This document shows positions 1 through 64,000 of a DNA stretch of 64,000 nucleotides, piece after piece. Both the position numbers and the translations under genes were made by a program. The first letter of the stretch is position 1. Each line of letters opens with the position of its first letter. The notes under the pieces were generated by a model. The model was not told the DNA's origin. It did not search any database and saw nothing but the letters and a program-made list of their open reading frames with translations. The DNA is from Escherichia phage EC100. The stretch is taken from sequence record NC_105587.1; one strand, given 5' to 3'.

Positions 1-269
1 TACATAATAAGTAAACTTTATAGTGTCATTCTAGACAGGACTCGAACCTGTTATCACTTGTGCGGACTTACGAGAACCATTCTTTCACTCGAATCGAACG
101 AGCTTCTGCCCTCGCCAAGCTGGTTTCCCCATCAACCACGCTAGAATGTTTGATTGTTTTCAGTGCAAGAGTCCGAGTCTTGGACACGACCGCTTCGCAA
201 GTACATAGGCAGCTTATCATGAGTCAGCACTTCCGAATTGCTAGCTCCGTGTTCTGCACTGAAATTTTG

Positions 270-617
270 TTAATTTAATAGTAATGTATGATCTACTTCA
301 CCATTAATTGTTCGGCATTCCTCTGGAATTGCTGGTGTAGTCTTATATTCCCACCATTCAGAACCATCATATTCACCACGTTCTAACCAAGTTCCATCAG
401 TAAACCATACGTTACCATAAAGCAATTGTCCACCGAAACCAGAATCATATTTAAAGTCTAGATTATTTAGAAAATCTTCAATATCTTTTTCTGTATAACC
501 TACGGGTAATACCCAAACTTCTTTGTCCCCATAATAACCGAATTCTATTTTAATACACTTAATTTCAGAATTAATATTCTTTAGGGCAAGTAATAATTCT
601 TCTTTAGCATTAATCAT
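270..617 (-). CDS. hypothetical protein (115 aa)
   Basis: ATG-initiated minus-strand ORF directly downstream of tRNA-Lys; no recognisable motif. Confidence 0.4.
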   Translation of the reverse strand: MINAKEELLLALKNINSEIKCIKIEFGYYGDKEVWVLPVGYTEKDIEDFLNNLDFKYDSGFGGQLLYGNVWFTDGTWLERGEYDGSEWWEYKTTPAIPEECRTINGEVDHTLLLN

Positions 618-643
618 AGCATATTTCTCGTGCTAGTTTAGTT

Positions 644-719
644 TGGTACACCCACTAGGACTTGAACCTAGAACCCTCCGCTTAAGAGGCGGTAGCTCTA
701 ACCATTGAGCTATGGATGT
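644..719 (-). tRNA. tRNA-Lys (anticodon CUU)
   Basis: Minus-strand cloverleaf: 7-bp acceptor stem (ACATCCA/TGGGTGT), D-stem GCTC/GAGC, anticodon loop CTCTTAA, T-arm CTAGG-TTCAAGT-CCTAG, encoded 3' CCA. Confidence 0.7.
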
Positions 720-896
720 ATTAAATTACTTTTTCCAGTTCATCAGCTATGGCTTTGATTTTTTCAAAGTTTACATCACTAATAATGATACCTTCCAGTG
801 ATAGAGATATTCTAGCATTTTTCGTAGCAGATTCTTTTATCTGCTCTATATCTTCTGGAGTAAACTCTCTACGTTCCATAGCTAACCTACCTTATT

Positions 897-973
897 TGGC
901 GCGACCGATGGGATTTGAACCCACATTCCCTCCCGTGACAGGGGAGTACCATTACCAAGCCAGCCCCGGTCGC
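897..973 (-). tRNA. tRNA-Asp (anticodon GUC)
   Basis: Perfect 7-bp acceptor stem GCGACCG/CGGTCGC, anticodon stem CTCCC/GGGAG with loop CTGTCAC, T-loop TTCAAAT, encoded CCA. Confidence 0.75.
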
Positions 974-982
974 ATAATTCAT

Positions 983-1168
983 TTACTCAGCTTTGAGTTT
1001 TTCAATAGCTGCATTAAGTTCTTTAAGAAACTCTTTTCGTACATTAAGACGGTTGAGACTTACTAGTATATCATGTTTAAGTTCTTCGATGTATTTCTTC
1101 TCAACTTCAATATTGTTGATAGTGCTATCACGATGAACTTCTAGCTGCGCAATTACATTCTTGGACAT
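983..1168 (-). CDS. hypothetical small coiled-coil protein (61 aa)
   Basis: ATG start preceded by GAGGAA ribosome-binding site; sits between tRNA genes. Confidence 0.4.
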   Translation of the reverse strand: MSKNVIAQLEVHRDSTINNIEVEKKYIEELKHDILVSLNRLNVRKEFLKELNAAIEKLKAE

Positions 1169-1270
1169 GCTTGTTTCCTCAGTTATTAATGAAAATGGTA
1201 TCTGTGGCTGGATTCGATGTCAGCAATGATAGCTGGTTGGCTACCGGTTTACTTAACTCTACACAGAATT

Positions 1271-1353
1271 TGGCGGGCCGTGTAGGATTCGAACCTACGT
1301 TGTCTTTCGACATGGATTAACAGTCCACCGCCAAACCGCTTGGCTAACGACCC
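1271..1353 (-). tRNA. tRNA with anticodon GUU (Asn-type) but a 13-nt variable arm
   Basis: Acceptor GGGTCGT/ACGGCCC, D-stem GCCA/TGGC, anticodon stem GTGGA/TCCAT, loop CTGTTAA, extra arm GTC-GAAA-GAC, T-arm GTAGG-TTCGAAT-CCTAC, CCA. 83 nt. Confidence 0.5.
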
Positions 1354-1505
1354 TGAATTTGTATTGCTGACTAGGATTTTCACCTAGACGGAGTTAGCAC
1401 CGTAGCGTGTAGCGGCATACCTCTCCAAACCGTGCCTCATCTTTCAATTACGGAGACAGTGTTCCTACGCGTGCCTGAATTGATTTAACAATTCTTTCAG
1501 CAAAT

Positions 1506-1581
1506 TGGACGACCGCATGAGATTTGAACTCACATAAAAAGGATTTGCAATCCTTCGCCTAAGCCATTCAGCCAACGGTCG
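1506..1581 (-). tRNA. tRNA-Cys (anticodon GCA)
   Basis: Acceptor CGACCGT/GCGGTCG, anticodon stem AAGGA/TCCTT with loop TTGCAAA, T-arm GTGAG-TTCAAAT-CTCAT, encoded CCA. Confidence 0.7.
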
Positions 1582-1650
1582 GTTTATCTTGTTCTGTCAT
1601 GTTGCTTCTCCAGTTCAATTTATGTAATTATTATACAGAACTTTTGGAAA

Positions 1651-1923
1651 CTAAGCAACTACATTTTTTAAGAATTTGATGCCTTTCTTTTTCTTCTTAT
1701 ATTTCCACGTTAATGGATTCTGTCGATTATGAACGCTTGAGATCTTTGTCTCGTCAAAGTTCTTCAATACCATGTAATCACAAGATAATTGTTTTAATGG
1801 AATGTGATCACCGTCAAAAGCGTATACATAAGGCTGTTGACTAGCACGATAATGATAGACTTTGTTAATTCTACGTTTCAGCAACTTATCCGCGCAGTAA
1901 ATAAAGAAGTTTTCAGGATGCAT
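1651..1923 (-). CDS. hypothetical protein (about 90 aa)
   Basis: Track ORF 1651..1938; internal ATG at 1923 has a GAGGGAG ribosome-binding site, so the start was moved there. Confidence 0.4.
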   Translation of the reverse strand: MHPENFFIYCADKLLKRRINKVYHYRASQQPYVYAFDGDHIPLKQLSCDYMVLKNFDETKISSVHNRQNPLTWKYKKKKKGIKFLKNVVA

Positions 1924-1940
1924 CAGCAGCTCCCTCAATT

Positions 1941-2015
1941 TGGTGCACCCTGTTCGTATCGAACGAACCTCTCAAGCTCTTCAGGCAAGCGCTAATCCAT
2001 CTCAGCTAAAGGTGC
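1941..2015 (-). tRNA. tRNA-like element, anticodon arm not resolvable (possible pseudo-tRNA)
   Basis: Good acceptor stem (GCACCTT/AGGGTGC), T-arm GTTCG-TTCGATA-CGAAC and 3' CCA, but no clean 5-bp anticodon stem could be folded by hand. Confidence 0.3.
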
Positions 2016-2101
2016 AAATTTTGGCAGGGGTAAAGGTATTCGAAACCTTTTCATGGGTTTTGGAGGCCCATTTGCAACCTATGCGTACCCCAATTATTAA
2101 T

Positions 2102-2176
2102 TGGCACACCCAACGAGGATCGAACTCGTGTTCCCACTGTGAAAGAGTGGTGTCCTAACCGCTAGACGATAGGTGC
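2102..2176 (-). tRNA. tRNA-Glu (anticodon UUC)
   Basis: Acceptor GCACCTA/TGGGTGT (two G-U pairs), anticodon stem CCACT/AGTGG with loop CTTTCAC, T-arm ACGAG-TTCGATC-CTCGT, CCA. Confidence 0.65.
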
Positions 2177-2183
2177 ATTAAAT

Positions 2184-2271
2184 TGGTGGGCGTTAATGGA
2201 GTCGAACCACTCGAGTCGCAATGACCAGGGATTTACAATCCCCTCCGCTACCACTTACGGAATAAACGCCC
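2184..2271 (-). tRNA. tRNA-Tyr (anticodon GUA), long variable arm
   Basis: Acceptor GGGCGTT/AACGCCC, anticodon stem GGGGA/TCCCC with loop TTGTAAA, long extra arm, T-loop TTCGACT, CCA. 88 nt. Confidence 0.7.
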
Positions 2272-2352
2272 ATATTTAGAAGTATTCAAATACTAGTTTA
2301 AACACTTTTAAATATGTTTCCAAATTAGATAACTATTATATCAAGTTTTAAG

Positions 2353-2391
2353 GCACTGAGCAAGTAAGATTTTGAAGAACTTGCTCAGTGC
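2353..2391 (-). terminator. stem-loop with 13-bp perfect stem, downstream of 2400..2675
   Basis: GCACTGAGCAAGT ... ACTTGCTCAGTGC inverted repeat; flanking U-tract weak, so possibly a processing or stability element. Confidence 0.4.
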
Positions 2392-2399
2392 TGTATTAG

Positions 2400-2675
2400 T
2401 TAGTCGAACTTAGGAGTGACAGATAAGGAGAACGGAAGTTCAAAAACTTCTTCACCCTCATTACTAACGGTAACTACACGACCTTTAAGTTCAGACATTG
2501 AAATATCAATATCAGCTTTTGCATCTGGAGACATGCCAGCTTCAACACATTTAGCTTTAACTTCCGGAAGGAGTTCTACATCGTAGAAATAAAGCCATTC
2601 AATCTCACCTTCCCAGCCTTCCCAGGATTTACAGATTGCACTTTCAATACCAGTTGCTATAACACGATTTTGCAT
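2400..2675 (-). CDS. hypothetical protein (91 aa)
   Basis: ATG start with GAAGGAG ribosome-binding site; followed by a 13-bp-stem hairpin. Confidence 0.45.
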   Translation of the reverse strand: MQNRVIATGIESAICKSWEGWEGEIEWLYFYDVELLPEVKAKCVEAGMSPDAKADIDISMSELKGRVVTVSNEGEEVFELPFSLSVTPKFD

Positions 2676-2765
2676 TCGTTAACTCCTTCATCAATTTATA
2701 TAACTATTATACCAGAAATTTAAAGCAAAAGGCAAGTACATTTTTAAAAATTCTGTTCGGAGGAG

Positions 2766-2972
2766 CTAAACTCCAGATTCTTCTGCCAAGTCTAGACTAA
2801 TAAGAGTTATAGCCATAATTGCTGCACCGTGTTCTTTTTCTCCGGTGTTTTTAGCAGAGTCTATAATAGTCTTAATCTGTTCGTAATAGCCTTTTACTTC
2901 TTGTTCAATACCTGCCTCGGCTATCATGCCTTTAGTCATGATTCGTTGCATAGTAATTTCACGGTTAGCCAT
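2766..2972 (-). CDS. hypothetical protein (68 aa)
   Basis: ATG-initiated ORF; its start overlaps the stop of a possible unlisted upstream small ORF (about 2965..3132). Confidence 0.4.
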   Translation of the reverse strand: MANREITMQRIMTKGMIAEAGIEQEVKGYYEQIKTIIDSAKNTGEKEHGAAIMAITLISLDLAEESGV

Positions 2973-3161
2973 GTTGTTTCTCCAGCTTCATTTTTAATAG
3001 TTTACAAATGAAATCAACGTCTTCATCTGTACCTAGATCTCTATCTTCAAGGGTTGCCTTGAAATTTTTCGTTAGTTCCATAAGAATAACTTCCCTAGAA
3101 CGACGTGTTGGCGGAGGTGGATGTCTATACATCTTAATTCCTTAACTTGGTAGGGGTTATA

Positions 3162-3845
3162 TCATCTATTTTTCTTAATACTTTTAGGATCTTTCCCTGT
3201 TAGGGACTTATACCTTTTCCTTAATCCAGTATCAGACAATCCTAGTTCTTTGGAGGCACGAATCCAGGAATATTTAGATACCCAGTACTCTATTTGCTCC
3301 ACAGTAATATCTGGATTTATAGTTATCTCTTTAGGAGTACATGATTTACAGTGTGTTGCTCTTGAGCTAATTTCGCAGTGACAAATAGCACACGTATTTA
3401 CAGTCCTTTCTGTATACCTGCCAATATTTTTGCCTGCATGAGTAGGTGTTAGTGCATGGCAATTTGGGCATAGGAAGGCTAAGTTATCCCATTCATTATT
3501 ATAGTGATTTCCATCCTTGTGTTCAAGTTCTAAAGGAATTGGTTTATCTAACCAACTTTCTAAGCCACAACTCTCACATTTATGTGGTTTTAGCCCCTCG
3601 TTAAGAATTTTATTCTTTAGTTTATAGGAAGAAATAGGGCTGCCGTTATATAAATACTCTGTTGCAGACTTATATTTATTATCATACTGCCTATTCGCAG
3701 GAATAACTACTATTCCTAGTTTTCCTAAATATGCTTCCAAAGTGTTCGAGGAGCAGGATAGCATTCTTGCTATCTCTGCTTTAGATTTTCCCTGAGCTAT
3801 CCACTGAGCTATTTCTTCCTTTCTATCTAGTATATCAGTTCTCAT
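3162..3845 (-). CDS. HNH homing endonuclease with N-terminal helix-turn-helix domain
   Basis: HNH motif region HKCESCG...ELEHKDGNHYNNEWDNLAFLCPNCH plus further Cys/His clusters; weak ribosome-binding site; located inside the tRNA island. Confidence 0.7.
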   Translation of the reverse strand: MRTDILDRKEEIAQWIAQGKSKAEIARMLSCSSNTLEAYLGKLGIVVIPANRQYDNKYKSATEYLYNGSPISSYKLKNKILNEGLKPHKCESCGLESWLDKPIPLELEHKDGNHYNNEWDNLAFLCPNCHALTPTHAGKNIGRYTERTVNTCAICHCEISSRATHCKSCTPKEITINPDITVEQIEYWVSKYSWIRASKELGLSDTGLRKRYKSLTGKDPKSIKKNR

Positions 3846-3868
3846 AGTTTATGACTTTATAATTAAGT

Positions 3869-3946
3869 TGGTGGCTCCCCGAGGATTCGAACCTACGTAC
3901 CTTCCGGTTATGAGCCGGGTGCTCATACCATATGAGCTTGAGAACC
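3869..3946 (-). tRNA. tRNA with anticodon CAU (Met or Ile2-type)
   Basis: Acceptor GGTTCTC/GGGAGCC, D-stem GCTC/GAGC, anticodon loop CTCATAA on a CCGG stem, T-loop TTCGAAT, CCA. T-stem pairs only partially. Confidence 0.5.
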
Positions 3947-3952
3947 AAAATC

Positions 3953-4041
3953 TGGCGGAAGAAGTGGGAATCGAACCCACAAGGCTATATTTCAAACCGA
4001 CAGATTAGCAATCTGCTGCAATACCGTTATGCTATTCTTCC
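3953..4041 (-). tRNA. tRNA-Ser (anticodon GCU), long variable arm
   Basis: Perfect acceptor GGAAGAA/TTCTTCC, anticodon stem GCAGA/TCTGT with loop TTGCTAA, long extra arm, T-arm GTGGG-TTCGATT-CCCAC, CCA. Confidence 0.7.
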
Positions 4042-4062
4042 GAATTTATAAGATATATTATA

Positions 4063-4581
4063 TTAGAAATTTAGCTTCATAGCAAGAAAATTTTTCAAGT
4101 TTTCGGTAGACATCTCATCCACATCTACAGGAGAAACAAATCCATTTAATTTTCTAGCAAATTTTTCACCCGCAGGATCGTTGTCCCCGACAGCTACCAA
4201 TTTAAAAGGTAATAATTTCAGTTGCTTTAATAAGGCTTTTCCTGGAGAAGAACCCAACATTGCCAGGGCTGGATAACCAGCGTTATGTAACGCAACTGCC
4301 TTAAATACAGATTCAGCAATCAATACTACTTTTTCATCTCCATTGAGAGTTTCTAGTCCCCATACACACTGTGTAGTAGAATAGGTAAAATATTTAGCTT
4401 CAAAGGGGCACTTACCATGCCCTTTTGGAGCAGAAGGATTATAAGTCTGATAGCCTCTCAACATCCCAGAGAAGTCATACAACGGGACTGTTAGCCATCC
4501 TTCTGGACTTAACCAGCAATGATATTTATCTGTATCAAATCCCCTAGATAAGAGGTGCTGTGTTAGCTCATCAACATTCAT
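4063..4581 (-). CDS. Toprim-domain protein (primase-like catalytic core without zinc ribbon)
   Basis: Toprim signature VVLIAESVFKA (Glu) ... LVAVGDNDPAG (DxD); start moved to the ATG at 4581, which has a GAGAGAGGAA ribosome-binding site. Confidence 0.5.
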   Translation of the reverse strand: MNVDELTQHLLSRGFDTDKYHCWLSPEGWLTVPLYDFSGMLRGYQTYNPSAPKGHGKCPFEAKYFTYSTTQCVWGLETLNGDEKVVLIAESVFKAVALHNAGYPALAMLGSSPGKALLKQLKLLPFKLVAVGDNDPAGEKFARKLNGFVSPVDVDEMSTENLKNFLAMKLNF

Positions 4582-4756
4582 ATTTGGTTCCTCTCTCAAA
4601 TTTATAGATATATTATACAGAGAATTTAGCATTCAAGCAATCAAATTTTTTAACTTTTTAGAGGAAAATCATAGGGCACTTAAGGGTAGCAGATAAGTGG
4701 TGAGGACCAAAATTTGTGACCCCACTAAAAATCCGGGGGCAATTTTTAAAGACCCC

Positions 4757-4785
4757 TTGACATTTTCGCTGGGGTAGTGTAAAGT
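4757..4785 (+). promoter_or_regulatory. sigma70-type promoter (TTGACA, 17 bp, TAAAGT) for the plus-strand low-complexity module
   Basis: TTGACATTTTCGC -35 core shared with the element at 32904; 60 nt upstream of the GGAGG ribosome-binding site. Confidence 0.45.
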
Positions 4786-4848
4786 ATATGTTATGGATGA
4801 GTGATCAAAGAGACACACATTTTCTGTATACTAGGAGGTGTCAAAAAA

Positions 4849-5840
4849 TGACAGAAGAAGTAGCTAAGAGTCCTGAGACCGTCGCTAGCGTTGCGGCAGA
4901 ACTGCACCGTCACGAGGAATCAGATAAGAAAAAGTGGGAGAAGGTCAGAGCCTACGAAGAAAAACATCGTGAACACGATGATGAAGACGATGAAGATGAC
5001 GATGATGAACATTGTCATAAATATGGAAAACATAAAATGCAAGAACCAGTAAACGTATTTACTAATGGCTTCCCTGGCCTACTAGGTGGTTACCCAGCAA
5101 ACGTAGGTGCTTTCGGTGGTGAAGGTATGGGACTATTCGGAGCTATCCTAATCGGCGCTCTATTAACAGGCGGATTCGGTGGTTTCGGTGGATTCGGTGG
5201 ACGTGGTGTTGTTGGTGAAGGTACCGCAGTTGATGCAGTACTTCAGAACCAAGATACCGCTAGTATTCTAGCAGCTATCAACACTACTCGTACAGAAGCT
5301 AACCAGGGTACCGGAGCTGTTTTAAGCGCAGTTAACAATGGTTTTAGCCAGACATCCCAAAACCAGAGCCGTGATACTCAGTCTGTATTAACTACGATCT
5401 ATGGTACAGGTGCTAATCTGTCTAATCAGATCTGCCAGGAAACCCGCAACGTTATTCAGGGTCAGTTCGATCTTTCTCGCCAGATTGATCAATCTTTCGC
5501 AGCTAACCAGATAGCTCGTGCACAAGATAAATTTGATTCTGCACAGATAGCTTTCCAGCAGACTTTACAAACTAATAACCAGTTTGCCGCTGTTCAGGCT
5601 CAGATGTGTGCTAACCAGAACTCTCTGGAACGTCAGATCGCTGAATGTTGCTGTGAACTTCAGACTGCGATCGCTGGTGTAACTACTGCGCGTATCCAGG
5701 ATGAGTTAGATGCATGTCGCCTACGTGAAGCAATCGCTGCGGGTAGCGGTGCTAACGGTCAGGTAATTAATCAAATCGCTTTAAGTCTTGGTGCTATCAC
5801 TCAGACTCTGGCTGGTCTGCAGGCTAAACTGCCGGCTTAA
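4849..5840 (+). CDS. low-complexity protein: acidic N-terminus, Gly-zipper hydrophobic segment, Q/N/T-rich Cys-containing C-terminus
   Basis: GGAGG ribosome-binding site 9 nt upstream of the ATG at 4849; acidic run DDEDDEDDDDE, GLFGAILIGALLTGGFGGFGGFGG, roughly 200 aa Q/N/A/T-rich tail with CCC. Confidence 0.55.
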
Positions 5841-5861
5841 TATTAAGGGGAGGAGCCCATT

Positions 5862-6275
5862 ATGAGTAAATATGGTTTTGTAAATAACGGACTTAATCAA
5901 AGTATGGGCTCCCAGCAGCCCATTCCGGGTCTGGATAACCCCTACTTACAACAGTTGCAACAGCGTTTAGCAGAAGCGCAACAGATGCAGCAACAACTCC
6001 AGCAAAACCCTGGAAGTGTGAGTCCTATGCAAATGATGCAGCAAATGAGCGGGCAGTCGCAAATGCCTCAACAAATGCAGCAACAGATGCCGCAGCAAGT
6101 TCAGCAACAAACCCAACAACCGCAGGTTTCTGCGGAAGGACAGGCAGTACTAGCCCTTTTCGAAGACTTCGCAAAGACAGAGGATGGGAAACAGCTTGTA
6201 TCACTTATGGGTAAGTTTAATAGCTTCTGCCAAAGCCAAATTGCAAAAGCTCAAAATAGCGGTAATAACTCCTAA
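5862..6275 (+). CDS. glutamine-rich protein (137 aa)
   Basis: GGAGG ribosome-binding site; QQLQQRLAEAQQMQQQLQQ...QQMQQQMPQQVQQQTQQPQ; codon usage of highly expressed genes. Confidence 0.55.
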   Translation: MSKYGFVNNGLNQSMGSQQPIPGLDNPYLQQLQQRLAEAQQMQQQLQQNPGSVSPMQMMQQMSGQSQMPQQMQQQMPQQVQQQTQQPQVSAEGQAVLALFEDFAKTEDGKQLVSLMGKFNSFCQSQIAKAQNSGNNS

Positions 6276-6284
6276 GGAGGGATT

Positions 6285-6479
6285 ATGTGTTGCAGAAAAT
6301 CTGTTTCGTGCTGCCCAATGCCTGTAGCACGTTGTTGCTCTCCAGCAATGTTTACGCAAATACCGGCGTTCAATCCGTTTGCCTTTAAGCCTACTCTTAT
6401 CCTGCCCCCTAGAGTAGATTTTCAGTCAAGATTGGCCTCCCGTATGGGTGGTTGCTGTAATAAGAGTATATGGTTCTGA
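6285..6479 (+). CDS. cysteine-rich small protein with four vicinal CC pairs (64 aa)
   Basis: AGGAGG ribosome-binding site; MCCRKSVSCCPMPVARCCSP...GGCCNK; followed by an intrinsic terminator. Confidence 0.45.
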   Translation: MCCRKSVSCCPMPVARCCSPAMFTQIPAFNPFAFKPTLILPPRVDFQSRLASRMGGCCNKSIWF

Positions 6480-6495
6480 AGAACCAAACAATAAA

Positions 6496-6529
6496 GCCCC
6501 TAGTCGAAAGACTTAGGGGCTTTTCTTTT
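6496..6529 (+). terminator. intrinsic terminator ending the plus-strand low-complexity module
   Basis: GCCCCTAGTC-GAAA-GACTTAGGGGC hairpin followed by TTTTCTTTT. Confidence 0.75.
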
Positions 6530-6540
6530 ATCTTAAATAC

Positions 6541-6574
6541 AGAAAAGCCCTGCGCTCTCCAGGAAACGCAGGGC
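6541..6574 (-). terminator. intrinsic terminator after the SPFH gene
   Basis: GCCCTGCG ... CGCAGGGC hairpin with a U-tract on the minus strand; convergent with the 6496 terminator. Confidence 0.65.
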
Positions 6575-6599
6575 TTACTTCAGATGTTACATGCGGGTA

Positions 6600-7547
6600 T
6601 TATTTATTACGCATATCCATAATCATTTGGCCATCATAGCCAGTGCCAACCACAGTCTGCGGTACACCACCCTGATACTTCTGAGCACGAATCATTTCAA
6701 CTTCCAGTTGCTTCCAGCGAATCATCTCAGGAGTAATGGTACGTTGCAGTGCGGCGTTAGCTTCAGCTTCTTTCTTAGCTGCGTACAGTTTAGCATCTGC
6801 ATCACGTTCATTAGCAATAGCTTGGTTGTTGCGAGCTTCACGATCTGCTTCTGCTTGTTTAACTTTTTGCTGTGCTTCCTGTTCAACACGAGCTAATTCA
6901 GCTTTAGCAGCATTAACCTGTTCTTCACGAACTTTGGTATTCTGTACCTGTTCCATGATTACCGGTGGCAAAGTAATATCCTGAAGGAACACCTGCTTAA
7001 CTGTGTAACCATATGGGCGTGCATACTCTTCAACTTCCTGTTGAATTGCAGTTTGCAATTGAGCCTGAATTTTAGCATCAAACAAATCTTGTGCTTTAGG
7101 CACAGACTTACCAAACTCACGAATAGTAGACAATAATTTTTCAGTTACATATTTGTCTAACGCTTGATCCTGAGTACCTGCATTAATACGGTTAATCGGT
7201 GCCTTAGAACCATCAAATTGCAACATAACAGTCAAGTCAACAGTGGATTTAAACTTATCCTGACTAGGAACCTGAAGTTTATCTAATTTTACAGCAATAT
7301 CTTTTGTACTAAAAGTATCGAAAGATGCAAACGGGTTTACAAGATGGAAACCAGGTAATACTGGGTTAGGATCTACTTTACCCAGAAATGTTTGGGTTTT
7401 AACCGTACCATCAGAAACAATAGTATATGAATTAAAAGCTAGGATTAAACCTGCTAAACCAACTACAGCACCAATACCCCAACGTTTAATAGTACGAATT
7501 ACTTTCTGCTCAGAAGTCAGTTCTTTCATATTTTTAGTATTAAACAT
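6600..7547 (-). CDS. SPFH/band-7 (HflC/prohibitin-like) membrane protein
   Basis: N-terminal transmembrane helix (WGIGAVVGLAGLILAF), SPFH-like core, C-terminal Ala/Glu/Gln-rich coiled coil; ATG with AGGA ribosome-binding site. Confidence 0.65.
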   Translation of the reverse strand: MFNTKNMKELTSEQKVIRTIKRWGIGAVVGLAGLILAFNSYTIVSDGTVKTQTFLGKVDPNPVLPGFHLVNPFASFDTFSTKDIAVKLDKLQVPSQDKFKSTVDLTVMLQFDGSKAPINRINAGTQDQALDKYVTEKLLSTIREFGKSVPKAQDLFDAKIQAQLQTAIQQEVEEYARPYGYTVKQVFLQDITLPPVIMEQVQNTKVREEQVNAAKAELARVEQEAQQKVKQAEADREARNNQAIANERDADAKLYAAKKEAEANAALQRTITPEMIRWKQLEVEMIRAQKYQGGVPQTVVGTGYDGQMIMDMRNK

Positions 7548-7581
7548 ATATTTCCTTTGTTTTAGTTACAGTTAATAAAGT

Positions 7582-7656
7582 TGGCCGAGGTGACAGGATT
7601 CGAACCTGCATAAAGGAATTTAGAAGACTCCTGCCTCTCCCTTAGACTACACCCCG
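7582..7656 (-). tRNA. tRNA-Arg (anticodon UCU)
   Basis: Acceptor CGGGGTG/CACCTCG, anticodon stem GGAGT/ATTCC with loop CTTCTAA, T-arm GCAGG-TTCGAAT-CCTGT, CCA. Confidence 0.7.
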
Positions 7657-8157
7657 TTTAAGTATTTTTAAGAACTCTCGTAAAAACTCTTAAAAATACA
7701 GACGATACCGGGAGAGTCATAAGTCTCACTCATTAAGTATTTCAAGACAAAATACAGTAACGTCTATTATTTTCCAGTTTAAGTCAAGGTGACTTAGTGG
7801 TTATGTCCTGCGGTATATTGAGGACTCGGTTAGGTTAGGGTCATGACTCCCCACCTTTTTGCTGCTACTCAACAGGAGTTATCGCGAATTACCTGTGCTA
7901 TTGTGCACCATTAGTGGCATCTCTCATGCCAGCATTTCCCACTTTATGTATAGCTTGAAAAACTACTCCGATATGGAGGAAAAACTTCACTATCTAGAAT
8001 ACCTTCTAAAGTTCTTCTTTAGCCTGGACATAGTTAAATCGTAATAAAACTATTCAGCAGACTGGTTGGTTAGTCTGGAACCAACTACCGCGTGGTTTAG
8101 GCAGTGCGCAACTAACCTCGGAAGCTTTTACGTTAAAAGCATCAGTTATCCAGTTCT

Positions 8158-8229
8158 TACCGACCGTAGGATTCGAACCTACATCTTCCACCAGTTACGG
8201 CTTGATAATACCAATTATACTAGGACGGC
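8158..8229 (-). tRNA. tRNA-like element (degenerate, possible pseudo-tRNA)
   Basis: T-arm GTAGG-TTCGAAT-CCTAC identical to the one in the 1271-1353 tRNA, acceptor stem with one mismatch, no clean anticodon stem, no CCA. Confidence 0.25.
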
Positions 8230-8305
8230 AGTGTTACTACATAAGTGATTTCCACACCCCACTATTTATAAATTAGATAGAAATTACTCTCTAATTTATG
8301 AATAT

Positions 8306-8334
8306 ATTATATAGAATTTATAAGCATTTAGCAA
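8306..8334 (-). promoter_or_regulatory. T5 early-class promoter (TTGCTA, 17 bp, TATAAT)
   Basis: Minus-strand TTGCTA-17-TATAAT with the conserved CATAAATT downstream box. Confidence 0.6.
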
Positions 8335-8342
8335 ATGAATTT

Positions 8343-8777
8343 TTAGAAAAATTCGCTAGCAATCAAAGCAGTTGTTTTACCATCATAACGCCCTGGAAAC
8401 TCTGCCTTAATGGTTTTCATTAAGAGAGCTTTGGTAATACCCGGGTTTAATTTAACCAGTTCTGCAAAATACTCACGAATCTGAACTTCAGTTAACTGCT
8501 CTAGAGCATATTCATACTCTAGACCTGCTAACAAGTCGAGATATTCAGCATCTGGAGTATATTCGATATTTGCTTTTGCAGCAGAAGTCATTGTATTCTC
8601 AATTGCTTTGAACTGTGATTTAATCCAGTTAGTAAATTCTAGTCTAGATACGCAATCTTTATCAATTCGTTGTAGGTCGCCTAAAATCGTGCTAAGGTGC
8701 TTGACTGACGCAGTATCACCGTGTTTGCGAGCTTTTTCAATTAATTCTCGCAGTACACGAATCATATTCGTACCCAT
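8343..8777 (-). CDS. hypothetical protein (144 aa)
   Basis: ATG start overlapping the stop of an upstream small ORF in a TAATG arrangement. Confidence 0.5.
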   Translation of the reverse strand: MGTNMIRVLRELIEKARKHGDTASVKHLSTILGDLQRIDKDCVSRLEFTNWIKSQFKAIENTMTSAAKANIEYTPDAEYLDLLAGLEYEYALEQLTEVQIREYFAELVKLNPGITKALLMKTIKAEFPGRYDGKTTALIASEFF

Positions 8778-8947
8778 TATTTCATCCCCAATGCTTGGTT
8801 AAAAGATTGTTCTGTCATAACTGCTGAGACTTTGGCGAAATCAAACTTTTTAGGGTTCGTAGTGATTTCAGCAATGTTAGAAGTTTTAACAGTTTTCGTA
8901 GTACGAATACCGCGAGTGTTAACACCAATAATTACAACTGATTTCAT
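8777..8947 (-). CDS. hypothetical small protein (about 56 aa, below the track size cutoff)
   Basis: ATG at 8947 with GAGGAAG ribosome-binding site; stop overlaps the downstream start (TAATG). Confidence 0.3.
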   Translation of the reverse strand: MKSVVIIGVNTRGIRTTKTVKTSNIAEITTNPKKFDFAKVSAVMTEQSFNQALGMK

Positions 8948-9015
8948 ATTTCGCTTCCTCTCATTAATTTATGAAAGTATTATACAGAAATTTAAGTATT
9001 TAAGCAAGTAAATTT

Positions 9016-9465
9016 TTAAGTTTTAGTGACAACAGGTTTATAGAATGTATGTCCCTTAATCTTAGTTGTTTTCTTAAATTTCTTTGTCCAGTAAGGTTTA
9101 TCTTTACCACTATGGAAGTATAGTGCTCCATGTGTAGGATCTTGTGGTAAATCAACGTAGTATATCACTCTAGCTAAATTCTTAGCGGTTTGCCAAGCCT
9201 CATCAGTTTTATCAACTTTTGGTCTCTTAGATACCCAAGAGAACTGGTTAGACTGATATACTACTTTACAGTAGGAATCTGGGAATTTACCGGAGTTTAC
9301 ACGGTTTTTAGTAACATGTGCAATCGCCGTCATTCCCTTTATGCCCTCACCACGACTTTCGAAATAGATATTTTTAGCAATGCAATCTATTTCTTTTGCA
9401 TCGTGCGACGCCTGACTACTAAAGCTGAAGGTAAGGGCAGCTACTAAAAGCAAAGCTGCCTTCAT
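9016..9465 (-). CDS. secreted cell wall hydrolase, SleB/Hydrolase_2-like
   Basis: Signal peptide MKAALLLVAALTFSFSSQA; conserved block IYFESRGEGIKGMTAIAHVTKNRV...VVYQSNQFSW; start moved to ATG 9465 with AGGAG ribosome-binding site. Confidence 0.6.
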   Translation of the reverse strand: MKAALLLVAALTFSFSSQASHDAKEIDCIAKNIYFESRGEGIKGMTAIAHVTKNRVNSGKFPDSYCKVVYQSNQFSWVSKRPKVDKTDEAWQTAKNLARVIYYVDLPQDPTHGALYFHSGKDKPYWTKKFKKTTKIKGHTFYKPVVTKT

Positions 9466-9470
9466 TCTTT

Positions 9471-9788
9471 TTACTCCTGCCAATCATATTCAACACGATT
9501 GGGATTTTCTTTATACCCTAAGTCAAGCAAATCATTACGCATATTTTGCTTAGCTACTGGGTTCGAGGTTACTAGTACCACTTTCTTTGGTCTCTGCCCA
9601 AATTCTAAGAGTAAACGAAGAATTTGATAACCTTCCATACCATCTACAGCCAAGTCATTATCCATATAAACGAAGTGGCCTGTGGTATCAGTTTTATTCA
9701 GAAACTCTACAGCGGCTTCTGGGGTTCGAATGATAATGTCCATTCCGTGAAGATTACGCACATCATCAATCAAAATATGAAAAGTCAT
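9471..9788 (-). CDS. stand-alone CheY-like receiver (REC) domain protein
   Basis: Aligns by eye to CheY: ILIDD (acidic pair), YMDNDL..GMEGYQIL (phospho-acceptor Asp), VVLVTS (Thr), GYKENP (Lys); 105 aa. Confidence 0.5.
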   Translation of the reverse strand: MTFHILIDDVRNLHGMDIIIRTPEAAVEFLNKTDTTGHFVYMDNDLAVDGMEGYQILRLLLEFGQRPKKVVLVTSNPVAKQNMRNDLLDLGYKENPNRVEYDWQE

Positions 9789-10230
9789 AATAGCCTCGTT
9801 TCATCAATTTAAAAATATATTATACATATAATTTAGTAGATTAGCAAATACATTTTTAAATTGTGAAACTAGTAAACCGATAAACAGCCTAGAGGCGCCA
9901 CAGGCCATATCTTATGAGCCATGTACCTTTGATCTAGGGTTTGAATCATCAACGAATACTTTGCATCTTTTAGCTTTAGAAGTTTAGAAGTTTGAGTTCT
10001 TTAAACTTTTCAGCTTTCATACTTAAATGTTGATCTTTGAAGTTGTGTCGGTAATATCAACGACGCTTTGTTCTTACGTGTCAGCTTAAAAGGCTGGTGT
10101 AATAAACATAATCTCCAATAGATTATACTTTATAGTATGGTCAGCGGTCTTATTTAACCTCGTATTTCAACCGCTGTTGCGAGGTAAGATGCTTGGGCTT
10201 TCGTCTACCGATTTACTAGCTTTTAAATTA

Positions 10231-10869
10231 TTACTCTACTTCAATAAAGGTAGAGGCGTTAGACTCGGACAGAACAAAGTCAACATTTGTTGCAAAGTCC
10301 TGGTATTCCTCGTCATGCTGCTTAATCAGCTTCTCCAGTTCCAGCGGATCAATCAAGAATGGAGTATTCTTGAGTTCCAGCAGGTTGAGCTGCATTTTAA
10401 CTTCATCTTCGGAAGTTTTCTTATCGCGGGTAGCCATGCTATCCTGCAAACGCTCGTATTTAGCATCAAACTGTGCTTTCTGCGTATTAAACTTAACCGT
10501 AGCGGCATGGAACTGCTTACGCATGTTAGCCAGCAGTTGAGCTTTAAGTTCCATACAACGCTTAGCTTCAATTGCTTCCGCAACAGTCATCTTACGAGAA
10601 CCGATCTCAACGATTGTTTCTGCATTGCTCTTAATCAGAGCAGCTTTGATACGATCACGCTGGGACATCATATCCAGCAGAGACTGGAAATCTGTCTTAA
10701 TACGCTCAGATAAATCAGCTACTTCGATTGCAGCACCAACTACAACCTGGTTTTTATCCTTACCTTCACCAACAGCGATCAGAAGCTGCTGTTCAGTAGC
10801 TTTACGGATTTTAGCTTCCAGAGATTTGATAGTTGCTAGAGCGCGAGTTTTAGAAATACGAGTAGTCAT
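10231..10869 (-). CDS. hypothetical coiled-coil protein, likely abundant (212 aa)
   Basis: AAGGAAG ribosome-binding site; E. coli-optimal codon usage; no catalytic motif. Confidence 0.55.
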   Translation of the reverse strand: MTTRISKTRALATIKSLEAKIRKATEQQLLIAVGEGKDKNQVVVGAAIEVADLSERIKTDFQSLLDMMSQRDRIKAALIKSNAETIVEIGSRKMTVAEAIEAKRCMELKAQLLANMRKQFHAATVKFNTQKAQFDAKYERLQDSMATRDKKTSEDEVKMQLNLLELKNTPFLIDPLELEKLIKQHDEEYQDFATNVDFVLSESNASTFIEVE

Positions 10870-10922
10870 TATTTGCTTCCTTATATGAAGTTTGAGATTT
10901 GAATTTGTTTAAATTTGGTCTA

Positions 10923-11105
10923 TTACAGGCCAATTGCCAGTAAGGTACGCAGAACAGTATCGTTACTGTTATTAATTTTAGGATTAGCACGATTTAGCAG
11001 ATCAAAGATTTTCTGGATACCTGATTGACGTTCAGCCATACGACGGATACCCAGATTACGAGTAGCTTTCTTACCATTTTTACGAACATTTTTAGATACT
11101 GGCAT
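10923..11105 (-). CDS. small basic protein (60 aa)
   Basis: ATG-initiated, Lys/Arg-rich. Confidence 0.4.
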   Translation of the reverse strand: MPVSKNVRKNGKKATRNLGIRRMAERQSGIQKIFDLLNRANPKINNSNDTVLRTLLAIGL

Positions 11106-11145
11106 ATTTGTTTTCCTTTTATTGTTTTCTCAAATTTATGAATAT

Positions 11146-11174
11146 ATTATACAGAATTTTGGAGCCGGAAGCAA
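11146..11174 (-). promoter_or_regulatory. T5 early-class promoter (TTGCTT, 17 bp, TATAAT)
   Basis: Minus-strand consensus hexamers with 17-bp spacer, followed by ATATTCATAAATTTGAGA. Confidence 0.6.
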
Positions 11175-11175
11175 A

Positions 11176-11877
11176 TCAAATTTTCATTTTTTCGATCATA
11201 GCTGCAACACAATAGCTCTCAACTAAGGCATCAAATGCTGGGTCGTGCTTAACCGGATAGATCCCATAACGAATGGTGTCCATCTTCTCCATTTTAGCTT
11301 TTGCCCAGCTAATACCTTCAGCCTCTAGATCTTTGTAACTATAACCAGCTTGCATCCAGAGATTACGGAGAGATCGAACATTGCCCAAATTCCAGAATTT
11401 CCACGGAACTACCTCTTCATTGGTTCCAGCATGGAACGTGTTTGCAGAGTAGATAGTCATATCAAACTCTGGGCCATTGCCATAATACAAAGCATTTTCG
11501 CCTAGAGCCAACTCCATAATATTTTGAGCCATAGAGAAGGCAGCATAGTTTGAGCCGAGTTTATTAGTGCAATGATGTTTACCATTTTGGAAGGCAATCA
11601 GTTTTGGATTACGTCCCTTCATAGCTTCCATAATGTGGATAGCAGACGGGCTATTTTTAGCTTGATCCATCCAGAATGCTAGAGTAGATGCTGTAACTTT
11701 GGCACCAGAATTAAGCTGATCTTGTACATCCAAAGTAACAAATATTAGATCAGGGTCTTTATCAATTCCTTGCATAGCCACAAAAGCGAAAGAAGGCATT
11801 GCGATATGAGTAGTACCACAATCTCCTGGAGTTCCCAGAGATTCAATATCTAGCATACCAAATGGTTTTACTTTCAT
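11176..11877 (-). CDS. DEDDh-type 3'-5' exonuclease (DnaQ-like fold)
   Basis: Exo I motif MLDIESLG, Exo III motif YPVKHDPAFDA; AAAGGA ribosome-binding site. Confidence 0.6.
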   Translation of the reverse strand: MKVKPFGMLDIESLGTPGDCGTTHIAMPSFAFVAMQGIDKDPDLIFVTLDVQDQLNSGAKVTASTLAFWMDQAKNSPSAIHIMEAMKGRNPKLIAFQNGKHHCTNKLGSNYAAFSMAQNIMELALGENALYYGNGPEFDMTIYSANTFHAGTNEEVVPWKFWNLGNVRSLRNLWMQAGYSYKDLEAEGISWAKAKMEKMDTIRYGIYPVKHDPAFDALVESYCVAAMIEKMKI

Positions 11878-11905
11878 AACTTATCCTTTATTGTGTAGAA
11901 AACTA

Positions 11906-12142
11906 TTAAAGAGCTGTCTCTTTAATAGACTCCCACTTCTTGGGGTCTTTAAAACCAGGAAGCATATCCTCACTGACATCCCAGTTCTCTTCCATAGAGA
12001 AGTCGGGCCACTCATTCCAGCTACCTTCCAGCTCTTCATAACAGGTATCCATTACCTCATGACTAGAAAGTCGTGTATAATCTCTAGCGGACTTATGAGT
12101 GCTAGCACGGTTAAAATCATTCTTTGCTACAAAATTACGCAT
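11906..12142 (-). CDS. hypothetical acidic protein (78 aa)
   Basis: ATG with GGAGA ribosome-binding site. Confidence 0.45.
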   Translation of the reverse strand: MRNFVAKNDFNRASTHKSARDYTRLSSHEVMDTCYEELEGSWNEWPDFSMEENWDVSEDMLPGFKDPKKWESIKETAL

Positions 12143-12149
12143 AGTTTCT

Positions 12150-12176
12150 CCAAATAAGAGGGGCTTTCGCCCCCTG
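12150..12176 (-). terminator. GC-rich hairpin terminator (AGGGGCTTTCGCCCC family)
   Basis: Hairpin GGGGGCGAAAGCCCC followed by TTATTT on the minus strand, after 12184..12399. Confidence 0.5.
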
Positions 12177-12183
12177 ATTTAAA

Positions 12184-12399
12184 TCATTTGCCCAGCAGTT
12201 TAAGGATATTTTCCATAATAGTTTGGGCAGATTTTTCACTCTTGCTGGTTTCAGCCAACTTTAAAGCTAGTTCTTCCTGCTGTTTCTGAATATCCGCAGC
12301 AATTTTTTGATCAGCCTCAATACGAGCTTGAAGCTCATCAGTGATAGTGGTAAAGGAAGCAACGATTTCAGCAACGGAACGTGGTTTCTTAGAGAACAT
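12184..12399 (-). CDS. hypothetical coiled-coil protein (71 aa)
   Basis: ATG with AAGGAT ribosome-binding site; flanked by GC-rich hairpins. Confidence 0.45.
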   Translation of the reverse strand: MFSKKPRSVAEIVASFTTITDELQARIEADQKIAADIQKQQEELALKLAETSKSEKSAQTIMENILKLLGK

Positions 12400-12463
12400 A
12401 AAAATATCCTTGATTAGTTAGAGAATTAGTCGATTGTAAGGGGCTTTCGCCCCTATTTATCTG

Positions 12464-12979
12464 TTACTTCGCTTTACGCTTGCGCGCTGGTTTAGCAGAT
12501 TTACGAGCAGAATCACCCGTGAACTTAATGCCTACACCGTAGCACAGAGCACGAACATTATCTTTACTATACTCTACGCCAAAGATATTTGGCTTAACAG
12601 ACCCAAACTGTCCATGAGTATCACGCAATACATCTGCTGTTGGTTTACGCTTCTGGTTAACTGCCTTCTCATAGTCTTTCATAGACATACCATTACGAGA
12701 GAACAACTCAGCCCCAGCGTTGAAGCTCAGGGAAACTGGGACAGATTTGTGGCCGTAATTTTCTACATACATAACCATTTTGTAAGATTTACGGGTGGCA
12801 TTTTTAGCTTTAGGCTTCTGACGAATCGGAGCCGGATTATTCAGTGCTTGCGCAGCCTGAGCATCGGTAGGGTGCTTACGCAGGTGGCGTTCCAGACGAG
12901 CTTTGCGATTAGCCTCGGTCTGTGGGAAAGTTTTAACTGTAGTAGCTGCTTGAGTTTTTGCGTTTTTCTGCTTAGCCAT
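12464..12979 (-). CDS. lysine-rich basic protein, possibly nucleic-acid binding (171 aa)
   Basis: ATG start; basic N- and C-termini (KARLERHLRKH, KPARKRKAK). Confidence 0.5.
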   Translation of the reverse strand: MAKQKNAKTQAATTVKTFPQTEANRKARLERHLRKHPTDAQAAQALNNPAPIRQKPKAKNATRKSYKMVMYVENYGHKSVPVSLSFNAGAELFSRNGMSMKDYEKAVNQKRKPTADVLRDTHGQFGSVKPNIFGVEYSKDNVRALCYGVGIKFTGDSARKSAKPARKRKAK

Positions 12980-13017
12980 TATTTGTTTTCCTTTTTGTTT
13001 ATCAATTTATGAAGTAT

Positions 13018-13046
13018 ATTATACGAGAATTTGAAGCGTTTAGCAA
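13018..13046 (-). promoter_or_regulatory. T5 early-class promoter (TTGCTA, 17 bp, TATAAT)
   Basis: Minus-strand consensus hexamers upstream of 12464..12979. Confidence 0.6.
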
Positions 13047-13054
13047 ATGAATTT

Positions 13055-13504
13055 TTAATTTATTAACTGTAAGCTTCTTTTAATTTCAGACCTTACCTGC
13101 ATCAAAAGAACTCCCAAAGTATTATCCCCGATGCCTCGGCAAACACCCCAATATGTATCTCCCCAGGTATTTCCTTCAATCAAAGTTGCATTTTCTGTTG
13201 CTAACAGTTTATCTCTCAAATCAGGGAGTGCAAACTTTAACCGTAAAAGCTCTAGCATTACATCATCTTTTACCTTATCCCAGTCAGAGCGTAGAGTTAA
13301 TTTACGTCCTCTACGTTTAGCAACTCCTGCATTTAGGGAGCGTAGTACATGAGCTACATCATCTTTTTGGTCGGATTTCATAGCCTGAAAAGCATGTTCT
13401 ACAGTATCAGCATGCCATATTTCATTTAGATATTCGAAAGTAATTGGTGATAAATAAAAGTTAGATAAGAAACTATAAGCACCTTTAAATTCAGTAATCT
13501 TCAT
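13055..13504 (-). CDS. NADAR / YbiA-like domain protein
   Basis: Family motifs FLSNFY, EHAFQAMK, and C-terminal WGDTYWGVCRGIGDNTLGVLLMQVR. Confidence 0.65.
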   Translation of the reverse strand: MKITEFKGAYSFLSNFYLSPITFEYLNEIWHADTVEHAFQAMKSDQKDDVAHVLRSLNAGVAKRRGRKLTLRSDWDKVKDDVMLELLRLKFALPDLRDKLLATENATLIEGNTWGDTYWGVCRGIGDNTLGVLLMQVRSEIKRSLQLIN

Positions 13505-13785
13505 TTTTTACGCCCCGCATCTTTGGCCTCTTCGGCTGTATAGATATACTGGTAAGCCCCTTTGGAGTAGGCTGGAGCAGTACACAGTTTCTTACGCTCA
13601 ATCTCTTCTTGAGCTTTTCTTTCGCGTTCAGCTAATTCTTCATCCAGATAAACTAAACGTTGTTCTGGAGGAGGTGGAAGACGTGTTTCTGGCTCACCAA
13701 TATTAGCCTTTCTTATTTGACGAGGTGATTGTGCACGTTTTCTCAATGATTTAAACCCTAGTGAATTTGAGTTATAAATTCGCAT
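13501..13785 (-). CDS. hypothetical protein (94 aa)
   Basis: ATG with GAGGAGG ribosome-binding site; stop overlaps the NADAR start. Confidence 0.5.
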   Translation of the reverse strand: MRIYNSNSLGFKSLRKRAQSPRQIRKANIGEPETRLPPPPEQRLVYLDEELAERERKAQEEIERKKLCTAPAYSKGAYQYIYTAEEAKDAGRKK

Positions 13786-13861
13786 AAAGCCCTCCTCACT
13801 TTCAATACGAATATTATACTAAATTAGAGAGCTTTAAGCAAGAAGATTTTTAATTTATTTA

Positions 13862-14338
13862 TCACATCTCAGCCATTTCAGCTTCAGTAATAACTGTGTT
13901 ACACAAAGCATCTACAGCTTCATTACCACTAATACCAGAATGTCCTTTAACCTTAATAAAGGTAGGATTAGTATTATGAAAGTTGATATACTGCTGTGTT
14001 AATTTAAATGCTTCCTGCCAAAGTTCTAGATTAAGAGGAACTTCACCATCTGCTTTCTTCCAGCCTTTTCTTTGCCAAGAAAACATCCAACTTTCCATAC
14101 CATTTTTGCAATAAGCAGAGTCAGTATAGATAATAATTGGTCTATTATCTTTTTTAACGGACCAACGTAGAGCTTCTACAATAGCCGTGAGTTCCATCTC
14201 ATTATTTGTAGTTTTAGGACTATACCCAGATTTAGAACCTAAACGATCGTCGTTATCATCATAGACAATAAAACCCCAAGCACCTAAACCCGGATTGCCT
14301 TTACATGCACCATCTGTGTAAATGTGGAAAACCGACAT
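13862..14338 (-). CDS. rnh: ribonuclease H (RNase HI-like)
   Basis: IYTDGACKGNPGLGAWG and downstream TNNEMEL...YTDS catalytic residues; 158 aa. Confidence 0.85.
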   Translation of the reverse strand: MSVFHIYTDGACKGNPGLGAWGFIVYDDNDDRLGSKSGYSPKTTNNEMELTAIVEALRWSVKKDNRPIIIYTDSAYCKNGMESWMFSWQRKGWKKADGEVPLNLELWQEAFKLTQQYINFHNTNPTFIKVKGHSGISGNEAVDALCNTVITEAEMAEM

Positions 14339-14538
14339 TATTTTTCACCTTCTGTTATCTCTTTAGTTTTTGACTGGGTAGGAGACTTGGGTTTTATAGC
14401 CTCTAACTCTCTATCCAGAAATTCCTCTATTGCTCTATCTACAAAATAATCATATGGTAAATGATAATATTCTGATAGAGTAAGAAGTTTGAGTTCTTGC
14501 TTTTCTGTTAAATAAACTTTCTTTCTAAAGAGTCCCAT
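14338..14538 (-). CDS. hypothetical protein (66 aa)
   Basis: ATG ORF whose stop overlaps the rnh start (TAATG). Confidence 0.4.
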   Translation of the reverse strand: MGLFRKKVYLTEKQELKLLTLSEYYHLPYDYFVDRAIEEFLDRELEAIKPKSPTQSKTKEITEGEK

Positions 14539-14632
14539 ATGTGTATCTCCAATTTATAAAATATATTATATTTAAATTTCACTAAATAAGCAAATGAAAT
14601 TTAAATATAATAGCCCCGAAGGGCTATTTAAG

Positions 14633-15472
14633 TTAAGAGGACATTTTAGCTTTAAGAGCTGGATGAGGATCGTACCCCTCTAAATGGAATGACCAAGCTG
14701 CCGTATTATTTTCTAGTAAGTCGTAAAGATCTACAAACTCTGGCATTACTAGAGTTGGTAAAGAACGAGGTTTACGTTTTACCTGTTCTTCTACCTGTTC
14801 CATATGGTCATTATAGATATGAGTATCACCACCACTAAAGATAAGATAACGAGGTTTTAATCCTGTCAGTTTTGCTAATATATGTGTTAATAAAGCATAA
14901 CTAGCAATATTGAAAGGTAAACCGAGGAAACAATCTACAGAACGTTGTGTCCATTTAAGGTCTAGGTATCCATCGTTACTTACATAGCATTGGAAGCCGT
15001 AGTGACAGGGTGGTAATGCCATCTTATCCAGTTCAGCAACGTTCCATGCAGAAACTAGATGTCTGCGGCCATGAGGATTATTCTTGAGTCCCTCAATAAG
15101 TTCTAGAATCTGATCTCGCCCACCAAAGTTACGCCACTGTTTGCCATATACTGGTCCTAGATTACCCTTATCATACCCCATACTTATAGCTTGGTCTTCA
15201 TAATTTGGAGTCCAGATGGTCCACTGCCCTTCGTCACGACCAAATGTGAATACACGTAGATCATGAAGATTTGTGGAACCAGACAAGAACCATAAAAGTT
15301 CTCCTACTACTGATTTCCAGGCCAGGCGTTTGGTAGTTACAGCTGGGAACCCTTCACGTAGGTCGAACTTAGCATAGGAATCAAAAATTGAAACTGTGCC
15401 TGTTCCTGTACGGTCATTACGGGGTTCACCTAGTAAAATTACATCTGTCAAAATTTTTAAATATTGTTGCAT
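14633..15472 (-). CDS. thyA: thymidylate synthase
   Basis: Active-site block LPPCHYGFQCYV and overall ThyA layout; 279 aa; start overlaps the DHFR stop. Confidence 0.9.
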   Translation of the reverse strand: MQQYLKILTDVILLGEPRNDRTGTGTVSIFDSYAKFDLREGFPAVTTKRLAWKSVVGELLWFLSGSTNLHDLRVFTFGRDEGQWTIWTPNYEDQAISMGYDKGNLGPVYGKQWRNFGGRDQILELIEGLKNNPHGRRHLVSAWNVAELDKMALPPCHYGFQCYVSNDGYLDLKWTQRSVDCFLGLPFNIASYALLTHILAKLTGLKPRYLIFSGGDTHIYNDHMEQVEEQVKRKPRSLPTLVMPEFVDLYDLLENNTAAWSFHLEGYDPHPALKAKMSS

Positions 15473-16005
15473 TAATAAGTAACCAATTCCTGTACAAATC
15501 GCAGGCTGTTATCACTGTTTGCGCCAACTGCATAGACTAATCGGGTGGATTCATAATTATAATCCAGTATCATACTATCTAGGTGTATATCTGCCTCTAG
15601 CTTCTGTTCGCTAAAGATTGTAGATACAAAAGCACTTTCTATATGCCCATGTTGGTACATTTCTAGAAGAAGATTAGCTCCGCCTAGAACTACTGTTTGC
15701 TGATCTTTTAGAAAAGTAGGTAATGTATCACCTATCATTGATATGGGAGTGTAAATATCATGTGTAATATCGTCTGGCAGTGGACGATCAGCACGAATAA
15801 ATAGGTCAGAAGCTCCAATCATACGTTCCCTAACGGCGTATGGAAGAGCTAAATAAGTACCTGCCCCAATAATAATATTATCAGGATTTAGTACATCTAA
15901 TTGTGAATAAAAAGCATCTAGTTCTTCTTTAAAAGAACCCCAGGGAAGCTTACCTCGGAGGCCGAACTCCCCATTCGGCCCAACTGCATATATTGCTGTA
16001 ATCAT
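15472..16005 (-). CDS. frd: dihydrofolate reductase
   Basis: N-terminal IYAVGPNGEFGLRGKLPW typical of DHFR; 177 aa; translationally coupled between nrdB and thyA. Confidence 0.85.
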   Translation of the reverse strand: MITAIYAVGPNGEFGLRGKLPWGSFKEELDAFYSQLDVLNPDNIIIGAGTYLALPYAVRERMIGASDLFIRADRPLPDDITHDIYTPISMIGDTLPTFLKDQQTVVLGGANLLLEMYQHGHIESAFVSTIFSEQKLEADIHLDSMILDYNYESTRLVYAVGANSDNSLRFVQELVTY

Positions 16006-17147
16006 AGGAAATCTCCAAATTCATTGCCCAGATCTTTCAGAGTATCAGTAGAGGTCTCAGTTACCTGACCTACACGGTAAGCTGCACCAATCTGGATTTC
16101 TTGTGGAGCAGGCTGTAGAGAAGTAGTATCCAACCAGTTCATGATCCACGGAATAGGGTTTTTGGTGATTACTGGTAAGTGACTAGGCCATTCTACACCA
16201 ATGTGCATAAATGCGTTACGTCCCACAAAGTACAAGTATTCTTCTAGAAGTTCTGCATTCAAACCAATCAGACTACGACCTTTGAAGATGAAATGACCCC
16301 ATTCAATTTCAGTTTTCAGAGTTTTCAGGAGCTGTGCTGGTGCTTTAGCCACTGCTTCATCTACCAGATCTTTGTCAAACTGCTGGAACATAATCTGGAT
16401 GATTGTTTTAGACATCTGAGTATGTAGGGCTTCATCTTTAGCAATCAACTGCAGATTTTTAGCAATACCTTGCAGAATATCGTTCTCTGCTAACGCAAAG
16501 GTACATGCAAAGGATGCGTAGAACTGCATTGCTTCTAGACCGTAGATTGCAAAATAAGCGTCTAATAACTTAGCCTGAGTTTCACGTTTAACTTCAGGAA
16601 ACTCTGTTTCTGGGTAAGTATTATCACCACGATGATCGCGTACTGCGATGAAATACTGACCTAACTGGTACAATTCATCGAACAGTTCAACAGAATCAGC
16701 GATACGTGCGAATGCTTCTTGGTTTTTAGTTACAGAATCAATAAATTCTGCCGGATCAGTCAGCACATTACGGATAATATTGCTATACGCACGACTATGC
16801 AGGTCTTCAAAATAGCTCCACTGCTTGAGCATACCTTCCAATTCTGGACGGCTTACAAGCGGCATAATAGCTGCTTCAGGAGCACGACTGATAAAGGAAT
16901 CTGTTTGAGTCTGCCATGCTAAGTTCAGGAGTGTGATTTCCTGGATTTCACGTGGGAGATTGGGCCATTGTTTCTTATCTGCTTCCAGACTGATTTCAGT
17001 TTCAGTCCAAAATTGAGAGCGTTGCAGAAGTGCCAGACGTTCTAGTTCTGGATGTGCTACACGTACATAATCTGCGATACCTAGAGAATCGCCCAGGAAA
17101 AGATCAGCGTTAGTATGATCCCAATTCAGGTTTAGTAAAGTAGTCAT
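16002..17147 (-). CDS. nrdB: ribonucleotide reductase class Ia beta subunit
   Basis: 381-aa R2-like protein with di-iron ligand region (DEALHTQM); T5-class promoter immediately upstream. Confidence 0.9.
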   Translation of the reverse strand: MTTLLNLNWDHTNADLFLGDSLGIADYVRVAHPELERLALLQRSQFWTETEISLEADKKQWPNLPREIQEITLLNLAWQTQTDSFISRAPEAAIMPLVSRPELEGMLKQWSYFEDLHSRAYSNIIRNVLTDPAEFIDSVTKNQEAFARIADSVELFDELYQLGQYFIAVRDHRGDNTYPETEFPEVKRETQAKLLDAYFAIYGLEAMQFYASFACTFALAENDILQGIAKNLQLIAKDEALHTQMSKTIIQIMFQQFDKDLVDEAVAKAPAQLLKTLKTEIEWGHFIFKGRSLIGLNAELLEEYLYFVGRNAFMHIGVEWPSHLPVITKNPIPWIMNWLDTTSLQPAPQEIQIGAAYRVGQVTETSTDTLKDLGNEFGDFL

Positions 17148-17178
17148 TGATTTTCCTCTTTCTCACTATTTCAGGAAT

Positions 17179-17207
17179 ATTATAGCAAATCAGGTAGCGA
17201 TTAGCAA
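17179..17207 (-). promoter_or_regulatory. T5 early-class promoter upstream of nrdB
   Basis: Minus-strand TTGCTA-17-TATAAT between the nrdA terminator hairpin and the nrdB start. Confidence 0.55.
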
Positions 17208-17216
17208 GTAAAATTT

Positions 17217-17254
17217 CAAAGAAAAAGGAGACCCGAAGATCTCCTTGTTTTTTA
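17217..17254 (-). terminator. bidirectional hairpin terminator after nrdA
   Basis: AAGGAGA-CCCGAAGA-TCTCCTT hairpin with T-runs on both strands. Confidence 0.6.
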
Positions 17255-19585
17255 TTATAACTGGCAACCACCAGAAGCACAACCCGCTGCTTCTTCACCA
17301 GCTCCTCCACCATTCGCAGTGTTAAAGTTAGCATAATACCAAGTTTTTATACCGTACTTAACAGCAGTCATGAAATCACGAACTACTACTGGGCCAGGGA
17401 TGATTTCATTCTCGAATTTAGAGTAATCATAATACATCTGGAAACTTGATGACTGATTCAAGAATTTTTGGTAAACGGCGTTCCACTTGATCCACTCAGT
17501 GCGATCAATATCATAGGCCAGTTTATAGCTCATTAATGTTTCCCAATCAGTCGCACCTGGGGCAATTGCAATTACTTTATTCACTGCACTACCCTTGATA
17601 GATACAATCTTACGAGGTGGCTCAATTGAGTTGGTAACACCTAACAGAACAGAGGAACTTTCTCCCGGCATCTGAGCAGTCAGAACAGAGTTACGCATAC
17701 CGTATTTCAGAATATCTGCACGGAGAGATTCCCAATCCATTTCTAGACCTACGGATACCAGCTCATCAACAGTTTTCTTATACGTGTCGATTACCAGAAT
17801 TCCTTTGGATGGTTTAGTACGATTAAACCATTCACATGCACCTTGTTCTTTAGCCAGACGTACAGAGGCTTTATGTAGGAAGTAAGACAGTTTTTCAGCC
17901 TCACGGTGAATCCAGTTACGTGCTTCAACGCCTTCATAAGCCAGACCTTCTGCTGCCATTGCACCTGCTGCGTTCATAAGGCCAATACCAACGTTACGAC
18001 GTTTCTTAGCTGTATATTCCATAGTTGGGAACGGATAGTCCTGAATTTCAATAATTGTATCAACGAATTTCAGGAGGATGTAGCAAGTTTTTTCCCACTC
18101 AGCCAGAGATTCCATGCGTCCTAGTACAACACCACCTAAGTTACACAGAGATACTTCCCCAATATCCTCCGGCTTCATTTGATCAAGTTGTTCTTTTGTT
18201 TTATACAGTTCCGTGATATGATGGAGCGGGCGTGTAGGCTGAGTAATTTCAACACAAAGGTTTGTCATACGGATTGGATCAAGGAAGTTACCGTGACGAT
18301 TAGATTCCCCAATGTGGTGCGCATACATGCGTCCTGTTTCCATTCGGATACGTAGCCAGGTATCTAGGATTTCTTTTGCAGAGACTTTAGGAGCTGCTGG
18401 AACTGTTTTTCCTTCGTGGTCGATCTTTGTAAGAGATGCCACACGTTTCTCCGCTGCCACATAGATTTCTTCAAATTTAGCCTCGTCATCACTATAAAAC
18501 GCTTCATGAACTTCTGGAGCATAGAAGTATGACATTAGCGTAATATCTTCATTTTTCAGATAACGTTTTAACAAAAGATTGTTGAAACTCAGAGAATAAT
18601 CCATCTTATCGATTTTATTCTCATCTGTAGCACGTTGTTGCTTAACCTGCATCAACTGGATGATTTCAGGGTCAAAGTAAGGATAGGATACAGTAGCAGA
18701 ACCACCACGAGTTTGCTGAGTATTAGCCTTTACTGATCGGTCAATGTGTCGATAATATGGCAGTTTTCCGGAATGCGGGAATGCCCCATTTCGCACCGGA
18801 TCAGCAATTGATCGGCTTTCAAGATGATACCCGATTCCCGCTCTGGCTGCGACCATTTTAAAAACGATGTGCTCGGCTGTGTCGATTGAATCCAATGTGT
18901 CAGTGGAATCCACGAGGCAGCAACTAGCAAATCCACGGTCACTAGAGCGCAAGCCAACCAATGGCGGCGTAGGAACGTTGATTTTGTGGAGCGACATTGC
19001 ATTGTAGAGGTCGATTGCATCTAGAATTGTCCAGTTAGGTTGAGATAACATCGCCATTGCCATGCCCATATAGGCAAATTGCGGGGTTTCGTAAATTTCG
19101 CCAGTTGCGATATTACGACGGGAATACTTATCAAAGAATTGTTTCAGTCCTCCGCTAGTGAAAAGACGGTCACGATCATGATCAATAACCTGATTCAAAG
19201 CCTCAAACTGCTCATCGGTAATCCATGCACTCATGTCTTCCCATGCACCTACACTAACCATATGATCGTGGAAAAAGCGTAGAGAAGGTGGTTCGAAGGA
19301 ATCATAAAGGCGTTTACGCATCTGCGCAAGACGTAATTCCTTTGCAGGCACGTCGTATGCTGGATTATCTTTGATAAGACTTTCAGCAGCTTTAATTAAC
19401 GCATCCATCAGAGTATCGGAATCTACAACCCCTTTAGGCAGAGTTTTTTGAGCAGCCATAGTAATGGCTGACCAACTTACATCAACTGTTTTGCAACCAT
19501 ACTCTGCCCAACCATTGAGTTTTTCAGGAGCAAAGTCTTCTACAGTACCGTCACGTTTAATTACTTTTTCAATGCGATGGCTCAT
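17255..19585 (-). CDS. nrdA: ribonucleotide reductase class Ia alpha subunit
   Basis: N-terminal ATP-cone (VIKRDGTVEDF), C-terminal Cys pair (GCASGGCQL); start moved to ATG 19585 with AAGGAAAA ribosome-binding site. Confidence 0.9.
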   Translation of the reverse strand: MSHRIEKVIKRDGTVEDFAPEKLNGWAEYGCKTVDVSWSAITMAAQKTLPKGVVDSDTLMDALIKAAESLIKDNPAYDVPAKELRLAQMRKRLYDSFEPPSLRFFHDHMVSVGAWEDMSAWITDEQFEALNQVIDHDRDRLFTSGGLKQFFDKYSRRNIATGEIYETPQFAYMGMAMAMLSQPNWTILDAIDLYNAMSLHKINVPTPPLVGLRSSDRGFASCCLVDSTDTLDSIDTAEHIVFKMVAARAGIGYHLESRSIADPVRNGAFPHSGKLPYYRHIDRSVKANTQQTRGGSATVSYPYFDPEIIQLMQVKQQRATDENKIDKMDYSLSFNNLLLKRYLKNEDITLMSYFYAPEVHEAFYSDDEAKFEEIYVAAEKRVASLTKIDHEGKTVPAAPKVSAKEILDTWLRIRMETGRMYAHHIGESNRHGNFLDPIRMTNLCVEITQPTRPLHHITELYKTKEQLDQMKPEDIGEVSLCNLGGVVLGRMESLAEWEKTCYILLKFVDTIIEIQDYPFPTMEYTAKKRRNVGIGLMNAAGAMAAEGLAYEGVEARNWIHREAEKLSYFLHKASVRLAKEQGACEWFNRTKPSKGILVIDTYKKTVDELVSVGLEMDWESLRADILKYGMRNSVLTAQMPGESSSVLLGVTNSIEPPRKIVSIKGSAVNKVIAIAPGATDWETLMSYKLAYDIDRTEWIKWNAVYQKFLNQSSSFQMYYDYSKFENEIIPGPVVVRDFMTAVKYGIKTWYYANFNTANGGGAGEEAAGCASGGCQL

Positions 19586-19729
19586 TTGGTTTTCCTTTTT
19601 ATAGTTATCAGGATTTAGGAAATAGTTTACTTTATTCTCAGTCATTTGGCAAATAAAATTTTCTGATAGAAAAGGCCCGAGTATTTTCATACCCAGGCCT
19701 TCTGTGTTGTCAGTCTAGTTTTTGGCCAC

Positions 19730-19927
19730 TTAAGTTCTCAGCAGAATATCTATTGAGGTACTTAGTTCATTATAATTGAAGGGCCGATTTGGATTTGAGG
19801 TTACAATTTTCCACGCTAGGGTAGTCTTAGGACTATCTTCCCCTTCCTTACGTGTAATCATATTAGCAGCACTCAGTGAAGTACGATGTATTTTTGTTTT
19901 ACGGTGTAGATGTACGACGTTTCCCAT
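19730..19927 (-). CDS. hypothetical protein (65 aa)
   Basis: ATG-initiated ORF immediately downstream of phoH. Confidence 0.35.
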   Translation of the reverse strand: MGNVVHLHRKTKIHRTSLSAANMITRKEGEDSPKTTLAWKIVTSNPNRPFNYNELSTSIDILLRT

Positions 19928-19928
19928 A

Positions 19929-20681
19929 TTACACCTTCCCCATGTCTTTAAAAATATCGTAGAATGCTTTAGACTCAGCAGAACGAACGTTATCGATCAA
20001 TTCGATCATTGAGAATGGAGCATTTTCATATTTCTCATAAACTTCCATAAGAAGTGCTAGACCTGAGTCACCTTTAATGTCTTTCTGAGCTATATCTCCG
20101 CAGATAATTAAACGGCAGTCTTGTCCTACACGAGTTAGGAGACAAACCATTGCCTCAACGGAAATATTCTGAGCTTCATCGACAATTACATAGGAGTTGT
20201 TGAAAGTTCTGCCACGAGCATGTTCTATAGCCAAAAATTTAATTTTCTGGCGTTCGACATATCCCTTATAGGCATGATCACCGATGGCCCATTTCATACC
20301 ATCAGCTATTGGCTCCAACCAAGGCTCTAGCTTTTCTGCTAGATCACCAGGAAGCATACCAAGAGACTTACCTAGAGGTTCATTAGGACGTACGAGAATC
20401 ACTTGCTCAATATCTGAGTGAATGTCTACGAGTTCCTGAGCTGCAAGAACGGACGGGATAAAGGTTTTACCTGTACCTGGTTCACCGATACCTACAGTCA
20501 CTGTGTTGTTCTTGATCATATTGATATATGATTTTTGCTCTCGGTTTTTACCTACTAGGGATTTAGCAACTGGGTTAGCGTAATCATTAGAAAAATCAGC
20601 CTGAATTACGTTATTCTCATATTTGTTGCCACGCTTTCTTGAACCATTGCGGTTCTCTCTTTTTTGACGTGCTTTTCCCAT
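19929..20681 (-). CDS. phoH: PhoH-like ATPase
   Basis: Walker A GEPGTGKT, Walker B YVIVDEAQN; start moved to ATG 20681 with AGGAG ribosome-binding site. Confidence 0.85.
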   Translation of the reverse strand: MGKARQKRENRNGSRKRGNKYENNVIQADFSNDYANPVAKSLVGKNREQKSYINMIKNNTVTVGIGEPGTGKTFIPSVLAAQELVDIHSDIEQVILVRPNEPLGKSLGMLPGDLAEKLEPWLEPIADGMKWAIGDHAYKGYVERQKIKFLAIEHARGRTFNNSYVIVDEAQNISVEAMVCLLTRVGQDCRLIICGDIAQKDIKGDSGLALLMEVYEKYENAPFSMIELIDNVRSAESKAFYDIFKDMGKV

Positions 20682-20993
20682 AAATAACACTCCTATAGTG
20701 TACTTCGCTAACAGAGGATCAACAAAAAGATCTTGTTTATCAACTTACAAATATATTATACCAGTATATGCAGTAAAAAGCAACTACAATTTTAAATAAG
20801 CCTATGATATTGCATTTAAATAAAAAATTTGCTTGCTTTTAACGGGAAATGTATGGTATTAGATAATCATTTTATACCGCGTACATAGGTGCGTGATTAT
20901 ACTATTTTAAGTACAAAATAGCAAATAAATTTTTTAACAATTTGCTAACCTTTTAGCACAGATCAAAATACAATATCTAAGAGAAAAATTATA

Positions 20994-21022
20994 TTGACAT
21001 TTGCCCTTGAATAAGCTATAAT
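20994..21022 (+). promoter_or_regulatory. sigma70 consensus promoter upstream of nrdD
   Basis: TTGACA, 17 bp, TATAAT in the AT-rich divergent region between phoH and nrdD. Confidence 0.6.
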
Positions 21023-21051
21023 AGTAGTCTTAGCTAGAGAAGGAGAGTATA

Positions 21052-22926
21052 ATGAATCGCAATGATGAACTAAAGTACAAGGAAATGCAGTCCTTGATTA
21101 GAAACTGCAAAGAAATTATTGAGGGTTCTGCTGATGAAGAGCTTCTCTTTAATAATGCGAATAAACCCTCTGAGCGTTTCCCTACACAAAGGGATATGCT
21201 TGCAGGGGAATTGAGTAAATATCTGATTCTAGAAGAAATGCCAATTCAGATTCGAAATGCTCATATGATTGGTGATATTCACTTTCATGATGCTGATTAC
21301 GCTGCTTTAGGCATGACTAACTGTTGCCTAGTAGCCCTGGAAGATATGTTGAAAAATGGTATGAAAGTTGGTAATGCTGAAATTAGCACTCCAAACTCTA
21401 TCACTACTGCGGCTGCTATTACAGCTCAGATTATCACACAGGTTAGTTCCCATCAGTATGGAGGTACTTCTGTAGACCGATTAGATGAGGTATTGGCTCC
21501 TTATGTTCGTAAGTCTTATGATAAGAATCATGCGTTTGCAAAACGTTGGACTAAGGATGAAGCCAAAGCATCAGTAATGGCTACGGAGATGACTGAAAAA
21601 GAAGTCTATGATGCTTGTCAAGGTCTAGAGTATGAAATCAATACGATGTTCAACTCTAATGGTCAGAGTCCATTTATTACCTTTGGTTTTGGTCTAGGAA
21701 CTTCTTGGGAAGCACGTCTAGTACAGAAAGCAATACTGAAAGTACGTATGGATGGCTTAGGCATCAATAAACGTACAGCTATCTTTCCGAAACTGGTGTT
21801 TGTTCTGCGTGATGGCGTAAATATGAAGCCAGGAGATGTTAATTATGACATCAAGAAGTTAGCTATGAAATGTACTGCTGAACGTATGTATCCGGACTAT
21901 ATAAGCTATGATAAGGTTGTGGAAGTTACGGGCGACTATAAAGTTTCTATGGGCTGCCGTTCATTCCTAGCTGCTACAGAAGATGGTGAAACTGCCGGTC
22001 GTAATAACTTAGGTGTTGTTTCTATAAACTTGCCTAGAATTGCTATCGAAGCTGAGGGGAATATTGATCTATTCTTTGATTTGCTTGAGTTACGTGTGGA
22101 TACAGCGTTAAAAGCATTGGAGTGGAGGGTTGATCGCTTAAAATACATTCAAGCTAAAGCCGCACCCATCCTCTATATGTCAGGAGCCTTTGGATTACGC
22201 TTAGGGCCTGATGAGTATGTATTCGATCATTTCTATAACCGTGCTTCTGTATCTCTGGGGTATATTGGTTGCCATGAAATGTTACAGTTCATGTTTGGCA
22301 AAGATGTGGATACAATGTCAGACACCTGTATTAAGTTTGTACAACGTGTTCTACAGTATATGCGGGATAGAGTGGATCAGAAGAAGGAAGAGACTCAGTT
22401 AGGCTATAGTCTGTATGCTACACCATCAGAGTCCCTATGTGATCGCTTTTGTCGTCTAGACCATGAATATTTCCCGGAGCATGAAGATATTCTGTCCAAA
22501 GGTTACTACACTAACTCACACCACCTCGATGTGGAGCGTAAGGTTGCTCCAAACGTGAAGTTTGACTATGAATCTAATTTTACTCCAATTGCATCTGGTG
22601 GGTGTATTTCCTACGTGGAATTACCAGACATGAAACGATTCCCAGATGCACTGGAATGGGTTATTAACTATGCTGCTAGTAAGGTTCATTACTTTGGTAT
22701 TAATACTCCAGTGGATTCTTGTGGTAAATGTGGATTCTTAGGTGAAACAGTAGCATCCGAAGATGGATTCAAGTGCCCTATCTGTGGTAATCATGACCCT
22801 GAAACTCTTGAAGTAACTCGTCGAGTTTGTGGGTATCTTGGAAATCCAGGTGCTCGTCCGTTTAACCCAGGCAAACAACATGAGGTTATGGGCAGGGTGA
22901 AACATCAGGATATTCTAGCTAAATAA
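21052..22926 (+). CDS. nrdD: anaerobic ribonucleoside-triphosphate reductase (class III)
   Basis: C-terminal zinc ribbon CGKCG...CPICG and glycyl-radical motif RVCGYLG; 624 aa; TTGACA-17-TATAAT promoter and GAAGGAG ribosome-binding site upstream. Confidence 0.9.
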   Translation: MNRNDELKYKEMQSLIRNCKEIIEGSADEELLFNNANKPSERFPTQRDMLAGELSKYLILEEMPIQIRNAHMIGDIHFHDADYAALGMTNCCLVALEDMLKNGMKVGNAEISTPNSITTAAAITAQIITQVSSHQYGGTSVDRLDEVLAPYVRKSYDKNHAFAKRWTKDEAKASVMATEMTEKEVYDACQGLEYEINTMFNSNGQSPFITFGFGLGTSWEARLVQKAILKVRMDGLGINKRTAIFPKLVFVLRDGVNMKPGDVNYDIKKLAMKCTAERMYPDYISYDKVVEVTGDYKVSMGCRSFLAATEDGETAGRNNLGVVSINLPRIAIEAEGNIDLFFDLLELRVDTALKALEWRVDRLKYIQAKAAPILYMSGAFGLRLGPDEYVFDHFYNRASVSLGYIGCHEMLQFMFGKDVDTMSDTCIKFVQRVLQYMRDRVDQKKEETQLGYSLYATPSESLCDRFCRLDHEYFPEHEDILSKGYYTNSHHLDVERKVAPNVKFDYESNFTPIASGGCISYVELPDMKRFPDALEWVINYAASKVHYFGINTPVDSCGKCGFLGETVASEDGFKCPICGNHDPETLEVTRRVCGYLGNPGARPFNPGKQHEVMGRVKHQDILAK

Positions 22927-22930
22927 GCTA

Positions 22931-22962
22931 ATCAGCCAGGTTGCTAGTCGACCTGGCTTTTA
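22931..22962 (+). terminator. intrinsic terminator after nrdD
   Basis: AGCCAGGT-TGCTAGTCG-ACCTGGCT hairpin followed by TTTATTTT. Confidence 0.7.
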
Positions 22963-22968
22963 TTTTAT

Positions 22969-22997
22969 TTGCTTTCAGCTAAAAATTTATGTATAAT
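22969..22997 (+). promoter_or_regulatory. T5 early-class promoter (TTGCTT, 17 bp, TATAAT)
   Basis: Followed by AGATTTATAAATTTGAGAGGAG and the ATG at 23026. Confidence 0.65.
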
Positions 22998-23025
22998 AGA
23001 TTTATAAATTTGAGAGGAGAAAGAT

Positions 23026-23238
23026 ATGAGGATTCATAAGGTAGATAAAGATCGTATCTATTTTGTTATGGACTCAGGAGCATATGGTTCCATTCTCTGT
23101 GAGGATATAACTAAATTATGTTTAGTAAATACTTGGATGGACGAAGAGAAGATTGATCCTAGGGCGGGATTGTGCTTATCTGAGCCCGCCCTTTCTATTG
23201 CTAATGCAGAAATTGAAATGTTTGAGGAACAAGAATGA
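23026..23238 (+). CDS. hypothetical protein (70 aa)
   Basis: GAGAGGAG ribosome-binding site downstream of a T5-class promoter. Confidence 0.4.
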   Translation: MRIHKVDKDRIYFVMDSGAYGSILCEDITKLCLVNTWMDEEKIDPRAGLCLSEPALSIANAEIEMFEEQE

Positions 23239-23438
23239 AAAACGTAAAACATCTTAAATATCGCTTAATTTACAACGGACGTATGGAAACAGAAGATCTG
23301 GCCCAACTAGCTATTAATTCTAATGAGGTTACAGTGCGTGCACTGGCAATTGAAAAGTTGCGTGCTTCTTATGAAAATCGTGTTATGGAACTAGAGGAGA
23401 AACTTTATGGACTTCTTGAATCAGAATCTAAAAAGTAA
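23235..23438 (+). CDS. hypothetical protein (67 aa)
   Basis: ATGA overlap with the upstream stop (translational coupling). Confidence 0.4.
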   Translation: MKNVKHLKYRLIYNGRMETEDLAQLAINSNEVTVRALAIEKLRASYENRVMELEEKLYGLLESESKK

Positions 23439-23601
23439 TCCAGAAAACATGCTTATTGAGCAGTGGAACTTTGGTTATAATGCTGGTGTAGCTACTTGTA
23501 TTGCTAGATTGGATATGCTTATTAAACAAGAAAAGGTACGCCCGGAGGAAGCAATTTTACTCCGAAATATTATCGAAGGATTTAAGCAAGGAATCGTATA
23601 G
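23407..23601 (+). CDS. hypothetical protein (64 aa)
   Basis: GGAGAA ribosome-binding site; overlaps the preceding ORF. Confidence 0.4.
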   Translation: MDFLNQNLKSNPENMLIEQWNFGYNAGVATCIARLDMLIKQEKVRPEEAILLRNIIEGFKQGIV

Positions 23602-24437
23602 TGCGTAGATTAATTATTATTAGCGGTGCGGGTTTGAGTGTTGAAAGTGGTGTACGAGCTTTTCGTACTGATACTGCTAGTGGTAAAGCATTGTGGGATG
23701 ATTATGACTTAGAAGAGGTATGTAATATTCATGCCTTTCGTGGTAATTTTTATCATAAAACTCATATGTTTTACAACAAGCGTCGTGAAGAGCTAAAAAC
23801 TGTTGAACCCAATCTTGCACACTTGCGTATTGGTGAATGGTATAAGAAATATCCGGGTCAAGTAGTAAACTTGACTACCAACGTTGATGACCTTATTGAG
23901 CGTGCTGGCGTTCCACATAGTGACATTCTGCACATTCATGGGTATTTAAAAGAGGTTGTTGTAGCTGATAGCTACAATAGTAGCAATAAACGAATTATTG
24001 ATATTGGGTATAGCTCTATTGACCCAGATGATTATAAATGGGTTAAACCTAATGTAATCTTCTTCGGGGAACATGCTCCAGCATATGCAGAAATGTACAA
24101 TGTTTTTGATGGTATTACCAGTCAAGATATGATCATTGTGGTTGGTTGCTCTAATCAAGTAATTAACTTCTACTGGGAATTATTCCCTGTTCTTAATCTG
24201 ACTTCTGCAAAACTTATGGTAGTTAACTACTATGATAGTGCTCTAGCGGTGGAACCAGGCTATCAAGGTATGACTCGTAGTGAGATGTACCAATTGGAAG
24301 AACGCGGTATCCCTTACTGGAGTAAAGGTGCGGTAGATGCTTTCAGTGACCCTGGTTTTATTGCTCGTGTAGAAGCCCATTTAGAGGGTAGACCTTATGT
24401 GCCGGAGAGAATGGGGAACAAATATGTCCATAGTTAA
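23601..24437 (+). CDS. Sir2-family (sirtuin/CobB-like) NAD-dependent enzyme, lacking the zinc-binding Cys cluster
   Basis: GAGLSVESGVRAFR (NAD-binding), TTNVDDL, catalytic HIHG, NVIFFGE; no CxxC pairs between HG and FGE; GTG start overlapping the upstream stop. Confidence 0.75.
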   Translation: MRRLIIISGAGLSVESGVRAFRTDTASGKALWDDYDLEEVCNIHAFRGNFYHKTHMFYNKRREELKTVEPNLAHLRIGEWYKKYPGQVVNLTTNVDDLIERAGVPHSDILHIHGYLKEVVVADSYNSSNKRIIDIGYSSIDPDDYKWVKPNVIFFGEHAPAYAEMYNVFDGITSQDMIIVVGCSNQVINFYWELFPVLNLTSAKLMVVNYYDSALAVEPGYQGMTRSEMYQLEERGIPYWSKGAVDAFSDPGFIARVEAHLEGRPYVPERMGNKYVHS

Positions 24438-24606
24438 ATCTGTGTATACACATCCCGATGATATATTTGTATGGGCGGATGGTAGTTGGTGTTATCGATG
24501 TGAGCTATGGGAAATGGACTATAAATCCGATGACTATGGTGTCATATATGTTGATACGGCTGAGTATGATACGTTCTTAGAAAGGAACAAAAATGGAAAT
24601 AAGTAA
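24424..24606 (+). CDS. hypothetical small protein
   Basis: Track ORF 24397..24606; ATG at 24424 chosen; overlaps the Sir2 3' end. Confidence 0.3.
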   Translation: MSIVKSVYTHPDDIFVWADGSWCYRCELWEMDYKSDDYGVIYVDTAEYDTFLERNKNGNK

Positions 24607-25099
24607 TACTCCAATTATTTTTCTAGACATTGATGGGGTGCTTAATTCGAGCATCTCCCACCATCATGCACCTGATGATGAAAAGATTTTCTTTGGAAGT
24701 GACTGGGTTTTTAAACCACTTCTCAAGGCTTTTCAGGACTTTATTCGTCCTTCTCCAATAATGATTGTTGGGGTATCTTCATGGTTCTCTGTCAAGAATG
24801 AGATGGAGAACGTTCAGATTATGGCCGGATTAGATCTTATCGATCGTTTTCTTGGTACAACGGATTTTACTGGTGGTGGGCTATCTAGAGGTAATTCTGT
24901 TCTTCGCTTCGTTGAAAAGCATAAGCTCAAACATTGGTGTGTGCTGGATGACGCTGGTGCTATGATGTATCAGTATCCAACGGTTATAGTCAACGGTAGA
25001 ACTGGAATAAATCTTCAAGATTTAAGAGCTGTTAGCTATATGTTAGAATTTAGTCCAGATCTTGAAATGTGTAAAGCCCTACAACAATTTAAGGTGTAA
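24593..25099 (+). CDS. HAD-superfamily phosphatase-like protein (capless)
   Basis: HAD motif I FLDIDGVLN, motif II VGVSSW, Lys region KHKLKH, motif IV VLDDAG; 168 aa. Confidence 0.55.
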   Translation: MEISNTPIIFLDIDGVLNSSISHHHAPDDEKIFFGSDWVFKPLLKAFQDFIRPSPIMIVGVSSWFSVKNEMENVQIMAGLDLIDRFLGTTDFTGGGLSRGNSVLRFVEKHKLKHWCVLDDAGAMMYQYPTVIVNGRTGINLQDLRAVSYMLEFSPDLEMCKALQQFKV

Positions 25100-25101
25100 A
25101 T

Positions 25102-25530
25102 ATGTTCAATAATGTATTCTCTAAAGAAGCTAACCCAATATTGGTTAATTTTTGGCGTACTCTTCCAGACAACCTGTACAATGAGGCTATTAATGCTCTG
25201 AAAATATGGTGTGAGAATAATGAAATCTCCTTTGCTTTTAAAGGTGAGATTGAAGAAGCTCCCTGTATTGGTTTAATTGTGCAGGTAGAGGATGGCTTTG
25301 AAGAGATTGTCGGCTGGAAAGAGTTAGATGAAATGGGCTTGGTTTTTGCGTTAAACTATAAGCTGTTTATGCCTAATAAGCACCGTATTGTTGTTAACTA
25401 TAAAACCAGTGAATCTCCGGGCTTTCAAGTTAATGAACATTACGGTTGGTCTTACTCACCGGAAGAAGTAAATGATGGTATACAAAAACTTCGTCGTTTT
25501 GGTTATCAAATTCCGGGTTTAACCGCCTAA
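25102..25530 (+). CDS. hypothetical protein, paralog A of a tandem pair
   Basis: Shares SFAF..PCIG, W.EL..MGL..ALN..LF.P and W.Y.P...L.R.G...PGL blocks with the next ORF. Confidence 0.5.
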   Translation: MFNNVFSKEANPILVNFWRTLPDNLYNEAINALKIWCENNEISFAFKGEIEEAPCIGLIVQVEDGFEEIVGWKELDEMGLVFALNYKLFMPNKHRIVVNYKTSESPGFQVNEHYGWSYSPEEVNDGIQKLRRFGYQIPGLTA

Positions 25531-25540
25531 AGGGGGCACA

Positions 25541-25933
25541 ATGGAACAAGTATATTGGCGTCAGATTGATCCTAGTTTGGTGAAGCGTGCGGAGAAGCTG
25601 CTACAACGTTGGTTGGGGGTAAGACAAGCCTCCTTCACTTTTCCGGAGCAGCAAATAGACGATCCCTGTGTTGGTGTTTTCCTATCAGGCTACGCTAGGG
25701 AATGGGAATTGGATTGGAATGAATTGTCTGCTATGGGTTTAATTGTTGCACTAAATTTCTCTTTGTTCCATCCACGTGGTTTGGCCATATGTCGTGTGCC
25801 TGATGACGGTTGTTCGCCCCATCTTTTACAGGTGGAAGATGATATTTGGGAGTACACTCCAGATATTCTCAAAGAAGCCAAAGAACAATTAAACCGTGTT
25901 GGGATCTATGTTCCGGGGCTAAATGATAAATGA
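25541..25933 (+). CDS. hypothetical protein, paralog B of a tandem pair
   Basis: Collinear similarity to 25102..25530; AAGGGGG ribosome-binding site. Confidence 0.5.
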   Translation: MEQVYWRQIDPSLVKRAEKLLQRWLGVRQASFTFPEQQIDDPCVGVFLSGYAREWELDWNELSAMGLIVALNFSLFHPRGLAICRVPDDGCSPHLLQVEDDIWEYTPDILKEAKEQLNRVGIYVPGLNDK

Positions 25934-26550
25934 TTTTTATTAGTTGACCTCTGATTACCGAGTCATTTTGGCTCGGTTTTCTCTATGCTCAAAGACACTG
26001 ATAGCACCATCCGGAAAATTTTACTTGCAGGATGCCCAAAATCTTGATATAATATTTATATTGAATTGAGAGACATTAGTAAAAATTGATTTTGCTAATT
26101 TTTCTTGTTTACAATCCGCGATACGGAACAGTTAGGCTGCCCCATTAAGGGTTGTTTTAACTATTACTAGTGTTTATATTGCATTAGTTAATCTTCAATT
26201 AAGTGATCTGTGTACCCTGAATTCGGAAAGGTAAATCCAAACCGTGCATATTTAGCTCGTTATATAGGCAGAGTTTTATATGGGGGTGCGAACGAAAAGA
26301 GCAGCGAATGGCGGCACGTACAGTAGTCACCTACCAATAGGATAGTGAGGACAAATAGAATCGGCTTAGCGGCCAATGACCTAGGTTCTATTCTGTATAT
26401 GAGCGAAGAGAGCACAGCACTGAGATATGATAACTTATTCATATTGTTTGATGATAATTGATGTTTACGTAAATAGTAGTAATAGTTGTTCTATTCTTTC
26501 TGAATAGTCCTAAAGAAAAGATTTCGATTAACCAACACAGGAGTATTGTT

Positions 26551-28389
26551 GTGTTTTCTATCCTTCAAGGTCACGCCGGATTTTCTCGTGATTTAGCAAC
26601 AGGTATTTGGCGAGAAATCAAAGCGGAAGATTATACCTTTGCCAAGCGATTCTCGAAAGAGCATCCAGAAGGTAAACCAGCTTCTATGCCCTTCAAATTT
26701 GATGTAATAGAAGAGCACGACCCACAAAGCCTTGCCGAAATGTTACCCCTTATGAGACGTTTAACGTCTGACCCTCATATCGTTGCGGTACGAGGTCGAT
26801 GTCTTGCACCTAAAAATAATGTGCGACGTAAGAAAGGTAACTTTAATGTATCTAATCCTAGTAATATTATTGCTATGGACGTGGATGGTATCCTAGATAC
26901 CGGTGGGTACGACAAATTTAATCTTGTTGGTATGGCCCGCCACATTATTAAGATGTTGAATAGTATTAGTGAGGATATGTTTCCTCTTGATGCAGGCTTT
27001 ATAGCTCATGCATCATCTTCGGCTGGGCTAAAACCAGGTATCCGAATGCACTTAATGCTAGAATCTAACGTCAAGGTAACTCAGGGTCAGCTAAAGTTCT
27101 TATTTACATCTATCAACGATAGTAGTAAGCAAAAATTTGGTTTTGATATTGCCGACCTAGCTTATTATTCATCTGTCCAGCTCCACTATTTTGCCGACCC
27201 CTTATTTAGCGATGGTATTGTTGATCCGTTTAAAGCGGAGAGTAAGCCACGTCTGGTGTATGTTAAAGGTTCGAAAGTAAATTTGCCCAATAATCTAGTT
27301 GACTATGAAACAACTAGAGGGGAGTTTAAGGAAGAGTTTTATTCTTTACTTGATCAAATTAAAGGCAAAAAGATTGCTTCTGATAAAGTAGAAGAAACCA
27401 TCAGCGAGTTAGAAGAGGCTGATGATGGAGTGTATTTGCGTATTATCCCCAAACTATACCATAGAGCATTAGAGGATGGTGTTGATTTTGCATGGCTAGA
27501 ACGTGAGATTAAACCAGCTTTATCTGAATATATTGCAACTAAAGATAACAGTCGTAATATTCAAGATTACTTTAATAACGGTCGTAAGCAGGCTCTCAAA
27601 GCGTTTGTTAATAATTCTAAACGTGAGATTCCATTAAATCTGAAAGGTGTTCCACTTAAGAAATTAGAAGTGGATTCTCCACCAGAAGTTCCATACCTGA
27701 AGATTAATATTGTGCCCCCAAAAGGCCATATAACATTTGTTAAGGCAAGTCTTGGTACGGGTAAAACTACGGCAGTAACTAAATGGCTGGACGCAGGTGT
27801 TCTTCCGGGCAACTTTTTAGCAGTTACAAATACTAGAGCACTGGTATCTTCAAATGCCAAGAAATTTAGTGCAGGACAATACGATAAGTCTGTAGATATG
27901 CTCAACTTTAAGCGTGGAGCTATTGATCGTATGTCCACAACTATTCACTCTTTGCATAAGTTCAAAAGTTTTATTGGGCAAATAGACACCATTTTTATTG
28001 ATGAATGTGACGCTGTAATGAATGACCTATTATTCGCCCCTGTTGTTAAACAACGTCGTGAGTGTATTCAAGTTCTACGTGACATCCTCATGACAGCTAA
28101 GACTGTAATCTTATCCGATGGTGATATTAGTGCTGAGACGATTGAAGCATATGGTTCTCTAATTGATTTTGATAAACCGGTTGCATTTTATAATCATCAC
28201 CGTAAAATGCTGTCAAAAGCTCATGCTTATGAGTTCCCTGATGAGTCCAGTATTTGGGTTGCACTTCAGACTTCTCTAGAGATGGGTGAGAAATCTATTC
28301 TAGTATCTGATTGTGGCCCGGATGAGCTAAATGAGAAAGGTATGGCACTGCGTCGTAATACGGGTGCGTTAGTTAAGGAAATCCATTGA
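26551..28389 (+). CDS. P-loop NTPase / helicase-like protein, N-terminal part (ends at an in-frame TGA)
   Basis: GTG start with AGGAG ribosome-binding site; Walker A SLGTGKTT, Walker B IFIDECDAV; the frame stays open beyond TGA 28387-28389. Confidence 0.6.
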   Translation: MFSILQGHAGFSRDLATGIWREIKAEDYTFAKRFSKEHPEGKPASMPFKFDVIEEHDPQSLAEMLPLMRRLTSDPHIVAVRGRCLAPKNNVRRKKGNFNVSNPSNIIAMDVDGILDTGGYDKFNLVGMARHIIKMLNSISEDMFPLDAGFIAHASSSAGLKPGIRMHLMLESNVKVTQGQLKFLFTSINDSSKQKFGFDIADLAYYSSVQLHYFADPLFSDGIVDPFKAESKPRLVYVKGSKVNLPNNLVDYETTRGEFKEEFYSLLDQIKGKKIASDKVEETISELEEADDGVYLRIIPKLYHRALEDGVDFAWLEREIKPALSEYIATKDNSRNIQDYFNNGRKQALKAFVNNSKREIPLNLKGVPLKKLEVDSPPEVPYLKINIVPPKGHITFVKASLGTGKTTAVTKWLDAGVLPGNFLAVTNTRALVSSNAKKFSAGQYDKSVDMLNFKRGAIDRMSTTIHSLHKFKSFIGQIDTIFIDECDAVMNDLLFAPVVKQRRECIQVLRDILMTAKTVILSDGDISAETIEAYGSLIDFDKPVAFYNHHRKMLSKAHAYEFPDESSIWVALQTSLEMGEKSILVSDCGPDELNEKGMALRRNTGALVKEIH

Positions 28390-28404
28390 AACTCTACCTC
28401 AGAT

Positions 28405-29340
28405 GTGGATATTCGACGTATTCTGGATTACACAACTAATGAACTAATTGATCAACAAATTGATTGCTTATTATGTAGTCCATCCGTAACGAGTGGTGTT
28501 GACTTTAACTATTTTGATAACGTATTTGTGATTACTAGAACTAGTAATCAAGCGCCAAACATGCGTTTCCAAGCAATCAGGCGCGACCGTGGTGCTCAGA
28601 ATATCTATTATTTTATTGATAAATCCACTAGTGGATTCTCCGCAGGTTCTGAACAATATAATATTGATGAGGGTTGGCTGGAGTTAGCACAGCAATTATA
28701 TGCACGTCGCAGGGAGCTGGAATCTAGGAACTATACTAGTACTTTACGTTATTACTTGCTTGATCAGGGTGCAACTATTGATATTTTCAGTGAAAGCTGG
28801 GGAACTATTGAAGGTGCTGGTAAAGAGTACACAGAAGAGCGAATCAAAGCTATTCTGCACTCAACTCCTGATTATTGTGCTCCACGTCATGCGGATGCGT
28901 ATGAAGCTAAGCTACTTCTTGTTCGCTATTATCATCTCGAGTCTATTAAAGATGTAACAGTTGAGCATGTTGAACAATATATAAAAGATAAACCGAATGA
29001 TCGAGCTGCATTCTTCCATAAGATGCACGAGATGTTCTGGGAAGATATTAAGAAGTGTTCAAATGTGACCATTAAACCATTCATAGAGGCTCTGAAAGGT
29101 AAGAAGAAAGATTTCTTCCTTAAAACCGGTCAGAGTGCTAACCCAAAATATGCTAGAATGTATCTTGGCATGATGGGTATTGGTAAGGATATGAACACGG
29201 AGAATATCGTAGACTGGTACAGAACCTACTGTAAAATCGAGTGTATGCCAATTCCTTATAAATTCATGACTGACGAGGAAAAACATATGCACGATGAAGC
29301 AATGTCAGAGCTAGGTGCTAGAAATGACAGTGAAGAATAA
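28405..29340 (+). CDS. helicase-like protein, C-terminal continuation (same frame as 26551..28389)
   Basis: Same reading frame as the upstream ORF, five codons after its TGA; begins with helicase-like block LLCSPSVTSGVDFN. Confidence 0.5.
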   Translation: MDIRRILDYTTNELIDQQIDCLLCSPSVTSGVDFNYFDNVFVITRTSNQAPNMRFQAIRRDRGAQNIYYFIDKSTSGFSAGSEQYNIDEGWLELAQQLYARRRELESRNYTSTLRYYLLDQGATIDIFSESWGTIEGAGKEYTEERIKAILHSTPDYCAPRHADAYEAKLLLVRYYHLESIKDVTVEHVEQYIKDKPNDRAAFFHKMHEMFWEDIKKCSNVTIKPFIEALKGKKKDFFLKTGQSANPKYARMYLGMMGIGKDMNTENIVDWYRTYCKIECMPIPYKFMTDEEKHMHDEAMSELGARNDSEE

Positions 29341-29557
29341 AAAATGGGAAACAAGGAAGTTTCCAGTAAAAGAACGTAAAGTTCCTGTTTATGATACTTC
29401 GGAAAAGCTATGTAGGGTGGTACCACATAGATTAGCTGGTATCCCTAACATATCCGAGTGGTTACTTAAACAACGGAGGACTAACGTATCTCTTCGCATA
29501 GGGTTTGAGTTAGATAAAGTATATGCTGAACTTTCTTCTTTGCTCAAGGAATCGTAA
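29315..29557 (+). CDS. hypothetical protein (about 80 aa)
   Basis: Overlaps the 3' end of the helicase-like gene; basic N-terminus. Confidence 0.35.
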   Translation: MLEMTVKNKKWETRKFPVKERKVPVYDTSEKLCRVVPHRLAGIPNISEWLLKQRRTNVSLRIGFELDKVYAELSSLLKES

Positions 29558-29565
29558 AAATTTAT

Positions 29566-29594
29566 TTGCTTTCAGGAAAATTTTTCTGTATAAT
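29566..29594 (+). promoter_or_regulatory. promoter matching phage T5 PN25
   Basis: TTTATTTGCTTTCAGGAAAATTTTTCTGTATAATAGATTCATAAATTTGAGAGAGGAG matches the PN25 sequence as I remember it, including the downstream ATGGCTGGTTCTCGC. Confidence 0.8.
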
Positions 29595-29625
29595 AGATTC
29601 ATAAATTTGAGAGAGGAGTTTAAAT

Positions 29626-30330
29626 ATGGCTGGTTCTCGCAGAAAGAAACATATCCATGAAATCCCGGATGAAGTCTTTAAAAAAGTTATAGAGCATCTG
29701 GAGAATGGTGGTACTAAGAAAGCAGCATGTGAAATGCTCGGCGTATCATCCAATCCAACTATGGAAAGGATGATTGAAGAATGGCAAGACCGCCAGATTC
29801 AAGTTGCCGAAATGAAGAAAAAGAAACGTGGCACACTTATTGAAGGCATAGAGTTAGCCAACGTTATTGAGCAGTATTTATCTGGTGATTCTTTTGAAGA
29901 AATTGCCGATCGTAATTATCGCTCTGTAGCAATGGTTAAATCTGTTCTGGAACGATATGGTGCTCTACTTCGTTTTAACGATATTGTAGATCCATTGAAT
30001 CCTCCAATTATTCCTGATGATGCTGTAGCAGAAGAATTTGCAGTTGGTGAGCTTGTTTGGGTTCCTGGATACCAGTGTATCGGTGAAATCAAAAAAGCAA
30101 TGGATAATCCTGTTGGTTGTTACCGTGTTTGGCTTCTATCAGAAGGCAAACAACAGAACGTTCATTATATGAATTACGAGCTGGCTTCTGTTAAACATCT
30201 GGAAAAGTTAGGAGTAGACGTAAAATCTTTAGGATATAAGTGGACTCGTGAAGAAATTATTACGTTGATTAACGAAGCTGTTAAGGCCGCCTTGAAACTT
30301 GATAAAGAAAAAGGAAAACGCCGTGAGTAA
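29626..30330 (+). CDS. helix-turn-helix DNA-binding protein, first gene of the PN25-type transcription unit
   Basis: Immediately downstream of a promoter matching T5 PN25 as I remember it; GAGAGAGGAG ribosome-binding site; N-terminal helix-turn-helix (TKKAACEMLGVSSNPTMERM). Confidence 0.6.
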   Translation: MAGSRRKKHIHEIPDEVFKKVIEHLENGGTKKAACEMLGVSSNPTMERMIEEWQDRQIQVAEMKKKKRGTLIEGIELANVIEQYLSGDSFEEIADRNYRSVAMVKSVLERYGALLRFNDIVDPLNPPIIPDDAVAEEFAVGELVWVPGYQCIGEIKKAMDNPVGCYRVWLLSEGKQQNVHYMNYELASVKHLEKLGVDVKSLGYKWTREEIITLINEAVKAALKLDKEKGKRRE

Positions 30331-30586
30331 ACTAACAGATTTGCTTAAAGATGGAGATGTAAAATATCTCCAGCGGGATAGCTGGGGTAACTGGGATGCT
30401 CGTACTTATTACTCTACTATTATAAAAGTAGATGTTGATAATAATGATATTGTCGAGTTTACCTGGTGGCCCAATGAAGATGGGTATACCAAGTTCGGTA
30501 TAAAAGACGCAACATGGAAAACCACCTCCCTAACCCTAGAAGAAGCTCTGGCGGATGATTGGGAGATCGTTGAGCTAGATGTGTAG
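30323..30586 (+). CDS. hypothetical protein (about 87 aa)
   Basis: GTG start overlapping the end of the preceding gene. Confidence 0.4.
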   Translation: MSKLTDLLKDGDVKYLQRDSWGNWDARTYYSTIIKVDVDNNDIVEFTWWPNEDGYTKFGIKDATWKTTSLTLEEALADDWEIVELDV

Positions 30587-30605
30587 CAATTACTGAAAAA
30601 TTTCA

Positions 30606-30634
30606 GTTGCTTAATCCTATAATTCTTGATATAA
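30606..30634 (+). promoter_or_regulatory. T5 early-class promoter (TTGCTT, 17 bp, TATAAT)
   Basis: Upstream of 30693..31103. Confidence 0.6.
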
Positions 30635-30692
30635 TATTCTCATAGTTTGAAAGAACTATTCTGTTTAATTCTTAATTAAGGAAATATAAAAT

Positions 30693-31103
30693 ATGACTAC
30701 TCCAACTCAGTGGACTGATGAACTGTTTGAAAAAATGTCTTCCGAATATGTTGCTCGTATGGAGCAATTCCCAGAGGATGAACGTCCGGGCGTTAGCATG
30801 GAAATTGTTAGTGAAATTGCCCAGGAAAATGGTGTAACTCCGAACGGTTTTCGTATGAAGCTGACTAAAGCAGGTTTGTATATCAAGAAAGCTGCTGGTT
30901 CTACTTCTAAATCTAGCGCATCTACTGGAGAAAAAGCTTCCGGTGGTTCTCGTACCTCCAAAGCTCAAGCCCATGCCGACCTTCGTTCAGCGTTCTCTGA
31001 TGCTGGCTTAGCACCAGATTTTCTGGATGATGCAATTATCGACAAATTGACCGGTAAAGCGGCTGCTCATCTGGCAGAAGCAATCCGAGCTATCACTAAG
31101 TAA
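30693..31103 (+). CDS. hypothetical protein, likely abundant (136 aa)
   Basis: T5-class promoter (30606-30634) and AAGGA ribosome-binding site; E. coli-optimal codons; Ser/Thr/Ala-rich linker. Confidence 0.5.
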   Translation: MTTPTQWTDELFEKMSSEYVARMEQFPEDERPGVSMEIVSEIAQENGVTPNGFRMKLTKAGLYIKKAAGSTSKSSASTGEKASGGSRTSKAQAHADLRSAFSDAGLAPDFLDDAIIDKLTGKAAAHLAEAIRAITK

Positions 31104-31138
31104 TTTTAGATAAATCCACCACAAAAGGAACTATAGCT

Positions 31139-31435
31139 ATGACTAAAGCTGAAATTATTGCACAGTGCGAAAAATTTGGTGAGTTTTATCTTCATTACGA
31201 GAAACTTCGTCAGAAAGGAACCACGTACCTTCAGGGTACAATGGAATTTGATCCAGCCCAAGATAAATATCTGGCTGAGCGTATTAAACGTGAACGTATT
31301 CGTAAAGCGAAAGATGATGAAATCCTTGTCTTCTCTCGTACTAATGATAGCTTCCGTTTTATTCCTGTCGAGAAAGTTCGTCGTGTGACTAGCCTCCAAT
31401 CAGAGTTAGATCGTGCTTCTCCAGTAGGCCGATAA
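31139..31435 (+). CDS. hypothetical protein (98 aa)
   Basis: AAAGGA ribosome-binding site; followed by an intrinsic terminator. Confidence 0.5.
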   Translation: MTKAEIIAQCEKFGEFYLHYEKLRQKGTTYLQGTMEFDPAQDKYLAERIKRERIRKAKDDEILVFSRTNDSFRFIPVEKVRRVTSLQSELDRASPVGR

Positions 31436-31443
31436 GAAAACAA

Positions 31444-31466
31444 TTAGCCCCTATATGGGGCTTTTT
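31444..31466 (+). terminator. intrinsic terminator
   Basis: AGCCCC-TATAT-GGGGCT followed by TTTTTG. Confidence 0.7.
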
Positions 31467-31485
31467 GTGTATTTGGGATATGTAA

Positions 31486-31794
31486 ATGAGCGAACAGGTA
31501 AATCAAAACTATGAAGGACACGTTGATGACCAGTCCATCATACTTTGGGAGAAGGAGGGAGAACAAGTAAGATTAACAGTATCTGAATTTCGTGGGAATC
31601 TATACATGGGTATTCGTTACTGGCTTCTTGATATTAATGATGAATGGTTTCCAACGAAATCTGGCTTCTCTTTTCCTTACACCCTAGAAACAACATCACA
31701 GCTTTTCTATGCGTTTACACAGATTCTCAGCGAATCTGAGGTTTTACATGAAGTACAGAAACGAGCTGAAGAACTCAAAGCCAAGAATGCCTAG
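31486..31794 (+). CDS. PC4/YdbC-like ssDNA-binding protein
   Basis: PC4-fold signature: WEKEGEQVRLTVSEFRGNLYMGIRYWLLDINDEWFPTKSGFSFP; 102 aa. Confidence 0.5.
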   Translation: MSEQVNQNYEGHVDDQSIILWEKEGEQVRLTVSEFRGNLYMGIRYWLLDINDEWFPTKSGFSFPYTLETTSQLFYAFTQILSESEVLHEVQKRAEELKAKNA

Positions 31795-31821
31795 TTCTTG
31801 GCTTTTTCTTTATAAATGTAT

Positions 31822-31850
31822 TTGCTTTCAACTCAGTTTTGATATATAAT
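31822..31850 (+). promoter_or_regulatory. T5 early-class promoter upstream of the ligase N-terminal gene
   Basis: TTGCTT, 17 bp, TATAAT followed by ATTTATATAAATT. Confidence 0.6.
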
Positions 31851-31881
31851 ATTTATATAAATTAATGAGAGATATAAATAA

Positions 31882-32853
31882 ATGACCAATGTAAAAGAAT
31901 TTATTAAACGCTGTCAAGAAGCATATTATCAAGGCATGTCTTTAATCTCTGATGAAGAATATGATCGCCTGGTAAAACGCTTCCCGTTAGAGGAAGAGAT
32001 CGGGCCTAAGGGTGATATTCCACACCTATATCGTATGTATTCTTTACAGAAAGTTTATTATAACCGTGGGGATAAACCACCATTTAATCCTTTAGGTCAG
32101 GTAGAAACTGATAAGTTAGATGGTTGTGCAATTTCTCTGCTATATATTAACGGTGAATTTGTTCAAGCATTAACCCGTGGTAATGGTATTCTGGGAAATG
32201 ATGTAACAAGCAACGTAAGATTGCTGAACATTCCTAAAAAGATTTCCCAAAAAGTACCTACTCAAATCACTGGTGAAGTTCTAATTACAAAAGAAGTAGA
32301 AAATAAACGTAACTTTGCCTCTGGTGCTATTAACCTCAAAGATAGTGATGCTTTCGTACAACGCATTGGAGAAGGCGGTTTAATCTTTGTTGCTTACGGT
32401 ATCCAATGTTCTGCTGAATCTGTAGGTATTACAGAAGCATATTTAAAAGATATGCTTTGGCTAGAGAAGGAGAACTTCTTAACAGTTGTTAATGTGCGTT
32501 CCTTTTTTAAATGGATTCCTACGGACGGTAAAGTTGTTCGTATTAATGACAATAACAAATTCTTCCGTGAAGGCTGGACTAATAAATTCCCTCGTGGAGC
32601 ATTCGCCATTAAAGAGGATGAAGAAGGCGAAATTACAACTCTTACTAAAGTTGAATGGCAGGTAGGGGCTTCTGGTAAAGTAACTCCAGTTGGTTATTTC
32701 GAACCGGTAATTATTGATGATGCTACAATTGTTAAAGCGACTCTTAATAACGTTGATTATATTAACTCTCTTGATCTAGAGATCGGTTGCCAGATTCGAG
32801 TGATTCGTGCTGGTGGTGTAATCCCGTGCATAGTAGAGCGAGTATACGATTAA
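31882..32853 (+). CDS. NAD-dependent DNA ligase, N-terminal adenylation/OB part (split gene)
   Basis: LigA-type adenylation block KLDGCAISLLYINGEFVQALTRGNG; own T5-class promoter upstream. Confidence 0.8.
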   Translation: MTNVKEFIKRCQEAYYQGMSLISDEEYDRLVKRFPLEEEIGPKGDIPHLYRMYSLQKVYYNRGDKPPFNPLGQVETDKLDGCAISLLYINGEFVQALTRGNGILGNDVTSNVRLLNIPKKISQKVPTQITGEVLITKEVENKRNFASGAINLKDSDAFVQRIGEGGLIFVAYGIQCSAESVGITEAYLKDMLWLEKENFLTVVNVRSFFKWIPTDGKVVRINDNNKFFREGWTNKFPRGAFAIKEDEEGEITTLTKVEWQVGASGKVTPVGYFEPVIIDDATIVKATLNNVDYINSLDLEIGCQIRVIRAGGVIPCIVERVYD

Positions 32854-32903
32854 TACATAACCCTTTGCTACCCATCTACCATATCGGAATTATAAAGTGG
32901 TTA

Positions 32904-32932
32904 TTGACATTTTCGCCGCTTAGGTATATACT
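32904..32932 (+). promoter_or_regulatory. sigma70-type promoter (TTGACA, 17 bp, TATACT) between the ligase halves
   Basis: TTGACATTTTCGC core identical over 13 nt to the 4757 element. Confidence 0.45.
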
Positions 32933-32996
32933 ATTATCATTCAGTTGAGGGATAGAAAGTTATGGCGAGGGTAAGCAAAGTTAGTTAAAATTGTAG

Positions 32997-33025
32997 TTGC
33001 TAAATGCTTAAATACTTGCTATAAT
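32997..33025 (+). promoter_or_regulatory. T5 early-class promoter upstream of the ligase C-terminal gene
   Basis: TTGCTA, 17 bp, TATAAT followed by ATTTATATAAATT and the AGGAAG ribosome-binding site. Confidence 0.6.
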
Positions 33026-33055
33026 ATTTATATAAATTGATAAGGAAGAAATTTG

Positions 33056-33835
33056 ATGAAAATCGAAATTCCAACACAATGTCCCTCTTGTGGTTCTAAG
33101 CTAGATCTTGTCAACGGACAATTATTCTGTCGTAATAAGTCCAACTGTCCAGCGCAATCAAGTAAGTTAATTGAGAACTTCTGTTCAAAAATGAAGTTAA
33201 AGGGCTTTGGCCCAAAAACTATTGAGAAGCTGGAGCTGACGAAGATTTCAGAACTATTTTACCTAACCGAAGAAGATTTGGTTAGAGCCGTGGGTAGCAA
33301 GGTTGCCGCTAAGTTAATTAGCGAATTAAATACTAAAGTTCGCGGAGACATTGACTTTGGTTCAGTTCTCGGTTCTTTAGGAATCCCTCTAATTGGAGAG
33401 GTTGCAGCAAAGAAATTGTCCCAAAATTGCACCAGTTTTCAAGATGTGAAGGCTGACGGCAAGGCTGGAGAAAACTATAAAGCCTGGCTAAATTCCCCAC
33501 AAGGCAAGGATGTTATCGAATTACCGTGGAAATTCACAACTGGTATTAAAGGTGCTAAAGCTGAGGTCATCATTACTGATGGTCTAGTAGCCCAGCCAAA
33601 TGGAATCGCGGTGTGTATTACCGGGTCTTTGCAAGATTTTGCAAATCGAACGGATGCAACAAACTATTTAGAAGGTCTAGGATATACGGTTAAGAAATCC
33701 GTTACCAAAGACGTCAAATACCTAATCTGTGAGGATGAATCTAAGCGTTCTTCCTCATCTTATAAGAAAGCCGAAACGAATGGGATAGAAATCCTGTCGA
33801 TTAAAGAACTATTGGAGAAAAATAATAATGTCTAA
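33056..33835 (+). CDS. NAD-dependent DNA ligase, C-terminal zinc finger/HhH/BRCT part (split gene)
   Basis: Zinc finger CPSCGS...C...C, helix-hairpin-helix region, BRCT-like C-terminus; AGGAAG ribosome-binding site and own promoter. Confidence 0.75.
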   Translation: MKIEIPTQCPSCGSKLDLVNGQLFCRNKSNCPAQSSKLIENFCSKMKLKGFGPKTIEKLELTKISELFYLTEEDLVRAVGSKVAAKLISELNTKVRGDIDFGSVLGSLGIPLIGEVAAKKLSQNCTSFQDVKADGKAGENYKAWLNSPQGKDVIELPWKFTTGIKGAKAEVIITDGLVAQPNGIAVCITGSLQDFANRTDATNYLEGLGYTVKKSVTKDVKYLICEDESKRSSSSYKKAETNGIEILSIKELLEKNNNV

Positions 33836-34595
33836 ACTGAACTGGAACGTAGAAGGTGTAACCGAGTCTCTGAAAGCAAAAGCCACTGCTCTGGGTGTTG
33901 CTGTAATCTCTCAAGAACAAGTAGCGGCTATCGCTGCTGAACTGGCTGCTGAAACTGGCAAAGACGTTACCGCTCGCTCTGTTGGCTCTAAGCTGCGTAA
34001 AGAAGGTTTCGAAGTACAGAAAGCTAACGAAGTACAGAAATCCCCGTGGACTCCTGAGCAGGAAGCTGAACTGGTTGATTTCCTGAACGCTCATGCTGGT
34101 CAGTATACCTATGCTGAAATCGCTGCTGCTGTAGCTGGTGGTCAGTTCGGTGCTAAGCAGGTACAGGGTAAGATCCTGAGTCTGGAAATGACCGCTTCTG
34201 TTAAACCAACTGAAAAAGCTGCTGCTGTTCGTTCCTTCACTCCGGATGAAGAAACTGACTTTGTTAATCAGGTTGTTGCTGGAGCTACTATTGAAGCTAT
34301 CGCTGCTCACTTCGGTCGTAATATCAAACAGATCCGTGGTAAAGCTCTGAGTCTGCTTCGTGAAGGTCGTATCGCCGCTATGCCGGTACAGGAAACTTCA
34401 AGTGCTAAAACTCGTGAAGATCTGTTAGAAGGTCTGGATCTGGCTAACATGACCGTTGCTGAGATCGCTGAGAAAACTGGTAAGTCTGAGCGCGGTGTTA
34501 AATCTATGCTGTCTCGTCGTGGTCTGGTTGCTAAGGACTATGATGGTGCCGCTAAGCGTGCTAAACTGGATGCAAAAGCTGCGGCTGCTGAATAA
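33828..34595 (+). CDS. abundant DNA-binding-like protein with three helix-turn-helix-like repeats
   Basis: Three repeats (YTYAEIAAAVAGGQFGAKQVQGKILSL / TIEAIAAHFGRNIKQIRGKALSL / MTVAEIAEKTGKSERGVKSMLSR); optimal codons; terminator downstream. Confidence 0.6.
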   Translation: MSKLNWNVEGVTESLKAKATALGVAVISQEQVAAIAAELAAETGKDVTARSVGSKLRKEGFEVQKANEVQKSPWTPEQEAELVDFLNAHAGQYTYAEIAAAVAGGQFGAKQVQGKILSLEMTASVKPTEKAAAVRSFTPDEETDFVNQVVAGATIEAIAAHFGRNIKQIRGKALSLLREGRIAAMPVQETSSAKTREDLLEGLDLANMTVAEIAEKTGKSERGVKSMLSRRGLVAKDYDGAAKRAKLDAKAAAAE

Positions 34596-34611
34596 TCTGG
34601 TAAATTAAACC

Positions 34612-34646
34612 TAAGGGGAGGGGGCTATGCTCCTTCCCCTTTTTGC
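34612..34646 (+). terminator. intrinsic terminator after the helix-turn-helix repeat gene
   Basis: AGGGGAGGGGGC...GCTCCTTCCCCT imperfect hairpin followed by TTTTTG. Confidence 0.6.
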
Positions 34647-34677
34647 ATTTAGAAGGCACGAAAGCGTGCAAAGGAGA

Positions 34678-36150
34678 ATGACCTTGTTTAACGTGCAAGC
34701 TGTAGTGTTGAAGATGCTTCTAGCTTCCGAACAGAAGCAAATAGCATTGGAAACATTCTCAAAACTGCATAAAGATCATTTTAATGACGCTTTCTCCTCA
34801 ATTTACCAAGCCGTCCAGAATTATTATAAAAAATATAACACAATGCCGTCCATTGACGCACTGATGCTTGAGTCTAATAGGAACGCCCGCCTTTCTCAAG
34901 CTCTAGTCGTCTTAGCTAACACTCAAATTCCAGAAGTGAGCATGGAACAGGCACTTGAAGTCCTAGAGGCCGAATATACACAGGATTTATTCCTGAAGCT
35001 TCTAGAAACAGACGTGCTTCAAGATTTAACAATGCTGGATCAGGGAGAAATTCTCAACCGAGTTGCCTCCCTTCACTTAAAATTAGAAGAGAAAGTAACG
35101 AATACTGGAAAAGTATTCAACGCAGATAACATGCGTATTTTCCAGAGAGAAGAAGATACCAAACTGAACTTAATCGCTCTTGGTATTTGTAATGAGTTCG
35201 ACGCTCAAATTGGTTTAGCTCGCACAGAAACGTTACTGCTTGGTGGTTGGCGTGGTACTGGTAAATCCATTATCTGTTCAAACATACAGGTTCAGCAATA
35301 TTTGAATGGAGATATTGCTCCATACTTCTCAATTGAGATGAAAGAACATGAAGTATTTAGACGTAATCTAGCCATGTTAGCTGGTGTATCAGCATTAGCA
35401 ATGCGTAATAATACTCTAGAAGGTGCAGCTCTGTTGAGGTTGGCCAGAACTAGAGCTAGAATGTTTAATGGTGGTGAAGAGCTTTTTGATAACTTCGTTA
35501 AACAGTACACAATGGCTAAGATGAGTGATTTCTACGATATGGAGAGTAAGCTAATAGAGGGATATGAACTACATACTCCTATGATTATTGTTTATGATCC
35601 TGAGCTGTCCATTACAACAGTTGACGTAGAATTAAATAAATTAGTTGCTAGATATGGTGATAAAGTTACAGTAGCTTTACTGGACTATATTAACCAAACC
35701 CGACTTCCAGACTCTAAAACCATTGATATGTATGACTGGAAAGAACAGATGGTTGTTAGCTCGTCTTTCAAATCTATCTGCCAGAAACATAACGTGGCTG
35801 GAGTAGCTCCTTACCAGATCGATCAAGATGGTAGAACACGTATGTCAAAGGGGATTCTTGATTCCGCAGACATGGCTGCTAATCTTAATGCTGCAAAAGC
35901 TGATAATGGTCAAGGTGCTATTATGTTTGACTTCGTTAAGACTCGTTCTTCTGATAGCGTGAAGTTTATGCCTAAAATGAACTGGGAAACTCTGCGAATG
36001 GATAACACTACCAATCTAGCAATGGAAGATATATCTCAAATGGAAGCTGAGTTCGTTATCCCTATTGAGAAGGATAAGTCGGCTCAACCTAAACGTGCTA
36101 AGAAAGACAAAGCTGAAAATTCAACAGGTGAACAGGCCAGCGATATATGA
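34678..36150 (+). CDS. DnaB-like replicative helicase (RecA-fold ATPase)
   Basis: Walker A GGWRGTGKS, DnaB-like FSIEM block; exact start uncertain (ATG 34678 or TTG 34684). Confidence 0.7.
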   Translation: MTLFNVQAVVLKMLLASEQKQIALETFSKLHKDHFNDAFSSIYQAVQNYYKKYNTMPSIDALMLESNRNARLSQALVVLANTQIPEVSMEQALEVLEAEYTQDLFLKLLETDVLQDLTMLDQGEILNRVASLHLKLEEKVTNTGKVFNADNMRIFQREEDTKLNLIALGICNEFDAQIGLARTETLLLGGWRGTGKSIICSNIQVQQYLNGDIAPYFSIEMKEHEVFRRNLAMLAGVSALAMRNNTLEGAALLRLARTRARMFNGGEELFDNFVKQYTMAKMSDFYDMESKLIEGYELHTPMIIVYDPELSITTVDVELNKLVARYGDKVTVALLDYINQTRLPDSKTIDMYDWKEQMVVSSSFKSICQKHNVAGVAPYQIDQDGRTRMSKGILDSADMAANLNAAKADNGQGAIMFDFVKTRSSDSVKFMPKMNWETLRMDNTTNLAMEDISQMEAEFVIPIEKDKSAQPKRAKKDKAENSTGEQASDI

Positions 36151-37037
36151 GTAGAATAACAGAACTACTTGATCTGAAAGGCATTGAATATAAAGACACA
36201 GGTGGGGACATCCTCATCTGTTGTCTCAATCCAGATCATGACGATAAACACCCAAGTTTGCGTATTGATCCTGAAACAGGTATTATGCACTGCTTGAGTT
36301 GTGGCTTCGGTAAAGGTATACCGAGCATTTACCATTATTTTAATGAGACTCAGTACCGACAGTCTCCAAGACTATCACAGGTACGTAAAAAGATTTCAGA
36401 GATTAGGAATGGATCTACGAATCTTGCAATTCCTGAATCTGCTTACCTTTTCGAAGGTGATTTCCGAGGTATAAGTTCTAAGACCTTGAAGAAATATTTT
36501 GCTTTCCAACACCAAGCAGACTGGGAAGGCAGAATTGTATTCCCAATCACAGATGCTGTTGGACGCAATATCCTATTTTTGGGTCGTTCTATAAACAGTT
36601 CTGCCCCTCCTAAATACTTAGTAAAACCAAAACAAGTTTCACCACCAATTTTTCCTGTACGATATAATACTCCAGTTCTTATTCTAGTTGAAGGTATCTT
36701 TGATCTGCTAAATCTAGAGGATAATGGTATAGACTATGCTTCTTGTTGCTTTGGTACACATCAGTTTACTTCAGACAACATTGCGGATAAGTTTAGTCCT
36801 TATATTATTGCTGGTGTAAAAGTTGTTGTTATCTTACTAGATAATGATGCTTCGGGTAATAAAGCTGCACAAGCACTGGCCAAGCTAATTCGTACAAAAA
36901 CGCGTTTAACACCTGTAGTTGCTAACTTTCTTCTACCTGAAGGTAAAGACCCAGGTGACCTAAATAAAGAAGAAATTGATATGTTAGCAAAACGTATTGA
37001 AATTTTAGTTGCTGAATCGCTTAAAGATTTGGTATAA
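36147..37037 (+). CDS. DNA primase (zinc ribbon plus Toprim)
   Basis: Zinc-binding CCLNPDHDDKHPSL...HCLSCG, Toprim LVEGIFD...LLDNDASG; ATGA overlap with the helicase stop. Confidence 0.8.
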   Translation: MSRITELLDLKGIEYKDTGGDILICCLNPDHDDKHPSLRIDPETGIMHCLSCGFGKGIPSIYHYFNETQYRQSPRLSQVRKKISEIRNGSTNLAIPESAYLFEGDFRGISSKTLKKYFAFQHQADWEGRIVFPITDAVGRNILFLGRSINSSAPPKYLVKPKQVSPPIFPVRYNTPVLILVEGIFDLLNLEDNGIDYASCCFGTHQFTSDNIADKFSPYIIAGVKVVVILLDNDASGNKAAQALAKLIRTKTRLTPVVANFLLPEGKDPGDLNKEEIDMLAKRIEILVAESLKDLV

Positions 37038-37099
37038 TATATTGGTAAGTTAGAGAAGAAACACTGAAGTTATACTTACTTACCAAGAGGAGATTAAAT

Positions 37100-39667
37100 T
37101 TGAAAATCGCAGTAGTTGATAAAGCTCTAAATAACACTCGTTACGATAAATATTTCCAGCTATACGGCGAGGAAGTTGATGTATTTCATATGTGTAACGA
37201 GAAGTTATCTGGTCGTTTGCTTAAAAAGCACATTACTATTGGAACACCAGAAAACCCATTTGATCCGAATGATTATGATTTTGTTATACTGGTAGGTGCC
37301 GAACCTTTTCTGTACTTTGCAGGTAAGAAAGGTATTGGTGATTATACCGGTAAACGTGTAGAGTATAATGGATATGCTAACTGGATTGCGAGTATCAGCC
37401 CAGCCCAACTACACTTTAAACCTGAAATGAAACCAGTTTTCGATGCAACAGTAGAGAATATCCACGATATTATCAATGGTCGTGAGAAGATTGCAAAAGC
37501 TGGTGATTATCGTCCTATTACTGACCCTGATGAGGCAGAAGAATATATCAAGATGGTGTATAATATGGTTATCGGACCTGTCGCATTCGACTCCGAAACC
37601 TCAGCACTATACTGTCGAGATGGTTATCTGCTCGGTGTTTCTATGTCTCACCAAGAGTATCAGGGTGTATATATCGATTCTGATTGTCTCACAGAGGTTG
37701 CAGTATATTATCTCCAGAAAATTCTGGATAGTGAAAACCACACTATTGTTTTTCACAACTTGAAGTTTGATATGCACTTTTATAAGTACCATCTGGGACT
37801 TACTTTTGATAAAGCGCATAAAGAACGCAGGCTTCATGATACCATGTTGCAACACTATGTTCTAGATGAACGTCGTGGTACTCATGGCTTGAAATCTCTA
37901 GCGATGAAGTACACCGATATGGGTGACTATGACTTCGAACTAGATAAGTTTAAAGATGATTACTGCAAAGCACATAAAATTAAGAAAGAAGATTTCAGTT
38001 ATGATCTGATTCCTTTTGATATTATGTGGCCATATGCTGCAAAAGATACAGATGCTACTCTACGTCTTCATAACTTCTTCTTACCAAAAATTGAGAAGAA
38101 TGAAAAACTTTGCAGTCTGTATTATGATGTTCTAATGCCTGGTTGTGTATTTCTCCAGCGTGTTGAGGATCGTGGTGTACCTATTTCTATTGATCGTTTA
38201 AAAGAAGCTCAGTACCAATTAACCCATAATCTGAATAAAGCTCGTGAAAAGCTGTATACTTATCCAGAAGTAGTTCAGCTAGAGAAAGATCAGAACGAGG
38301 CATTTAACCCTAACTCTGTTAAGCAGCTACGTGTTCTTCTGTTTGACTATGTTGGCTTAACTCCAACAGGTAAACTGACGGATACTGGAGCAGACTCTAC
38401 AGATGCAGAAGCTCTGAACGAATTGTCTACGCAGCATCCAATTGCTAAGACTCTACTAGAGATTCGTAAGCTGACTAAGCTGATCTCTACTTATGTTGAG
38501 AAAATTCTTCTGAGCATTGATGCTGATGGTTGCATTCGTACTGGCTTCCACGAACACATGACTACTTCTGGTCGTCTGAGTTCTTCTGGTAAACTGAACC
38601 TGCAACAGTTACCTCGTGATGAATCTATTATCAAGGGTTGTGTAGTAGCTCCTCCTGGGTATCGTGTAATTGCATGGGACTTAACAACTGCGGAAGTTTA
38701 TTATGCTGCTGTTCTATCTGGTGATAGAAATATGCAACAAGTATTTATCAACATGAGAAATGAACCAGATAAATACCCCGACTTCCACTCTAACATCGCA
38801 CACATGGTATTTAAGCTCCAATGCGAGCCTCGTGATGTTAAAAAGTTATTCCCAGCTCTGCGTCAAGCAGCTAAAGCAATCACCTTTGGTATTCTGTATG
38901 GTTCTGGCCCAGCTAAAGTAGCTCATTCTGTTAACGAAGCTCTTCTGGAACAGGCTGCTAAGACAGGCGAACCGTTTGTAGAATGTACGGTTGCAGATGC
39001 GAAGGACTATATCGAAACTTACTTCGGTCAGTTCCCGCAGCTTAAGCGTTGGATTGATAAGTGCCATGATCAGATCAAGAATCATGGGTTTATCTATAGT
39101 CACTTTGGTCGTAAGCGTCGTCTGCACAATATCCACTCCGAAGACCGTGGTGTTCAGGGTGAAGAAATTCGTTCTGGATTTAACGCAATCATTCAGTCTG
39201 CTTCCTCTGATAGCCTCCTTTTAGGTGCTGTAGATGCAGATAATGAGATCATTTCTCTTGGCCTGGAACAAGAGATGAAGATTGTTATGCTGGTTCATGA
39301 CTCCGTAGTTGCTATTGTTCGTGAAGATTTGATCGACCAATACAATGAAATCCTGATTCGTAATATCCAAAAAGACCGTGGTATTAGTATTCCTGGCTGT
39401 CCGATTGGTATTGATTCTGATTCTGAGGCTGGAGGTTCTCGTGACTATTCCTGTGGTAAGATGAAGAAGCAGCATCCATCAATCGCTTGTATTGATGATG
39501 ATGAATATACTCGTTATGTCAAAGGTGTGTTACTTGATGCAGATTTCGAGTATAAGAAACTAGCTGCAATGGATAAAGAGCATCCAGATCATAGCAAATA
39601 CAAGGATGATAAGTTTATTGCTGTATGTAAAGATTTGGATAACGTAAGAAGGATTCTCGGTGCTTGA
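37100..39667 (+). CDS. DNA polymerase, family A with 3'-5' exonuclease (T5 DNA polymerase-like)
   Basis: 855 aa; exo motif FDSETSALY, motif B RQAAKAITFGILYG, motif C LVHDS; TTG start with AGGAG ribosome-binding site. Confidence 0.95.
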   Translation: MKIAVVDKALNNTRYDKYFQLYGEEVDVFHMCNEKLSGRLLKKHITIGTPENPFDPNDYDFVILVGAEPFLYFAGKKGIGDYTGKRVEYNGYANWIASISPAQLHFKPEMKPVFDATVENIHDIINGREKIAKAGDYRPITDPDEAEEYIKMVYNMVIGPVAFDSETSALYCRDGYLLGVSMSHQEYQGVYIDSDCLTEVAVYYLQKILDSENHTIVFHNLKFDMHFYKYHLGLTFDKAHKERRLHDTMLQHYVLDERRGTHGLKSLAMKYTDMGDYDFELDKFKDDYCKAHKIKKEDFSYDLIPFDIMWPYAAKDTDATLRLHNFFLPKIEKNEKLCSLYYDVLMPGCVFLQRVEDRGVPISIDRLKEAQYQLTHNLNKAREKLYTYPEVVQLEKDQNEAFNPNSVKQLRVLLFDYVGLTPTGKLTDTGADSTDAEALNELSTQHPIAKTLLEIRKLTKLISTYVEKILLSIDADGCIRTGFHEHMTTSGRLSSSGKLNLQQLPRDESIIKGCVVAPPGYRVIAWDLTTAEVYYAAVLSGDRNMQQVFINMRNEPDKYPDFHSNIAHMVFKLQCEPRDVKKLFPALRQAAKAITFGILYGSGPAKVAHSVNEALLEQAAKTGEPFVECTVADAKDYIETYFGQFPQLKRWIDKCHDQIKNHGFIYSHFGRKRRLHNIHSEDRGVQGEEIRSGFNAIIQSASSDSLLLGAVDADNEIISLGLEQEMKIVMLVHDSVVAIVREDLIDQYNEILIRNIQKDRGISIPGCPIGIDSDSEAGGSRDYSCGKMKKQHPSIACIDDDEYTRYVKGVLLDADFEYKKLAAMDKEHPDHSKYKDDKFIAVCKDLDNVRRILGA

Positions 39668-40157
39668 TTTCAAATTGCCCGTCTATGCGTTACGGGCGTT
39701 TGTATCAATTGAGCAAGAAGGTGATTATTCCGTAATTACAACAAGATATAATAAATATGTGCTAGATAACAGGAAGTTGCCTGGCACGTTTTCTCAACGT
39801 AGGCTTATTCTATTTGAGAAACGGAAAGAATTACCGTACAAGCTCTATCCTATTAGAGGTAGAATATCAATGTTGTCCCAATTAGTTGGGTCAAAGCGTA
39901 GCCAATTTATAGATTCTGATGGAAATCTTATTAATTGGAAGAAAACTACGTTCTATGATGTTGTTACCTCTAAAGTTTTGCATTCAGCTAGAATTTATAA
40001 CGGAAAATACCAATGCTATGTAGCTAAAGTTCCATATCCATTTGTATTATCCTATGTTCCAGCGTATATAAGCTATATTCTGGTAAATAATAGCCCTGTT
40101 ATTTATCAAGTCCATCAAGAGGAGCCTGAAATTCCTAGACTTAGAATAAAATTATGA
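39660..40157 (+). CDS. hypothetical protein (165 aa)
   Basis: GTG start overlapping the polymerase stop; no motif recognised. Confidence 0.4.
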   Translation: MLDFKLPVYALRAFVSIEQEGDYSVITTRYNKYVLDNRKLPGTFSQRRLILFEKRKELPYKLYPIRGRISMLSQLVGSKRSQFIDSDGNLINWKKTTFYDVVTSKVLHSARIYNGKYQCYVAKVPYPFVLSYVPAYISYILVNNSPVIYQVHQEEPEIPRLRIKL

Positions 40158-41506
40158 AGGTTGTTATATCTAATAAAGCCTATTTCAAGCCCGATGATGA
40201 ACTTTGGGATTATTGTAGTAAGCAAACCACTTATCACATTGAGACAATGACTAGTAAATACCCTATTATGTATAAGAATAGTGGTGTTGTTGCTAAAGAG
40301 ATTAAGTGGATTCCTATCACGCGTCTAGATTTACTAGATGCTAAAGGAGTAAAATACGAATTAGTCGATAAACGCACATTAGCCCCAGTAGATATACCAA
40401 AACCTAAGTTTAAGCTGCGTGAAGAAGACCAGCTCCCAATATATGAAGAGTGCGATGATACCTGTATTATTAATGGTAAGCCTGGATTTGGCAAAACTAT
40501 CCTAGCCCTGGCACTTGCGTATAAATTTGGCCAGAAAACTTTGGTAATTTGTACCAACACATCTATTCGTGAAATGTGGGCGGCAGAAGTTCGTAAATGG
40601 TTTGGGTTCGAACCGGGCATTATAGGTTCTGGGAAATACAATATTGATCCACCAATTGTAGTCAGTAATATTCAAACAGTAAATAAACATGCGAATAATC
40701 TTTCTAAAGTATTCGGTACTGTTATAGTTGACGAAGTTCACCATTGTGTGGCTACAACTTTCACTAACTTCCTAGAAATATCATGTGCTCGCTATAAGAT
40801 TGGACTATCTGGAACATTAAAACGTAAAGATGGTCTACAAGTTATGTTCAAAGACTTCTTTGGATATAAGATCTTCAGCCCGCCTGTTAATAATACTGTT
40901 GCACCTACAATCCATAGGTACTCTGTACCTGTTGAGTTATCAGGAAATCAGAATGTGCCATGGGCATTACGTGCTAATGATGTGTACAACCATCCTGAAT
41001 ATCGAGAGACTATTATAAACTTAGCACACTTATACGTGAATATGGGGCATAAAGTACTCATTGTAAGTGACAGAACAGAGTTAATCCAAACAGTACTAGA
41101 AGCTCTCGCACAGCGTGGTGTTACAACATATGAAATTATAGGGGCAACTCACTTAGATGACCGATTAAAAATTCAGGAAGATATAGCAAAAGGTGGACCT
41201 TGTGTACTTGCAGCAGCTCAAAGTATCTTCTCTGAAGGTATTTCCCTTAATGAGTTGTCTTGTTTAATAATGGGAAGTCTCATTAATAATGAATCTCTCA
41301 TCGAACAGCTTGCAGGACGTGTTCAACGTATTGTCGATGGTAAACTAGACCCTATTGTTGTAGATCTAATTATGAAAGGTGGCACTGGACTAAGACAGGC
41401 TTCTGGACGTATGGCAGTATATCGTAACAACGGGTGGAAAACTATTACCATGACCCCTGAGAAAGCAGTTCAATTAGCTAAAATTGCATTTGGCAACAGC
41501 TCATAA
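40154..41506 (+). CDS. SF2 DEAH-type helicase (T5 D10-like)
   Basis: Walker A GKPGFGKT, motif II IVDEVHH; 450 aa; ATGA overlap with the upstream stop. Confidence 0.8.
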   Translation: MKVVISNKAYFKPDDELWDYCSKQTTYHIETMTSKYPIMYKNSGVVAKEIKWIPITRLDLLDAKGVKYELVDKRTLAPVDIPKPKFKLREEDQLPIYEECDDTCIINGKPGFGKTILALALAYKFGQKTLVICTNTSIREMWAAEVRKWFGFEPGIIGSGKYNIDPPIVVSNIQTVNKHANNLSKVFGTVIVDEVHHCVATTFTNFLEISCARYKIGLSGTLKRKDGLQVMFKDFFGYKIFSPPVNNTVAPTIHRYSVPVELSGNQNVPWALRANDVYNHPEYRETIINLAHLYVNMGHKVLIVSDRTELIQTVLEALAQRGVTTYEIIGATHLDDRLKIQEDIAKGGPCVLAAAQSIFSEGISLNELSCLIMGSLINNESLIEQLAGRVQRIVDGKLDPIVVDLIMKGGTGLRQASGRMAVYRNNGWKTITMTPEKAVQLAKIAFGNSS

Positions 41507-41518
41507 ATGATGTATAAT
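41490..41518 (+). promoter_or_regulatory. sigma70 promoter (TTGGCA, 17 bp, TATAAT) overlapping the helicase 3' end
   Basis: First of two tandem promoter-plus-leader copies (TATAATATATACATAAATT). Confidence 0.5.
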
Positions 41519-41588
41519 ATATACATAAATTTGAGAGAGAAAGTTTCGGATTGATAAGAAAGTCCGAAGCAGAAAAATAAAAATTTTA

Positions 41589-41618
41589 GTTGCTAAATTC
41601 TCTCGAAATCTAGTATAA
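41589..41618 (+). promoter_or_regulatory. T5 early-class promoter (TTGCTA, 18 bp, TATAAT), second tandem copy
   Basis: Followed by ATATATACATAAATTCGAGGAG; no ATG at canonical spacing from the GAGGAG site. Confidence 0.5.
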
Positions 41619-41726
41619 TATATACATAAATTCGAGGAGAAAATAAAAATTAAATTCTTCGATTATGAAAAGCTATACTTACTAGCTAGAGGAAATTCCG
41701 ACCTAATTATTAAGCTATTCAAAAGA

Positions 41727-42011
41727 ATGCTTACAGAGCCTGATGCTCACCAATTATTGGTCGGTCCCTCATTCATTTTGAATGAATCAACTATTGTTGA
41801 TAATCCAAATAAATTGTCTAATAGACAACTGGCAGAATATCTAGGAATTTTAAGTCTACGAAATTATGCCGAATACAAGTTTACAAACGATCCTAGTTTG
41901 GACATACAATATGTTCCAGTATGGATACCACGTTTAGTAATCGACACTAACCCACTAATCGCAATTAACAAATCGAAATTAATCTTTAAAGAGGAAATAA
42001 AATATGGCTAA
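41727..42011 (+). CDS. hypothetical protein (94 aa), start uncertain
   Basis: The frame is open from 41613 but the first ATG (41727) lacks a ribosome-binding site; an orphan GAGGAG site lies 90 nt upstream. Confidence 0.3.
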   Translation: MLTEPDAHQLLVGPSFILNESTIVDNPNKLSNRQLAEYLGILSLRNYAEYKFTNDPSLDIQYVPVWIPRLVIDTNPLIAINKSKLIFKEEIKYG

Positions 42012-42777
42012 GTCTTGGGGCGAAACTACTGGCGGTTCTAACGATAAAATCGAATTCCTGAAGTTCAACAACGGTATCACTCGTGTTCGTATCGTTTCTG
42101 GTGTTCTTCCACGTTATGTCTATTGGCTGACCAATAAAGAGGGTAACGTAGCTCCTTTCGAATGTCTCCGTTTTAACCGTGACAAAGAGAGCTTTGTTCG
42201 TGGTAAAGCTGATCCGGTTCATGAGATGGGCTTCTTCGAGAAAGAGCTGGATAAAGACGGTAATCGTGTTCCGCTGAAACCGAAGAAAAACTATATCGCT
42301 TTTGTTATCGACCGTTCTGATAACAAACTGAAAGTAATGGAAGTCAAGGCTACTATTCTGAAAGGCATCCAGTCTATCATGAAGCAGCTGAGCCTGGCAA
42401 CTCCGTTTGATATTGATATTTCTATCGAGAAAAAAGGTAAAGGTTTCGATACTGAGTATGATGTACAGCAGATTGCTGCTATGCAGTTCCAGATTAAGCT
42501 GCAAGATCCTAACAGTGCAGAATCTAAGCAATATGCTGCAGATGTAGATCTGATCGGTGAAGCTATGTGTGATGAAGATGGCGACATCATTAAGTTCGAA
42601 AAAGTTCCTTCTCTGGAACAAACCTATCCGGTTCCTACCTATGAAGAGCAGAAAGAAGCAATTCAAGCCTTCATGGAGGGTCGTGAGAATAAAGATGATG
42701 ATGCCAAATCTGGTAATAGCAATGCAGGCTCCCAGAAAGGTATTGACACAGAAGCTGCAAGCGATCTGGATGACTAA
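42004..42777 (+). CDS. abundant replication-module protein with acidic C-terminal tail (possible gp2.5-like ssDNA-binding protein)
   Basis: GAGGAA ribosome-binding site; optimal codons; C-terminus DTEAASDLDD; own terminator. Function is inferred, not motif-proven. Confidence 0.5.
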   Translation: MAKSWGETTGGSNDKIEFLKFNNGITRVRIVSGVLPRYVYWLTNKEGNVAPFECLRFNRDKESFVRGKADPVHEMGFFEKELDKDGNRVPLKPKKNYIAFVIDRSDNKLKVMEVKATILKGIQSIMKQLSLATPFDIDISIEKKGKGFDTEYDVQQIAAMQFQIKLQDPNSAESKQYAADVDLIGEAMCDEDGDIIKFEKVPSLEQTYPVPTYEEQKEAIQAFMEGRENKDDDAKSGNSNAGSQKGIDTEAASDLDD

Positions 42778-42784
42778 TAAATAG

Positions 42785-42808
42785 AGGGGCTTCGGCCCCT
42801 TTCTTTTT
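42785..42808 (+). terminator. intrinsic terminator (AGGGGC-TTCG-GCCCCT hairpin)
   Basis: Hairpin followed by TTCTTTTT, directly after the stop of 42004..42777. Confidence 0.7.
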
Positions 42809-42813
42809 AACCA

Positions 42814-43791
42814 ATGAGAATATTATTTAGTGCTGATCATCATATCAAACTAGGACAAGATAAAGTTCCAAAGGAATGGCAGAAGCGTCGCTTCCTGATG
42901 CTAGGAGAACGGTTAAATGATATATTCCATAATCATAACTGTGATCTTCATATTGCTGGTGGTGATATACTTGATGTTGCCGACCCGTCGTCAGAAGAAA
43001 TAGAACTGCTTGAACAGTTCATGTCAAGACTCGACCATCCAGGCAAAATCTTTACTGGAAATCATGAAATGCTAACTAAAACCATTTCATGTCTATATCA
43101 CTATGCAGGAGTTATTAATAAAGTAACTAGTGGGAAGTGGGAAGTAATTACCAAACCATATCGTTCTCCTGAATTTGATATTGTTCCATATGATGAGATC
43201 CATAAATCTAAGTGGAAATCTCCTGAATCAAAACTATGTTTCACACATGTTCGTGGTGAAATCCCTCCACATGTAAAACCAGAAATTGATCTAACTAAGT
43301 ACAACTGTTATGATACTGTAATTGCTGGTGATTTACATTCTTATACTAATAGCCAGACTATCGGACCTACTAGACTTCTCTACCCAGGGTCTCCATTAAC
43401 TACGTCGTTCCATAGAGAACGCACAAAAGGTACAAATGGTTGCTTTATCGTTGATACCGACACATTAAAAGTAGAATGGATTGAACTAGGTGATTTACCT
43501 CAACTGATTCGTAAAACAATCGGAGTTGGTGAAGAGATGGAACCTAGTGATTATGATCGTGTAGTCTATGAAGTTACTGGTGACGTTGTTCAATTAAAGT
43601 CTATCAAAGACTCTGATTTATTAGATAAGAAGATTAACCATCGAGTTACTAAAGACGCTAAGTTAAATCTTGTTGATCTTGATATGTTAGGTGAACTTGA
43701 ACTTTACTTCCGTGAAGTTGAGAAGCTATCTCAAGGCGACATTGATAGAATCTTGGCTAGAGCTGCGAAATATGTCAAAGATTACAATTAA
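42814..43791 (+). CDS. SbcD/Mre11-like nuclease (calcineurin-like phosphoesterase)
   Basis: Phosphoesterase motifs FSADHH, IAGGD, TGNHE; 325 aa. Confidence 0.85.
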   Translation: MRILFSADHHIKLGQDKVPKEWQKRRFLMLGERLNDIFHNHNCDLHIAGGDILDVADPSSEEIELLEQFMSRLDHPGKIFTGNHEMLTKTISCLYHYAGVINKVTSGKWEVITKPYRSPEFDIVPYDEIHKSKWKSPESKLCFTHVRGEIPPHVKPEIDLTKYNCYDTVIAGDLHSYTNSQTIGPTRLLYPGSPLTTSFHRERTKGTNGCFIVDTDTLKVEWIELGDLPQLIRKTIGVGEEMEPSDYDRVVYEVTGDVVQLKSIKDSDLLDKKINHRVTKDAKLNLVDLDMLGELELYFREVEKLSQGDIDRILARAAKYVKDYN

Positions 43792-45610
43792 GACACTAAA
43801 ATTTAGTAACGTTATGTCTTACGGTAAGGACATCGTAATCCATTTCGATAAGAATCCAGTTACTCAACTAATTGGTGGCAATGGGCTAGGGAAATCCACC
43901 ATCGCTACGGTTATCGAGGAATTGTTTTATAACAAGAACTCACGGGGTATTAAGAAGGATGCTCTGTTCTCTTGGTCTTCCCCGAAAAAAGAGTATGATA
44001 TGCACGCTTATTTCTCGAAAGATGAAGATGAGTATGAACTGCATAAAGTAGTTAAGTCAACTGCTAAAGTAACTCTTATTAAGAATGGGGAAGATATTAG
44101 TGGGCACACGGCAACCCAAACATACAAGATGATTGAAGAGATTATGGGTGGTGACTTCCAAACATTCACCAAACTAATTTATCAATCAGTAGGTTCCAAT
44201 CTAGACTTTCTAAAAGCAACAGATGCAACACGTAAGGCTTTTCTTGTTAACTTGTTCAATCAAGAACAGTACAAAGAAATGTCAGAAACTATTAAGGCAG
44301 ACCGTAAAGAAATAGCAAATACCTTAAATAATTTGCAGGGCCAAATGGCTGTAATTACGAAAATCCTTGATGGAAAGAATAATCTAGGAACTTTGCAGGA
44401 ACCTGTAGAAGTACCAGAGTTTGATGAAGAGCCATTAGCACAAGAACTTACTAAATCGAAAATTAAGGCGGCATTAGCCAAGTCTCAAGAGGCTAATATT
44501 ACTAAATTGCGTAATTTGGACAAAGCTGTACAAGTTGCCGAACAATCTTTCGAGCCTTTCAAAAATTTACCCGCGCCCACTGACCAAAATGAAGAGATCT
44601 CGAGTGTTACGCGTGACCTAACGATTGTGACCTCACGTGCGGGCGAAGTTAAGAAACGTTATCAGAAGTTCAAGCAAGAGGCTTCAAATACTGAATGTCC
44701 TACCTGTGGTACTCATCTGGATACAACTGCTGCGCAAAAAGCAATGGATATGGCTAGAACAGAATATGATCCTCTGTTCAAAGAGAAGCAATCTCTTGAA
44801 GCTAAGCTAGAACAGTTGAAGAAAGAACAACTTGAGTACGTTGCATATACTAGAGCAAAAGATGCTTTGGATAAGGCAGTAGCAGCTAGAGACGAATTCA
44901 AGAATTCAATGAGTGATACTTCTTTTGAAGAACTCAATGTGCAAAACCTACAGGTGCAAATCCGACAACTAGAACAGGAAATCGCCGATGGCCGTTCTAA
45001 GGTTGCAATTGCCAAAGAGCATAATGCAAATGTTGAATTAGCCAATGCAAAATATAAAGCGAAACTAGAACAGATTGAGAAAGCTGAGGCAGAAATGTCT
45101 GAGATTACTTCCAAACTGGATGGAGTATCAGAAGCTGTTGCTGATCTCGATATTCTGATCGCCGCATTGAAAAATCTGGTAGGGTATAAACTAGAGCATA
45201 GTGTGAAAGTATTTGAAGAGCTTATCAATAAATATCTTTCTATTATGACTGGCGGTAAATTCGCACTTGGATTTGAACTTGATGAAACAAAATTACAAGT
45301 AGTAATCTTCAATGATGGAAACCGTACTAGTATGGAGAACTGCTCCACTGGTCAGCAAAGTCGAATCAATCTAGCAACCCTGTTAGCTATTCGGATGCTG
45401 TTAACATCTATTAGTAAAGTTAATATTAATCTTCTATTCCTTGATGAAGTAATTAGCTTTATTGATACAAAAGGACTTGATACTCTCGTTGAACTATTAA
45501 ATGAGGAAGAAAGTCTAAATTCTATCATTGTTTCTCATGGGCATACGCATCCATTAGCCCATAAGATTACTGTTAAAAAAGATGCAGAAGGATTTTCCTA
45601 CTTAGAATAA
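43772..45610 (+). CDS. SbcC/Rad50-like ATPase
   Basis: Walker A GGNGLGKST, central coiled coil with CPTCG zinc hook, C-terminal LLFLDEVISFID; start taken at ATG 43772 overlapping the SbcD end. Confidence 0.85.
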   Translation: MSKITIKTLKFSNVMSYGKDIVIHFDKNPVTQLIGGNGLGKSTIATVIEELFYNKNSRGIKKDALFSWSSPKKEYDMHAYFSKDEDEYELHKVVKSTAKVTLIKNGEDISGHTATQTYKMIEEIMGGDFQTFTKLIYQSVGSNLDFLKATDATRKAFLVNLFNQEQYKEMSETIKADRKEIANTLNNLQGQMAVITKILDGKNNLGTLQEPVEVPEFDEEPLAQELTKSKIKAALAKSQEANITKLRNLDKAVQVAEQSFEPFKNLPAPTDQNEEISSVTRDLTIVTSRAGEVKKRYQKFKQEASNTECPTCGTHLDTTAAQKAMDMARTEYDPLFKEKQSLEAKLEQLKKEQLEYVAYTRAKDALDKAVAARDEFKNSMSDTSFEELNVQNLQVQIRQLEQEIADGRSKVAIAKEHNANVELANAKYKAKLEQIEKAEAEMSEITSKLDGVSEAVADLDILIAALKNLVGYKLEHSVKVFEELINKYLSIMTGGKFALGFELDETKLQVVIFNDGNRTSMENCSTGQQSRINLATLLAIRMLLTSISKVNINLLFLDEVISFIDTKGLDTLVELLNEEESLNSIIVSHGHTHPLAHKITVKKDAEGFSYLE

Positions 45611-45613
45611 AAC

Positions 45614-46096
45614 ATGGCCGTAGATAGTAGAGAGAAAGGTAAGCGTGGTGAATATCAGGTAAGAGATATTCTACGTGAGCGTACAGGTCTTGAGTGGGAA
45701 CGTGTTCCTGGCTCTGGTGCTTTTGGCCAGAGCCACGGATTGAAGGGTGACATCTACCTTCCACCACAAAGCGGACACATTAGTAAATACTGCTTCGAAG
45801 TTAAGTGGTATAAAGATGATAATATATCAAGTAATTTATTTAATGTTGGTGAATCCACTCTAGAGAAGTGGTGGCAGCAGTGCTCACGTGAAGGCGAGCA
45901 GATGAACTCCAAACCTGCATTAATATTCAAAAAAGACAGAGGACAGTGGTTAATAGCTTTGGATAGCTCAGACCCGATGGTTGACAACTTAATGAGTCGT
46001 ACCCATATGGTGTTAAATAAGAAAGGCATGGAAATCGTAATCGGTTTATTTGAGCCGTGGCTACATAATGCATCTGTTGAGGACTTAATTAAATAA
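45614..46096 (+). CDS. putative PD-(D/E)xK family nuclease
   Basis: Candidate catalytic D...EVK arrangement (GDIYL...CFEVKW); 160 aa. Confidence 0.45.
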   Translation: MAVDSREKGKRGEYQVRDILRERTGLEWERVPGSGAFGQSHGLKGDIYLPPQSGHISKYCFEVKWYKDDNISSNLFNVGESTLEKWWQQCSREGEQMNSKPALIFKKDRGQWLIALDSSDPMVDNLMSRTHMVLNKKGMEIVIGLFEPWLHNASVEDLIK

Positions 46097-46971
46097 TGAG
46101 CAAATCCTGGGGAAAATTTATTGAAGAAGAGGAAGCTGAAATGGCTTCCCGTCGTAACCTAATGATTGTCGATGGAACTAACTTAGGCTTTCGCTTCAAA
46201 CATAACAACAGTAAAAAACCATTTGCCTCAAGTTATGTTTCAACTATTCAATCTTTAGCAAAATCCTACTCCGCAAGAACTACGATTGTTCTAGGTGATA
46301 AGGGGAAATCTGTATTTCGTCTAGAACATCTACCAGAGTATAAAGGTAATCGTGATGAAAAATACTCACAACGTACAGAGGAAGAGAAAGCACTGGATGA
46401 ACAGTTCTTTGAGTACCTGCGTGATGCTTTCGAGTTGTGTGAAACCACATTCCCAACTTTTACCATTCGTGGTGTAGAAGCTGATGATATGGCAGCTTAT
46501 ATTGTTAAGCTCATCGGGCATCTTTATGATCACGTTTGGTTGATTTCTACCGATGGTGACTGGGATACTTTATTAACGGATAAAGTTTCCCGATTTTCTT
46601 TTACTACACGTCGTGAGTATCATCTTCGTGATATGTATGAACATCATAATGTTGATGATGTTGAGCAGTTTATTTCCCTGAAAGCAATTATGGGAGATCT
46701 AGGGGATAATATCCGTGGTGTTGAAGGTATTGGGGCAAAACGCGGGTATAACATTATTCGTGAATTCGGTAACGTTCTGGATATTATTGATCAGCTTCCA
46801 CTACCCGGAAAACAGAAATATATACAGAATTTAAATGCTTCGGAAGAATTGCTTTACCGAAACCTAATTCTGGTTGATTTACCTACCTACTGTGTGGATG
46901 CTATTGCTGCTGTAGGTCAAGACGTATTAGATAAGTTTACAAAAGATATTTTGGAGATTGCAGAACAATGA
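46096..46971 (+). CDS. D15: flap endonuclease / 5'-3' exonuclease (T5 D15-like)
   Basis: 291 aa; N-terminal LMIVDGTNLGFRF typical of the 5' nuclease family; precedes dut as in T5. Confidence 0.9.
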   Translation: MSKSWGKFIEEEEAEMASRRNLMIVDGTNLGFRFKHNNSKKPFASSYVSTIQSLAKSYSARTTIVLGDKGKSVFRLEHLPEYKGNRDEKYSQRTEEEKALDEQFFEYLRDAFELCETTFPTFTIRGVEADDMAAYIVKLIGHLYDHVWLISTDGDWDTLLTDKVSRFSFTTRREYHLRDMYEHHNVDDVEQFISLKAIMGDLGDNIRGVEGIGAKRGYNIIREFGNVLDIIDQLPLPGKQKYIQNLNASEELLYRNLILVDLPTYCVDAIAAVGQDVLDKFTKDILEIAEQ

Positions 46972-47414
46972 TTAAAATTAAGTTAACTCATCCAGATTGT
47001 ATGCCTAAGATTGGATCTGAAGATGCCGCAGGTATGGATCTGCGAGCATTCTTTGGTACTAACCCTGCAGCGGATTTACGTGCTATTGCACCCGGCAAAT
47101 CCCTGATGATTGACACCGGTGTCGCGGTAGAAATTCCGCGAGGTTGGTTCGGTTTGGTAGTTCCGCGTAGTTCTCTAGGAAAGCGTCATCTGATGATTGC
47201 AAATACCGCGGGGGTGATTGATTCAGACTATCGTGGTACTATTAAGATGAACTTGTTCAATTACGGTTCTGAAATTCAAACTCTGGAGAATTTTGAAAGA
47301 CTTTGTCAGTTAGTGGTACTACCGCATTACTCAACCCATAATTTTAAAATCGTTGACAAACTAGGAGAGACTGATCGTGGTGAAGGTGGGTTTGGAAGTT
47401 CGGGAAGCAAATAA
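46968..47414 (+). CDS. dut: dUTPase
   Basis: dUTPase motifs AAGMDLRA, PRSSLGKRH, GVIDSDYRG, RGEGGFGSSG; 148 aa. Confidence 0.9.
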   Translation: MIKIKLTHPDCMPKIGSEDAAGMDLRAFFGTNPAADLRAIAPGKSLMIDTGVAVEIPRGWFGLVVPRSSLGKRHLMIANTAGVIDSDYRGTIKMNLFNYGSEIQTLENFERLCQLVVLPHYSTHNFKIVDKLGETDRGEGGFGSSGSK

Positions 47415-47440
47415 CCTACATATCAAATAAATAATAAACC

Positions 47441-47483
47441 CCAGAGGATTTTGTCCTCTGGGGTTTTCTTTTACTTAGCTTTC
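47441..47483. terminator. bidirectional terminator between dut (plus) and the tail fibre gene (minus)
   Basis: CCCCAGAGGA-TTTTG-TCCTCTGGGG hairpin flanked by an A-tract upstream and TTTTCTTTT downstream. Confidence 0.75.
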
Positions 47484-49201
47484 AATATATTTATTTCTTC
47501 TTGCAATTCTTCAACTTTATTAATAAGCCACTTAACCGCAGCAACGGAATCAAGCAACATAACATTTTCATCGATGGCTAACGTTTTCTCTCTTCCTGGA
47601 TCTCCGTATTCCCGTACATATTGGGGATCTATTTTCTGTAAATCCTGGGCTATAAAACCGCGCCTCACTTGTTCATTCTCATCATTTTTATAGATGTATG
47701 ATTTATAGGGCATCTGCTTAATATTACTTATTGCAATATTAGTATCGATGGACTGAATATTTTTCTTTAGTCTTTCATCACAAATCGGAGATTTTGAAAA
47801 AATATAATTTAACGAACCATCGTTGTACCCATATTGAATATCAAATGAATTATCAATAAATGTAAACACGGTAATACTCTTGCCATTACCTTGTTCACCA
47901 TCTGGCAGTGCCCAATCCCTTACTTGAGCAATTGCAGCTCTAGGATAACTATTGCTAGAATCAGGATAAGATATTTGTCCAAAACAAGCAAAAGATCTAT
48001 AGTTTTTTAGTGAATTACCGCTACCACCCCCAAGAATTGGAACGAAGGCACTATACGCTGTGTTATTCCACCAGTCTGGCGCGCGATAAGCGCAGTGACT
48101 ATAGGAATTCCCTGTACCGACTCCGGCCGGCCTATGAGATGTTGAAAACTGACCATTACTGTCATACTTAATGCTTACAGGGATTCCTCTATCATCTGAT
48201 ATAGTTAAACTAACACCCCATGCACCATTAACCACTTTACTTGATTTTAGTTCCGCTACTACATTTGCACTGGGTGATTTATACTCAGATTTAACACTAC
48301 CTCCAAAAACGACAACACCTGAATTGGGGGTTGTTTTATCCGCATTAATAACACTCCACGAGGTATTAGCAGCCACGAACCCACCAGAAGCACGGATTAC
48401 CCACACACCGACAAAGTTTCGTGTAAGAATCTCATCTGTTGATGCCCCGTAAATCGGACTTGATATTGAGGCATTGAATTCGCAGGTATTATAACGCCCA
48501 GATAAAGCTGTAGACCCTGGAGCGATTCCGTCACCTCTTCCGTCAGGAAACGCATTATTGTTTGCATTAAAGCAACCACCTGTATGTCCTAATACCTGGG
48601 CATAGGTTTGAGAGGCATATGTGGTGAAAAAACCTGTAATATTAGGCGCAGCGGATTCGAACAGTTGCCCATTTGCACCACTATTCCCACCATCTCCACG
48701 GCCATAAAGAGCACGTATTGATCCCTCCTGCACCCCATTCTTATCTGGAACACGAAAGGTTGTTGTCCCATCCCCAGATGAGTATCTGCCACGCTGAAAT
48801 TTATCTGCTAACCAAACTGAATCATCTATAGCCCCAACCATTTGTGCATACGCCCAAAGTTCAGGCCAGTCAGCCCTATTAAGAAGCTGTCCATCCGAAA
48901 CGACTTCGTATGGTTGAATATACGCACGACTATCTCGGAGGTGAAAATCACCAACACCGTAGTTCATAACACCATTCATAGTGGGTCCAACTGTACCAGT
49001 GTTAATCTTATTCTCTACCCAACGTTTAGTTGCGGCATCATAATCCCCAACAGGATCACCAGCAAGAGGGGTTGAACCAATAGGTCTTACATTTAGCCAC
49101 GCTGCTGCACGGTCTGCTAAGTCACTCAGGTTATTATTTTTATTAAGTGACTCATTTTTAAGTTTTGTAATATCCGTAGGAATTACTGTTTTAGTTACCA
49201 T
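47471..49201 (-). CDS. tail fibre protein with phage tail-collar domain and C-terminal intramolecular chaperone (S74-type) domain
   Basis: Collar-domain block LNRADWPELWAYAQ...GDGTTTFRVPD; C-terminal chaperone block DERLKKNIQSID...YKSYIYKNDE...RRGFIAQDLQ; 576 aa. Confidence 0.8.
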   Translation of the reverse strand: MVTKTVIPTDITKLKNESLNKNNNLSDLADRAAAWLNVRPIGSTPLAGDPVGDYDAATKRWVENKINTGTVGPTMNGVMNYGVGDFHLRDSRAYIQPYEVVSDGQLLNRADWPELWAYAQMVGAIDDSVWLADKFQRGRYSSGDGTTTFRVPDKNGVQEGSIRALYGRGDGGNSGANGQLFESAAPNITGFFTTYASQTYAQVLGHTGGCFNANNNAFPDGRGDGIAPGSTALSGRYNTCEFNASISSPIYGASTDEILTRNFVGVWVIRASGGFVAANTSWSVINADKTTPNSGVVVFGGSVKSEYKSPSANVVAELKSSKVVNGAWGVSLTISDDRGIPVSIKYDSNGQFSTSHRPAGVGTGNSYSHCAYRAPDWWNNTAYSAFVPILGGGSGNSLKNYRSFACFGQISYPDSSNSYPRAAIAQVRDWALPDGEQGNGKSITVFTFIDNSFDIQYGYNDGSLNYIFSKSPICDERLKKNIQSIDTNIAISNIKQMPYKSYIYKNDENEQVRRGFIAQDLQKIDPQYVREYGDPGREKTLAIDENVMLLDSVAAVKWLINKVEELQEEINILKAK

Positions 49202-49210
49202 TATAAAACC

Positions 49211-49489
49211 TTATGCCCATACTCTAAGAGGCTGTTCTAGCTGAACTATAAAAGGCTCGAAGTATTCGTAAGTAAAGGATTCATCAAGAATCCTTACATT
49301 AACATAGTATCCTTCATTACGGACGTACATAGGCTCCTCATCATCTGGCGAGGAGATTTCAGTATAAGTATAGCCAATCTCGTCCAGGAGAAACATATCT
49401 CGTAACTCTTCATTTTCTTGCCAACTTATTCCAACTAAGAAATTTTTATATTCATTCTTGTCTTTAAATTTTAGTGTTATGTCTTTCAT
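49211..49489 (-). CDS. hypothetical small acidic protein between the two fibre genes (92 aa)
   Basis: ATG with GAGGGAG ribosome-binding site; start overlaps the stop of the upstream fibre gene. Confidence 0.45.
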   Translation of the reverse strand: MKDITLKFKDKNEYKNFLVGISWQENEELRDMFLLDEIGYTYTEISSPDDEEPMYVRNEGYYVNVRILDESFTYEYFEPFIVQLEQPLRVWA

Positions 49490-51900
49490 ACAGACTCCCT
49501 CATTTGACGATCTGTTAATTCTTTATGCCAGATTCTAAAGTTTCTGACATGCCCGAAAAGATGTTTCCCACCATCTGCACTAATGCCGCCAATACGAAGA
49601 TTTTTAGATAAACCAGCTTTCCATGTTGTTTTTACAGGCGCACCGAACACAGCGTTTGTTACGCATCTTAATTCTGAGTTTTTGTTACAAACGAAACCTG
49701 TCACCATTTTCCCGCTTGTTTTTGTTGATACTGGCGTATATGACTGACTTACTCCCAACTGAGAATAAGGCAGCGGTTCTACTGTATCACTTGATGGAGC
49801 TCTGAAAGCAACTAATAACTGGTCTTCTGGTAAATTTGCTACATGTACTATCCTTGGGGCTGAGTTTGGAGGTATATCCCAGTTTCTGTTTACCTCAACA
49901 AGTAGACTTAATGGTATAGATGATGGTTGATTGCAATCAGTTGGTATTAAAACCATGTCACTAGCGCGAGTTGCTGGCGCACCTCCTGTGATTATGAATG
50001 AAGAAGCGCACGATCCGGTCTCTACTTGAGGTGTAGCTAAGTTAAGCGATGCACCTGTTTGTATAACACTTTCATTTTCAGGGCATACAATCTCAAAACG
50101 ACAAACAGCAGATAGATCTGTATCAAATCCGAATGTCGTTTCAAAGTACCACCAATCACCATCTTTTACCGATCTTGATGTGTATAAAGGACCAGAAGTT
50201 ACCTTACCAGTATCAAGATCGAGAACTGAATCAGAATGAAAAATTGCTACACCATCAGTTACTTTTGCAAGCCTCATTCGAAGCCTAGAATTAGACCCTG
50301 CTTTAGCACGACATGACACTGTAATATAATCACCCGTTGTTCCGCTAATAGCATTACCTATCACCATGCTCAAAATTTGATAGCCGGCAGCGTTTGGTGC
50401 TTCGTTTGTTACAGTTACACGCCCATAATTGAATCTACCATCGTTTGACTCCTCGATACCTATCGATGCTGTTTTATTCCATAATGCCGGTGAGTTGGAA
50501 TTTAAGAAATAATTAGTTCTTTGCCCTTCAATAAGCAAACCATCTCGTTCAAATCGCGGTTCGTCAACTTCAGCAATGGTCAATATACCGGACTTATTAA
50601 TATATGTCGCAGTTGATGCACGGGTAAAGCTAACAATCTTGTCGCTAGGCAGTGTTATTTCCTCATCACCGACTGTTATTTTTTTATAGCCTGGTGCAAA
50701 GCCGGTGATCATATCTAGAGAATCGTTAAACGGTATCCATACATCTGGAAGAGGTTGAATGTCGGGGGTAGAATTAGCAGCAGCTTCTGATCTATCAGCC
50801 TCAGTTTTTGAACGGTCGGCTTCAGTTTTAGCAGTATTAGCACTATTGGCAGCATTAGTAGCTTGTTTTCCAGCTTCAGTAGCAGAATTTGCAGCATTAG
50901 TTGCAGAAGCAGCAGCTTGGTTTTTTAAAGTTGTTGTCTCAGATACCGCGCTATCCTTAATACCTTGTGTATCTATTTTTAATTGCTCAACATCTGCTTT
51001 TAAAGCTGTTGTCTCTGTTACAGCACTATTTTTAATGGCTTGGGTATCTGTTTTTAATTGCTCAACATCTGCTTTTAAAGCTGTTGTCTCTGTTACAGCA
51101 CTATTTTTAATGGCTTGGGTATCAGATTTTAACTGTTCAACATCTGATTTAAGTCCTTGAATAGTAGTTACAGATTGACTGGCGGAAGTTGCAGATCCTG
51201 CAGCATTAGTTTCACTAGCCTTAGCTTTTGTTTCCGAGGTTTTTGCATTGGTTTCAGAGATTTTTGCCGCAGATGCCGATGCAGCAGCTTGCTCAGAGAA
51301 TATTTCCGCCTCATTCCTAAAACCGTTAGAAGCAGCAGCTGATTGAGCTGCATTAGTCTCACTGATTTTTGCTTTATCTTCACTAATTTTTGCAGCTGCA
51401 GTCGAAGCAGCAGCATTAGTTTCACTAGCCTTAGCATTAGTCTCGGAGGCCTTAGCTTTGGTTTCACTAGACTTTGCATTAGTTTCTGATGTTTTTGCAT
51501 TAGTCTCGGAGGTTTTAGCCTTAGTTTCACTAGCTTTCGCATTAGTCTCGGATACTTTAGCTGCTGCAGCTGATTCTGCAGATTTAGTAGCAGAAGTGGC
51601 AGACTGAGTAGCAGAAGTAGCTGATTGGGTAGCCGATGCTTCAGAAGCTCCAGCGGAAATAGCAGCTTCCTGCTCCGAATTCTTAGCATTAAGTTCTGAG
51701 GTTTTAGCTGCTATTTCAGAATCTTTTGCAGCCGCAGCAGATTTAGCAGCGGCCTCTATAGAGGATACTAACTCATTAGCAGTAATAGAGCTAATAGAAT
51801 TTCCAAGAGTTACTGTGTATCTAGGAAATTTACTAGCAGTAGCTTTAGTATCATCAATATTTAATATTTGTTGTACAATAATCTTAGTAGTTATTGCCAT
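49486..51900 (-). CDS. tail fibre protein with Ala/Ser/Thr-rich repeat shaft and C-terminal LamG-like domain
   Basis: 804 aa; SETNAK-type hexapeptide repeats, two to three 25-aa repeats (TETTALKADVEQLKTDTQAIKNSAV), C-terminus GHVRNFRIWHKELTDRQM resembling LamG jelly-roll ends. Confidence 0.7.
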   Translation of the reverse strand: MAITTKIIVQQILNIDDTKATASKFPRYTVTLGNSISSITANELVSSIEAAAKSAAAAKDSEIAAKTSELNAKNSEQEAAISAGASEASATQSATSATQSATSATKSAESAAAAKVSETNAKASETKAKTSETNAKTSETNAKSSETKAKASETNAKASETNAAASTAAAKISEDKAKISETNAAQSAAASNGFRNEAEIFSEQAAASASAAKISETNAKTSETKAKASETNAAGSATSASQSVTTIQGLKSDVEQLKSDTQAIKNSAVTETTALKADVEQLKTDTQAIKNSAVTETTALKADVEQLKIDTQGIKDSAVSETTTLKNQAAASATNAANSATEAGKQATNAANSANTAKTEADRSKTEADRSEAAANSTPDIQPLPDVWIPFNDSLDMITGFAPGYKKITVGDEEITLPSDKIVSFTRASTATYINKSGILTIAEVDEPRFERDGLLIEGQRTNYFLNSNSPALWNKTASIGIEESNDGRFNYGRVTVTNEAPNAAGYQILSMVIGNAISGTTGDYITVSCRAKAGSNSRLRMRLAKVTDGVAIFHSDSVLDLDTGKVTSGPLYTSRSVKDGDWWYFETTFGFDTDLSAVCRFEIVCPENESVIQTGASLNLATPQVETGSCASSFIITGGAPATRASDMVLIPTDCNQPSSIPLSLLVEVNRNWDIPPNSAPRIVHVANLPEDQLLVAFRAPSSDTVEPLPYSQLGVSQSYTPVSTKTSGKMVTGFVCNKNSELRCVTNAVFGAPVKTTWKAGLSKNLRIGGISADGGKHLFGHVRNFRIWHKELTDRQMRESV
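50910..51140. repeat. tandem repeat of about 75 bp, roughly three copies, inside the 804-aa fibre gene
   Basis: GCTCAACATCTGCTTTTAAAGCTGTTGTCTCTGTTACAGCACTATTTTTAATGGCTTGGGTATC occurs twice nearly identically with a diverged third copy; encodes 25-aa repeats. Confidence 0.7.
51170..51560. repeat. short 18-bp coding repeats (hexapeptide SETNAK-type) in the fibre gene
   Basis: Recurring TTAGCATTAGTCTCGGAGG / TTTGCATTAGTTTCTGATG units on the plus strand. Confidence 0.6.
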
Positions 51901-52322
51901 TATCTAGTTACCCCATCACTGATAAATACTTTACCCTCCATTATACGAAAAGAGCTAATAGCTGATCCTATGACATCTCGTGTCATAATTATATCATAGT
52001 ATCCTGCAAAACGTTGGCGAGGGTTATACTTATCTCTCTCTTTGGTAGCTTTTTCACCAATATTATCTACCGCCTCTACAGGTAAACTTATAGCTATGGC
52101 ACCTTGAGCAGCATCAATAATTTTAGTAGTAAAAGATGCCAAAGTTTCCGCATTCTCATCAAGCCCGGCCTTTATAGTACCCCTTAGAGAATACCCCGTT
52201 AAGTTAACAGGGGTATTTGTAGGTGGATAAGTACTATCATCAACATCTAAGAATTGCATCATTAGACCATAAGGTACTTTCTCATCTATCACTAAGTCTA
52301 TAACTCTATTTTCAGTACTCAT
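51900..52322 (-). CDS. tail collar protein (T5 p132-like)
   Basis: 140 aa; position between pb4-like and fibre genes and size match the T5 tail module; no catalytic motif. Confidence 0.55.
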
Positions 52323-52328
52323 TATTTA

Positions 52329-54386
52329 TTACCTTATATGGATATACCCACTATTTAGGTCTATCTTCATCTTGTAGTATGCCTCAGGATTCCCGGATAA
52401 CGCAGCATTTCTATCATAAATGATGTTAACACCGATCTGAGATAAGAAAGCATTTCCTGCTACAATTTTATCTGCCGTCACCGTCCCATTAACAATCATG
52501 TTTCCGTGGAGAACCATTGCAGGGCTAACCCAACCAGACCCATTCCATTGCCTTGTAAATGCTGATTGTGGAGCATTACTATTAAATTCGGTTAATACAT
52601 CATATCTAACAGGAGGACTACCAAAGTTATTCTGGAAGAAGGCATTAGCCTGCCCATCATCCCAGCCCCCAAGACCAGGAATACCTAAGGAGTACATTCC
52701 AGGACCACGTTGTCCATCATGTCCTATAGTACCCTCAGTACCACTCCACTGAACTACATCAGACCAGCTAGTACCTTCAAGAAGTTTGTTAGTAACGGGA
52801 TCAAGCGTACCTGTAGTGGCATAGATATTCTGTGTCATATCTGTACGGTTAGGTGGAGTTTTTGACCAACCAGGAGGCGGATAATCTTGTTCTAGTGGTT
52901 TAGCAGGTAGAGATGTTGCTAACTTATAAACAAATACTGTTTGCTTACCTTGCATACCAGTACCCAGATCTACATCACCATTAGGAGTTCCAATAACTAC
53001 TCCACTAGAAATACGTAGCACATCACCATCATAACGAATCCACTGTGTGGCATTACCAATGTCTAATTTAGCTTTGGCAGAGGTATTATCCATACCCATC
53101 CAAATACCAGAGTTATTATCCCCCCAAGATTTACCTTGAGTGTAAATTGCTGGATTATCCTTACCAGATAAGTTAGTCATGATAAAGTTCGCAGCATTAA
53201 TATCTCTAGTAATTACTTTACCATCAACGTTAACAACACGGTTTATAGGGTCAAAAGAAATAGGTGCTTTTCCTTCTTCATCTAGCAGACCAATGTTAAT
53301 AGCACCAGTAGCTGCGTCGATTAAGAATGTCTGTCTCCAGATTTCTCCATCTTTCATGCTGCCCTTAATAAAGGCATAATTAACATCAATACCCGTCTCA
53401 TTGACAAAGCTGTTGTCTAGAGGAGTATCTTCATTAAGTATAAACGTTACAGGAGCTGATTCTGTTATATCTTGCTTATTTGGTCCCCAGGCAATTGATG
53501 ATACCTTAAAAGTATGCTCAACTTTCCATGGGAATGATATAATCGTTGCAGCTCTAGCAGCCCCAACGTTTATCTTTTGAGCTTTAGCCCAGCCAGTCTT
53601 AGCGTATTCTTCAGAGTTTATATAAGTAACCAGAAATTCACGGACATTAGCACCCGCACCACGTTCCCAGTCCCACTCTATTCTGACATCATATCGTTCC
53701 TTACCATCTGCAATTCGTGCAGCTTTAAAGGCAATGTTAGTAGGTGCAGTAGGTGGTACAAAATTATAAGCTACAGTGAAAACGCTAGGATATTCATAAT
53801 AACCAGATGAGTCAACTGTAACACCATCTGGCATCGTAACTTGACCAGATATTCTGATCTTATAGTCGCCAACAGGAACACCACCAAATTTGATAGTAGG
53901 TCCCAGCGCACCTATATAATACTTAACCCATTCACTATCTTCTGATGCAGTACTTTTTAATTCAATAGTGCAGTAACTAGCTTCACCAGTAGTATCTACA
54001 ACAACTATTGGAGCACCAACACCTACGTCGACGGGTTCTGATTCAGATCTTGCTGCAACAATTATTGGCTTTTCCTTTGTTCTAAAGTTAGTTTCATTAG
54101 AGAGGTTGATACCAATTTTTGCATTTAAAAGCTCTGAGTCAATAATTGAGTCATAGAAAGCCCCCTGAATCTCATAGGAGGTAGAGGGGGTTAGATTATT
54201 AATCATTACGAAGAAAGTATCTATACCGGTGTAATCACGTCTATCTATACTTTCTCCTATTTTTAACCAAAAAGATCTACCAATAACATCATAATCAGTA
54301 TAAATGGAGTGCTGGACATAAGCCAAAGTATATCCAGTCATTATACTATTTAAGACCATTTTGGCTGGTGCATTATTTGAAATCAT
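52329..54386 (-). CDS. tail tip protein (T5 pb4-like)
   Basis: About 685 aa after moving the start to ATG 54386 (TAATG overlap with the pb3-like stop); call rests on size and synteny. Confidence 0.6.
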   Translation of the reverse strand: MISNNAPAKMVLNSIMTGYTLAYVQHSIYTDYDVIGRSFWLKIGESIDRRDYTGIDTFFVMINNLTPSTSYEIQGAFYDSIIDSELLNAKIGINLSNETNFRTKEKPIIVAARSESEPVDVGVGAPIVVVDTTGEASYCTIELKSTASEDSEWVKYYIGALGPTIKFGGVPVGDYKIRISGQVTMPDGVTVDSSGYYEYPSVFTVAYNFVPPTAPTNIAFKAARIADGKERYDVRIEWDWERGAGANVREFLVTYINSEEYAKTGWAKAQKINVGAARAATIISFPWKVEHTFKVSSIAWGPNKQDITESAPVTFILNEDTPLDNSFVNETGIDVNYAFIKGSMKDGEIWRQTFLIDAATGAINIGLLDEEGKAPISFDPINRVVNVDGKVITRDINAANFIMTNLSGKDNPAIYTQGKSWGDNNSGIWMGMDNTSAKAKLDIGNATQWIRYDGDVLRISSGVVIGTPNGDVDLGTGMQGKQTVFVYKLATSLPAKPLEQDYPPPGWSKTPPNRTDMTQNIYATTGTLDPVTNKLLEGTSWSDVVQWSGTEGTIGHDGQRGPGMYSLGIPGLGGWDDGQANAFFQNNFGSPPVRYDVLTEFNSNAPQSAFTRQWNGSGWVSPAMVLHGNMIVNGTVTADKIVAGNAFLSQIGVNIIYDRNAALSGNPEAYYKMKIDLNSGYIHIR

Positions 54387-57235
54387 TAAATGGATGCCCA
54401 CTCCACAGACTGTTCTCCATCATCCCCTTCAGCTCTAATACGAAAATACAATTTTCTATTTATACCTAGAGCACCGCTGTTCTGGAGAGCAAAATCTGCC
54501 TTATTATACGTTAATAAATAGTCATAAGTATACTGATTTTCAATACGTACACTTCTTAACATCCTATTTTGTGAATCGTGTATTTCAAGGGTATAAAATA
54601 TACTCTCTATTATATCTTCTTCAGGTATTCTATCCCAGGCTAGTTTCACATCTGGGCCAACAAACTCAGTTACATCTCCAGAAGCAGTATTAGTTACCCT
54701 AAAATTAGATACTACACTAAGATTTTTAGCGGAGTTAAGTTCTATGGACAGAGTCACCGGAGAACTTCTTCTACCATTAATATCTACTGCCCTTATTTCA
54801 AATATTGCTAAACCTGCAGGCTCTCCAATTACCTCTTGGATCATGCGTTCATTGGGATTTGTTTCTAGTTGCTGCACAATATAAGGTTCAGCATGACCGG
54901 AATGCACAATAGAGTAGTAAACTACATTATTGGTTAGACTCGGAAACCAGGATAACTCACCATTTTTACCTATAGAGCCTACTAAACCGCCAGGAGTAGG
55001 AGTATATTTAAAGTCTCTAGGAGGAAGGACATTGTTACTAATATCAGGAATATCATTACTGCTATTATCAACCTGCTCAGAGTTGATGAATACATCCTCT
55101 CCATACTCCTGTAAGGTAACATTTATCTTTCCTTCTCTAGAGTTTTCCACTTCGTCTACTAGGAAGTACTTTTTATCCCATCCGTAACGATCGTAAGTAA
55201 AGGCGATAGCATCATTGGGTTCAATCCCTATGAACTGGTATGGTAATGAGAAAGAAAGTGTTCTTGAGTATCTGGATTTCTTAAGTTCTCTGTCTGCAAA
55301 ACTTCTAGCAGTATAGTAGTTAGTTATATTTGCAAAAGATAATTGTAATTTTTTATCTAAATTTTTATCTTGCTCTTTATATTTAGAATTATAGAATGTG
55401 ATGGCATTCGTTTTCCAGCTTAATGCAGGATCTACAATAGATGCCTGCACTGAGTTGAATTTATTTCTACCAGTAGTATCTGATAGCTCCAAATCACCGT
55501 AAGTATCTAGAAAATTAATCTCTAATGGAGTATTAGAGTATTTTTCTACAGTAACTCTATACTGGCCAGATAAGTTGTTAATAGCCCCGCCATAGGACTC
55601 TAACAAACCTTGCACATTTTTAAATACTGATTCAGATGTATCTAGAATAGTATTCATTTGTACTATTTGTCTATTTTCTGCTACTGGGTCAGTCCACCCA
55701 ACGTATCTCCAGTATGGCTGCCAAGATACTTGGTATGATTCATCTATAATATCTAGGATAGCAGCTTCTTGTATTAATTGCTGAAGAGGGAACTGATCAA
55801 TAGTAATGTTTGCGCCATACCTATCTGAAGTTAAGTAGTCAAGCGTTTGCCAGATACCATTTAAACTAGTACTATTAGCCGTTACTCTACCATCAGAATG
55901 ATAGATTTTTATCTTCTTACCCTGAATTTCAGCACTAACTTCTGGAATCTCAGTTCTATTTTCATTAATAGTAAAGCGCACTACCGCATATGCAGTATCC
56001 AATAGCTTATACCTAGCATCCCAGTATTCAGGTCCATTGCCATTCATATTTTGAAGATAGAACCCTCGTTCTTTCGCTATGTTTACTAATACTTCAGAAG
56101 CCGTTTGATTAGATTTCCCATGATAAGTCCAAATTCTTATATCACCATTACCATCGTTGTATTTATACTCCTGTCCATGTACGGAAGGGCTACTAGAAGA
56201 TGTTCCTGATGCTATTCTCTGCATGGTATCTCCGGCTACTTTTTTAACACCGAAACAGGTTCTAGCAGAGCTATCATTAGAGTCCATACAAATCATAGGA
56301 TTATCACCAAAGGAAAAATCAAGAAAACCGTCTATCTCTCCCTCAGCAAAAGCATATACTACGTAAACTATATTAGGATTGTGTAGTTCTGTATCCGCAA
56401 AAACAGGTATTCCAGGTATTTTCTGTACACCATAAACTACTGGTATATACTTAGCAGCAAGGTTAAAATCTATATCTACTTCTTTAGTAACAGTCTCATA
56501 GTATTTTTTAAGACTATAGCTTCTAGATAAACCAAATAGTTTTTTCTTAGACTTTAGTTTATATCTTTCTTCCTGTACCTGATACTTTGCTAGAATAGAG
56601 ATACTTTTATTGGCATGAAAGAATCCATAGTCTTCTTGATATTCAGGTCTTTTAGCACCGTTAGATGGAACTAATTGTCCTGCTACAACTTCAAGTCCTC
56701 TATGAGAAGCATCATCAGTATATCTACCATTAACTCTATCGAAGTCATAGAACTGATTAGAACAATTCCAAGTAATTGTAGAGGTTCCAACTCCAGAAGT
56801 ACTAACGTTGTCCTTAATACCTCCCCCAGTAATTCTCCCCCTAAAATATAGTAGAGGACCATTTGTATCTGGGTCTACAGGTAAAATGGAGCCATCCTCC
56901 ATAATAATTGCTTGGTGAATTGATACTATTCTATCTAAAAAGGACACACCATTCTGCACTAATTTCAGTACTTCATCCTGCGCTGTACCCGTAATAGTAA
57001 AAGATAGACTGCCAATAGATAAATCTCTATTTTGTTTATGTGTGCTAATGGACTTAACCTTACCGGCCTGGTACAAAATACCATTATATAGTACATCTCT
57101 AAAATAATCAGTTAAATAAATAAAAGCAGTACTAGTACCAGTAGAGCCAGGTAATTCTAGGGAAATTAGACTAGCAGTTTTTATTCTGCTATTATTTTTT
57201 AAGTAGTTTCTAGCACTATCTAGTATTTTCTTCAT
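54386..57235 (-). CDS. baseplate hub / tail tip protein (T5 pb3-like)
   Basis: 949 aa, same length as I recall for T5 pb3; follows the Dit-like gene. Confidence 0.65.
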   Translation of the reverse strand: MKKILDSARNYLKNNSRIKTASLISLELPGSTGTSTAFIYLTDYFRDVLYNGILYQAGKVKSISTHKQNRDLSIGSLSFTITGTAQDEVLKLVQNGVSFLDRIVSIHQAIIMEDGSILPVDPDTNGPLLYFRGRITGGGIKDNVSTSGVGTSTITWNCSNQFYDFDRVNGRYTDDASHRGLEVVAGQLVPSNGAKRPEYQEDYGFFHANKSISILAKYQVQEERYKLKSKKKLFGLSRSYSLKKYYETVTKEVDIDFNLAAKYIPVVYGVQKIPGIPVFADTELHNPNIVYVVYAFAEGEIDGFLDFSFGDNPMICMDSNDSSARTCFGVKKVAGDTMQRIASGTSSSSPSVHGQEYKYNDGNGDIRIWTYHGKSNQTASEVLVNIAKERGFYLQNMNGNGPEYWDARYKLLDTAYAVVRFTINENRTEIPEVSAEIQGKKIKIYHSDGRVTANSTSLNGIWQTLDYLTSDRYGANITIDQFPLQQLIQEAAILDIIDESYQVSWQPYWRYVGWTDPVAENRQIVQMNTILDTSESVFKNVQGLLESYGGAINNLSGQYRVTVEKYSNTPLEINFLDTYGDLELSDTTGRNKFNSVQASIVDPALSWKTNAITFYNSKYKEQDKNLDKKLQLSFANITNYYTARSFADRELKKSRYSRTLSFSLPYQFIGIEPNDAIAFTYDRYGWDKKYFLVDEVENSREGKINVTLQEYGEDVFINSEQVDNSSNDIPDISNNVLPPRDFKYTPTPGGLVGSIGKNGELSWFPSLTNNVVYYSIVHSGHAEPYIVQQLETNPNERMIQEVIGEPAGLAIFEIRAVDINGRRSSPVTLSIELNSAKNLSVVSNFRVTNTASGDVTEFVGPDVKLAWDRIPEEDIIESIFYTLEIHDSQNRMLRSVRIENQYTYDYLLTYNKADFALQNSGALGINRKLYFRIRAEGDDGEQSVEWASI

Positions 57236-57846
57236 AAACTTTCCCGTAAATTTAATGAGATGCCGGAATATGTTCCGTTATTATTTAATGTAGATCCGAA
57301 AGCATCACCATTCATGAGTTTTGTTCTAAATAGTATTCCGTTAAACACTGGTTTCTCAGCCCCAGTAGTAGTTATAAATAAATCAGGGTATAAGTTTATA
57401 GACCACGTATTGCCTGATTTATTGAATGATGTTATTTTATATACTTTTGGATGGTTAGATAGCTTAAATAGATCCCCCGGTTTTGGAGTACCGATAAGAA
57501 GTCCTTTTGTATCCATAGTTATATTAGAACCCTTCTGTCCAGCAGGTATACTTACTAGACTAGTATTACCTCTAACTCTAAAAGCTTCGTATTGTGGTAA
57601 TATAACATCTATATAACCACCAGTCCTTTTGTATTCTAGAATAAAAGCATCTAGAACACTATATTCATCTGGAAATAATTCTGGGTAAGAAATATTTATA
57701 CCCCAGTATTGAGCGGATACCTTAACTTCGTTAACTTTACCATTTGGTAACTCATCACGAATTACTGGGTCATTATCAATCAGGTTAACACTTTCGAATC
57801 CTAAGCCTGAAAGTTCCGGATTCGTGTATGGGTCTGGTAATCTCAT
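57232..57846 (-). CDS. distal tail protein (Dit; T5 pb9-like)
   Basis: 204 aa immediately downstream of the tape measure gene; promoter-like element upstream. Confidence 0.65.
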   Translation of the reverse strand: MRLPDPYTNPELSGLGFESVNLIDNDPVIRDELPNGKVNEVKVSAQYWGINISYPELFPDEYSVLDAFILEYKRTGGYIDVILPQYEAFRVRGNTSLVSIPAGQKGSNITMDTKGLLIGTPKPGDLFKLSNHPKVYKITSFNKSGNTWSINLYPDLFITTTGAEKPVFNGILFRTKLMNGDAFGSTLNNNGTYSGISLNLRESL

Positions 57847-57866
57847 AGTTAATTTCTCCTCTTTAA

Positions 57867-57895
57867 TAACAATATTATAATAGTATTAGAAAATT
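57867..57895 (-). promoter_or_regulatory. sigma70-like promoter (TTGATA, 17 bp, TATAAT) upstream of the Dit-like gene
   Basis: Minus-strand CTTGATAAAATTTTCTAATACTATTATAAT between the tape measure terminator and the Dit ribosome-binding site (GAGGAG); coordinates approximate. Confidence 0.4.
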
Positions 57896-57929
57896 TTATC
57901 AAGAAATTTTTATTTTTCCATAAAGAAAA

Positions 57930-57959
57930 GGAGGACTCAAAGTCCTCCTCCAGTTTTAA
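57930..57959 (-). terminator. hairpin terminator after the tape measure gene
   Basis: AGGAGGAC-TCAAA-GTCCTCCT hairpin with TTTCTTT on the minus strand; overlaps the tape measure stop codon. Confidence 0.6.
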
Positions 57960-60900
57960 GAATTTCCTAATGTTTTCAGACTAGCACCGTTCTCATTCAG
58001 AGCTAATTCTACTGCGTCTCTTAGAGCACTACTATTACTAGAAGCAAACTCTCTAAAACTTGCAGCATCCATAGCACTAATATTCAAGATGATAGGTCTT
58101 CCTGAAGTTGAGTTAGATGAGGTTTTTAACTCATCATTAGGTGTAGCTTTCATAGGAACCATAGGGGTAACTACTTCTGTACCATGCTCACCCATTTGAT
58201 AGCTAACCCCAGGGTACATATTACCACCCTCAGCACGAGGAACGAAAGAGTTAGCACCGCCTATGCCTTTATCGCCACGAATATAAGATAATTCACCAGC
58301 ATTAGCAGACATGGACACATCTATATTCTTCTGACGTTCTCCTAAGGTTAAATAACTAGTTGTATCCGCCCCAGAATCTGCAATAGAAGACATGCCAGAT
58401 GCAGAAGATGCTTGTGCTAACGCCAATGCACCCGCTAAACCTGCCGCAACCATTAAAGGAATAGAGAACGGGTATGGTACAGCTGTTGCCGCTTGCATTA
58501 CAGCTACTGCAGTTTGGATGATAATCTGCTTCTTAGCTGCGTCTTGTTGAATCTTCAGCTTTTCAGCTTCCAACTTCTTCAACTTAGCTTTAGATGCTTC
58601 TGATTTACCATCACGTTTCTGTTCTGCTGCAATAGCCTGATCAATTGCACTAACTTGTTGGCTAGTACTATATTGAATCATCGAGGCTACAGTCTGCATA
58701 CCAGAAGCAATCATAGACGTAGTATCTAGGGATCCCTGGGAGAACTGAATCATAGAGTTAGTTAAATTACCCATGCTTTGAGCTACAGCAGTTGCTTCGG
58801 AATTTAACTCAGATAGTTTAGAAATTGCTTGGTCATACGAAGACATCCTATTCTGCATATCAGCAAAATCTTTATCTGCTCCAGATAGGCCAGTTGTAGG
58901 AGTATAAGTAGCTCCAACAGAAGAACCTACCTGTTGCTGCATCTGAGCATTACGTTGTGCTGTTAAAGCTGACATCTGAGCCCTTGTCTTAGCTATTTCA
59001 GCATTCCAACGCATTTGCTCATTAGCGTTACCTTTGGTAAGTTCTTTCATCTGAGTATAAAAATCTAACTGCATTTCCATTTTTTGCATTTCCCCTGCCA
59101 GAGGGAACATGGAAGTTAGAGTATTTTCAAAGGCTTCTTGCCTTTTACTGGTCATTTCAGCTTGCTGGTTCTGACGGAATTTCCATATTTCACGTTCAAT
59201 TTGGGCTTGAGAACGTCTAGACTGTTCAGCCTCTTTCTGTTTGTCCGCTTGTTTTGTATACCATTCGTACTTCTCTTTTTCAATGGTCAATTCAAGATTT
59301 AACTGTGCTAGACGATACTGAGTATCTGTCATAGTACGGTTATTTAAGAGAGCTATCTCACGATCTACACCAAGAATTTTATCTGTGTAATCCTTGACCT
59401 TCTTCTGAGCTTCCATACCCTGATTGGTAAGTTTAAGTTTCTCCAGCTGAATTTTTTCAATTTCTTTCTCAACAGCTTTATTTCCCTGGTTTGTTTGAAG
59501 AACACGGCGTAAAGCAGCTTCTTGCTCTTCTAACTGTTGGAGTTCTAAACGCCTACCGGCTTCCTGTGCTTTTTCTTTATCCTTAGTTTGGTTATATACA
59601 TCAGCTATCTTCTGTTGAACTGCTAACTGATTTTTAGTTTCATTACCGGTTAGTTTAACATACTCAGATAAGGCCTGAGACGCAGTTTTCATTTCAGACA
59701 GAGTGTTATAGCCTAGGTTAAGATTTTTAACGTACTCATCTGCACTTTTACCAGTACCTAGAGATAGAGATTCTATATTTTTTATAGCATCTGCTAAAGT
59801 AGCACTAGTTTTAGCAGCAGTATCTGTATTCTGAGCAACGTTCTGTATGTCATTAGCTAAGTCACTAGCCGTTTTCTTAGTCTGATTGTACGCTTTCTGC
59901 TGCTCAGTTAGTCCTTTTAATACAGTAGAGTTAAAATCGTATACAGCATCAGGATCAGTAGTATCTCTCTGTAGATTAATCTGTTTCTGAAACTCTGGAT
60001 TAGCTTTTGCAGCAGCAGCACCCGCAGCTTGATAGGCTGACTTCCAAGCATTAAGGTTTTCAGTAGAATCTTCTACTTCCTTACCTAGTCTGGTTACTTG
60101 TAGACCCATAGCCGCAGTTTCTTCTACGAACTTTTTATTAGCTTCGGAAGCACCAGCAGCAGCAAGACCAACAGGAATACCTTCACCAACTTGACGTATG
60201 GCTAGTTTTGTATAGAAATCTGCTTGTTCCATTCGTTTGTCGAACTCAGATTTTAGCTTATTACGCTTATCAAGAGATTCCTTATACATATCTAGAGCTT
60301 TATTATAGCCTTCTTCAGAAGCAGCCAAACTTAAAGCAACAGCACCAACGTTGGTAGGATCTATCTGTCTATTAGTTTTTTCTTGCGCTCTAGCTGCCTC
60401 AGCAGATATCGAAGCCTGAGAAGTGTAGAATACAGTATTGATAGCATCAATTACTGGCCCTAAATACTTAGCAGCAGCCTGCTGAATCTTTCTCAGGGCG
60501 GCATCTGCATTAGCAGCAAATTGCTCCCATGGAGTTGCACGTAGTACTTCATCTAGGTAGCCAAACCTCTTAGTAGATTCAGCAATTACCGCGTTAGCGT
60601 ATGCTTGTTGTTTCTGGAAAGTGGTAAGACTATTAACATTATATGTTATACCTGTGTTTGCAGCATTTAACTGTTTAACATAATCGGCGTATGCGTCATT
60701 AAGACGGATGGTGACACCAAGTTCATCCAGAAGTTCGATTTCTTGTTTAGATACGCCCTTAATTACACGGTTAAGTGCATCAGTCATATCAACACCAAGA
60801 ACAGCAGCAGCACGACGAGCTACTAAACCAAATTTATTAAGTTGTTCGGCATCAAATCCATAAGCAGATGCTGAAGATGCCTGTCTCATTGCTTCCTCAA

Positions 60901-61639
60901 AAGAAATAGCATATCCAGCAGCTTCTTGTAGTGATCTAGCAAGGGTCTGAACAGGAGTACCTGTCTGAGTACCTACTATAACACCAAATTTTTCTAGACG
61001 ATTTAGCTGGTCACCTAGTTTAAGTTGTTCGAACGCTGATTGCAAAACGAAGATGTTGGAAGCAAGAGCTGCGTACATAATAGGTAAACTACCACCTATC
61101 TTAGCCATTGCTGCAAAATCACGAGTTGCACCACGTGCTGAACCAGAAGTATTACCAATAGCTCTAGAAGCTCTACCAGCGGCACCAGCAGTGTCATTAA
61201 AACCCCTAGCTGTGCCACCTAATGCTCTATTAGTATCATATAACCTATCTTGAACTTTCTCTGTTGCAGCTGCAACATCATTGCCCATTGTTTTAACAGA
61301 TCTAGAAACCCCATCGAATCCAACTTCTAGCTTATCAGCTACCTCTATCATTGTAATAGCAAGGTCGTCCAGCTTAGTTCCTATATCATTAATAGATTTA
61401 GTAACACTAAGCATACCCCTACTAGCTTGCATTTTAGTAAGACTTTTTGCTGCTCTATCTGCTGCCCTCTCAATGGAGTATAGAGTTTTGGGCATTTTAC
61501 CTAACTGTTCATTCGTTAGCTCAGAAGCCGCAGCAGCATTCTCTAATGCATCAGATACGTTTTCAATAGACTTTGCAGTACGAGTTGCCCCCTTCTGTTT
61601 AACGTCTATTAGTAATTCTCGTATTAGCTTATCAGTCAT
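57956..61639 (-). CDS. tail tape measure protein (T5 pb2-like)
   Basis: 1227 aa, extended Ala/Gln/Glu-rich coiled coils, hydrophobic Gly-rich segment near the C-terminus. Confidence 0.85.
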   Translation of the reverse strand: MTDKLIRELLIDVKQKGATRTAKSIENVSDALENAAAASELTNEQLGKMPKTLYSIERAADRAAKSLTKMQASRGMLSVTKSINDIGTKLDDLAITMIEVADKLEVGFDGVSRSVKTMGNDVAAATEKVQDRLYDTNRALGGTARGFNDTAGAAGRASRAIGNTSGSARGATRDFAAMAKIGGSLPIMYAALASNIFVLQSAFEQLKLGDQLNRLEKFGVIVGTQTGTPVQTLARSLQEAAGYAISFEEAMRQASSASAYGFDAEQLNKFGLVARRAAAVLGVDMTDALNRVIKGVSKQEIELLDELGVTIRLNDAYADYVKQLNAANTGITYNVNSLTTFQKQQAYANAVIAESTKRFGYLDEVLRATPWEQFAANADAALRKIQQAAAKYLGPVIDAINTVFYTSQASISAEAARAQEKTNRQIDPTNVGAVALSLAASEEGYNKALDMYKESLDKRNKLKSEFDKRMEQADFYTKLAIRQVGEGIPVGLAAAGASEANKKFVEETAAMGLQVTRLGKEVEDSTENLNAWKSAYQAAGAAAAKANPEFQKQINLQRDTTDPDAVYDFNSTVLKGLTEQQKAYNQTKKTASDLANDIQNVAQNTDTAAKTSATLADAIKNIESLSLGTGKSADEYVKNLNLGYNTLSEMKTASQALSEYVKLTGNETKNQLAVQQKIADVYNQTKDKEKAQEAGRRLELQQLEEQEAALRRVLQTNQGNKAVEKEIEKIQLEKLKLTNQGMEAQKKVKDYTDKILGVDREIALLNNRTMTDTQYRLAQLNLELTIEKEKYEWYTKQADKQKEAEQSRRSQAQIEREIWKFRQNQQAEMTSKRQEAFENTLTSMFPLAGEMQKMEMQLDFYTQMKELTKGNANEQMRWNAEIAKTRAQMSALTAQRNAQMQQQVGSSVGATYTPTTGLSGADKDFADMQNRMSSYDQAISKLSELNSEATAVAQSMGNLTNSMIQFSQGSLDTTSMIASGMQTVASMIQYSTSQQVSAIDQAIAAEQKRDGKSEASKAKLKKLEAEKLKIQQDAAKKQIIIQTAVAVMQAATAVPYPFSIPLMVAAGLAGALALAQASSASGMSSIADSGADTTSYLTLGERQKNIDVSMSANAGELSYIRGDKGIGGANSFVPRAEGGNMYPGVSYQMGEHGTEVVTPMVPMKATPNDELKTSSNSTSGRPIILNISAMDAASFREFASSNSSALRDAVELALNENGASLKTLGNS

Positions 61640-61653
61640 ATTTTATTTTTCCC

Positions 61654-61687
61654 AATAAAAAAGGCTCTGGGCAAATCACCCAGAGCC
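61654..61687 (-). terminator. hairpin terminator/attenuator between tail chaperones and tape measure gene
   Basis: GGCTCTGGG-CAAATCA-CCCAGAGCC followed on the minus strand by TTTTTT, 15 nt before the tape measure ribosome-binding site. Confidence 0.55.
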
Positions 61688-61721
61688 AAGCCTCATCGTG
61701 GAACGCCCATTGGAGGAAACT

Positions 61722-62213
61722 TTACCGTGCTCGAGATTTGGCATGCGGCTTAACGTTAGGTATTCTACCGTTTTGCGGCTTATGCTTCTCAGCACGTTTA
61801 CGTGCAGCGTCTACAGCTTTAGCATCAAATATATTGATAATGTGTAGAACAAATTCTTTTTCTATAGGGTCGGTAATCCCATAAATATCAAATAAAACAC
61901 CTAAAGCAGCCTTGTCTTTACCTATAAAGATAGGGAAGTCACCAGGTATGAAACAGTCAACTAGACTATTATAAATATTCATACTAATAGCTACAATAGG
62001 TGGAAAGTCTTCAAGTTCAACAGGCATAGCCTTAGGATCAGGTTCTATACCCATTGACTCACAAAGTATTAAATATTGTTGTTTAGTCATTTTAGATGCT
62101 GAGCTTTTAATACACTTATCTGCAAAATCAGCAACAGCATCTAGTAGTTCTTTACGCTTTTGAGCTACGAAAAGTGTCGAGGTGGAACACTGTCTGGTTG
62201 ATCCAAGAATCAA
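61722..62213 (-). CDS. tail assembly chaperone, downstream frame (possible frameshift extension)
   Basis: Overlaps the upstream chaperone ORF by about 60 nt in the +1 frame; first internal ATG is only at codon 42. Confidence 0.4.
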   Translation of the reverse strand: MILGSTRQCSTSTLFVAQKRKELLDAVADFADKCIKSSASKMTKQQYLILCESMGIEPDPKAMPVELEDFPPIVAISMNIYNSLVDCFIPGDFPIFIGKDKAALGVLFDIYGITDPIEKEFVLHIINIFDAKAVDAARKRAEKHKPQNGRIPNVKPHAKSRAR

Positions 62214-62556
62214 ACGCAGCAGAGTTCTGCATAAGCATTACAGCATTATCACGACTAAATGGAACTTCAGTAGTAGGATCAGCATCTGTCTCAATCAGCA
62301 TCAGCTTTTCAACGTCACCTACAGTCAAACCAGTCCAACCTTTAATTGCAGCATCAACGAAAGCTTCAATAAACTTATCGTCATCCTGTACTTGAATTAG
62401 AGTACCATTAACCCACTCATCGCGTTTGGCGGAAGAGATAACACGCTTAGAGGTAGCACGAGACATATAGTTAAGCTCTAGCTTAAAGTTTGGCATACCT
62501 GGGTATGAAAGAGTAATAGTACGGGTATCAAGGGTAATATCTTTTAAATTAATCAT
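62152..62556 (-). CDS. tail assembly chaperone
   Basis: Start moved to ATG 62556 with GGAGA ribosome-binding site; sits between the p140-like and tape measure genes. Confidence 0.55.
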   Translation of the reverse strand: MINLKDITLDTRTITLSYPGMPNFKLELNYMSRATSKRVISSAKRDEWVNGTLIQVQDDDKFIEAFVDAAIKGWTGLTVGDVEKLMLIETDADPTTEVPFSRDNAVMLMQNSAAFDSWINQTVFHLDTFRSSKA

Positions 62557-63451
62557 TTTTAATTTCTCCAAAGAAATCTATTCTCACTGGGTCTGAAGAA
62601 GCAGTAGGTATAATATCCCACTCAACTTTATACACATCTGAGAAATCTAGGCGTTTTGTAATACGTGCTAAAGGAAAATCTATAGAAATACTATTATTTC
62701 TTATATTTAAAGGTACATCGGTCTCTGGTTCGATATTGTAAACCATATCTCCAGCAAAACGTTTTAAGTAATATAGAGAAATGGTTGCCGAAGCATTCAT
62801 TTCATTTACATAGGCTCTTTTATTATTATAGATTTTATTTATATCAAAAACACTCTTATCTTCTCTCCAAGAGCATTGCTGTTGAAAAGATAAAGAGGCG
62901 GAAATAAGGCCAGGTAAGATGCTACCGTTAGTAGAAACTATTACCGGGCTATAAGACATTGCTTCACCCTGTATAATAGAAGCTGCTTCTCTATATGTAG
63001 ATACTTCGGAGAATTTCCCTGACTCAATACCAACGTTAAGAATTGGTATATTCTTATCTAAAGAAAAATCTACTGTAGATACATAACAGTTTTCAAAATA
63101 TACACAGTTGTTATCTTTATTTACTATATAGATATTAAACATAATAGGTTCAATATTGTTACTATATAGTGGTAGTAAGAAAGTATTACCTTTTCTGTCA
63201 AAACCTAGCCATTCAAAAAAGTTAGCTTCAGTAAGTGTATTACTAAAATTTATTGCTAGAGAGATAGAAGAAGGAGTTTGAGCATTTATAATAGAGTCTG
63301 CATAGTTAGTTCTACGATGAATAGTCCTACGAAGGGTCTTAAATTCTTCGTAGGATGTTTGTACATCATAGTTTGATAGGGCATCAAAATGAAATGCCCT
63401 ACCATCATACTCAACTATAACTTTTGACTCTCGCATTAGAGAGTAGTACAT
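62549..63451 (-). CDS. minor tail protein (T5 p140-like)
   Basis: 300 aa directly downstream of the tail tube gene; call by synteny and size. Confidence 0.5.
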   Translation of the reverse strand: MYYSLMRESKVIVEYDGRAFHFDALSNYDVQTSYEEFKTLRRTIHRRTNYADSIINAQTPSSISLAINFSNTLTEANFFEWLGFDRKGNTFLLPLYSNNIEPIMFNIYIVNKDNNCVYFENCYVSTVDFSLDKNIPILNVGIESGKFSEVSTYREAASIIQGEAMSYSPVIVSTNGSILPGLISASLSFQQQCSWREDKSVFDINKIYNNKRAYVNEMNASATISLYYLKRFAGDMVYNIEPETDVPLNIRNNSISIDFPLARITKRLDFSDVYKVEWDIIPTASSDPVRIDFFGEIKND

Positions 63452-63455
63452 TTAT

Positions 63456-64000
63456 TTAACCACCAGCACTAACTGTGATAGTTTTAGTACCTTCTACACC
63501 AGAACCGTCTTTAGCTACAGCCTTCACAATAACTGCACCAGTTTTAGAAGCGTCAGCTGTTAATAGCCCAGATTCTGCATCAATCGTAGCTGCGTTACCA
63601 CTAGAAATAGACCAAGTTACAGCCTTATTAGTAGCTTCTGGAGGTGTTACCTCAACAGACATCTGTAAAGTATTACTATTTGTTACAGAAACAGCCTCAC
63701 CTGCAGATTTAACTATAATGGATTTAACGGGAACTGGAGGAGTTTTAGCACCATCTCCGGTAGCAATTAGATTCGCTATTGTAGTTTTGGTATACTTGTT
63801 AGAGAAGCCTAAGTATCCTTCGTCACCAGTATCCAAATCAGTAGGAATAGCTTTAAACTCTACTGAAGTACCAAGTACATCATCAGTCTCAATAGTAGGA
63901 ATGTTAACGTGCGCCTGTTTAGCAACTAACACAGCTGCCGGACGTTCATCATCGTATTCACCACCCAAAATAAGTGCAATTTCAAAACGGTTAACTACCT
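63456..64000 (-). CDS. tail tube protein (T5 pb6-like), C-terminal part only; 5' end lies beyond the window
   Basis: ORF runs open to the window edge; C-terminal Ig-like block (AVTWSISSGNAATIDAESGLLTADASKTGAVIVKAVAKDGSG). Confidence 0.6.
   Translation of the reverse strand, partial: VVNRFEIALILGGEYDDERPAAVLVAKQAHVNIPTIETDDVLGTSVEFKAIPTDLDTGDEGYLGFSNKYTKTTIANLIATGDGAKTPPVPVKSIIVKSAGEAVSVTNSNTLQMSVEVTPPEATNKAVTWSISSGNAATIDAESGLLTADASKTGAVIVKAVAKDGSGVEGTKTITVSAGG

Follow-up and report, generated by a model that had tools for sequence, protein, structure and literature searches.

A class II-shaped tRNA-Asn(GUU) in the T5-like Escherichia phage EC100 and its relatives in other viruses

The window analysed here, a 64,000-nt stretch of Escherichia phage EC100 (NC_105587.1), comes from a T5-like Tequintavirus and carries a gene for a tRNA that joins the anticodon GUU to a long variable arm. 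Such arms are restricted by the textbook rule to the Leu, Ser, Tyr (in bacteria) and Sec tRNAs, and the preliminary description of this DNA, which cited that rule correctly as a general one, took the identity of the tRNA to be ambiguous. Judged from its sequence, the window tRNA is very probably a real Asn decoder that is charged by the host AsnRS, and long-arm tRNA-Asn molecules of its kind make up a widespread viral tRNA class that is apparently undescribed (a full-text search, with the older subscription papers on T5 and BF23 outside its reach, found no account of a phage tRNA-Asn with a long arm, in reviews of tRNA identity and non-canonical tRNAs or elsewhere). The composite reading, which takes the tRNA for a real decoder of Asn from a viral class of class II-shaped tRNA-Asn, with an arm that would serve against nucleases, seems to us on the same comparative grounds to be rather probable as a whole.

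The gene, its fold and its locus

ARAGORN, run on the minus strand as had been proposed in the preliminary description, returned tRNA-Asn (gtt) at exactly 1271-1353, and Rfam found RF00005 over 1274-1353 with a score of 59.0 bits (gathering threshold 29; E 3e-10), which confirms the position, strand and anticodon given earlier. The RNA reads GGGUCGU-UA-GCCA-AGCGGUU-UGGC-G-GUGGA-CUGUUAA-UCCAU-GUCGAAAGACAAC-GUAGG-UUCGAAU-CCUAC-ACGGCCC-G-CCA. In the alignment to the Rfam covariance model, the test that could have moved the anticodon, GUU stays at positions 34-36 within the loop CUGUUAA, where ARAGORN also places it, and the letters ucgaaagaca appear as an insertion in the variable region. The minimum-energy structure given by RNAfold is a five-arm cloverleaf (-30.5 kcal/mol, z = -2.3) with an acceptor stem of 7 bp, a D arm, an anticodon arm of 5 bp, a variable stem of 3 bp and a T arm of 5 bp, and the canonical features of a tRNA are present as well (G18G19 in the D arm, a 7-nt anticodon loop with U33 and a UUCGA T loop). 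Another fold or another placement of the anticodon is ruled out by the concurrence of ARAGORN, Rfam and RNAfold. The clean arms, the encoded CCA and the 13-nt variable region with its GTC-GAAA-GAC hairpin, all noticed earlier, are likewise borne out by the sequence, the Rfam insertion and RNAfold.

With 13 nt, a 3-bp stem and a GAAA loop, the variable region has the class II form (a stem-loop in a region of at least 10 nt) and not the 4-5 nt loop of the class I bacterial tRNA-Asn, and the acceptor and T stems have the standard 7/5 lengths and not the 8/4, 9/3 or 8/5 lengths of allo-tRNAs or tRNA-Sec. The coordinates of the gene, its parts and its neighbours are collected in Table 1.

Table 1. 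Features at and around the long-arm tRNA-Asn gene (positions in the window)
Feature	Position	Strand	Basis
tRNA-Asn(GUU), 83 nt, class II, five arms, G73-CCA encoded	1271..1353	-	ARAGORN, Rfam RF00005, RNAfold
Variable region GUCGAAAGACAAC: GUC/GAC 3-bp stem, GAAA tetraloop (GNRA), AAC unpaired	1299..1311	-	Sequence, RNAfold, Rfam insertion
Anticodon arm GUGGA-CUGUUAA-UCCAU	1312..1328	-	Alignment with E. coli tRNA-Asn
Spacer of 152 nt from tRNA-Cys to tRNA-Asn	1354..1505	-	Pairwise alignment with T5
tRNA-Cys(GCA), upstream neighbour in the T5-type tRNA gene region	1506..1581	-	ARAGORN, Rfam
Conserved stretch just downstream of CCA, "RNA3, putative tRNA-like RNA" in the T5 record	1196..1268	-	T5 annotation

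The locus was compared with that of T5 by pairwise alignment, for which Escherichia phage EC122 (ON185583, bases 32001-96000) was used; it is 100% identical to the window over the first 9 kb tested. T5 has a class I tRNA-Asn of 78 nt at the equivalent position between identical flanks. The segment that differs consists of the spacer and most of the tRNA-Asn gene, and T5 has there the ORF T5.069 together with its class I tRNA-Asn. The T5 tRNA-Asn thus shares locus, flanks, the anticodon GUU, G73 and CCA with the window tRNA but differs from it in its length, its 5-nt variable loop, its diverged and partly mismatched anticodon stem (GCAUC/GUUGA), its U32 and its linkage to the extra ORF, which encodes a T5orf172 domain. 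The same 83-nt gene as in the window, at an identity of at least 99%, is present in 206 phage records, most of which annotate it as tRNA-Asn; the long-arm allele, counted at an identity of at least 90%, occurs in about 280 T5-like records, and the T5-type allele in about 134. Annotation of the long-arm gene is inconsistent in that it appears as tRNA-Asn, as tRNA-Asx, as "hypothetical protein" or not at all. A note in the T5 GenBank record, which concerns the class I allele, says that a change of the anticodon yields no amber suppressor.

The spacer had no Rfam match, and its fold gave a weak signal (z = -1.9). The conserved stretch on the other side of the gene is nearly identical between T5 and the window phage in the pairwise alignment, and neither ARAGORN nor Rfam called a tRNA in it; according to the T5 record, T5-type tRNA regions include stable tRNA-like RNAs without known function. 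A link of the tRNA to the neighbouring ORF at 8343-8777 (PHROGs "tRNA amidotransferase") was considered and dropped, since this ORF is also present in T5 with the class I allele; it found no support in Pfam, NCBIfam or PDB sequences, and its single-sequence AlphaFold model was weak (pLDDT 59.7).

The host tRNA-Asn(GUU) of E. coli (asnT/U/V/W), the sequence of which we confirmed in 5,425 of 5,426 E. coli genomes, has the same loop CUGUUAA, G73, CCA, G18G19 and T loop UUCGA as the window tRNA, and its anticodon stem is the same except for pair 28:42 (U-A in the window, C-G in the host). It differs in its 5-nt variable loop AUGUC, in U1-A72 and in the remainder of the acceptor, D and T stems.

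Relatives in viruses and cells and the structure of their arms

Long-arm tRNA-Asn genes occur in other T5 relatives (85-88 nt in Proteus phage PM135 and in Epseptimavirus), in T4-like phages of the Straboviridae (Karamvirus CC31 and PG7, Winklervirus CBH8, Roskildevirus Cronus) and in Phapecoctavirus, and their lengths are 82-88 nt across the other Demerecviridae, the Straboviridae and Phapecoctavirus. A pattern scan of IMG/VR gave, for the anticodon arm GGACUGUUAAUCC, at least 94 different sequences of long-arm tRNA-Asn and, for other anticodon stems, at least 83 further distinct ones, so the viral total is at least about 175 distinct sequences; viral counts from such pattern scans are rough. 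When the viral scan was opened to variable loops of any length, 15 of 120 loci among the matches listed (about 1 in 8) had a long arm, and many of the short-arm hits in that scan are probably tRNA genes of the host that lie at the ends of prophages.

Cellular genomes gave a different picture: in 185,579 bacterial and archaeal genomes the long-arm pattern had 72 matches, only 17 of which are long tRNA-Asn genes. Eleven of these 17 sit inside tRNA gene arrays that have 7-36 members in 8 kb, and in several of the arrays the long-arm gene is the sole Asn tRNA in the 8-kb stretch examined. A blastn search with the window tRNA (E <= 1e-5) had no match in 5,426 complete E. coli genomes. These scans indicate a long-arm tRNA-Asn class that belongs essentially to viruses or goes with tRNA arrays. 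Long arms were also found on other isotypes, namely Met CAU, Ile GAU/UAU, Thr UGU, Cys GCA, Asp GUC and His GUG, and on Lys and Trp tRNAs too.

Is the extra hairpin a product of chance? Among the matches listed, the variable regions of 94 sequences are 11-19 nt long with a stem mostly of 3-4 bp, the arms of the long-arm class are laid out as 0-1 unpaired 5' nt, a stem of 3-4 bp and 3-4 unpaired 3' nt, and 61 of the 94 loops are of the GNRA type (GAAA in 45), with few UUCG loops. For the 94 distinct relatives among the matches listed, comparison with shuffled sequences gave stems of at least 4 bp in 50% (16% when shuffled), a GNRA loop in 56% (1.2%) and a mean arm energy of -3.4 kcal/mol (-0.55 kcal/mol). 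In a loop-anchored alignment of the matches listed, pairing cells amounted to 79% as against 45% after shuffling and double-sided changes to 110 as against 43.5; because predicted hairpins serve as its anchors, this alignment is biased towards the innermost pairs. Named phage relatives have compensatory versions of the stem (GUC/GAC, GUUC/GAAC, AUCC/GGAU and GUCA/UGAC) under a loop that remains GAAA or GCAA. By these sequence comparisons the extra hairpin is not a matter of chance and the arm is under selection.

Ancestry of the arm and tRNA nucleases

The number of unpaired bases on the 3' side of the variable stem in phage tRNAs, among the matches listed, is 1 for Ser, 2 for Leu, 3 for Tyr and 3-4 for long-arm Asn, so that this number tells the class II families apart and phage tRNA-Tyr and long-arm tRNA-Asn have the same junction layout; the short variable stem of long-arm Asn is also typical of tRNA-Tyr. 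Bacterial tRNA-Tyr(GUA) resembles the window tRNA further in its variable region (13 nt, a 3-bp stem, three unpaired 3' nt), in its G34 and U35 and in its T loop UUCGAAU, and the variable stem of E. coli tRNA-Tyr is also GUC/GAC. It differs in A36 and A73, where the window tRNA has U36 and G73 and should therefore be rejected by TyrRS, and in the loop of the arm, which is of the GNRA type in 5% of tRNA-Tyr and in 67% of long-arm tRNA-Asn among the matches listed. Anticodon stems that are also found in phage tRNA-Tyr occur in 47% of long-arm and 22% of short-arm tRNA-Asn (among the matches listed in a sample unbiased with regard to the anticodon stem), and D arms like those of Leu, Ser or Tyr tRNAs in 41% and 2%, respectively (among the matches listed); the nearest neighbours of the long-arm Asn D arms are more often Ser than Tyr.

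Conversion of tRNA-Tyr to the Asn identity set takes two substitutions, A36U and A73G, and with only two needed a Tyr-like scaffold offers the most economical origin. With G73 in place from the start, tRNA-Ser(GCU) reaches GUU by the single substitution C35U. From these features we consider descent from some class II scaffold to be plausible, and descent from a tRNA-Tyr-like scaffold in particular to have a chance somewhat short of even. A recent duplication of a Tyr, Ser or Leu tRNA gene of the same genome was not detectable, as body identities are just 0.6-0.75 and the top matches are mixed.

The same observations bear on the possibility that the tRNA truly decodes Asn while its arm is an entrenched class II legacy of a Tyr or Ser ancestor, with a co-adapted core and no present adaptive role. 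The match to the tRNA-Tyr junction layout, the overlap of anticodon stems with tRNA-Tyr and the frequent class II-type D arms would all be expected of such a legacy, as would the fact that the long-arm anticodons of Met, Ile, Thr, Cys, Asp and His differ by a single substitution from an anticodon of Leu, Ser or Tyr, and class I and long-arm alleles interchange freely in Tequintavirus. However, the great excess of GNRA loops over tRNA-Tyr among the matches listed suggests that the hairpin was selected separately, the class is nearly missing from cellular genomes even though cells have the same mutational path available to them, and a recent donor tRNA was undetectable in the within-genome comparison. 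We therefore hold a mere legacy to be possible, on the unlikely side.

A present role could lie in the encounter with host nucleases that attack tRNA-Asn. The AriB nuclease of PARIS cuts E. coli tRNA-Asn(GUU) with a nick in the anticodon stem at the junction of positions 40 and 41, and in the AF3 model of the authors the AriB dimer spans the cleavage site and D-loop positions 16-17 (PMC12409363); this face of the anticodon stem and D loop adjoins the point at which a variable arm leaves the tRNA. Colicin E5 likewise cleaves E. coli tRNA-Asn(GUU) (PMC1635277). Experiments found that the class I tRNA-Asn of T5 contributes to the rescue of cells and phages from PARIS (PMC12409363). In the window tRNA the cleavage site U36-A-A-U-C|C41 is that of the host, the first difference being at position 42, so it has none of the cleavage-site substitutions of nuclease-resistant phage tRNAs, and resistance, if any, must come from its shape or from its changed D loop (C16).

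Two T5 relatives were used in such experiments. The own tRNA-Asn of Bas34, which may be of either allele, did not suffice against PARIS and may be cleaved according to the PARIS authors (PMC12409363). Bas33 (HildyBeyeler) has a long-arm tRNA-Asn of 86 nt and a long-arm tRNA-Thr(UGU) of 87 nt, and T5 tRNA-Lys(UUU) alone rescued it from PARIS (PMC12409363); a tRNA-Lys(UUU) was neither annotated nor called in the part of the Bas33 tRNA region examined. The long-arm tRNA-Thr(UGU), which we find in Bas33 and in SP01, is a class I isotype of the same phage group, other than that of the window tRNA, with an arm of 15 nt (A, GGA-GUAA-UCC, CGUU) laid out as in the window tRNA. When produced in E. coli, the Bas33 tRNA-Thr(UGU) gave strong rescue from the P2 OLD tRNase, above that given by the class I tRNA-Thr of T5 (2026 preprint), and in that system the phage tRNA-Thr supplemented the pool without inhibition of the nuclease (same preprint). 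These results show that a long-arm class I isotype from T5-like phages functions in E. coli, and they are compatible with nuclease escape, to which the arm itself may or may not contribute. The word "variable" occurs 0 times in the PARIS paper and in the OLD preprint, and the arm goes unmentioned in both.

The mechanism that we envisage is as follows: the window tRNA-Asn would be transcribed from the minus strand as part of the T5-type tRNA region and would fold with its GNRA-capped arm and encoded CCA; the host AsnRS would recognise G34, U35, U36 and G73, accept the long-arm tRNA in spite of its altered shape and charge it, and the charged tRNA would decode AAC and AAU; and the arm would make the phage supply of tRNA-Asn different in shape from that of the host, so that nucleases that need the face formed by anticodon stem, D loop and variable pocket, for example TOPRIM stem-nickers such as PARIS AriB and P2 OLD, would cut it poorly. 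That the arm acts as such a shield is our preferred reading of it, offered by analogy and as a tentative one. It is a more doubtful proposition that a GNRA-capped, Tyr-type arm on class I isoacceptors could be a general counter-defence device of phages that leaves charging by anticodon-reading synthetases correct. Among the isotypes with an arm of the proposed kind, Asn is the commonest case, and Thr(UGU), Cys, Met, Ile and Lys are also seen. Long arms are also present on isotypes without a known nuclease link (Met, Cys and Trp).

A nuclease connection of another kind would make the tRNA a decoy or sponge for a tRNA nuclease or tRNA-binding factor, with no role in translation, or else it might be a decaying pseudo-tRNA; a decoy was among the suggestions of the preliminary description. 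Its anticodon stem-loop is almost the same as the host target of AriB, competition by overexpressed viral tRNA is a possibility raised by the PARIS authors (PMC12409363), and the stable tRNA-like RNAs of T5-type regions offer a parallel. We nevertheless judge a role outside translation to be very unlikely, given that the features needed for charging and decoding (acceptor stem, G73, CCA, T loop and G18G19) are intact and have been conserved among phages that diverge widely, that long-arm genes supply the sole Asn tRNA in the 8-kb stretch of several cellular arrays, and that in the OLD case the phage tRNA-Thr fed the pool and left the nuclease uninhibited (preprint).

Amino-acid identity and wider meaning

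The determinants by which E. coli AsnRS recognises its tRNA are G34, U35, U36 and G73 (PMC9976931). All four are present in the sequence of the window tRNA, and with this complete set, and with a class I tRNA-Asn at the same locus in T5, the identity no longer looks ambiguous. G73 is an antideterminant for both LeuRS and TyrRS (PMC9976931), and the window tRNA has G73 and GUU, not A73 with a Tyr or Leu anticodon. At the same phage loci, among the matches listed, A73 is found in 124 of 127 tRNA-Leu and 89 of 94 tRNA-Tyr sequences; G73 is found in 160 of 179 long-arm tRNA-Asn sequences among the matches listed. Among the matches listed, the further class I isotypes that have a long arm in the same phages show U73 in Cys, A73 in Met, Ile and Lys, and G73 in Trp; each thus keeps its own typical discriminator, which argues that identity is defined by the anticodon and not by the arm. 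In place of U1-A72, the pair associated with the GatCAB route, the window tRNA has G1-C72. E. coli has AsnRS, and the missing U1-A72 pair is of no consequence there. Class IIb synthetases approach the tRNA from the side of the variable loop, and the arm could in principle hinder AsnRS.

Long arms with anticodons other than those of Leu, Ser and Tyr are also known from the nev-tRNAs of nematodes and the allo-tRNAs of bacteria (PMC3333845, PMC5389517, PMC7609411). These are charged according to their bodies (with Leu, Ser or Ala), whereas the identity set of the window tRNA matches its own anticodon, and the allo-tRNAs have 8/4 or 9/3 acceptor/T stems where the window tRNA has 7/5.

For the window tRNA the only serious rival synthetase is SerRS, which ignores the anticodon and uses the long arm, G73 and G2-C71 (PMC7609411, PMC9976931). 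The window tRNA shares G73 and G2-C71 with tRNA-Ser, has G1-C72, G3-C70 and C11-G24 besides, and the D arms of its close relatives are tRNA-Ser-like. Its arm, however, is of another type: phage tRNA-Ser among the matches listed has a variable region with a median of 18 nt (about 16-20 nt is usual), a stem of 4-7 bp and 1 unpaired 3' nt, against 13 nt, 3 bp and 3 unpaired 3' nt in the window tRNA. Himeno and Asahara reportedly found that conversion of a tRNA-Tyr to Ser identity in vitro needed a longer arm, which counts against charging by SerRS. Many members of the family have pairs unlike those of the window tRNA at the end of the acceptor stem, with U1-A72, as in bacterial tRNA-Asn, in 59 of 94 relatives and C2-G71 in 40 of 94 (both among the matches listed); C2-G71 is listed as a SerRS antideterminant (PMC9976931). 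In the long ORFs of the phage, Asn codons number 55 per 1000 (5.5%), with AAU at 35.6 per 1000, a usage at which systematic misreading would hardly be viable, and a normal tRNA-Asn occupies the T5 locus. It is thus most improbable that SerRS charges the window tRNA, alone or beside AsnRS, and that AAY codons are partly read as Ser. The mischarging or recoding tRNA suggested in the preliminary description is made unlikely on the same grounds, with LeuRS and TyrRS disfavoured by G73, an arm unlike that of tRNA-Ser and the frequency of Asn codons.

What do these tRNAs mean for the phages that carry them? The textbook rule on long variable arms is touched by a class I isoacceptor, that for Asn, which takes the class II form in about 1 in 8 viral tRNA-Asn among the matches listed. 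This form spans T5-like, T4-like and phapecocta-like phages and many uncultivated ones, and hardly occurs in cells. Should AsnRS charge the long-arm tRNA, it would be a class IIb synthetase that tolerates such an arm, which would be useful for tRNA engineering. The proposed counter-defence arm, if true, would be a structural form of immune escape that differs from the point mutations of the anticodon loop known to date. If the arm protects, it would add a shape-based escape route to the arms race between phages and hosts over tRNAs, and would explain why certain phage tRNA alleles, such as the Bas33 tRNA-Thr, surpass others in rescue.

Alternative cassettes at the tRNA-Asn site

T5-like phages carry one of two alternative cassettes at a single tRNA-Asn site (Table): in EC122, the phage of the window, the long-arm tRNA-Asn gene and a 152-nt spacer, and in T5 (locus L001) a class I tRNA-Asn gene whose 5' end is overlapped by ORF T5.069. 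The 172 aa product of this ORF contains the Pfam domains T5orf172 and MUG113, and in Bas31 it is labeled a putative homing endonuclease. Because the EC122 and T5 flanks are identical right up to the sharp cassette boundaries, comparison of the two sequences suggests that allele replacement at this site is driven by the putative endonuclease. Bas32 and the window have long-arm tRNA-Asn genes that are identical outside the anticodon arm; in that arm Bas32 has a C28-G42 pair, which matches E. coli, and U32 where the window has C32, and loop position 32 is therefore variable between otherwise identical alleles.

Features of the window and of the loci compared with it
Feature	Locus	Coordinates	Strand	Remarks
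Long-arm tRNA-Asn, EC122 cassette	Window	1271-1353	-	
Spacer, EC122 cassette	Window	1354-1505		152 nt
T5 cassette	L001	1017-1589		T5.069 + class I tRNA-Asn
Long-arm tRNA-Asn	L409	7805-7887		Bas32 IrisVonRoten
tRNA	Window	3872-3946	-	Rfam yes, ARAGORN no
tRNA	Window	8158-8229	-	Rfam yes, ARAGORN no
tRNA-Tyr	Window	2184-2271	-	ARAGORN yes, below Rfam gathering score
ORF, 144 aa	Window	8343-8777	-	PHROG 1460 'tRNA amidotransferase', E 5e-38
Long-arm tRNA-Thr(UGU)	L408	16775-16861		Bas33 HildyBeyeler

Other tRNA-related features of the window

ARAGORN and Rfam disagree at three window sites (Table). The 73 nt immediately 3' of the tRNA-Asn CCA (1196-1268, minus strand) are nearly identical to their T5 counterpart, which is annotated as 'RNA3, putative tRNA-like RNA'; ARAGORN makes no tRNA call there and Rfam gives no match. 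The ORF that matches PHROG 1460 is also present in T5 (T5.081). It found no match in Pfam, NCBIfam or PDB sequence searches, and its single-sequence AlphaFold model is all-helical, with a pLDDT (59.7) too low to support a fold search.

Long variable arms in chromosomes and on other isotypes

Chromosomes of the actinomycetes Verrucosispora and Micromonospora (L136, L138, L147 and L193) have arrays with 23-36 tRNA genes inside 8 kb, and the sole Asn tRNA in each such stretch is a long-arm form of 89-90 nt with U1-A72. The long arm of a chromosomal tRNA-Asn from Azoarcus sp. L1K30 (L200 114-200) is spurious; this tRNA is ordinary apart from its variable loop, which has no real hairpin and appears to contain an 11-nt tandem duplication (ccgtaggtcat ccgtaggtc).

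Long variable arms are also present on phage Cys(GCA), Thr(UGU), Met(CAU), Ile(GAU), Trp(CCA), Lys(UUU), Glu, Asp and His tRNAs, across many IMG/VR loci (for example L015, L057, L062, L063, L097 and L153), each with the usual discriminator base of its isotype. Such forms make up ~7% of these tRNAs at loci with a long-arm tRNA-Asn and ~2% at loci with a short-arm one. Many phage arrays (L027, L030, L032, L034, L066, L092, L153, L215, L226 and L266) encode a 91-96 nt tRNA-Ile(UAU) whose 20-26 nt extra region, with a recurring motif like CCAGAUUAG or AGAUAAU, is longer than, and different from, the short GNRA hairpins. In some T5-like phages (L408, L023 and L110) the tRNA-Thr(UGU) is 87 nt long and its variable arm (GGA-GUAA-UCC) 15 nt, whereas the tRNA-Thr(UGU) of T5 and EC122 is a class I molecule of 72-75 nt; the long-arm tRNA-Thr(UGU) of Bas33 is the same tRNA that a preprint describes as a strong rescuer against the P2 tRNase OLD.

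Follow-up and report, generated by a model that had tools for sequence, protein, structure and literature searches.

F-TflIV of phage T5 is named in the title of a 2004 paper by Akulenko et al. (PMID 15456135) as a site-specific endonuclease. That paper is cited in PMC2330249, PMC10644984, PMC3326045 and PMC5714182. The literature found to cite it gives no detail of the F-TflIV cleavage site, and a further paper has the name as a gene description in a table. The depositors of the BF23 and phage 5 records marked no such site either, and the literature searched yielded no homing or cross data for the enzyme. The F-Tfl enzymes of T5 have been called homing endonucleases sited in the tRNA gene cluster, and control of their expression through processing of tRNA transcripts has been proposed (PMC2330249). 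Genes of this kind account for much of the difference among T5-like genomes (PMC10644984). F-TflIV itself has been assigned to group 1 of the His-Me finger nucleases, the one that holds PF01844 and McrA (PMC5714182). The gene, hegA, is already known, as are its name and its activity: all were out in 2004, and the gene is annotated in GenBank. The new part of the present analysis is a comparison of insertion sites for hegA.

Two other T5 enzymes, F-TflII (HegD) and F-TflI (HegC), resemble HegA in being encoded by free-standing HNH genes that lie between tRNA genes, with the 3' edge in a tRNA gene, and in having a C-terminal module of zinc ribbon and helix-turn-helix (HTH). Their N-terminal halves, in contrast, are unrelated to the LuxR-type HTH of HegA, and their HNH cores are without the CxxC zinc site (...MTKQDH in F-TflII versus LCPNCH in HegA). 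They also occupy other slots, neither of which falls in the region studied here.

The closest functional analogue of HegA is SegB of phage T4 (PMC2330249). Its gene too stands free within the tRNA operon of a phage, where close relatives have extra tRNA genes instead, and low expression by way of tRNA-transcript processing has been proposed for it (PMC2330249). SegB cleaves the recipient genome inside a tRNA gene, and tRNA markers from the recipient are thereby excluded (PMC2330249). It differs from HegA in belonging to the GIY-YIG superfamily, not HNH, and to another phage family. Moreover, homing and the recognition site are known from experiment for SegB, whereas HegA is known here from sequence.

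Identity and genomic setting of the gene

The window, by which we mean the whole 64,000-nt stretch of Escherichia phage EC100 that was analyzed, comes from a T5-like phage. Over positions 2300-4700 it shares 95% identity with T5 and BF23, and 100% with Escherichia phages EC104, EC105, EC122 and EC142. The gene and the elements upstream of it are as follows.

3162-3845, minus strand: hegA coding sequence (227 aa plus stop), ortholog of the T5/BF23 H-N-H endonuclease F-TflIV (from the ORF list and identity to the T5 and EC copies)
3846-3868, minus strand: leader of 23 nt, from the 3' end of tRNA-Ile2 to the hegA ATG, without a Shine-Dalgarno (SD) element (from anti-SD duplex energy)
3869-3946, minus strand: tRNA-Ile2(CAU), directly upstream of hegA and part of its transcription unit (Rfam, 40.3 bits for a tRNA at 3872-3946; missed by ARAGORN)
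3953-4041, minus strand: tRNA-Ser3(GCU), first gene of the unit (ARAGORN; Rfam, 60.5 bits)
4057-4085, minus strand: promoter-like site TTGCTA-17-TATAAT, at the position of T5 early promoter P15b (consensus scan, 10/12; the match alone is no evidence of function)

The ORF list gives a 227-aa frame with an ATG start at 3162-3845 on the minus strand. At the nucleotide level this frame is 100% identical to the 'homing endonuclease' gene of EC104, EC105, EC122 and EC142, and 97.7-99.9% identical to the copies in T5, BF23, HASG4, VAH1 and Sen_I1. The protein aligns without gaps to T5 AAS77121.1, with 224/227 residues identical, and differs from the BF23 copy at a single residue (226/227). The homologous T5 ORF is hegA (T5.075), labelled 'H-N-H endonuclease TflIV' in the record; the BF23 label reads 'H-N-H endonuclease F-TflIV, homing-like endonuclease'. 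PHROG 14736, 'HNH endonuclease', matches at E 1e-79. Protein length, slot (tRNA-Ile2 to ORF trn2.3) and operon are also the same as for F-TflIV of T5 and BF23. We put the probability at roughly 80% that the ORF is hegA, the F-TflIV gene of T5-like phages, and a free-standing homing endonuclease gene. A first-pass annotation, made from the letters and the ORF list, had already called it a free-standing HNH homing endonuclease gene and had noted that T5 is reported to carry homing endonucleases in its tRNA region. Both statements are supported, the former by the 99% identity to T5 hegA/F-TflIV and the T5/BF23 slot, the latter by hegA itself, which sits in the same slot in T5 and BF23. Site-specific endonuclease activity is reported for the 99%-identical T5 protein and predicted for HegA of the window.

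The setting of hegA in a tRNA island, another first-pass claim, is confirmed. tRNA-Ile2 and tRNA-Ser3 lie upstream on the same strand, and ARAGORN finds seven tRNAs downstream of hegA at 644-2271 (Tyr, Glu, Phe, Cys, Asn, Asp and Lys). tRNA-Ile2 is annotated in T5, BF23 and EC122. At the place homologous to the promoter-like site, P15b is annotated in T5, BF23 and phage 5, and the site at 4057-4085 presumably drives tRNA-Ser3, tRNA-Ile2 and hegA.

The translation start of hegA had been described as weak, and this holds. Pairing with the anti-SD sequence over the 25 nt upstream of hegA is predicted at -0.4 kcal/mol, compared with -6.1 to -8.3 kcal/mol for three downstream ORFs, and no SD element is apparent. 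In the BF23 record, the ribosome binding site of hegA is annotated as 3 nt only.

Domain architecture of HegA

Sequence matches, a structural model and an alignment of 50 homologs, drawn from a large protein collection, were used to delineate the parts of the protein.

3720-3824, minus strand: N-terminal LuxR/GerE-type HTH, aa 8-42, the presumed DNA-recognition module (Pfam PF00196, SdiA/RhlR matches, model helices)
3456-3578, minus strand: HNH nuclease core, aa 90-130, of the predicted beta-beta-alpha-metal type and including a CxxC...CxxC zinc site (C90, C93, H109, N121, C126, C129, H130)
3339-3392, minus strand: Cys4 zinc ribbon (C152, C155, C166, C169), read from sequence, with CxxC...CxxC kept in full-length homologs
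3198-3302, minus strand: C-terminal three-helix, HTH-like module, aa 182-216 (model helices; similarity to F-TflII and F-TflI)

At the N-terminus, Pfam PF00196 (GerE/LuxR) matches aa 8-42 with an E of 8.2e-07 and 29 bits, against a cutoff of 23.5, so the N-terminal helix-turn-helix seen at first pass is secured above the Pfam cutoff. The DNA-binding domains of SdiA and RhlR, from PDB sequence matches, align to the same residues, and the HegA model places helices at 9-17, 22-28 and 33-42.

The HNH motif, also seen at first pass, proved complete. C90, C93, H109, N121, C126, P127, N128, C129 and H130 are invariant in the 50-homolog alignment and all are present in HegA of the window, while D111, G112, H114, N116 and N117 are conserved at >=90%. 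H109, N121 and H130 supply the catalytic His, structural Asn and metal-ligand His expected of an H-N-H arrangement. For HegA alone the Pfam HNH match is below threshold (E 0.02): PF01844 reaches 15.5 bits where the gathering score is 21.4, and PF13392 reaches 14.6 bits where it is 24.8, and HNH membership thus rests on the motif together with family context. PF01844 is detected at E<=0.01 in 36/50 homologs, with a best value of 3e-4. These data suggest that the catalytic core of HegA is intact, and nuclease competence is predicted. McrA-type HNH nucleases (PF01844) share with HegA a core in which two CxxC pairs surround H...N...H. The likeness is statistically weak, both in the Pfam score just given and in structure, where the top Foldseek match of the HegA model is EcoKMcrA at an E of 0.16. 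HegA differs from these nucleases in having two HTH modules and a zinc ribbon, and no modified-DNA reader.

GerE/LuxR is the sole above-threshold Pfam domain of HegA, and the VAH1 copy is annotated 'luxR family bacterial regulatory protein', as though the protein were a transcription regulator of the LuxR family with a degenerate nuclease-like domain. This is very unlikely in view of the HNH core, whose catalytic and zinc-binding residues are all invariant across the 50 homologs, and of the 99%-identical T5 protein, which was published as an endonuclease. Nor is the HTH out of place in a nuclease, as free-standing homing endonucleases usually target DNA through HTH modules.

The Cys4 zinc ribbon and the second, C-terminal HTH of HegA were absent from the first-pass annotation. 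In the model, the helices of the C-terminal module span 182-191, 194-201 and 205-216. HegA homologs come in two forms, a short one of ~150 aa (HTH plus HNH) and a long one of ~240-260 aa, which adds the Cys4 zinc ribbon and the C-terminal three-helix module; some homologs give double-zinc-ribbon Pfam matches. Over aa 105-225, HegA is 54% identical to F-TflII, with near-identity across the last ~48 aa, and the same C-terminal half is 33% identical to F-TflI. The half made up of the N-terminal HTH and the HNH core resembles other short HNH genes, which lie between other tRNAs in related phages. Because its halves are related to different gene sets, HegA can be regarded as a modular chimera. Within the window, a family profile found only hegA, and no paralogs, among 233 translated segments.

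HegA of the window differs from T5 HegA by three substitutions. F124 (L124 in T5) lies inside the HNH core (NLA[F/L]LCPNCH) and, among the copies examined, is found only in this phage group.

The insertion site and the tRNA-Leu2 relic

The insertion site was compared between eleven hegA+ loci, the window among them, and eight that are hegA-minus; junctions were aligned for 10 hegA+ and 8 hegA-minus sequences. The comparison, which the first-pass annotation had suggested as a check, revealed sporadic presence of hegA at one site, with tRNA-Leu2 and a small ORF as the alternative allele. It defines the following elements.

3158-3859, minus strand: hegA cassette, ~702 nt (from loss of homology versus the hegA-minus allele; edges accurate within a few nt)
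3148-3157, minus strand: relic of the tRNA-Leu2(UAA) 3' end, ACCCCTACCA on the minus strand, at the downstream cassette edge (equal to the acceptor end in eight hegA-minus phages)

The slot belongs to the early tRNA operon and is bounded by tRNA-Ile2 and the homolog of ORF trn2.3. Anchors in its flanks are 730-732 nt apart in hegA+ loci versus 302-303 nt in the common hegA-minus allele, which contains ORF trn2.2* (56-62 aa, function unknown) followed by tRNA-Leu2(UAA). A third allele, with extra ORFs, has an anchor spacing of 838 nt. The slot is thus hypervariable, with at least three allele types. The edges of the cassette are sharp, and 684 of its ~702 nt are ORF.

The final 10 nt of tRNA-Leu2 remain in carriers at the downstream edge (TGGTAGGGGT when read on the plus strand; 3148-3157 in the window). 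Past this relic homology to non-carriers ends, and the hegA stop codon is four nt on. At the upstream edge, homology to non-carriers is back ~10 nt short of the tRNA-Ile2 3' end. The aligned junctions show that the cassette overwrote ORF trn2.2* together with tRNA-Leu2, of which it spared these 10 nt. The window and BF23 have the relic intact; in T5, HASG4, VAH1, Sen_I1, EH7, S124 and HZ_ZJUN2, and in the second allele group described below, it has decayed progressively. The presence of a decaying relic in carriers shows the tRNA-Leu2 allele to be the ancestral one and the relic to be free of constraint.

The first-pass annotation had further supposed that the nuclease may explain pseudo-tRNAs nearby. 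The 10-nt relic of tRNA-Leu2 agrees with this, as does hegD of T5, the 3' end of which overwrites the 5' part of tRNA-Gln2, a gene marked as a pseudogene in the T5 record. At the hegD place, BF23 has an intact tRNA-Gln2 plus ORF trn2.16*. The supposition fails for the odd tRNA-Trp-like gene at 2016-2101, a T5-type tRNA-Trp allele: its two alleles segregate independently of hegA, and we rejected a link between them.

A mobile end common to hegA and hegD was also considered and rejected. Similarity between the genes stops at the ORF end, with none past the stop codon.

Distribution, selection and a proposed route of spread

hegA was found at >=90% nucleotide identity in 21 phage records, and Stp1 has a more divergent copy, bringing the carriers to 22. 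They span Tequintavirus and Epseptimavirus. By comparison, the flank matches ~450 T5-like records and the tRNA-Leu2 allele 332, so that hegA is present in ~5% of T5-like records and missing from ~95%. Uniform presence in all relatives, which the first-pass annotation took as a sign against a homing endonuclease, is not what these 22 of ~450 records display. In all of the carrier loci examined (11/11) hegA is in the same slot, and the order tRNA-Ser3, tRNA-Ile2, hegA, ORF trn2.3 is found in the window, T5, BF23, EC122, HASG4, VAH1, Sen_I1, EH7, S124, HZ_ZJUN2, HMD-P4 and Stp1.

This distribution bears on another conceivable role for HegA, that of the enzyme making the site-specific single-strand interruptions of T5 and BF23 virion DNA. 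Both phages are nicked and both are hegA+, an annotated nick site is ~2.7 kb away, and HNH enzymes are often nickases. Yet a gene that is missing from ~95% of T5-like records, is early and poorly translated, came in on a foreign cassette and has no link to the GCGC nick consensus is an exceedingly improbable source of these interruptions.

As a homing endonuclease gene, hegA might be expected to have a history of its own, and the identities point that way. hegA falls into two main allele groups, which share ~90% identity. Copies in group 1 are 97.7-99.9% identical, as against 92-96% for the 800-nt flanks of the same phages, which are often nearer to those of non-carriers. Between the window and BF23, for example, hegA is 99.7% identical and the left flank 92.8%. 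VAH1 has a left flank 98.5% identical to that of hegA-minus JLBYU40, together with a hegA 98.6% identical to the window's. The backbone near hegA is ~5% different from T5. Identity among carriers is 98-99% inside the cassette and, after an abrupt drop, ~90% in the first 50 nt outside. These data indicate a hegA history discordant with that of the flanking backbone, as lateral spread would produce, although the gene-flank discordance could also stem from the mosaic recombination that is general among T5-like phages and needs no help from a nuclease.

Two expected marks of homing were sought in the flanks. Binned identity among carriers, which are natural isolates, revealed no co-conversion gradient away from the junctions, so the flanks either lack the classic signature of homing or have had it erased. 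Nor are any flank positions fixed for different alleles in carriers versus non-carriers. Both results would suit vertical inheritance with repeated loss, in which hegA has long occupied the slot and owes its patchiness to deletions and ordinary mosaic recombination, not to homing; T5-like flanks are mosaic in general, and the slot itself is hypervariable. The relic argues otherwise, since it places the tRNA allele first and hegA later. Loss of hegA would, moreover, have to restore a complete tRNA-Leu2 and ORF trn2.2*, which needs recombination with a non-carrier, and among carriers hegA is far less diverged than its flanks. We therefore consider loss from an ancestral carrier decidedly improbable, and favor the arrival of hegA as a homing endonuclease gene.

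Every hegA copy translated (10/10) is an intact 227-aa ORF, and dN/dS is 0.06-0.13. These values show hegA to be under strong purifying selection. Such uniform intactness and low dN/dS are not predicted by a simple cycle of invasion, decay and loss for a purely selfish gene. They are what one would look for in a useful nuclease, retained by phage-level selection either to exclude co-infecting relatives or as part of a neighboring anti-defence island. The location of hegA, inside the tRNA array and adjoining a TOPRIM gene reported as Rad, a retron inhibitor (PMC10644984), fits with this as well. We nevertheless find the idea unlikely as a full account of the gene. Its absence from ~95% of T5-like records means that hegA is not needed for the phage life cycle, and among known defence and anti-defence families HegA matches only ZorE, through a local HNH match. 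Marker exclusion, for its part, is normal behavior for a homing endonuclease, and so overlaps with the main explanation instead of replacing it.

Altogether, the data fit an active free-standing homing endonuclease gene, with its cleavage site and its homing as predictions. A mechanism can be drawn from the cassette data together with knowledge of free-standing homing endonucleases, including T4 SegB (PMC2330249). hegA would be co-transcribed with tRNA-Ser3 and tRNA-Ile2 from early promoter P15b, and its mRNA would be freed by tRNA processing. With no SD element, hegA would be translated poorly and the level of the nuclease kept low. When a carrier and a hegA-minus relative infect the same cell, HegA would bind through its HTH modules and nick or cut the hegA-minus allele, in or beside the segment that the cassette replaces; the best candidate target is the tRNA-Leu2 gene. 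Recombinational repair from the hegA+ genome would then copy the cassette in and delete tRNA-Leu2. A carrier would be immune, since the target sequence is missing from its own genome. Because no flank difference between carriers and non-carriers is fixed, we infer that immunity comes from the replaced 275-nt segment or from the junctions. The placement of the putative target at tRNA-Leu2/ORF trn2.2* or at the junctions is the least secure element of this scheme.

The identification of hegA matters little by itself, and the value added here is descriptive: a base-level map of the replaced segment, a census over two genera that puts the gene at ~5%, and evidence for the hegA cassette as a young, selected, laterally moving unit. 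Going further, HegA might recognize a conserved tRNA-gene element, as SegB does, and with paralogs sharing its C-terminal module might be what makes tRNA genes turn over in T5-like phages. This is a doubtful extension. If true, each invasion would swap a tRNA, here tRNA-Leu2(UAA), for a nuclease, and homing endonucleases would set the tRNA repertoire of the phage and hence its countering of tRNA-targeting host defences. The strong purifying selection on hegA would then reflect a continuing contest between phages, beyond simple selfishness.

T5-like tRNA genes are lost both to nuclease cassettes and to tRNA-tRNA recombination, and these losses are relevant to the evolution of phage tRNA arrays, which have now been tied to anti-defence functions. 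We also considered whether the cassette edge is the starting point of a deletion in a BF23 lab strain. The deletion begins within tRNA-Ile2 instead, and represents tRNA-tRNA recombination.

Divergence of hegA and the makeup of its product

Salmonella phage Stp1 carries a divergent hegA in the same slot as the window copy:

L021 (Salmonella phage Stp1) 1348-2031: hegA, intact, 684 nt

Its divergence was sufficient for megablast, with the ORF alone as query, to miss it, and it is probably the sole tblastn record in the 80–90% amino acid identity band. The Stp1 gene looks like a third allele lineage.

Comparison of HegA with F-TflII (HegD), another HNH endonuclease of the T5 tRNA region, showed that the last ∼48 amino acids are almost identical (window 3198-3302 versus T5, L020, 2898-3050). 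By contrast, the nuclease cores bear only a distant likeness and belong to different HNH subtypes. DNA similarity between the two genes stops at the stop codons. This pattern suggests that these paralogous endonuclease genes have exchanged a DNA-binding module.

Codon 124 (window 3474-3476) encodes F in the window HegA and L in the nine other translated copies. F124 is also found in Escherichia phages EC104, EC105, EC122 and EC142, whose hegA is 100% identical in nucleotide sequence to that of the window. Within the HNH core, the residue belongs to a conserved segment, NLA-L-LCPNCH; the substitution is probably neutral but could affect HegA activity.

Neighbors of hegA

A hot spot separates tRNA-Leu2 from tRNA-Ile2. 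In some phages, including MET_P1_100_107 (L005 2429-3152) and Kenya-K15, three ORFs replace ORF trn2.2* in this slot, and one of the three is annotated as 'antitermination protein Q'. For the phage 5 allele, ∼200 records match the tRNA-Leu2 part only, and therefore tRNA-Leu2 in these records has yet other neighbors.

A further neighbor encodes a TOPRIM protein:

window 4063-4632: longest ORF call, 189 aa, start at 4632, without an SD

A strong SD (–8.4 kcal/mol) accompanies an internal ATG at 4581, and initiation there gives a 172-aa TOPRIM protein, as annotated in T5 (T5.076). This protein is reported to be Rad, an inhibitor of retron defense (PMC10644984), which places hegA at the edge of an anti-defense gene.

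A deletion between tRNA genes in BF23

Two tRNAs called by Rfam are absent from the ARAGORN output, so ARAGORN undercounts the tRNAs of the window:

window 3872-3946, minus strand: tRNA-Ile2, Rfam 40.3 bits
window 8158-8229, minus strand: tRNA, Rfam 35.5 bits

The BF23 lab strain (L007, OR083247) has a ∼4.3-kb deletion that spans tRNA-Ser3 and the TOPRIM/Rad gene, among other sequences. Its junction (L007 3118-3135; window ∼3896 and ∼8164-8181) fuses the T-arm of tRNA-Ile2 with the T-arm of the tRNA at 8158-8229, at an 18-nt sequence common to both, and should yield a hybrid tRNA immediately upstream of hegA. Flanking nucleases have been suggested as the cause of the deletion (PMC10644984); the junction sequence itself looks like the product of homologous recombination between tRNA genes.

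Other variable sites in the tRNA array

A 519-nt ORF (T5.069 / ORF trn2.8) overlaps tRNA-Asn in T5, BF23, VAH1, JLBYU40, phiLLS and LVR16A. Pfam assigns MUG113/T5orf172 domains to this ORF (E 6e-16 and 3e-12), and its JLBYU40 counterpart is annotated as GIY-YIG. At this place the window has a mere 152-nt spacer (1354-1505). The ORF is a second nuclease-like presence/absence polymorphism beside hegA, with the window carrying the 'empty' allele. Another indel relative to T5 (window 644-879) lies between the T5.067 homolog and tRNA-Asp, where the window has these additional features:

window 644-719: tRNA-Lys(CUU)
window 721-879: 52-aa ORF

Between tRNA-Phe and tRNA-Glu lies a further gene, called by neither ARAGORN nor Rfam:

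window 2016-2101, minus strand: 'T5-type' tRNA-Trp(CCA)-like gene, divergent, 71 nt

Relatives have either this allele or a canonical 77-nt tRNA-Trp, and the two are very different. Allele type showed no correlation with hegA. The T5-type allele is carried by T5, BF23, HASG4, VAH1, phiLLS and the window; the BF23 copy has the anticodon ACA, not CCA.

Follow-up and report, generated by a model that had tools for sequence, protein, structure and literature searches.

The open reading frame at 4063..4581 on the minus strand of the window (the whole 64,000-nucleotide stretch of the Escherichia phage EC100 record NC_105587.1 that was analysed) is almost certainly rad, the gene for the retron anti-defense protein Rad. 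Structure prediction and profile comparison indicate that Rad is a complete, minimal, stand-alone RNA-polymerase domain (RPD) of the DnaG type and not a bare or generic Toprim or RNase domain. We nevertheless do not file it as a primase, because the zinc-binding domain and the helicase link, both of which are defining, are missing. The gene is already known: it has carried a Toprim or 'primase' annotation since about 2004-2005, and its function was named in 2023 and reported in 2023-2025. The additions made here are the assignment of the complete minimal RPD fold, a census of the family and its genomic context, the split of the family into ES.FK and EG.FD sequences, a promoter argument for a 172-residue product, and the finding of a conserved split version in jumbo phages.

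The features of the rad region, in window coordinates, are:

4063..4581, minus strand: rad coding sequence, ATG at 4581-4579, 172 codons plus stop
4582..4632, minus strand: in-frame upstream extension, yielding the 189-aa reading frame annotated in SP15 and EC122
4589..4605, minus strand: conserved T5-type promoter leader ATAAATTTGAGAGAGGA, which includes the rad ribosome-binding site
4612..4640, minus strand: early promoter P15a, -35 TTGCTT (4640-4635), 17-nt spacer, -10 TATAAT (4617-4612)
4057..4085, minus strand: promoter P15b, TTGCTA, 17 nt, TATAAT, overlapping the last rad codons
3953..4041, minus strand: tRNA-Ser(GCU), beginning 21 nt downstream of the rad stop
2184..2271, minus strand: tRNA-Tyr(GUA), from the tRNA call

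The same gene goes under several names, namely T5.076 (YP_006904.1), T5 ORF071 (AAX12008), SP15 ORF75 and rad, while most database records label the protein 'DNA primase' or 'hypothetical protein'. The window reading frame has its syntenic homolog in T5 ORF071 (AY587007 37201-37719), and the window segment 3000-6000 shows about 92% nucleotide identity to T5. In SP15 (AP019559), the 570-nt coding sequence E0157_075 (BBJ33849.1) lies directly upstream of tRNA-Ser and tRNA-Met, and its product is identical to that of the window at 188/189 positions of the long reading frame and at 172/172 positions of the core. The sole difference is a K-to-R exchange in the N-terminal extension, which is untranslated or optional. 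Since the locus, synteny and sequence of E0157_075 all match the window reading frame, we excluded that SP15 ORF75 is a different gene; SP15 ORF75 and T5 ORF071 both sit directly upstream of tRNA-Ser and tRNA-Met/Ile2, as in the window. The residues R13, P33, I88, D135 and E156 (172-aa numbering) are all present in the window protein. The equation of T5 ORF071 with Rad is also made in the BF23 paper (PMC10644984).

The published function of this gene is anti-retron activity. SP15 ORF75, which lies in the tRNA-rich region of a T5-like phage, rescues deletion phages from the retrons Ec67, Ec78 and Ec83 and inhibits Ec48 and Se72 (Azam et al., bioRxiv 10.1101/2023.03.15.532788). Expressed alone, the SP15 protein rescues phages from Eco2/Ec67 and Eco7/Ec78. 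Rad was found to reduce retron ncRNA and msDNA while the RT/effector transcripts were unaffected, an effect that is described in the preprint only and is possibly indirect, and its function was impaired by the substitutions R13E, P33T, I88T, D135H and E156H (10.1101/2023.03.15.532788). In the peer-reviewed version (Nat Commun 2024) ORF75 is still the determinant for evading Eco2 and Eco7, and a Nat Commun 2025 paper speaks of 'the anti-defense protein Rad'. The anti-retron assays cover a few close Rad homologs and were done on the identical SP15 protein.

The rad start codon is preceded, at a distance of 7 nt, by the ribosome-binding site GAGAGGA. P15a was read from the sequence, and the T5 reference NC_005859 annotates 'promoter P15a' at the equivalent position; an A-rich stretch lies upstream of it. 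A simple consensus scan missed this promoter because its -35 element fits the consensus at just 3/6 positions. Since the ATG of the 189-aa reading frame (4632-4630) falls inside the 17-nt spacer of P15a, between the -35 and -10 elements, the 172-aa form is the likely product, and the extension is probably untranslated from the gene's own promoter. The numbering of the published mutants likewise agrees with the 172-aa form alone and not with the 189-aa form. The leader ATAAATTTGAGAGAGGA occurs in exact copies at 4589-4605 (minus) and 29601-29617 (plus), and 7 sites with at most 3 mismatches were found where 0.43 were expected. Downstream, P15b (10/12 consensus matches in the scan; annotated 'promoter P15b' in T5) drives the tRNA genes that follow rad. 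The island comprises nine tRNA genes, spread over 644-7656 and all read from the minus strand, thus in the same orientation as rad. The nearest of them, tRNA-Ser(GCU), has its counterparts in T5 tRNAS3 and SP15 E0157_tRNA022 and belongs to the same tRNA-rich anti-defence region as rad. Across 25 T5-clade alleles the median dN/dS was ~0.05, so rad is a real gene under constraint. Its role is that of an accessory counter-defence gene, which T5-like phages express early from their tRNA-rich island.

At the protein level, Pfam Toprim_2 (PF13155) matched residues 88-149 of Rad with 25.2 bits (gathering cut-off 22.1), Pfam Toprim and Toprim_4 matched more weakly, and PHROG 849 'DNA primase' matched with an E-value of 2.5e-62. 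The acidic residues are E90 (AESVFK), D133-N-D135 (GDNDPAG) and D153/D155 (SPVDVDEM), and the Toprim core superposes on those of RNase M5, topoisomerases and primases. A zinc ribbon was seen neither as a CxxC/CxxH motif nor as a zinc-ribbon family in the Pfam scan of Rad, whose only three cysteines (C22, C58 and C72) are isolated. As a positive control for this search, the N-terminus of the phage's canonical primase matched Zn_ribbon_DnaG (CHC2) with 27.6 bits (cut-off 24.9). A DnaG-type zinc-ribbon gene was found neither adjacent to rad in the window nor near its homologs in the 49 lineages of the context census described below. Small Cys-motif reading frames do occur near the homologs in 17/49 lineages, but they form a mixed set (HNH, PF23903 'phage zinc binding domain', generic ribbons) and none is of the DnaG type; a separate zinc-ribbon protein was therefore rejected as a general partner of Rad. 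Precedent for a separately encoded primase-type zinc ribbon exists in jumbo phages (PMC7824862). TtDnaG2 was dismissed as a zinc-less precedent because it has a zinc-binding domain.

The canonical primase of the same phage and its flanking genes are located as follows:

36147..37037, plus strand: canonical primase, 296 aa
34627-36150: flanking 507-aa reading frame, annotated as a DnaB-like replicative helicase in other phage records
37100-39667: flanking 855-aa reading frame with polymerase-A-like motifs

In addition to its zinc ribbon, this primase matched the dnaG model TIGR01391 (1.9e-21). The rad gene lies ~31 kb away from this T5 replication module, and Rad and the primase share 23% identity over 132 aa (E 0.066), so that rad did not arise by a recent duplication of this primase gene. 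These results bear out much of what the first-pass annotation had read in the DNA, namely the Toprim acidic residues (E, DxD), the lack of a zinc ribbon, the bona fide primase encoded separately at 36147, the location inside the tRNA island and the likeness of the ribosome-binding-site region to the T5-class promoter leader. The profile search that it had proposed was positive for Toprim, the refuting outcome that it had named being the lack of a Toprim fold.

An AlphaFold2 model of Rad was built on six homologs, with a mean pLDDT of 89.3 and a pTM of 0.85. Fold comparison of this model gave the following scores and aligned residues:

Aquifex 2au3: 13.3, 161/172
Bacillus 5guj: 13.2, 161
Twinkle: 12.6, 157
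T7 gp4 1nui: 12.2, 145
E. coli 1dd9: 12.0, 161
T4 gp61: 9.2, 145

Consistent with this, a profile of 93 Rad-family members aligns with E. coli DnaG via FPIxDxxGxxxGF, (K/R)Y, EGxxD and DxD, and the N-terminal 'HLxxRG' of Rad is the counterpart of 'YLxxRG', the motif that opens the DnaG RPD. We take R13 of Rad to be the equivalent of R146 in the YLxxRG motif of DnaG (E. coli numbering). Specifically, Rad has both parts of the DnaG-type RPD fold, an N-terminal subdomain and a Toprim domain with motifs II-VI, and it ends ~20 residues past motif VI with no helicase-binding domain. A single-sequence search of the PDB sequences with Rad gave chance matches only, for example to xylanases.

Rad is thus closest in fold to the DnaG-type RPDs (E. 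coli 1dd9/3b39, Aquifex 2au3, T7 gp4 1nui, T4 gp61 8dvf), but it has only about half as many residues as a bacterial RPD and, unlike the DnaG-type primases, has no zinc-binding domain and no C-terminal helical or helicase-binding domain. In real primases, the absent domains provide the link to template sites and to the replisome; rad, in contrast to the genes of DnaG primases, lies outside replisome operons and is dispensable. Within the shared core, R221 of DnaG is replaced by a conserved tyrosine (Y47), and T5-clade Rad has S91/K94 where DnaG has G/D. Naturally zinc-finger-less or inactive primase domains are also known from the T7 gene 4 56-kDa protein and metazoan Twinkle; these, however, stay attached to a replicative helicase and operate at the replication fork, whereas Rad, a 19-kDa protein, is unattached, keeps its acidic centre intact and serves in anti-defence. 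The nearest NCBIfam model is TIGR00646, the short DnaG-like model (218 positions) of the MG010-type 'DNA primase-like protein' of Mycoplasma, but membership was ruled out since Rad scored 20.4 bits (E 3e-4), far under the cut-off of 260.65. The Toprim nucleases (RNase M5; OLD/AriB/GajA; the Toprim effector of retron Eco2) share with Rad the Toprim core and acidic metal site, and they set a precedent for the cleavage of RNA or tRNA by a Toprim domain. Rad was not placed in the OLD/AriB/GajA or RNase M5 families, as it showed neither a family profile match nor a partner domain (ABC ATPase; RNase M5 C-terminal domain).

An exhaustive profile search over 1.84 billion representatives revealed 855 family proteins at E <=0.001, of which 353 reached E <=1e-10; a first, word-indexed search had recovered just 6. 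Among the best 150 of the 855, nearly all are stand-alone proteins of 165-190 aa, and the compact zinc-less form is therefore the family norm rather than a truncation in T5. Conservation, counted over 119 stand-alone sequences, was as follows:

E90: 118/119
F93: 114/119
D133: 105/119
D135: 113/119
G138: 111/119
D153: 109/119
R13: 116/119
G43, Y64 and G75: 119/119 each

The metal-binding centre (E90, D133, D135, D153) and the DnaG motif II/III residues (R13, G43, K63-Y64) are thus both kept across a large phage family. Most members read EG.FD at the first acidic residue, as DnaG does, while the T5 clade, ~1/3 of the family, reads ES.FK; judged from these sequences, the active-site chemistry may differ within the family. 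Fusions are rare. The Rad domain is joined to a CCA-adding-type nucleotidyltransferase, with or without HD, twice and in opposite orders (P0072, P0098), and elsewhere to a cytidylyltransferase-like domain, an Arr-type ADP-ribosyltransferase, or GNAT, Mom, HAD and ParB-N domains. A DUF3268 zinc ribbon is fused to it once, at the N-terminus, as in a full primase (P0061). Jumbo phages, Erwinia phages among them, carry a conserved split version of the family protein, which may be made either through a programmed +1 frameshift or as two polypeptides.

The distribution of rad is that of an accessory gene. At >=80% identity it was found in 270 phage records compared with 440 for the canonical primase, and about 40% of T5-like genomes are without it. 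The viable T5Mos (delta 30661-38625) lacks it, T5.076 lying at 37279-37797, as do other viable T5 tRNA-region deletion mutants. BF23 has lost ORF071-075 (PMC10644984), and interrupted copies are present in L028, L066 and L067. To describe the context, we surveyed 6 kb around the gene at 168 loci, taken from viral metagenomes as well as isolates and grouped into 49 lineages at 80% identity. The neighbours within 6 kb were:

tRNA genes: 21/49 lineages
NAMPT: 10/49 lineages
T4 Rnl1-type RNA ligase: 5/49 lineages
PF09414 RNA ligase: 4/49 lineages
CCA enzyme: 2/49 lineages
T5-type DnaG, DnaB or PolA: 0/49 lineages

Where tRNA clusters occur they always have the same orientation as the gene, which is often embedded in them (T5-likes, Novosibvirus, the ~180-kb Arash-like phages, L047-L055/L065), but at 66/80 majority-clade loci no tRNA is nearby. 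When, in each lineage, the three genes closest to the rad homolog (147 proteins in all) were scanned without bias against Pfam, 42 families were matched. Among the 25 of these that were listed, those with more than one member were NAMPT, RNA ligase, Dam methylase, Clp protease, EndoV, and UPF0227 and Band_7 with two each, and the single matches include NUDIX, an NMNAT-like domain and a CCA-type nucleotidyltransferase; helicases or polymerases were absent from these 25 families besides one SNF2 and one gp32. The islands also hold methylases, proteases and homing endonucleases, and three more long contigs have similarly mixed auxiliary neighbours. In Vibrio phage F101 the homolog overlaps a tRNA nucleotidyltransferase gene. 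The Kagunavirus homolog overlaps the terminal part of a gene for an SNF2-family helicase, at the margin of the replication module; it is supernumerary there, as the phage has its own 746-aa helicase-primase as well. A neighbour family of antisense-of-tRNA reading frames from the first clustering was discarded as an artefact. A context of this kind is characteristic of an accessory island for counter-defence, away from replication; taken alone, it pointed to anti-defence but could not have named retrons. Hints to wider targets of this family of 353 clusters are seen in the recurrent CCA-enzyme, NMNAT-like, Arr and Mom fusions and in the tRNA, NAD-salvage and RNA-ligase islands.

The best explanation of these observations is, in our judgement, that Rad is an anti-retron protein that probably acts through its primase-derived cleft and its Toprim centre. 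The structured msr-msd RNA, or the RNA-DNA product, that all retrons have in common would be recognised by the cleft and then either destroyed or blocked in its maturation by the two-metal Toprim centre. The RT-msDNA-effector complex would then never be built or maintained, and the abortive-infection effector would never be licensed. The published mutants fit a requirement for the active site, since D135 is the latter of the two DxD aspartates, E156 belongs to motif VI and R13 is the arginine of YLxxRG. That the step is nucleolytic has, we infer, an even chance. A Toprim nuclease was one of three functions put forward by the first-pass annotation, and it is the one nearest to the published proposal. 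Counting against such a step, the modelled fold is nearest to polymerising primases and not to Toprim nucleases, the PADLOC nuclease models gave no match to Rad (only a weak DnaG-like DRT-associated one was seen), and the conserved primase NTP/template motifs (R13, K63-Y64) are not obviously needed by a plain nuclease. In vitro nuclease activity of Rad is not reported in the literature. The same fold and the same non-metal motifs, which are those of polymerising DnaG and T7 primases, keep alive the main rival to a nuclease, namely that Rad is a primase-type polymerase or a binder on msDNA or on the RNA-DNA junction of the msd template. In that case a Rad without the zinc-ribbon specificity module would make RNA on single-stranded msDNA, or cap it, the resulting RNA:DNA duplex would be removed by RNase H and others, and the loss of ncRNA and msDNA would be secondary. 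P0061, the family member that begins, as full primases do, with a zinc ribbon, is in line with this alternative. On the other hand, isolated RPDs without the zinc-binding domain, such as those of E. coli DnaG and T7 gp4, are very poor at template-directed initiation, and primer synthesis by Rad is not reported in the literature. While the impairment by R13E would suit a polymerase, the reported loss of the ncRNA precursor itself would not (10.1101/2023.03.15.532788), and we regard this alternative as possible but rather improbable. Similarly tentative is the idea that Rad may be an active, sequence-unspecific mini-primase repurposed as a weapon, which would not cut RNA but polymerise on, or act in some other way on, the single-stranded msDNA or RNA-DNA junction of retrons, with the family being a general nucleic-acid-directed counter-defence enzyme that has further targets.

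The remaining explanations fare less well. Many anti-defence proteins act by binding, and a stoichiometric inhibitor or decoy that binds the RT, the ncRNA or the effector could block assembly of retrons with unrelated effectors (a Toprim fusion in Eco2, PtuAB in Eco7), from which it follows that the target is the shared RT/ncRNA/msDNA module. However, the metal-binding residues hardly vary within the family, D135H impairs function, and a pure binder need not retain a Toprim catalytic centre under a dN/dS of 0.05; conservation of the catalytic centre therefore makes a pure decoy unlikely. We give still less weight to an ancestral or main role of the family in tRNA or RNA processing or repair, with the anti-retron effect as a side activity of an RNA-directed enzyme. 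The two independent fusions to CCA-adding-type nucleotidyltransferases, the gene overlap in Vibrio phage F101, the co-oriented tRNA clusters of several lineages and the RNA ligase neighbours of several lineages all suit such a role, but the islands also hold NAMPT, methylases, proteases and homing endonucleases, so that co-location may mark a general anti-defence island. The large share of majority-clade loci with no nearby tRNA and the viability of T5 deletion mutants lacking rad speak against it too, and a tRNA phenotype of Rad is not reported. The least probable explanation, to which we assign very little weight, is an auxiliary or regulatory primase in T5 DNA replication, the reading of the earlier annotation. 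Homology with the primase catalytic core and the Kagunavirus overlap with a helicase gene are in its favour, as is the fact that T7 naturally makes a zinc-finger-less 56-kDa gp4. Against it stand the distance of rad from the replication module, the absent helicase-binding domain, the dispensability of the gene and its loss from many T5-likes, the consistent absence of T5-type DnaG, DnaB and PolA beside it, the near-absence of helicases and polymerases from the neighbour families listed, and the experimental demonstration of a different function. The interpretation given by the first-pass annotation is hence partly supported. Its structural reading was right, and a 'truncated primase paralog' holds in so far as Rad is a DnaG-type relative without a zinc ribbon, though it is neither a duplicate of the phage's own primase nor truncated, as its family is a distinct and widespread one of stand-alone proteins. 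A 'regulator of priming' finds no support in the census or in the viable T5 deletion variants, and none of the three proposed functions is the published one.

The label 'DNA primase' is misleading for the annotation of replication modules in T5-like phages, Guernseyvirinae and jumbo phages. Rad is the first anti-retron protein, and its assignment as a minimal RPD narrows the choice between nuclease, polymerase and binder to a few direct assays. Natural variants worth testing are members of both the EG.FD and the ES.FK clade, the version split in jumbo phages and the fusion to a zinc ribbon. The island also holds a positional counterpart of a second published anti-retron factor, the SP15 tRNA-Tyr, which offsets the cleavage of tRNA-Tyr by retron Eco7/Ec78. 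By position, not by sequence alignment, the tRNA-Tyr(GUA) at 2184..2271 corresponds to this tRNA of the SP15 tRNA-rich region.

The start of rad, the retron anti-defense gene, bears on how the protein is numbered. A 189-aa form is the annotated version in the T5-like phage SP15 and in EC122, and the same length is given for Rad by Azam et al. (bioRxiv 10.1101/2023.03.15.532788). The ATG of this longer ORF, which extends the gene through window 4582-4632 (-), falls between the -35 and -10 hexamers of P15a, the early promoter of rad, while the 172-aa form agrees with the numbering of published Rad mutants. The rad starts in databases are probably 17 codons too long. The conserved T5-type leader upstream of rad, ATAAATTTGAGAGAGGA, which includes the ribosome-binding site, recurs in the window exactly or with 1-2 mismatches at 29601-29617 (+), 23004-23020 (+) and 41525-41541 (+). 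These further copies probably mark other strong early promoters or leaders.

Downstream of rad, the island contains the following features (window coordinates):
2184-2271, tRNA-Tyr
~2400-3132 (-), small ORFs, by position probably the counterparts of SP15 ORF71-73 (T5.072-074)
3162-3845 (-), HNH homing endonuclease of 227 aa, homolog of T5 hegA / F-TflIV
~3869-3946 (-), tRNA site between tRNA-Ser and hegA, annotated as tRNA-Ile2(CAU) in T5 and as tRNA-Met in EC122 and SP15
Despite these annotations, no tRNA was called by ARAGORN at the last site. Among the ORFs listed for the window, the small ORFs are represented only by 2965-3132 (T5.074-like). Two of SP15 ORF71-73 are reported to neutralise retron Ec83 jointly (bioRxiv 10.1101/2023.03.15.532788). 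tRNA-Tyr is the published canceller of retron Eco7, the window copy being matched to that of SP15 by position.

The rad gene is interrupted or pseudogenised in some genomes (the T5-like locus L028 and the Arash-like loci L066 and L067) and is missing from ∼40% of T5-like records, which together point to frequent loss where retron selection is absent. Homing nucleases of the hegA type, whose gene in the window lies closely 3' of rad and two tRNAs, have been suggested as drivers of gain and loss at the rad locus (PMC10644984). Some T5-like phages (e.g. L010, L011 and L013) carry a 61-aa CxxC...CxxC zinc-ribbon ORF about as far 3' of rad (∼410 nt).

The commonest recurring protein neighbour of Rad homologs was NAMPT, an enzyme of NAD+ salvage, found in 10 of the 49 lineages. 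RNA ligases of two kinds, PF09414 with a PHA02142 OB fold and T4 Rnl1-type, also recurred; loci of this NAMPT/RNA-ligase group include L047-L051, L057, L065, the L098 group, L105, L140 and L166, among others. This recurrence suggests that islands with Rad homologs are composite, jointly countering tRNA cleavage, NAD+ depletion and retrons.

In all ∼19-20 Erwinia/Dickeya jumbo-phage loci (L004 and L070-L088; for example, L074 6001-6517), the Rad homolog consists of two overlapping ORFs, the second shifted to +1. The frame change coincides precisely with the junction of the N-terminal subdomain ('...VWG') and the Toprim subdomain ('TVFLTESVFK'); it reflects a programmed +1 frameshift or, alternatively, a true two-polypeptide form. 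Directly 3' of the split gene, at least one locus (L084) has an ORF with the PF23903 'phage zinc binding domain'.

Fusions of the Rad-type domain were occasional (P0072, P0098, P0054, P0065, P0023, P0090, P0107, P0081 and P0061). Two fusions, opposite in domain order, were to a nucleotidyltransferase of the CCA-adding type, with or without HD; other partners were a cytidylyltransferase/NMNAT-like domain, GNAT plus Arr, Arr alone, Mom, HAD, ParB-N and a DUF3268 zinc ribbon. The rad homolog of Vibrio phage F101 (L005) shares 112 nt with the end of a gene for tRNA nucleotidyltransferase.
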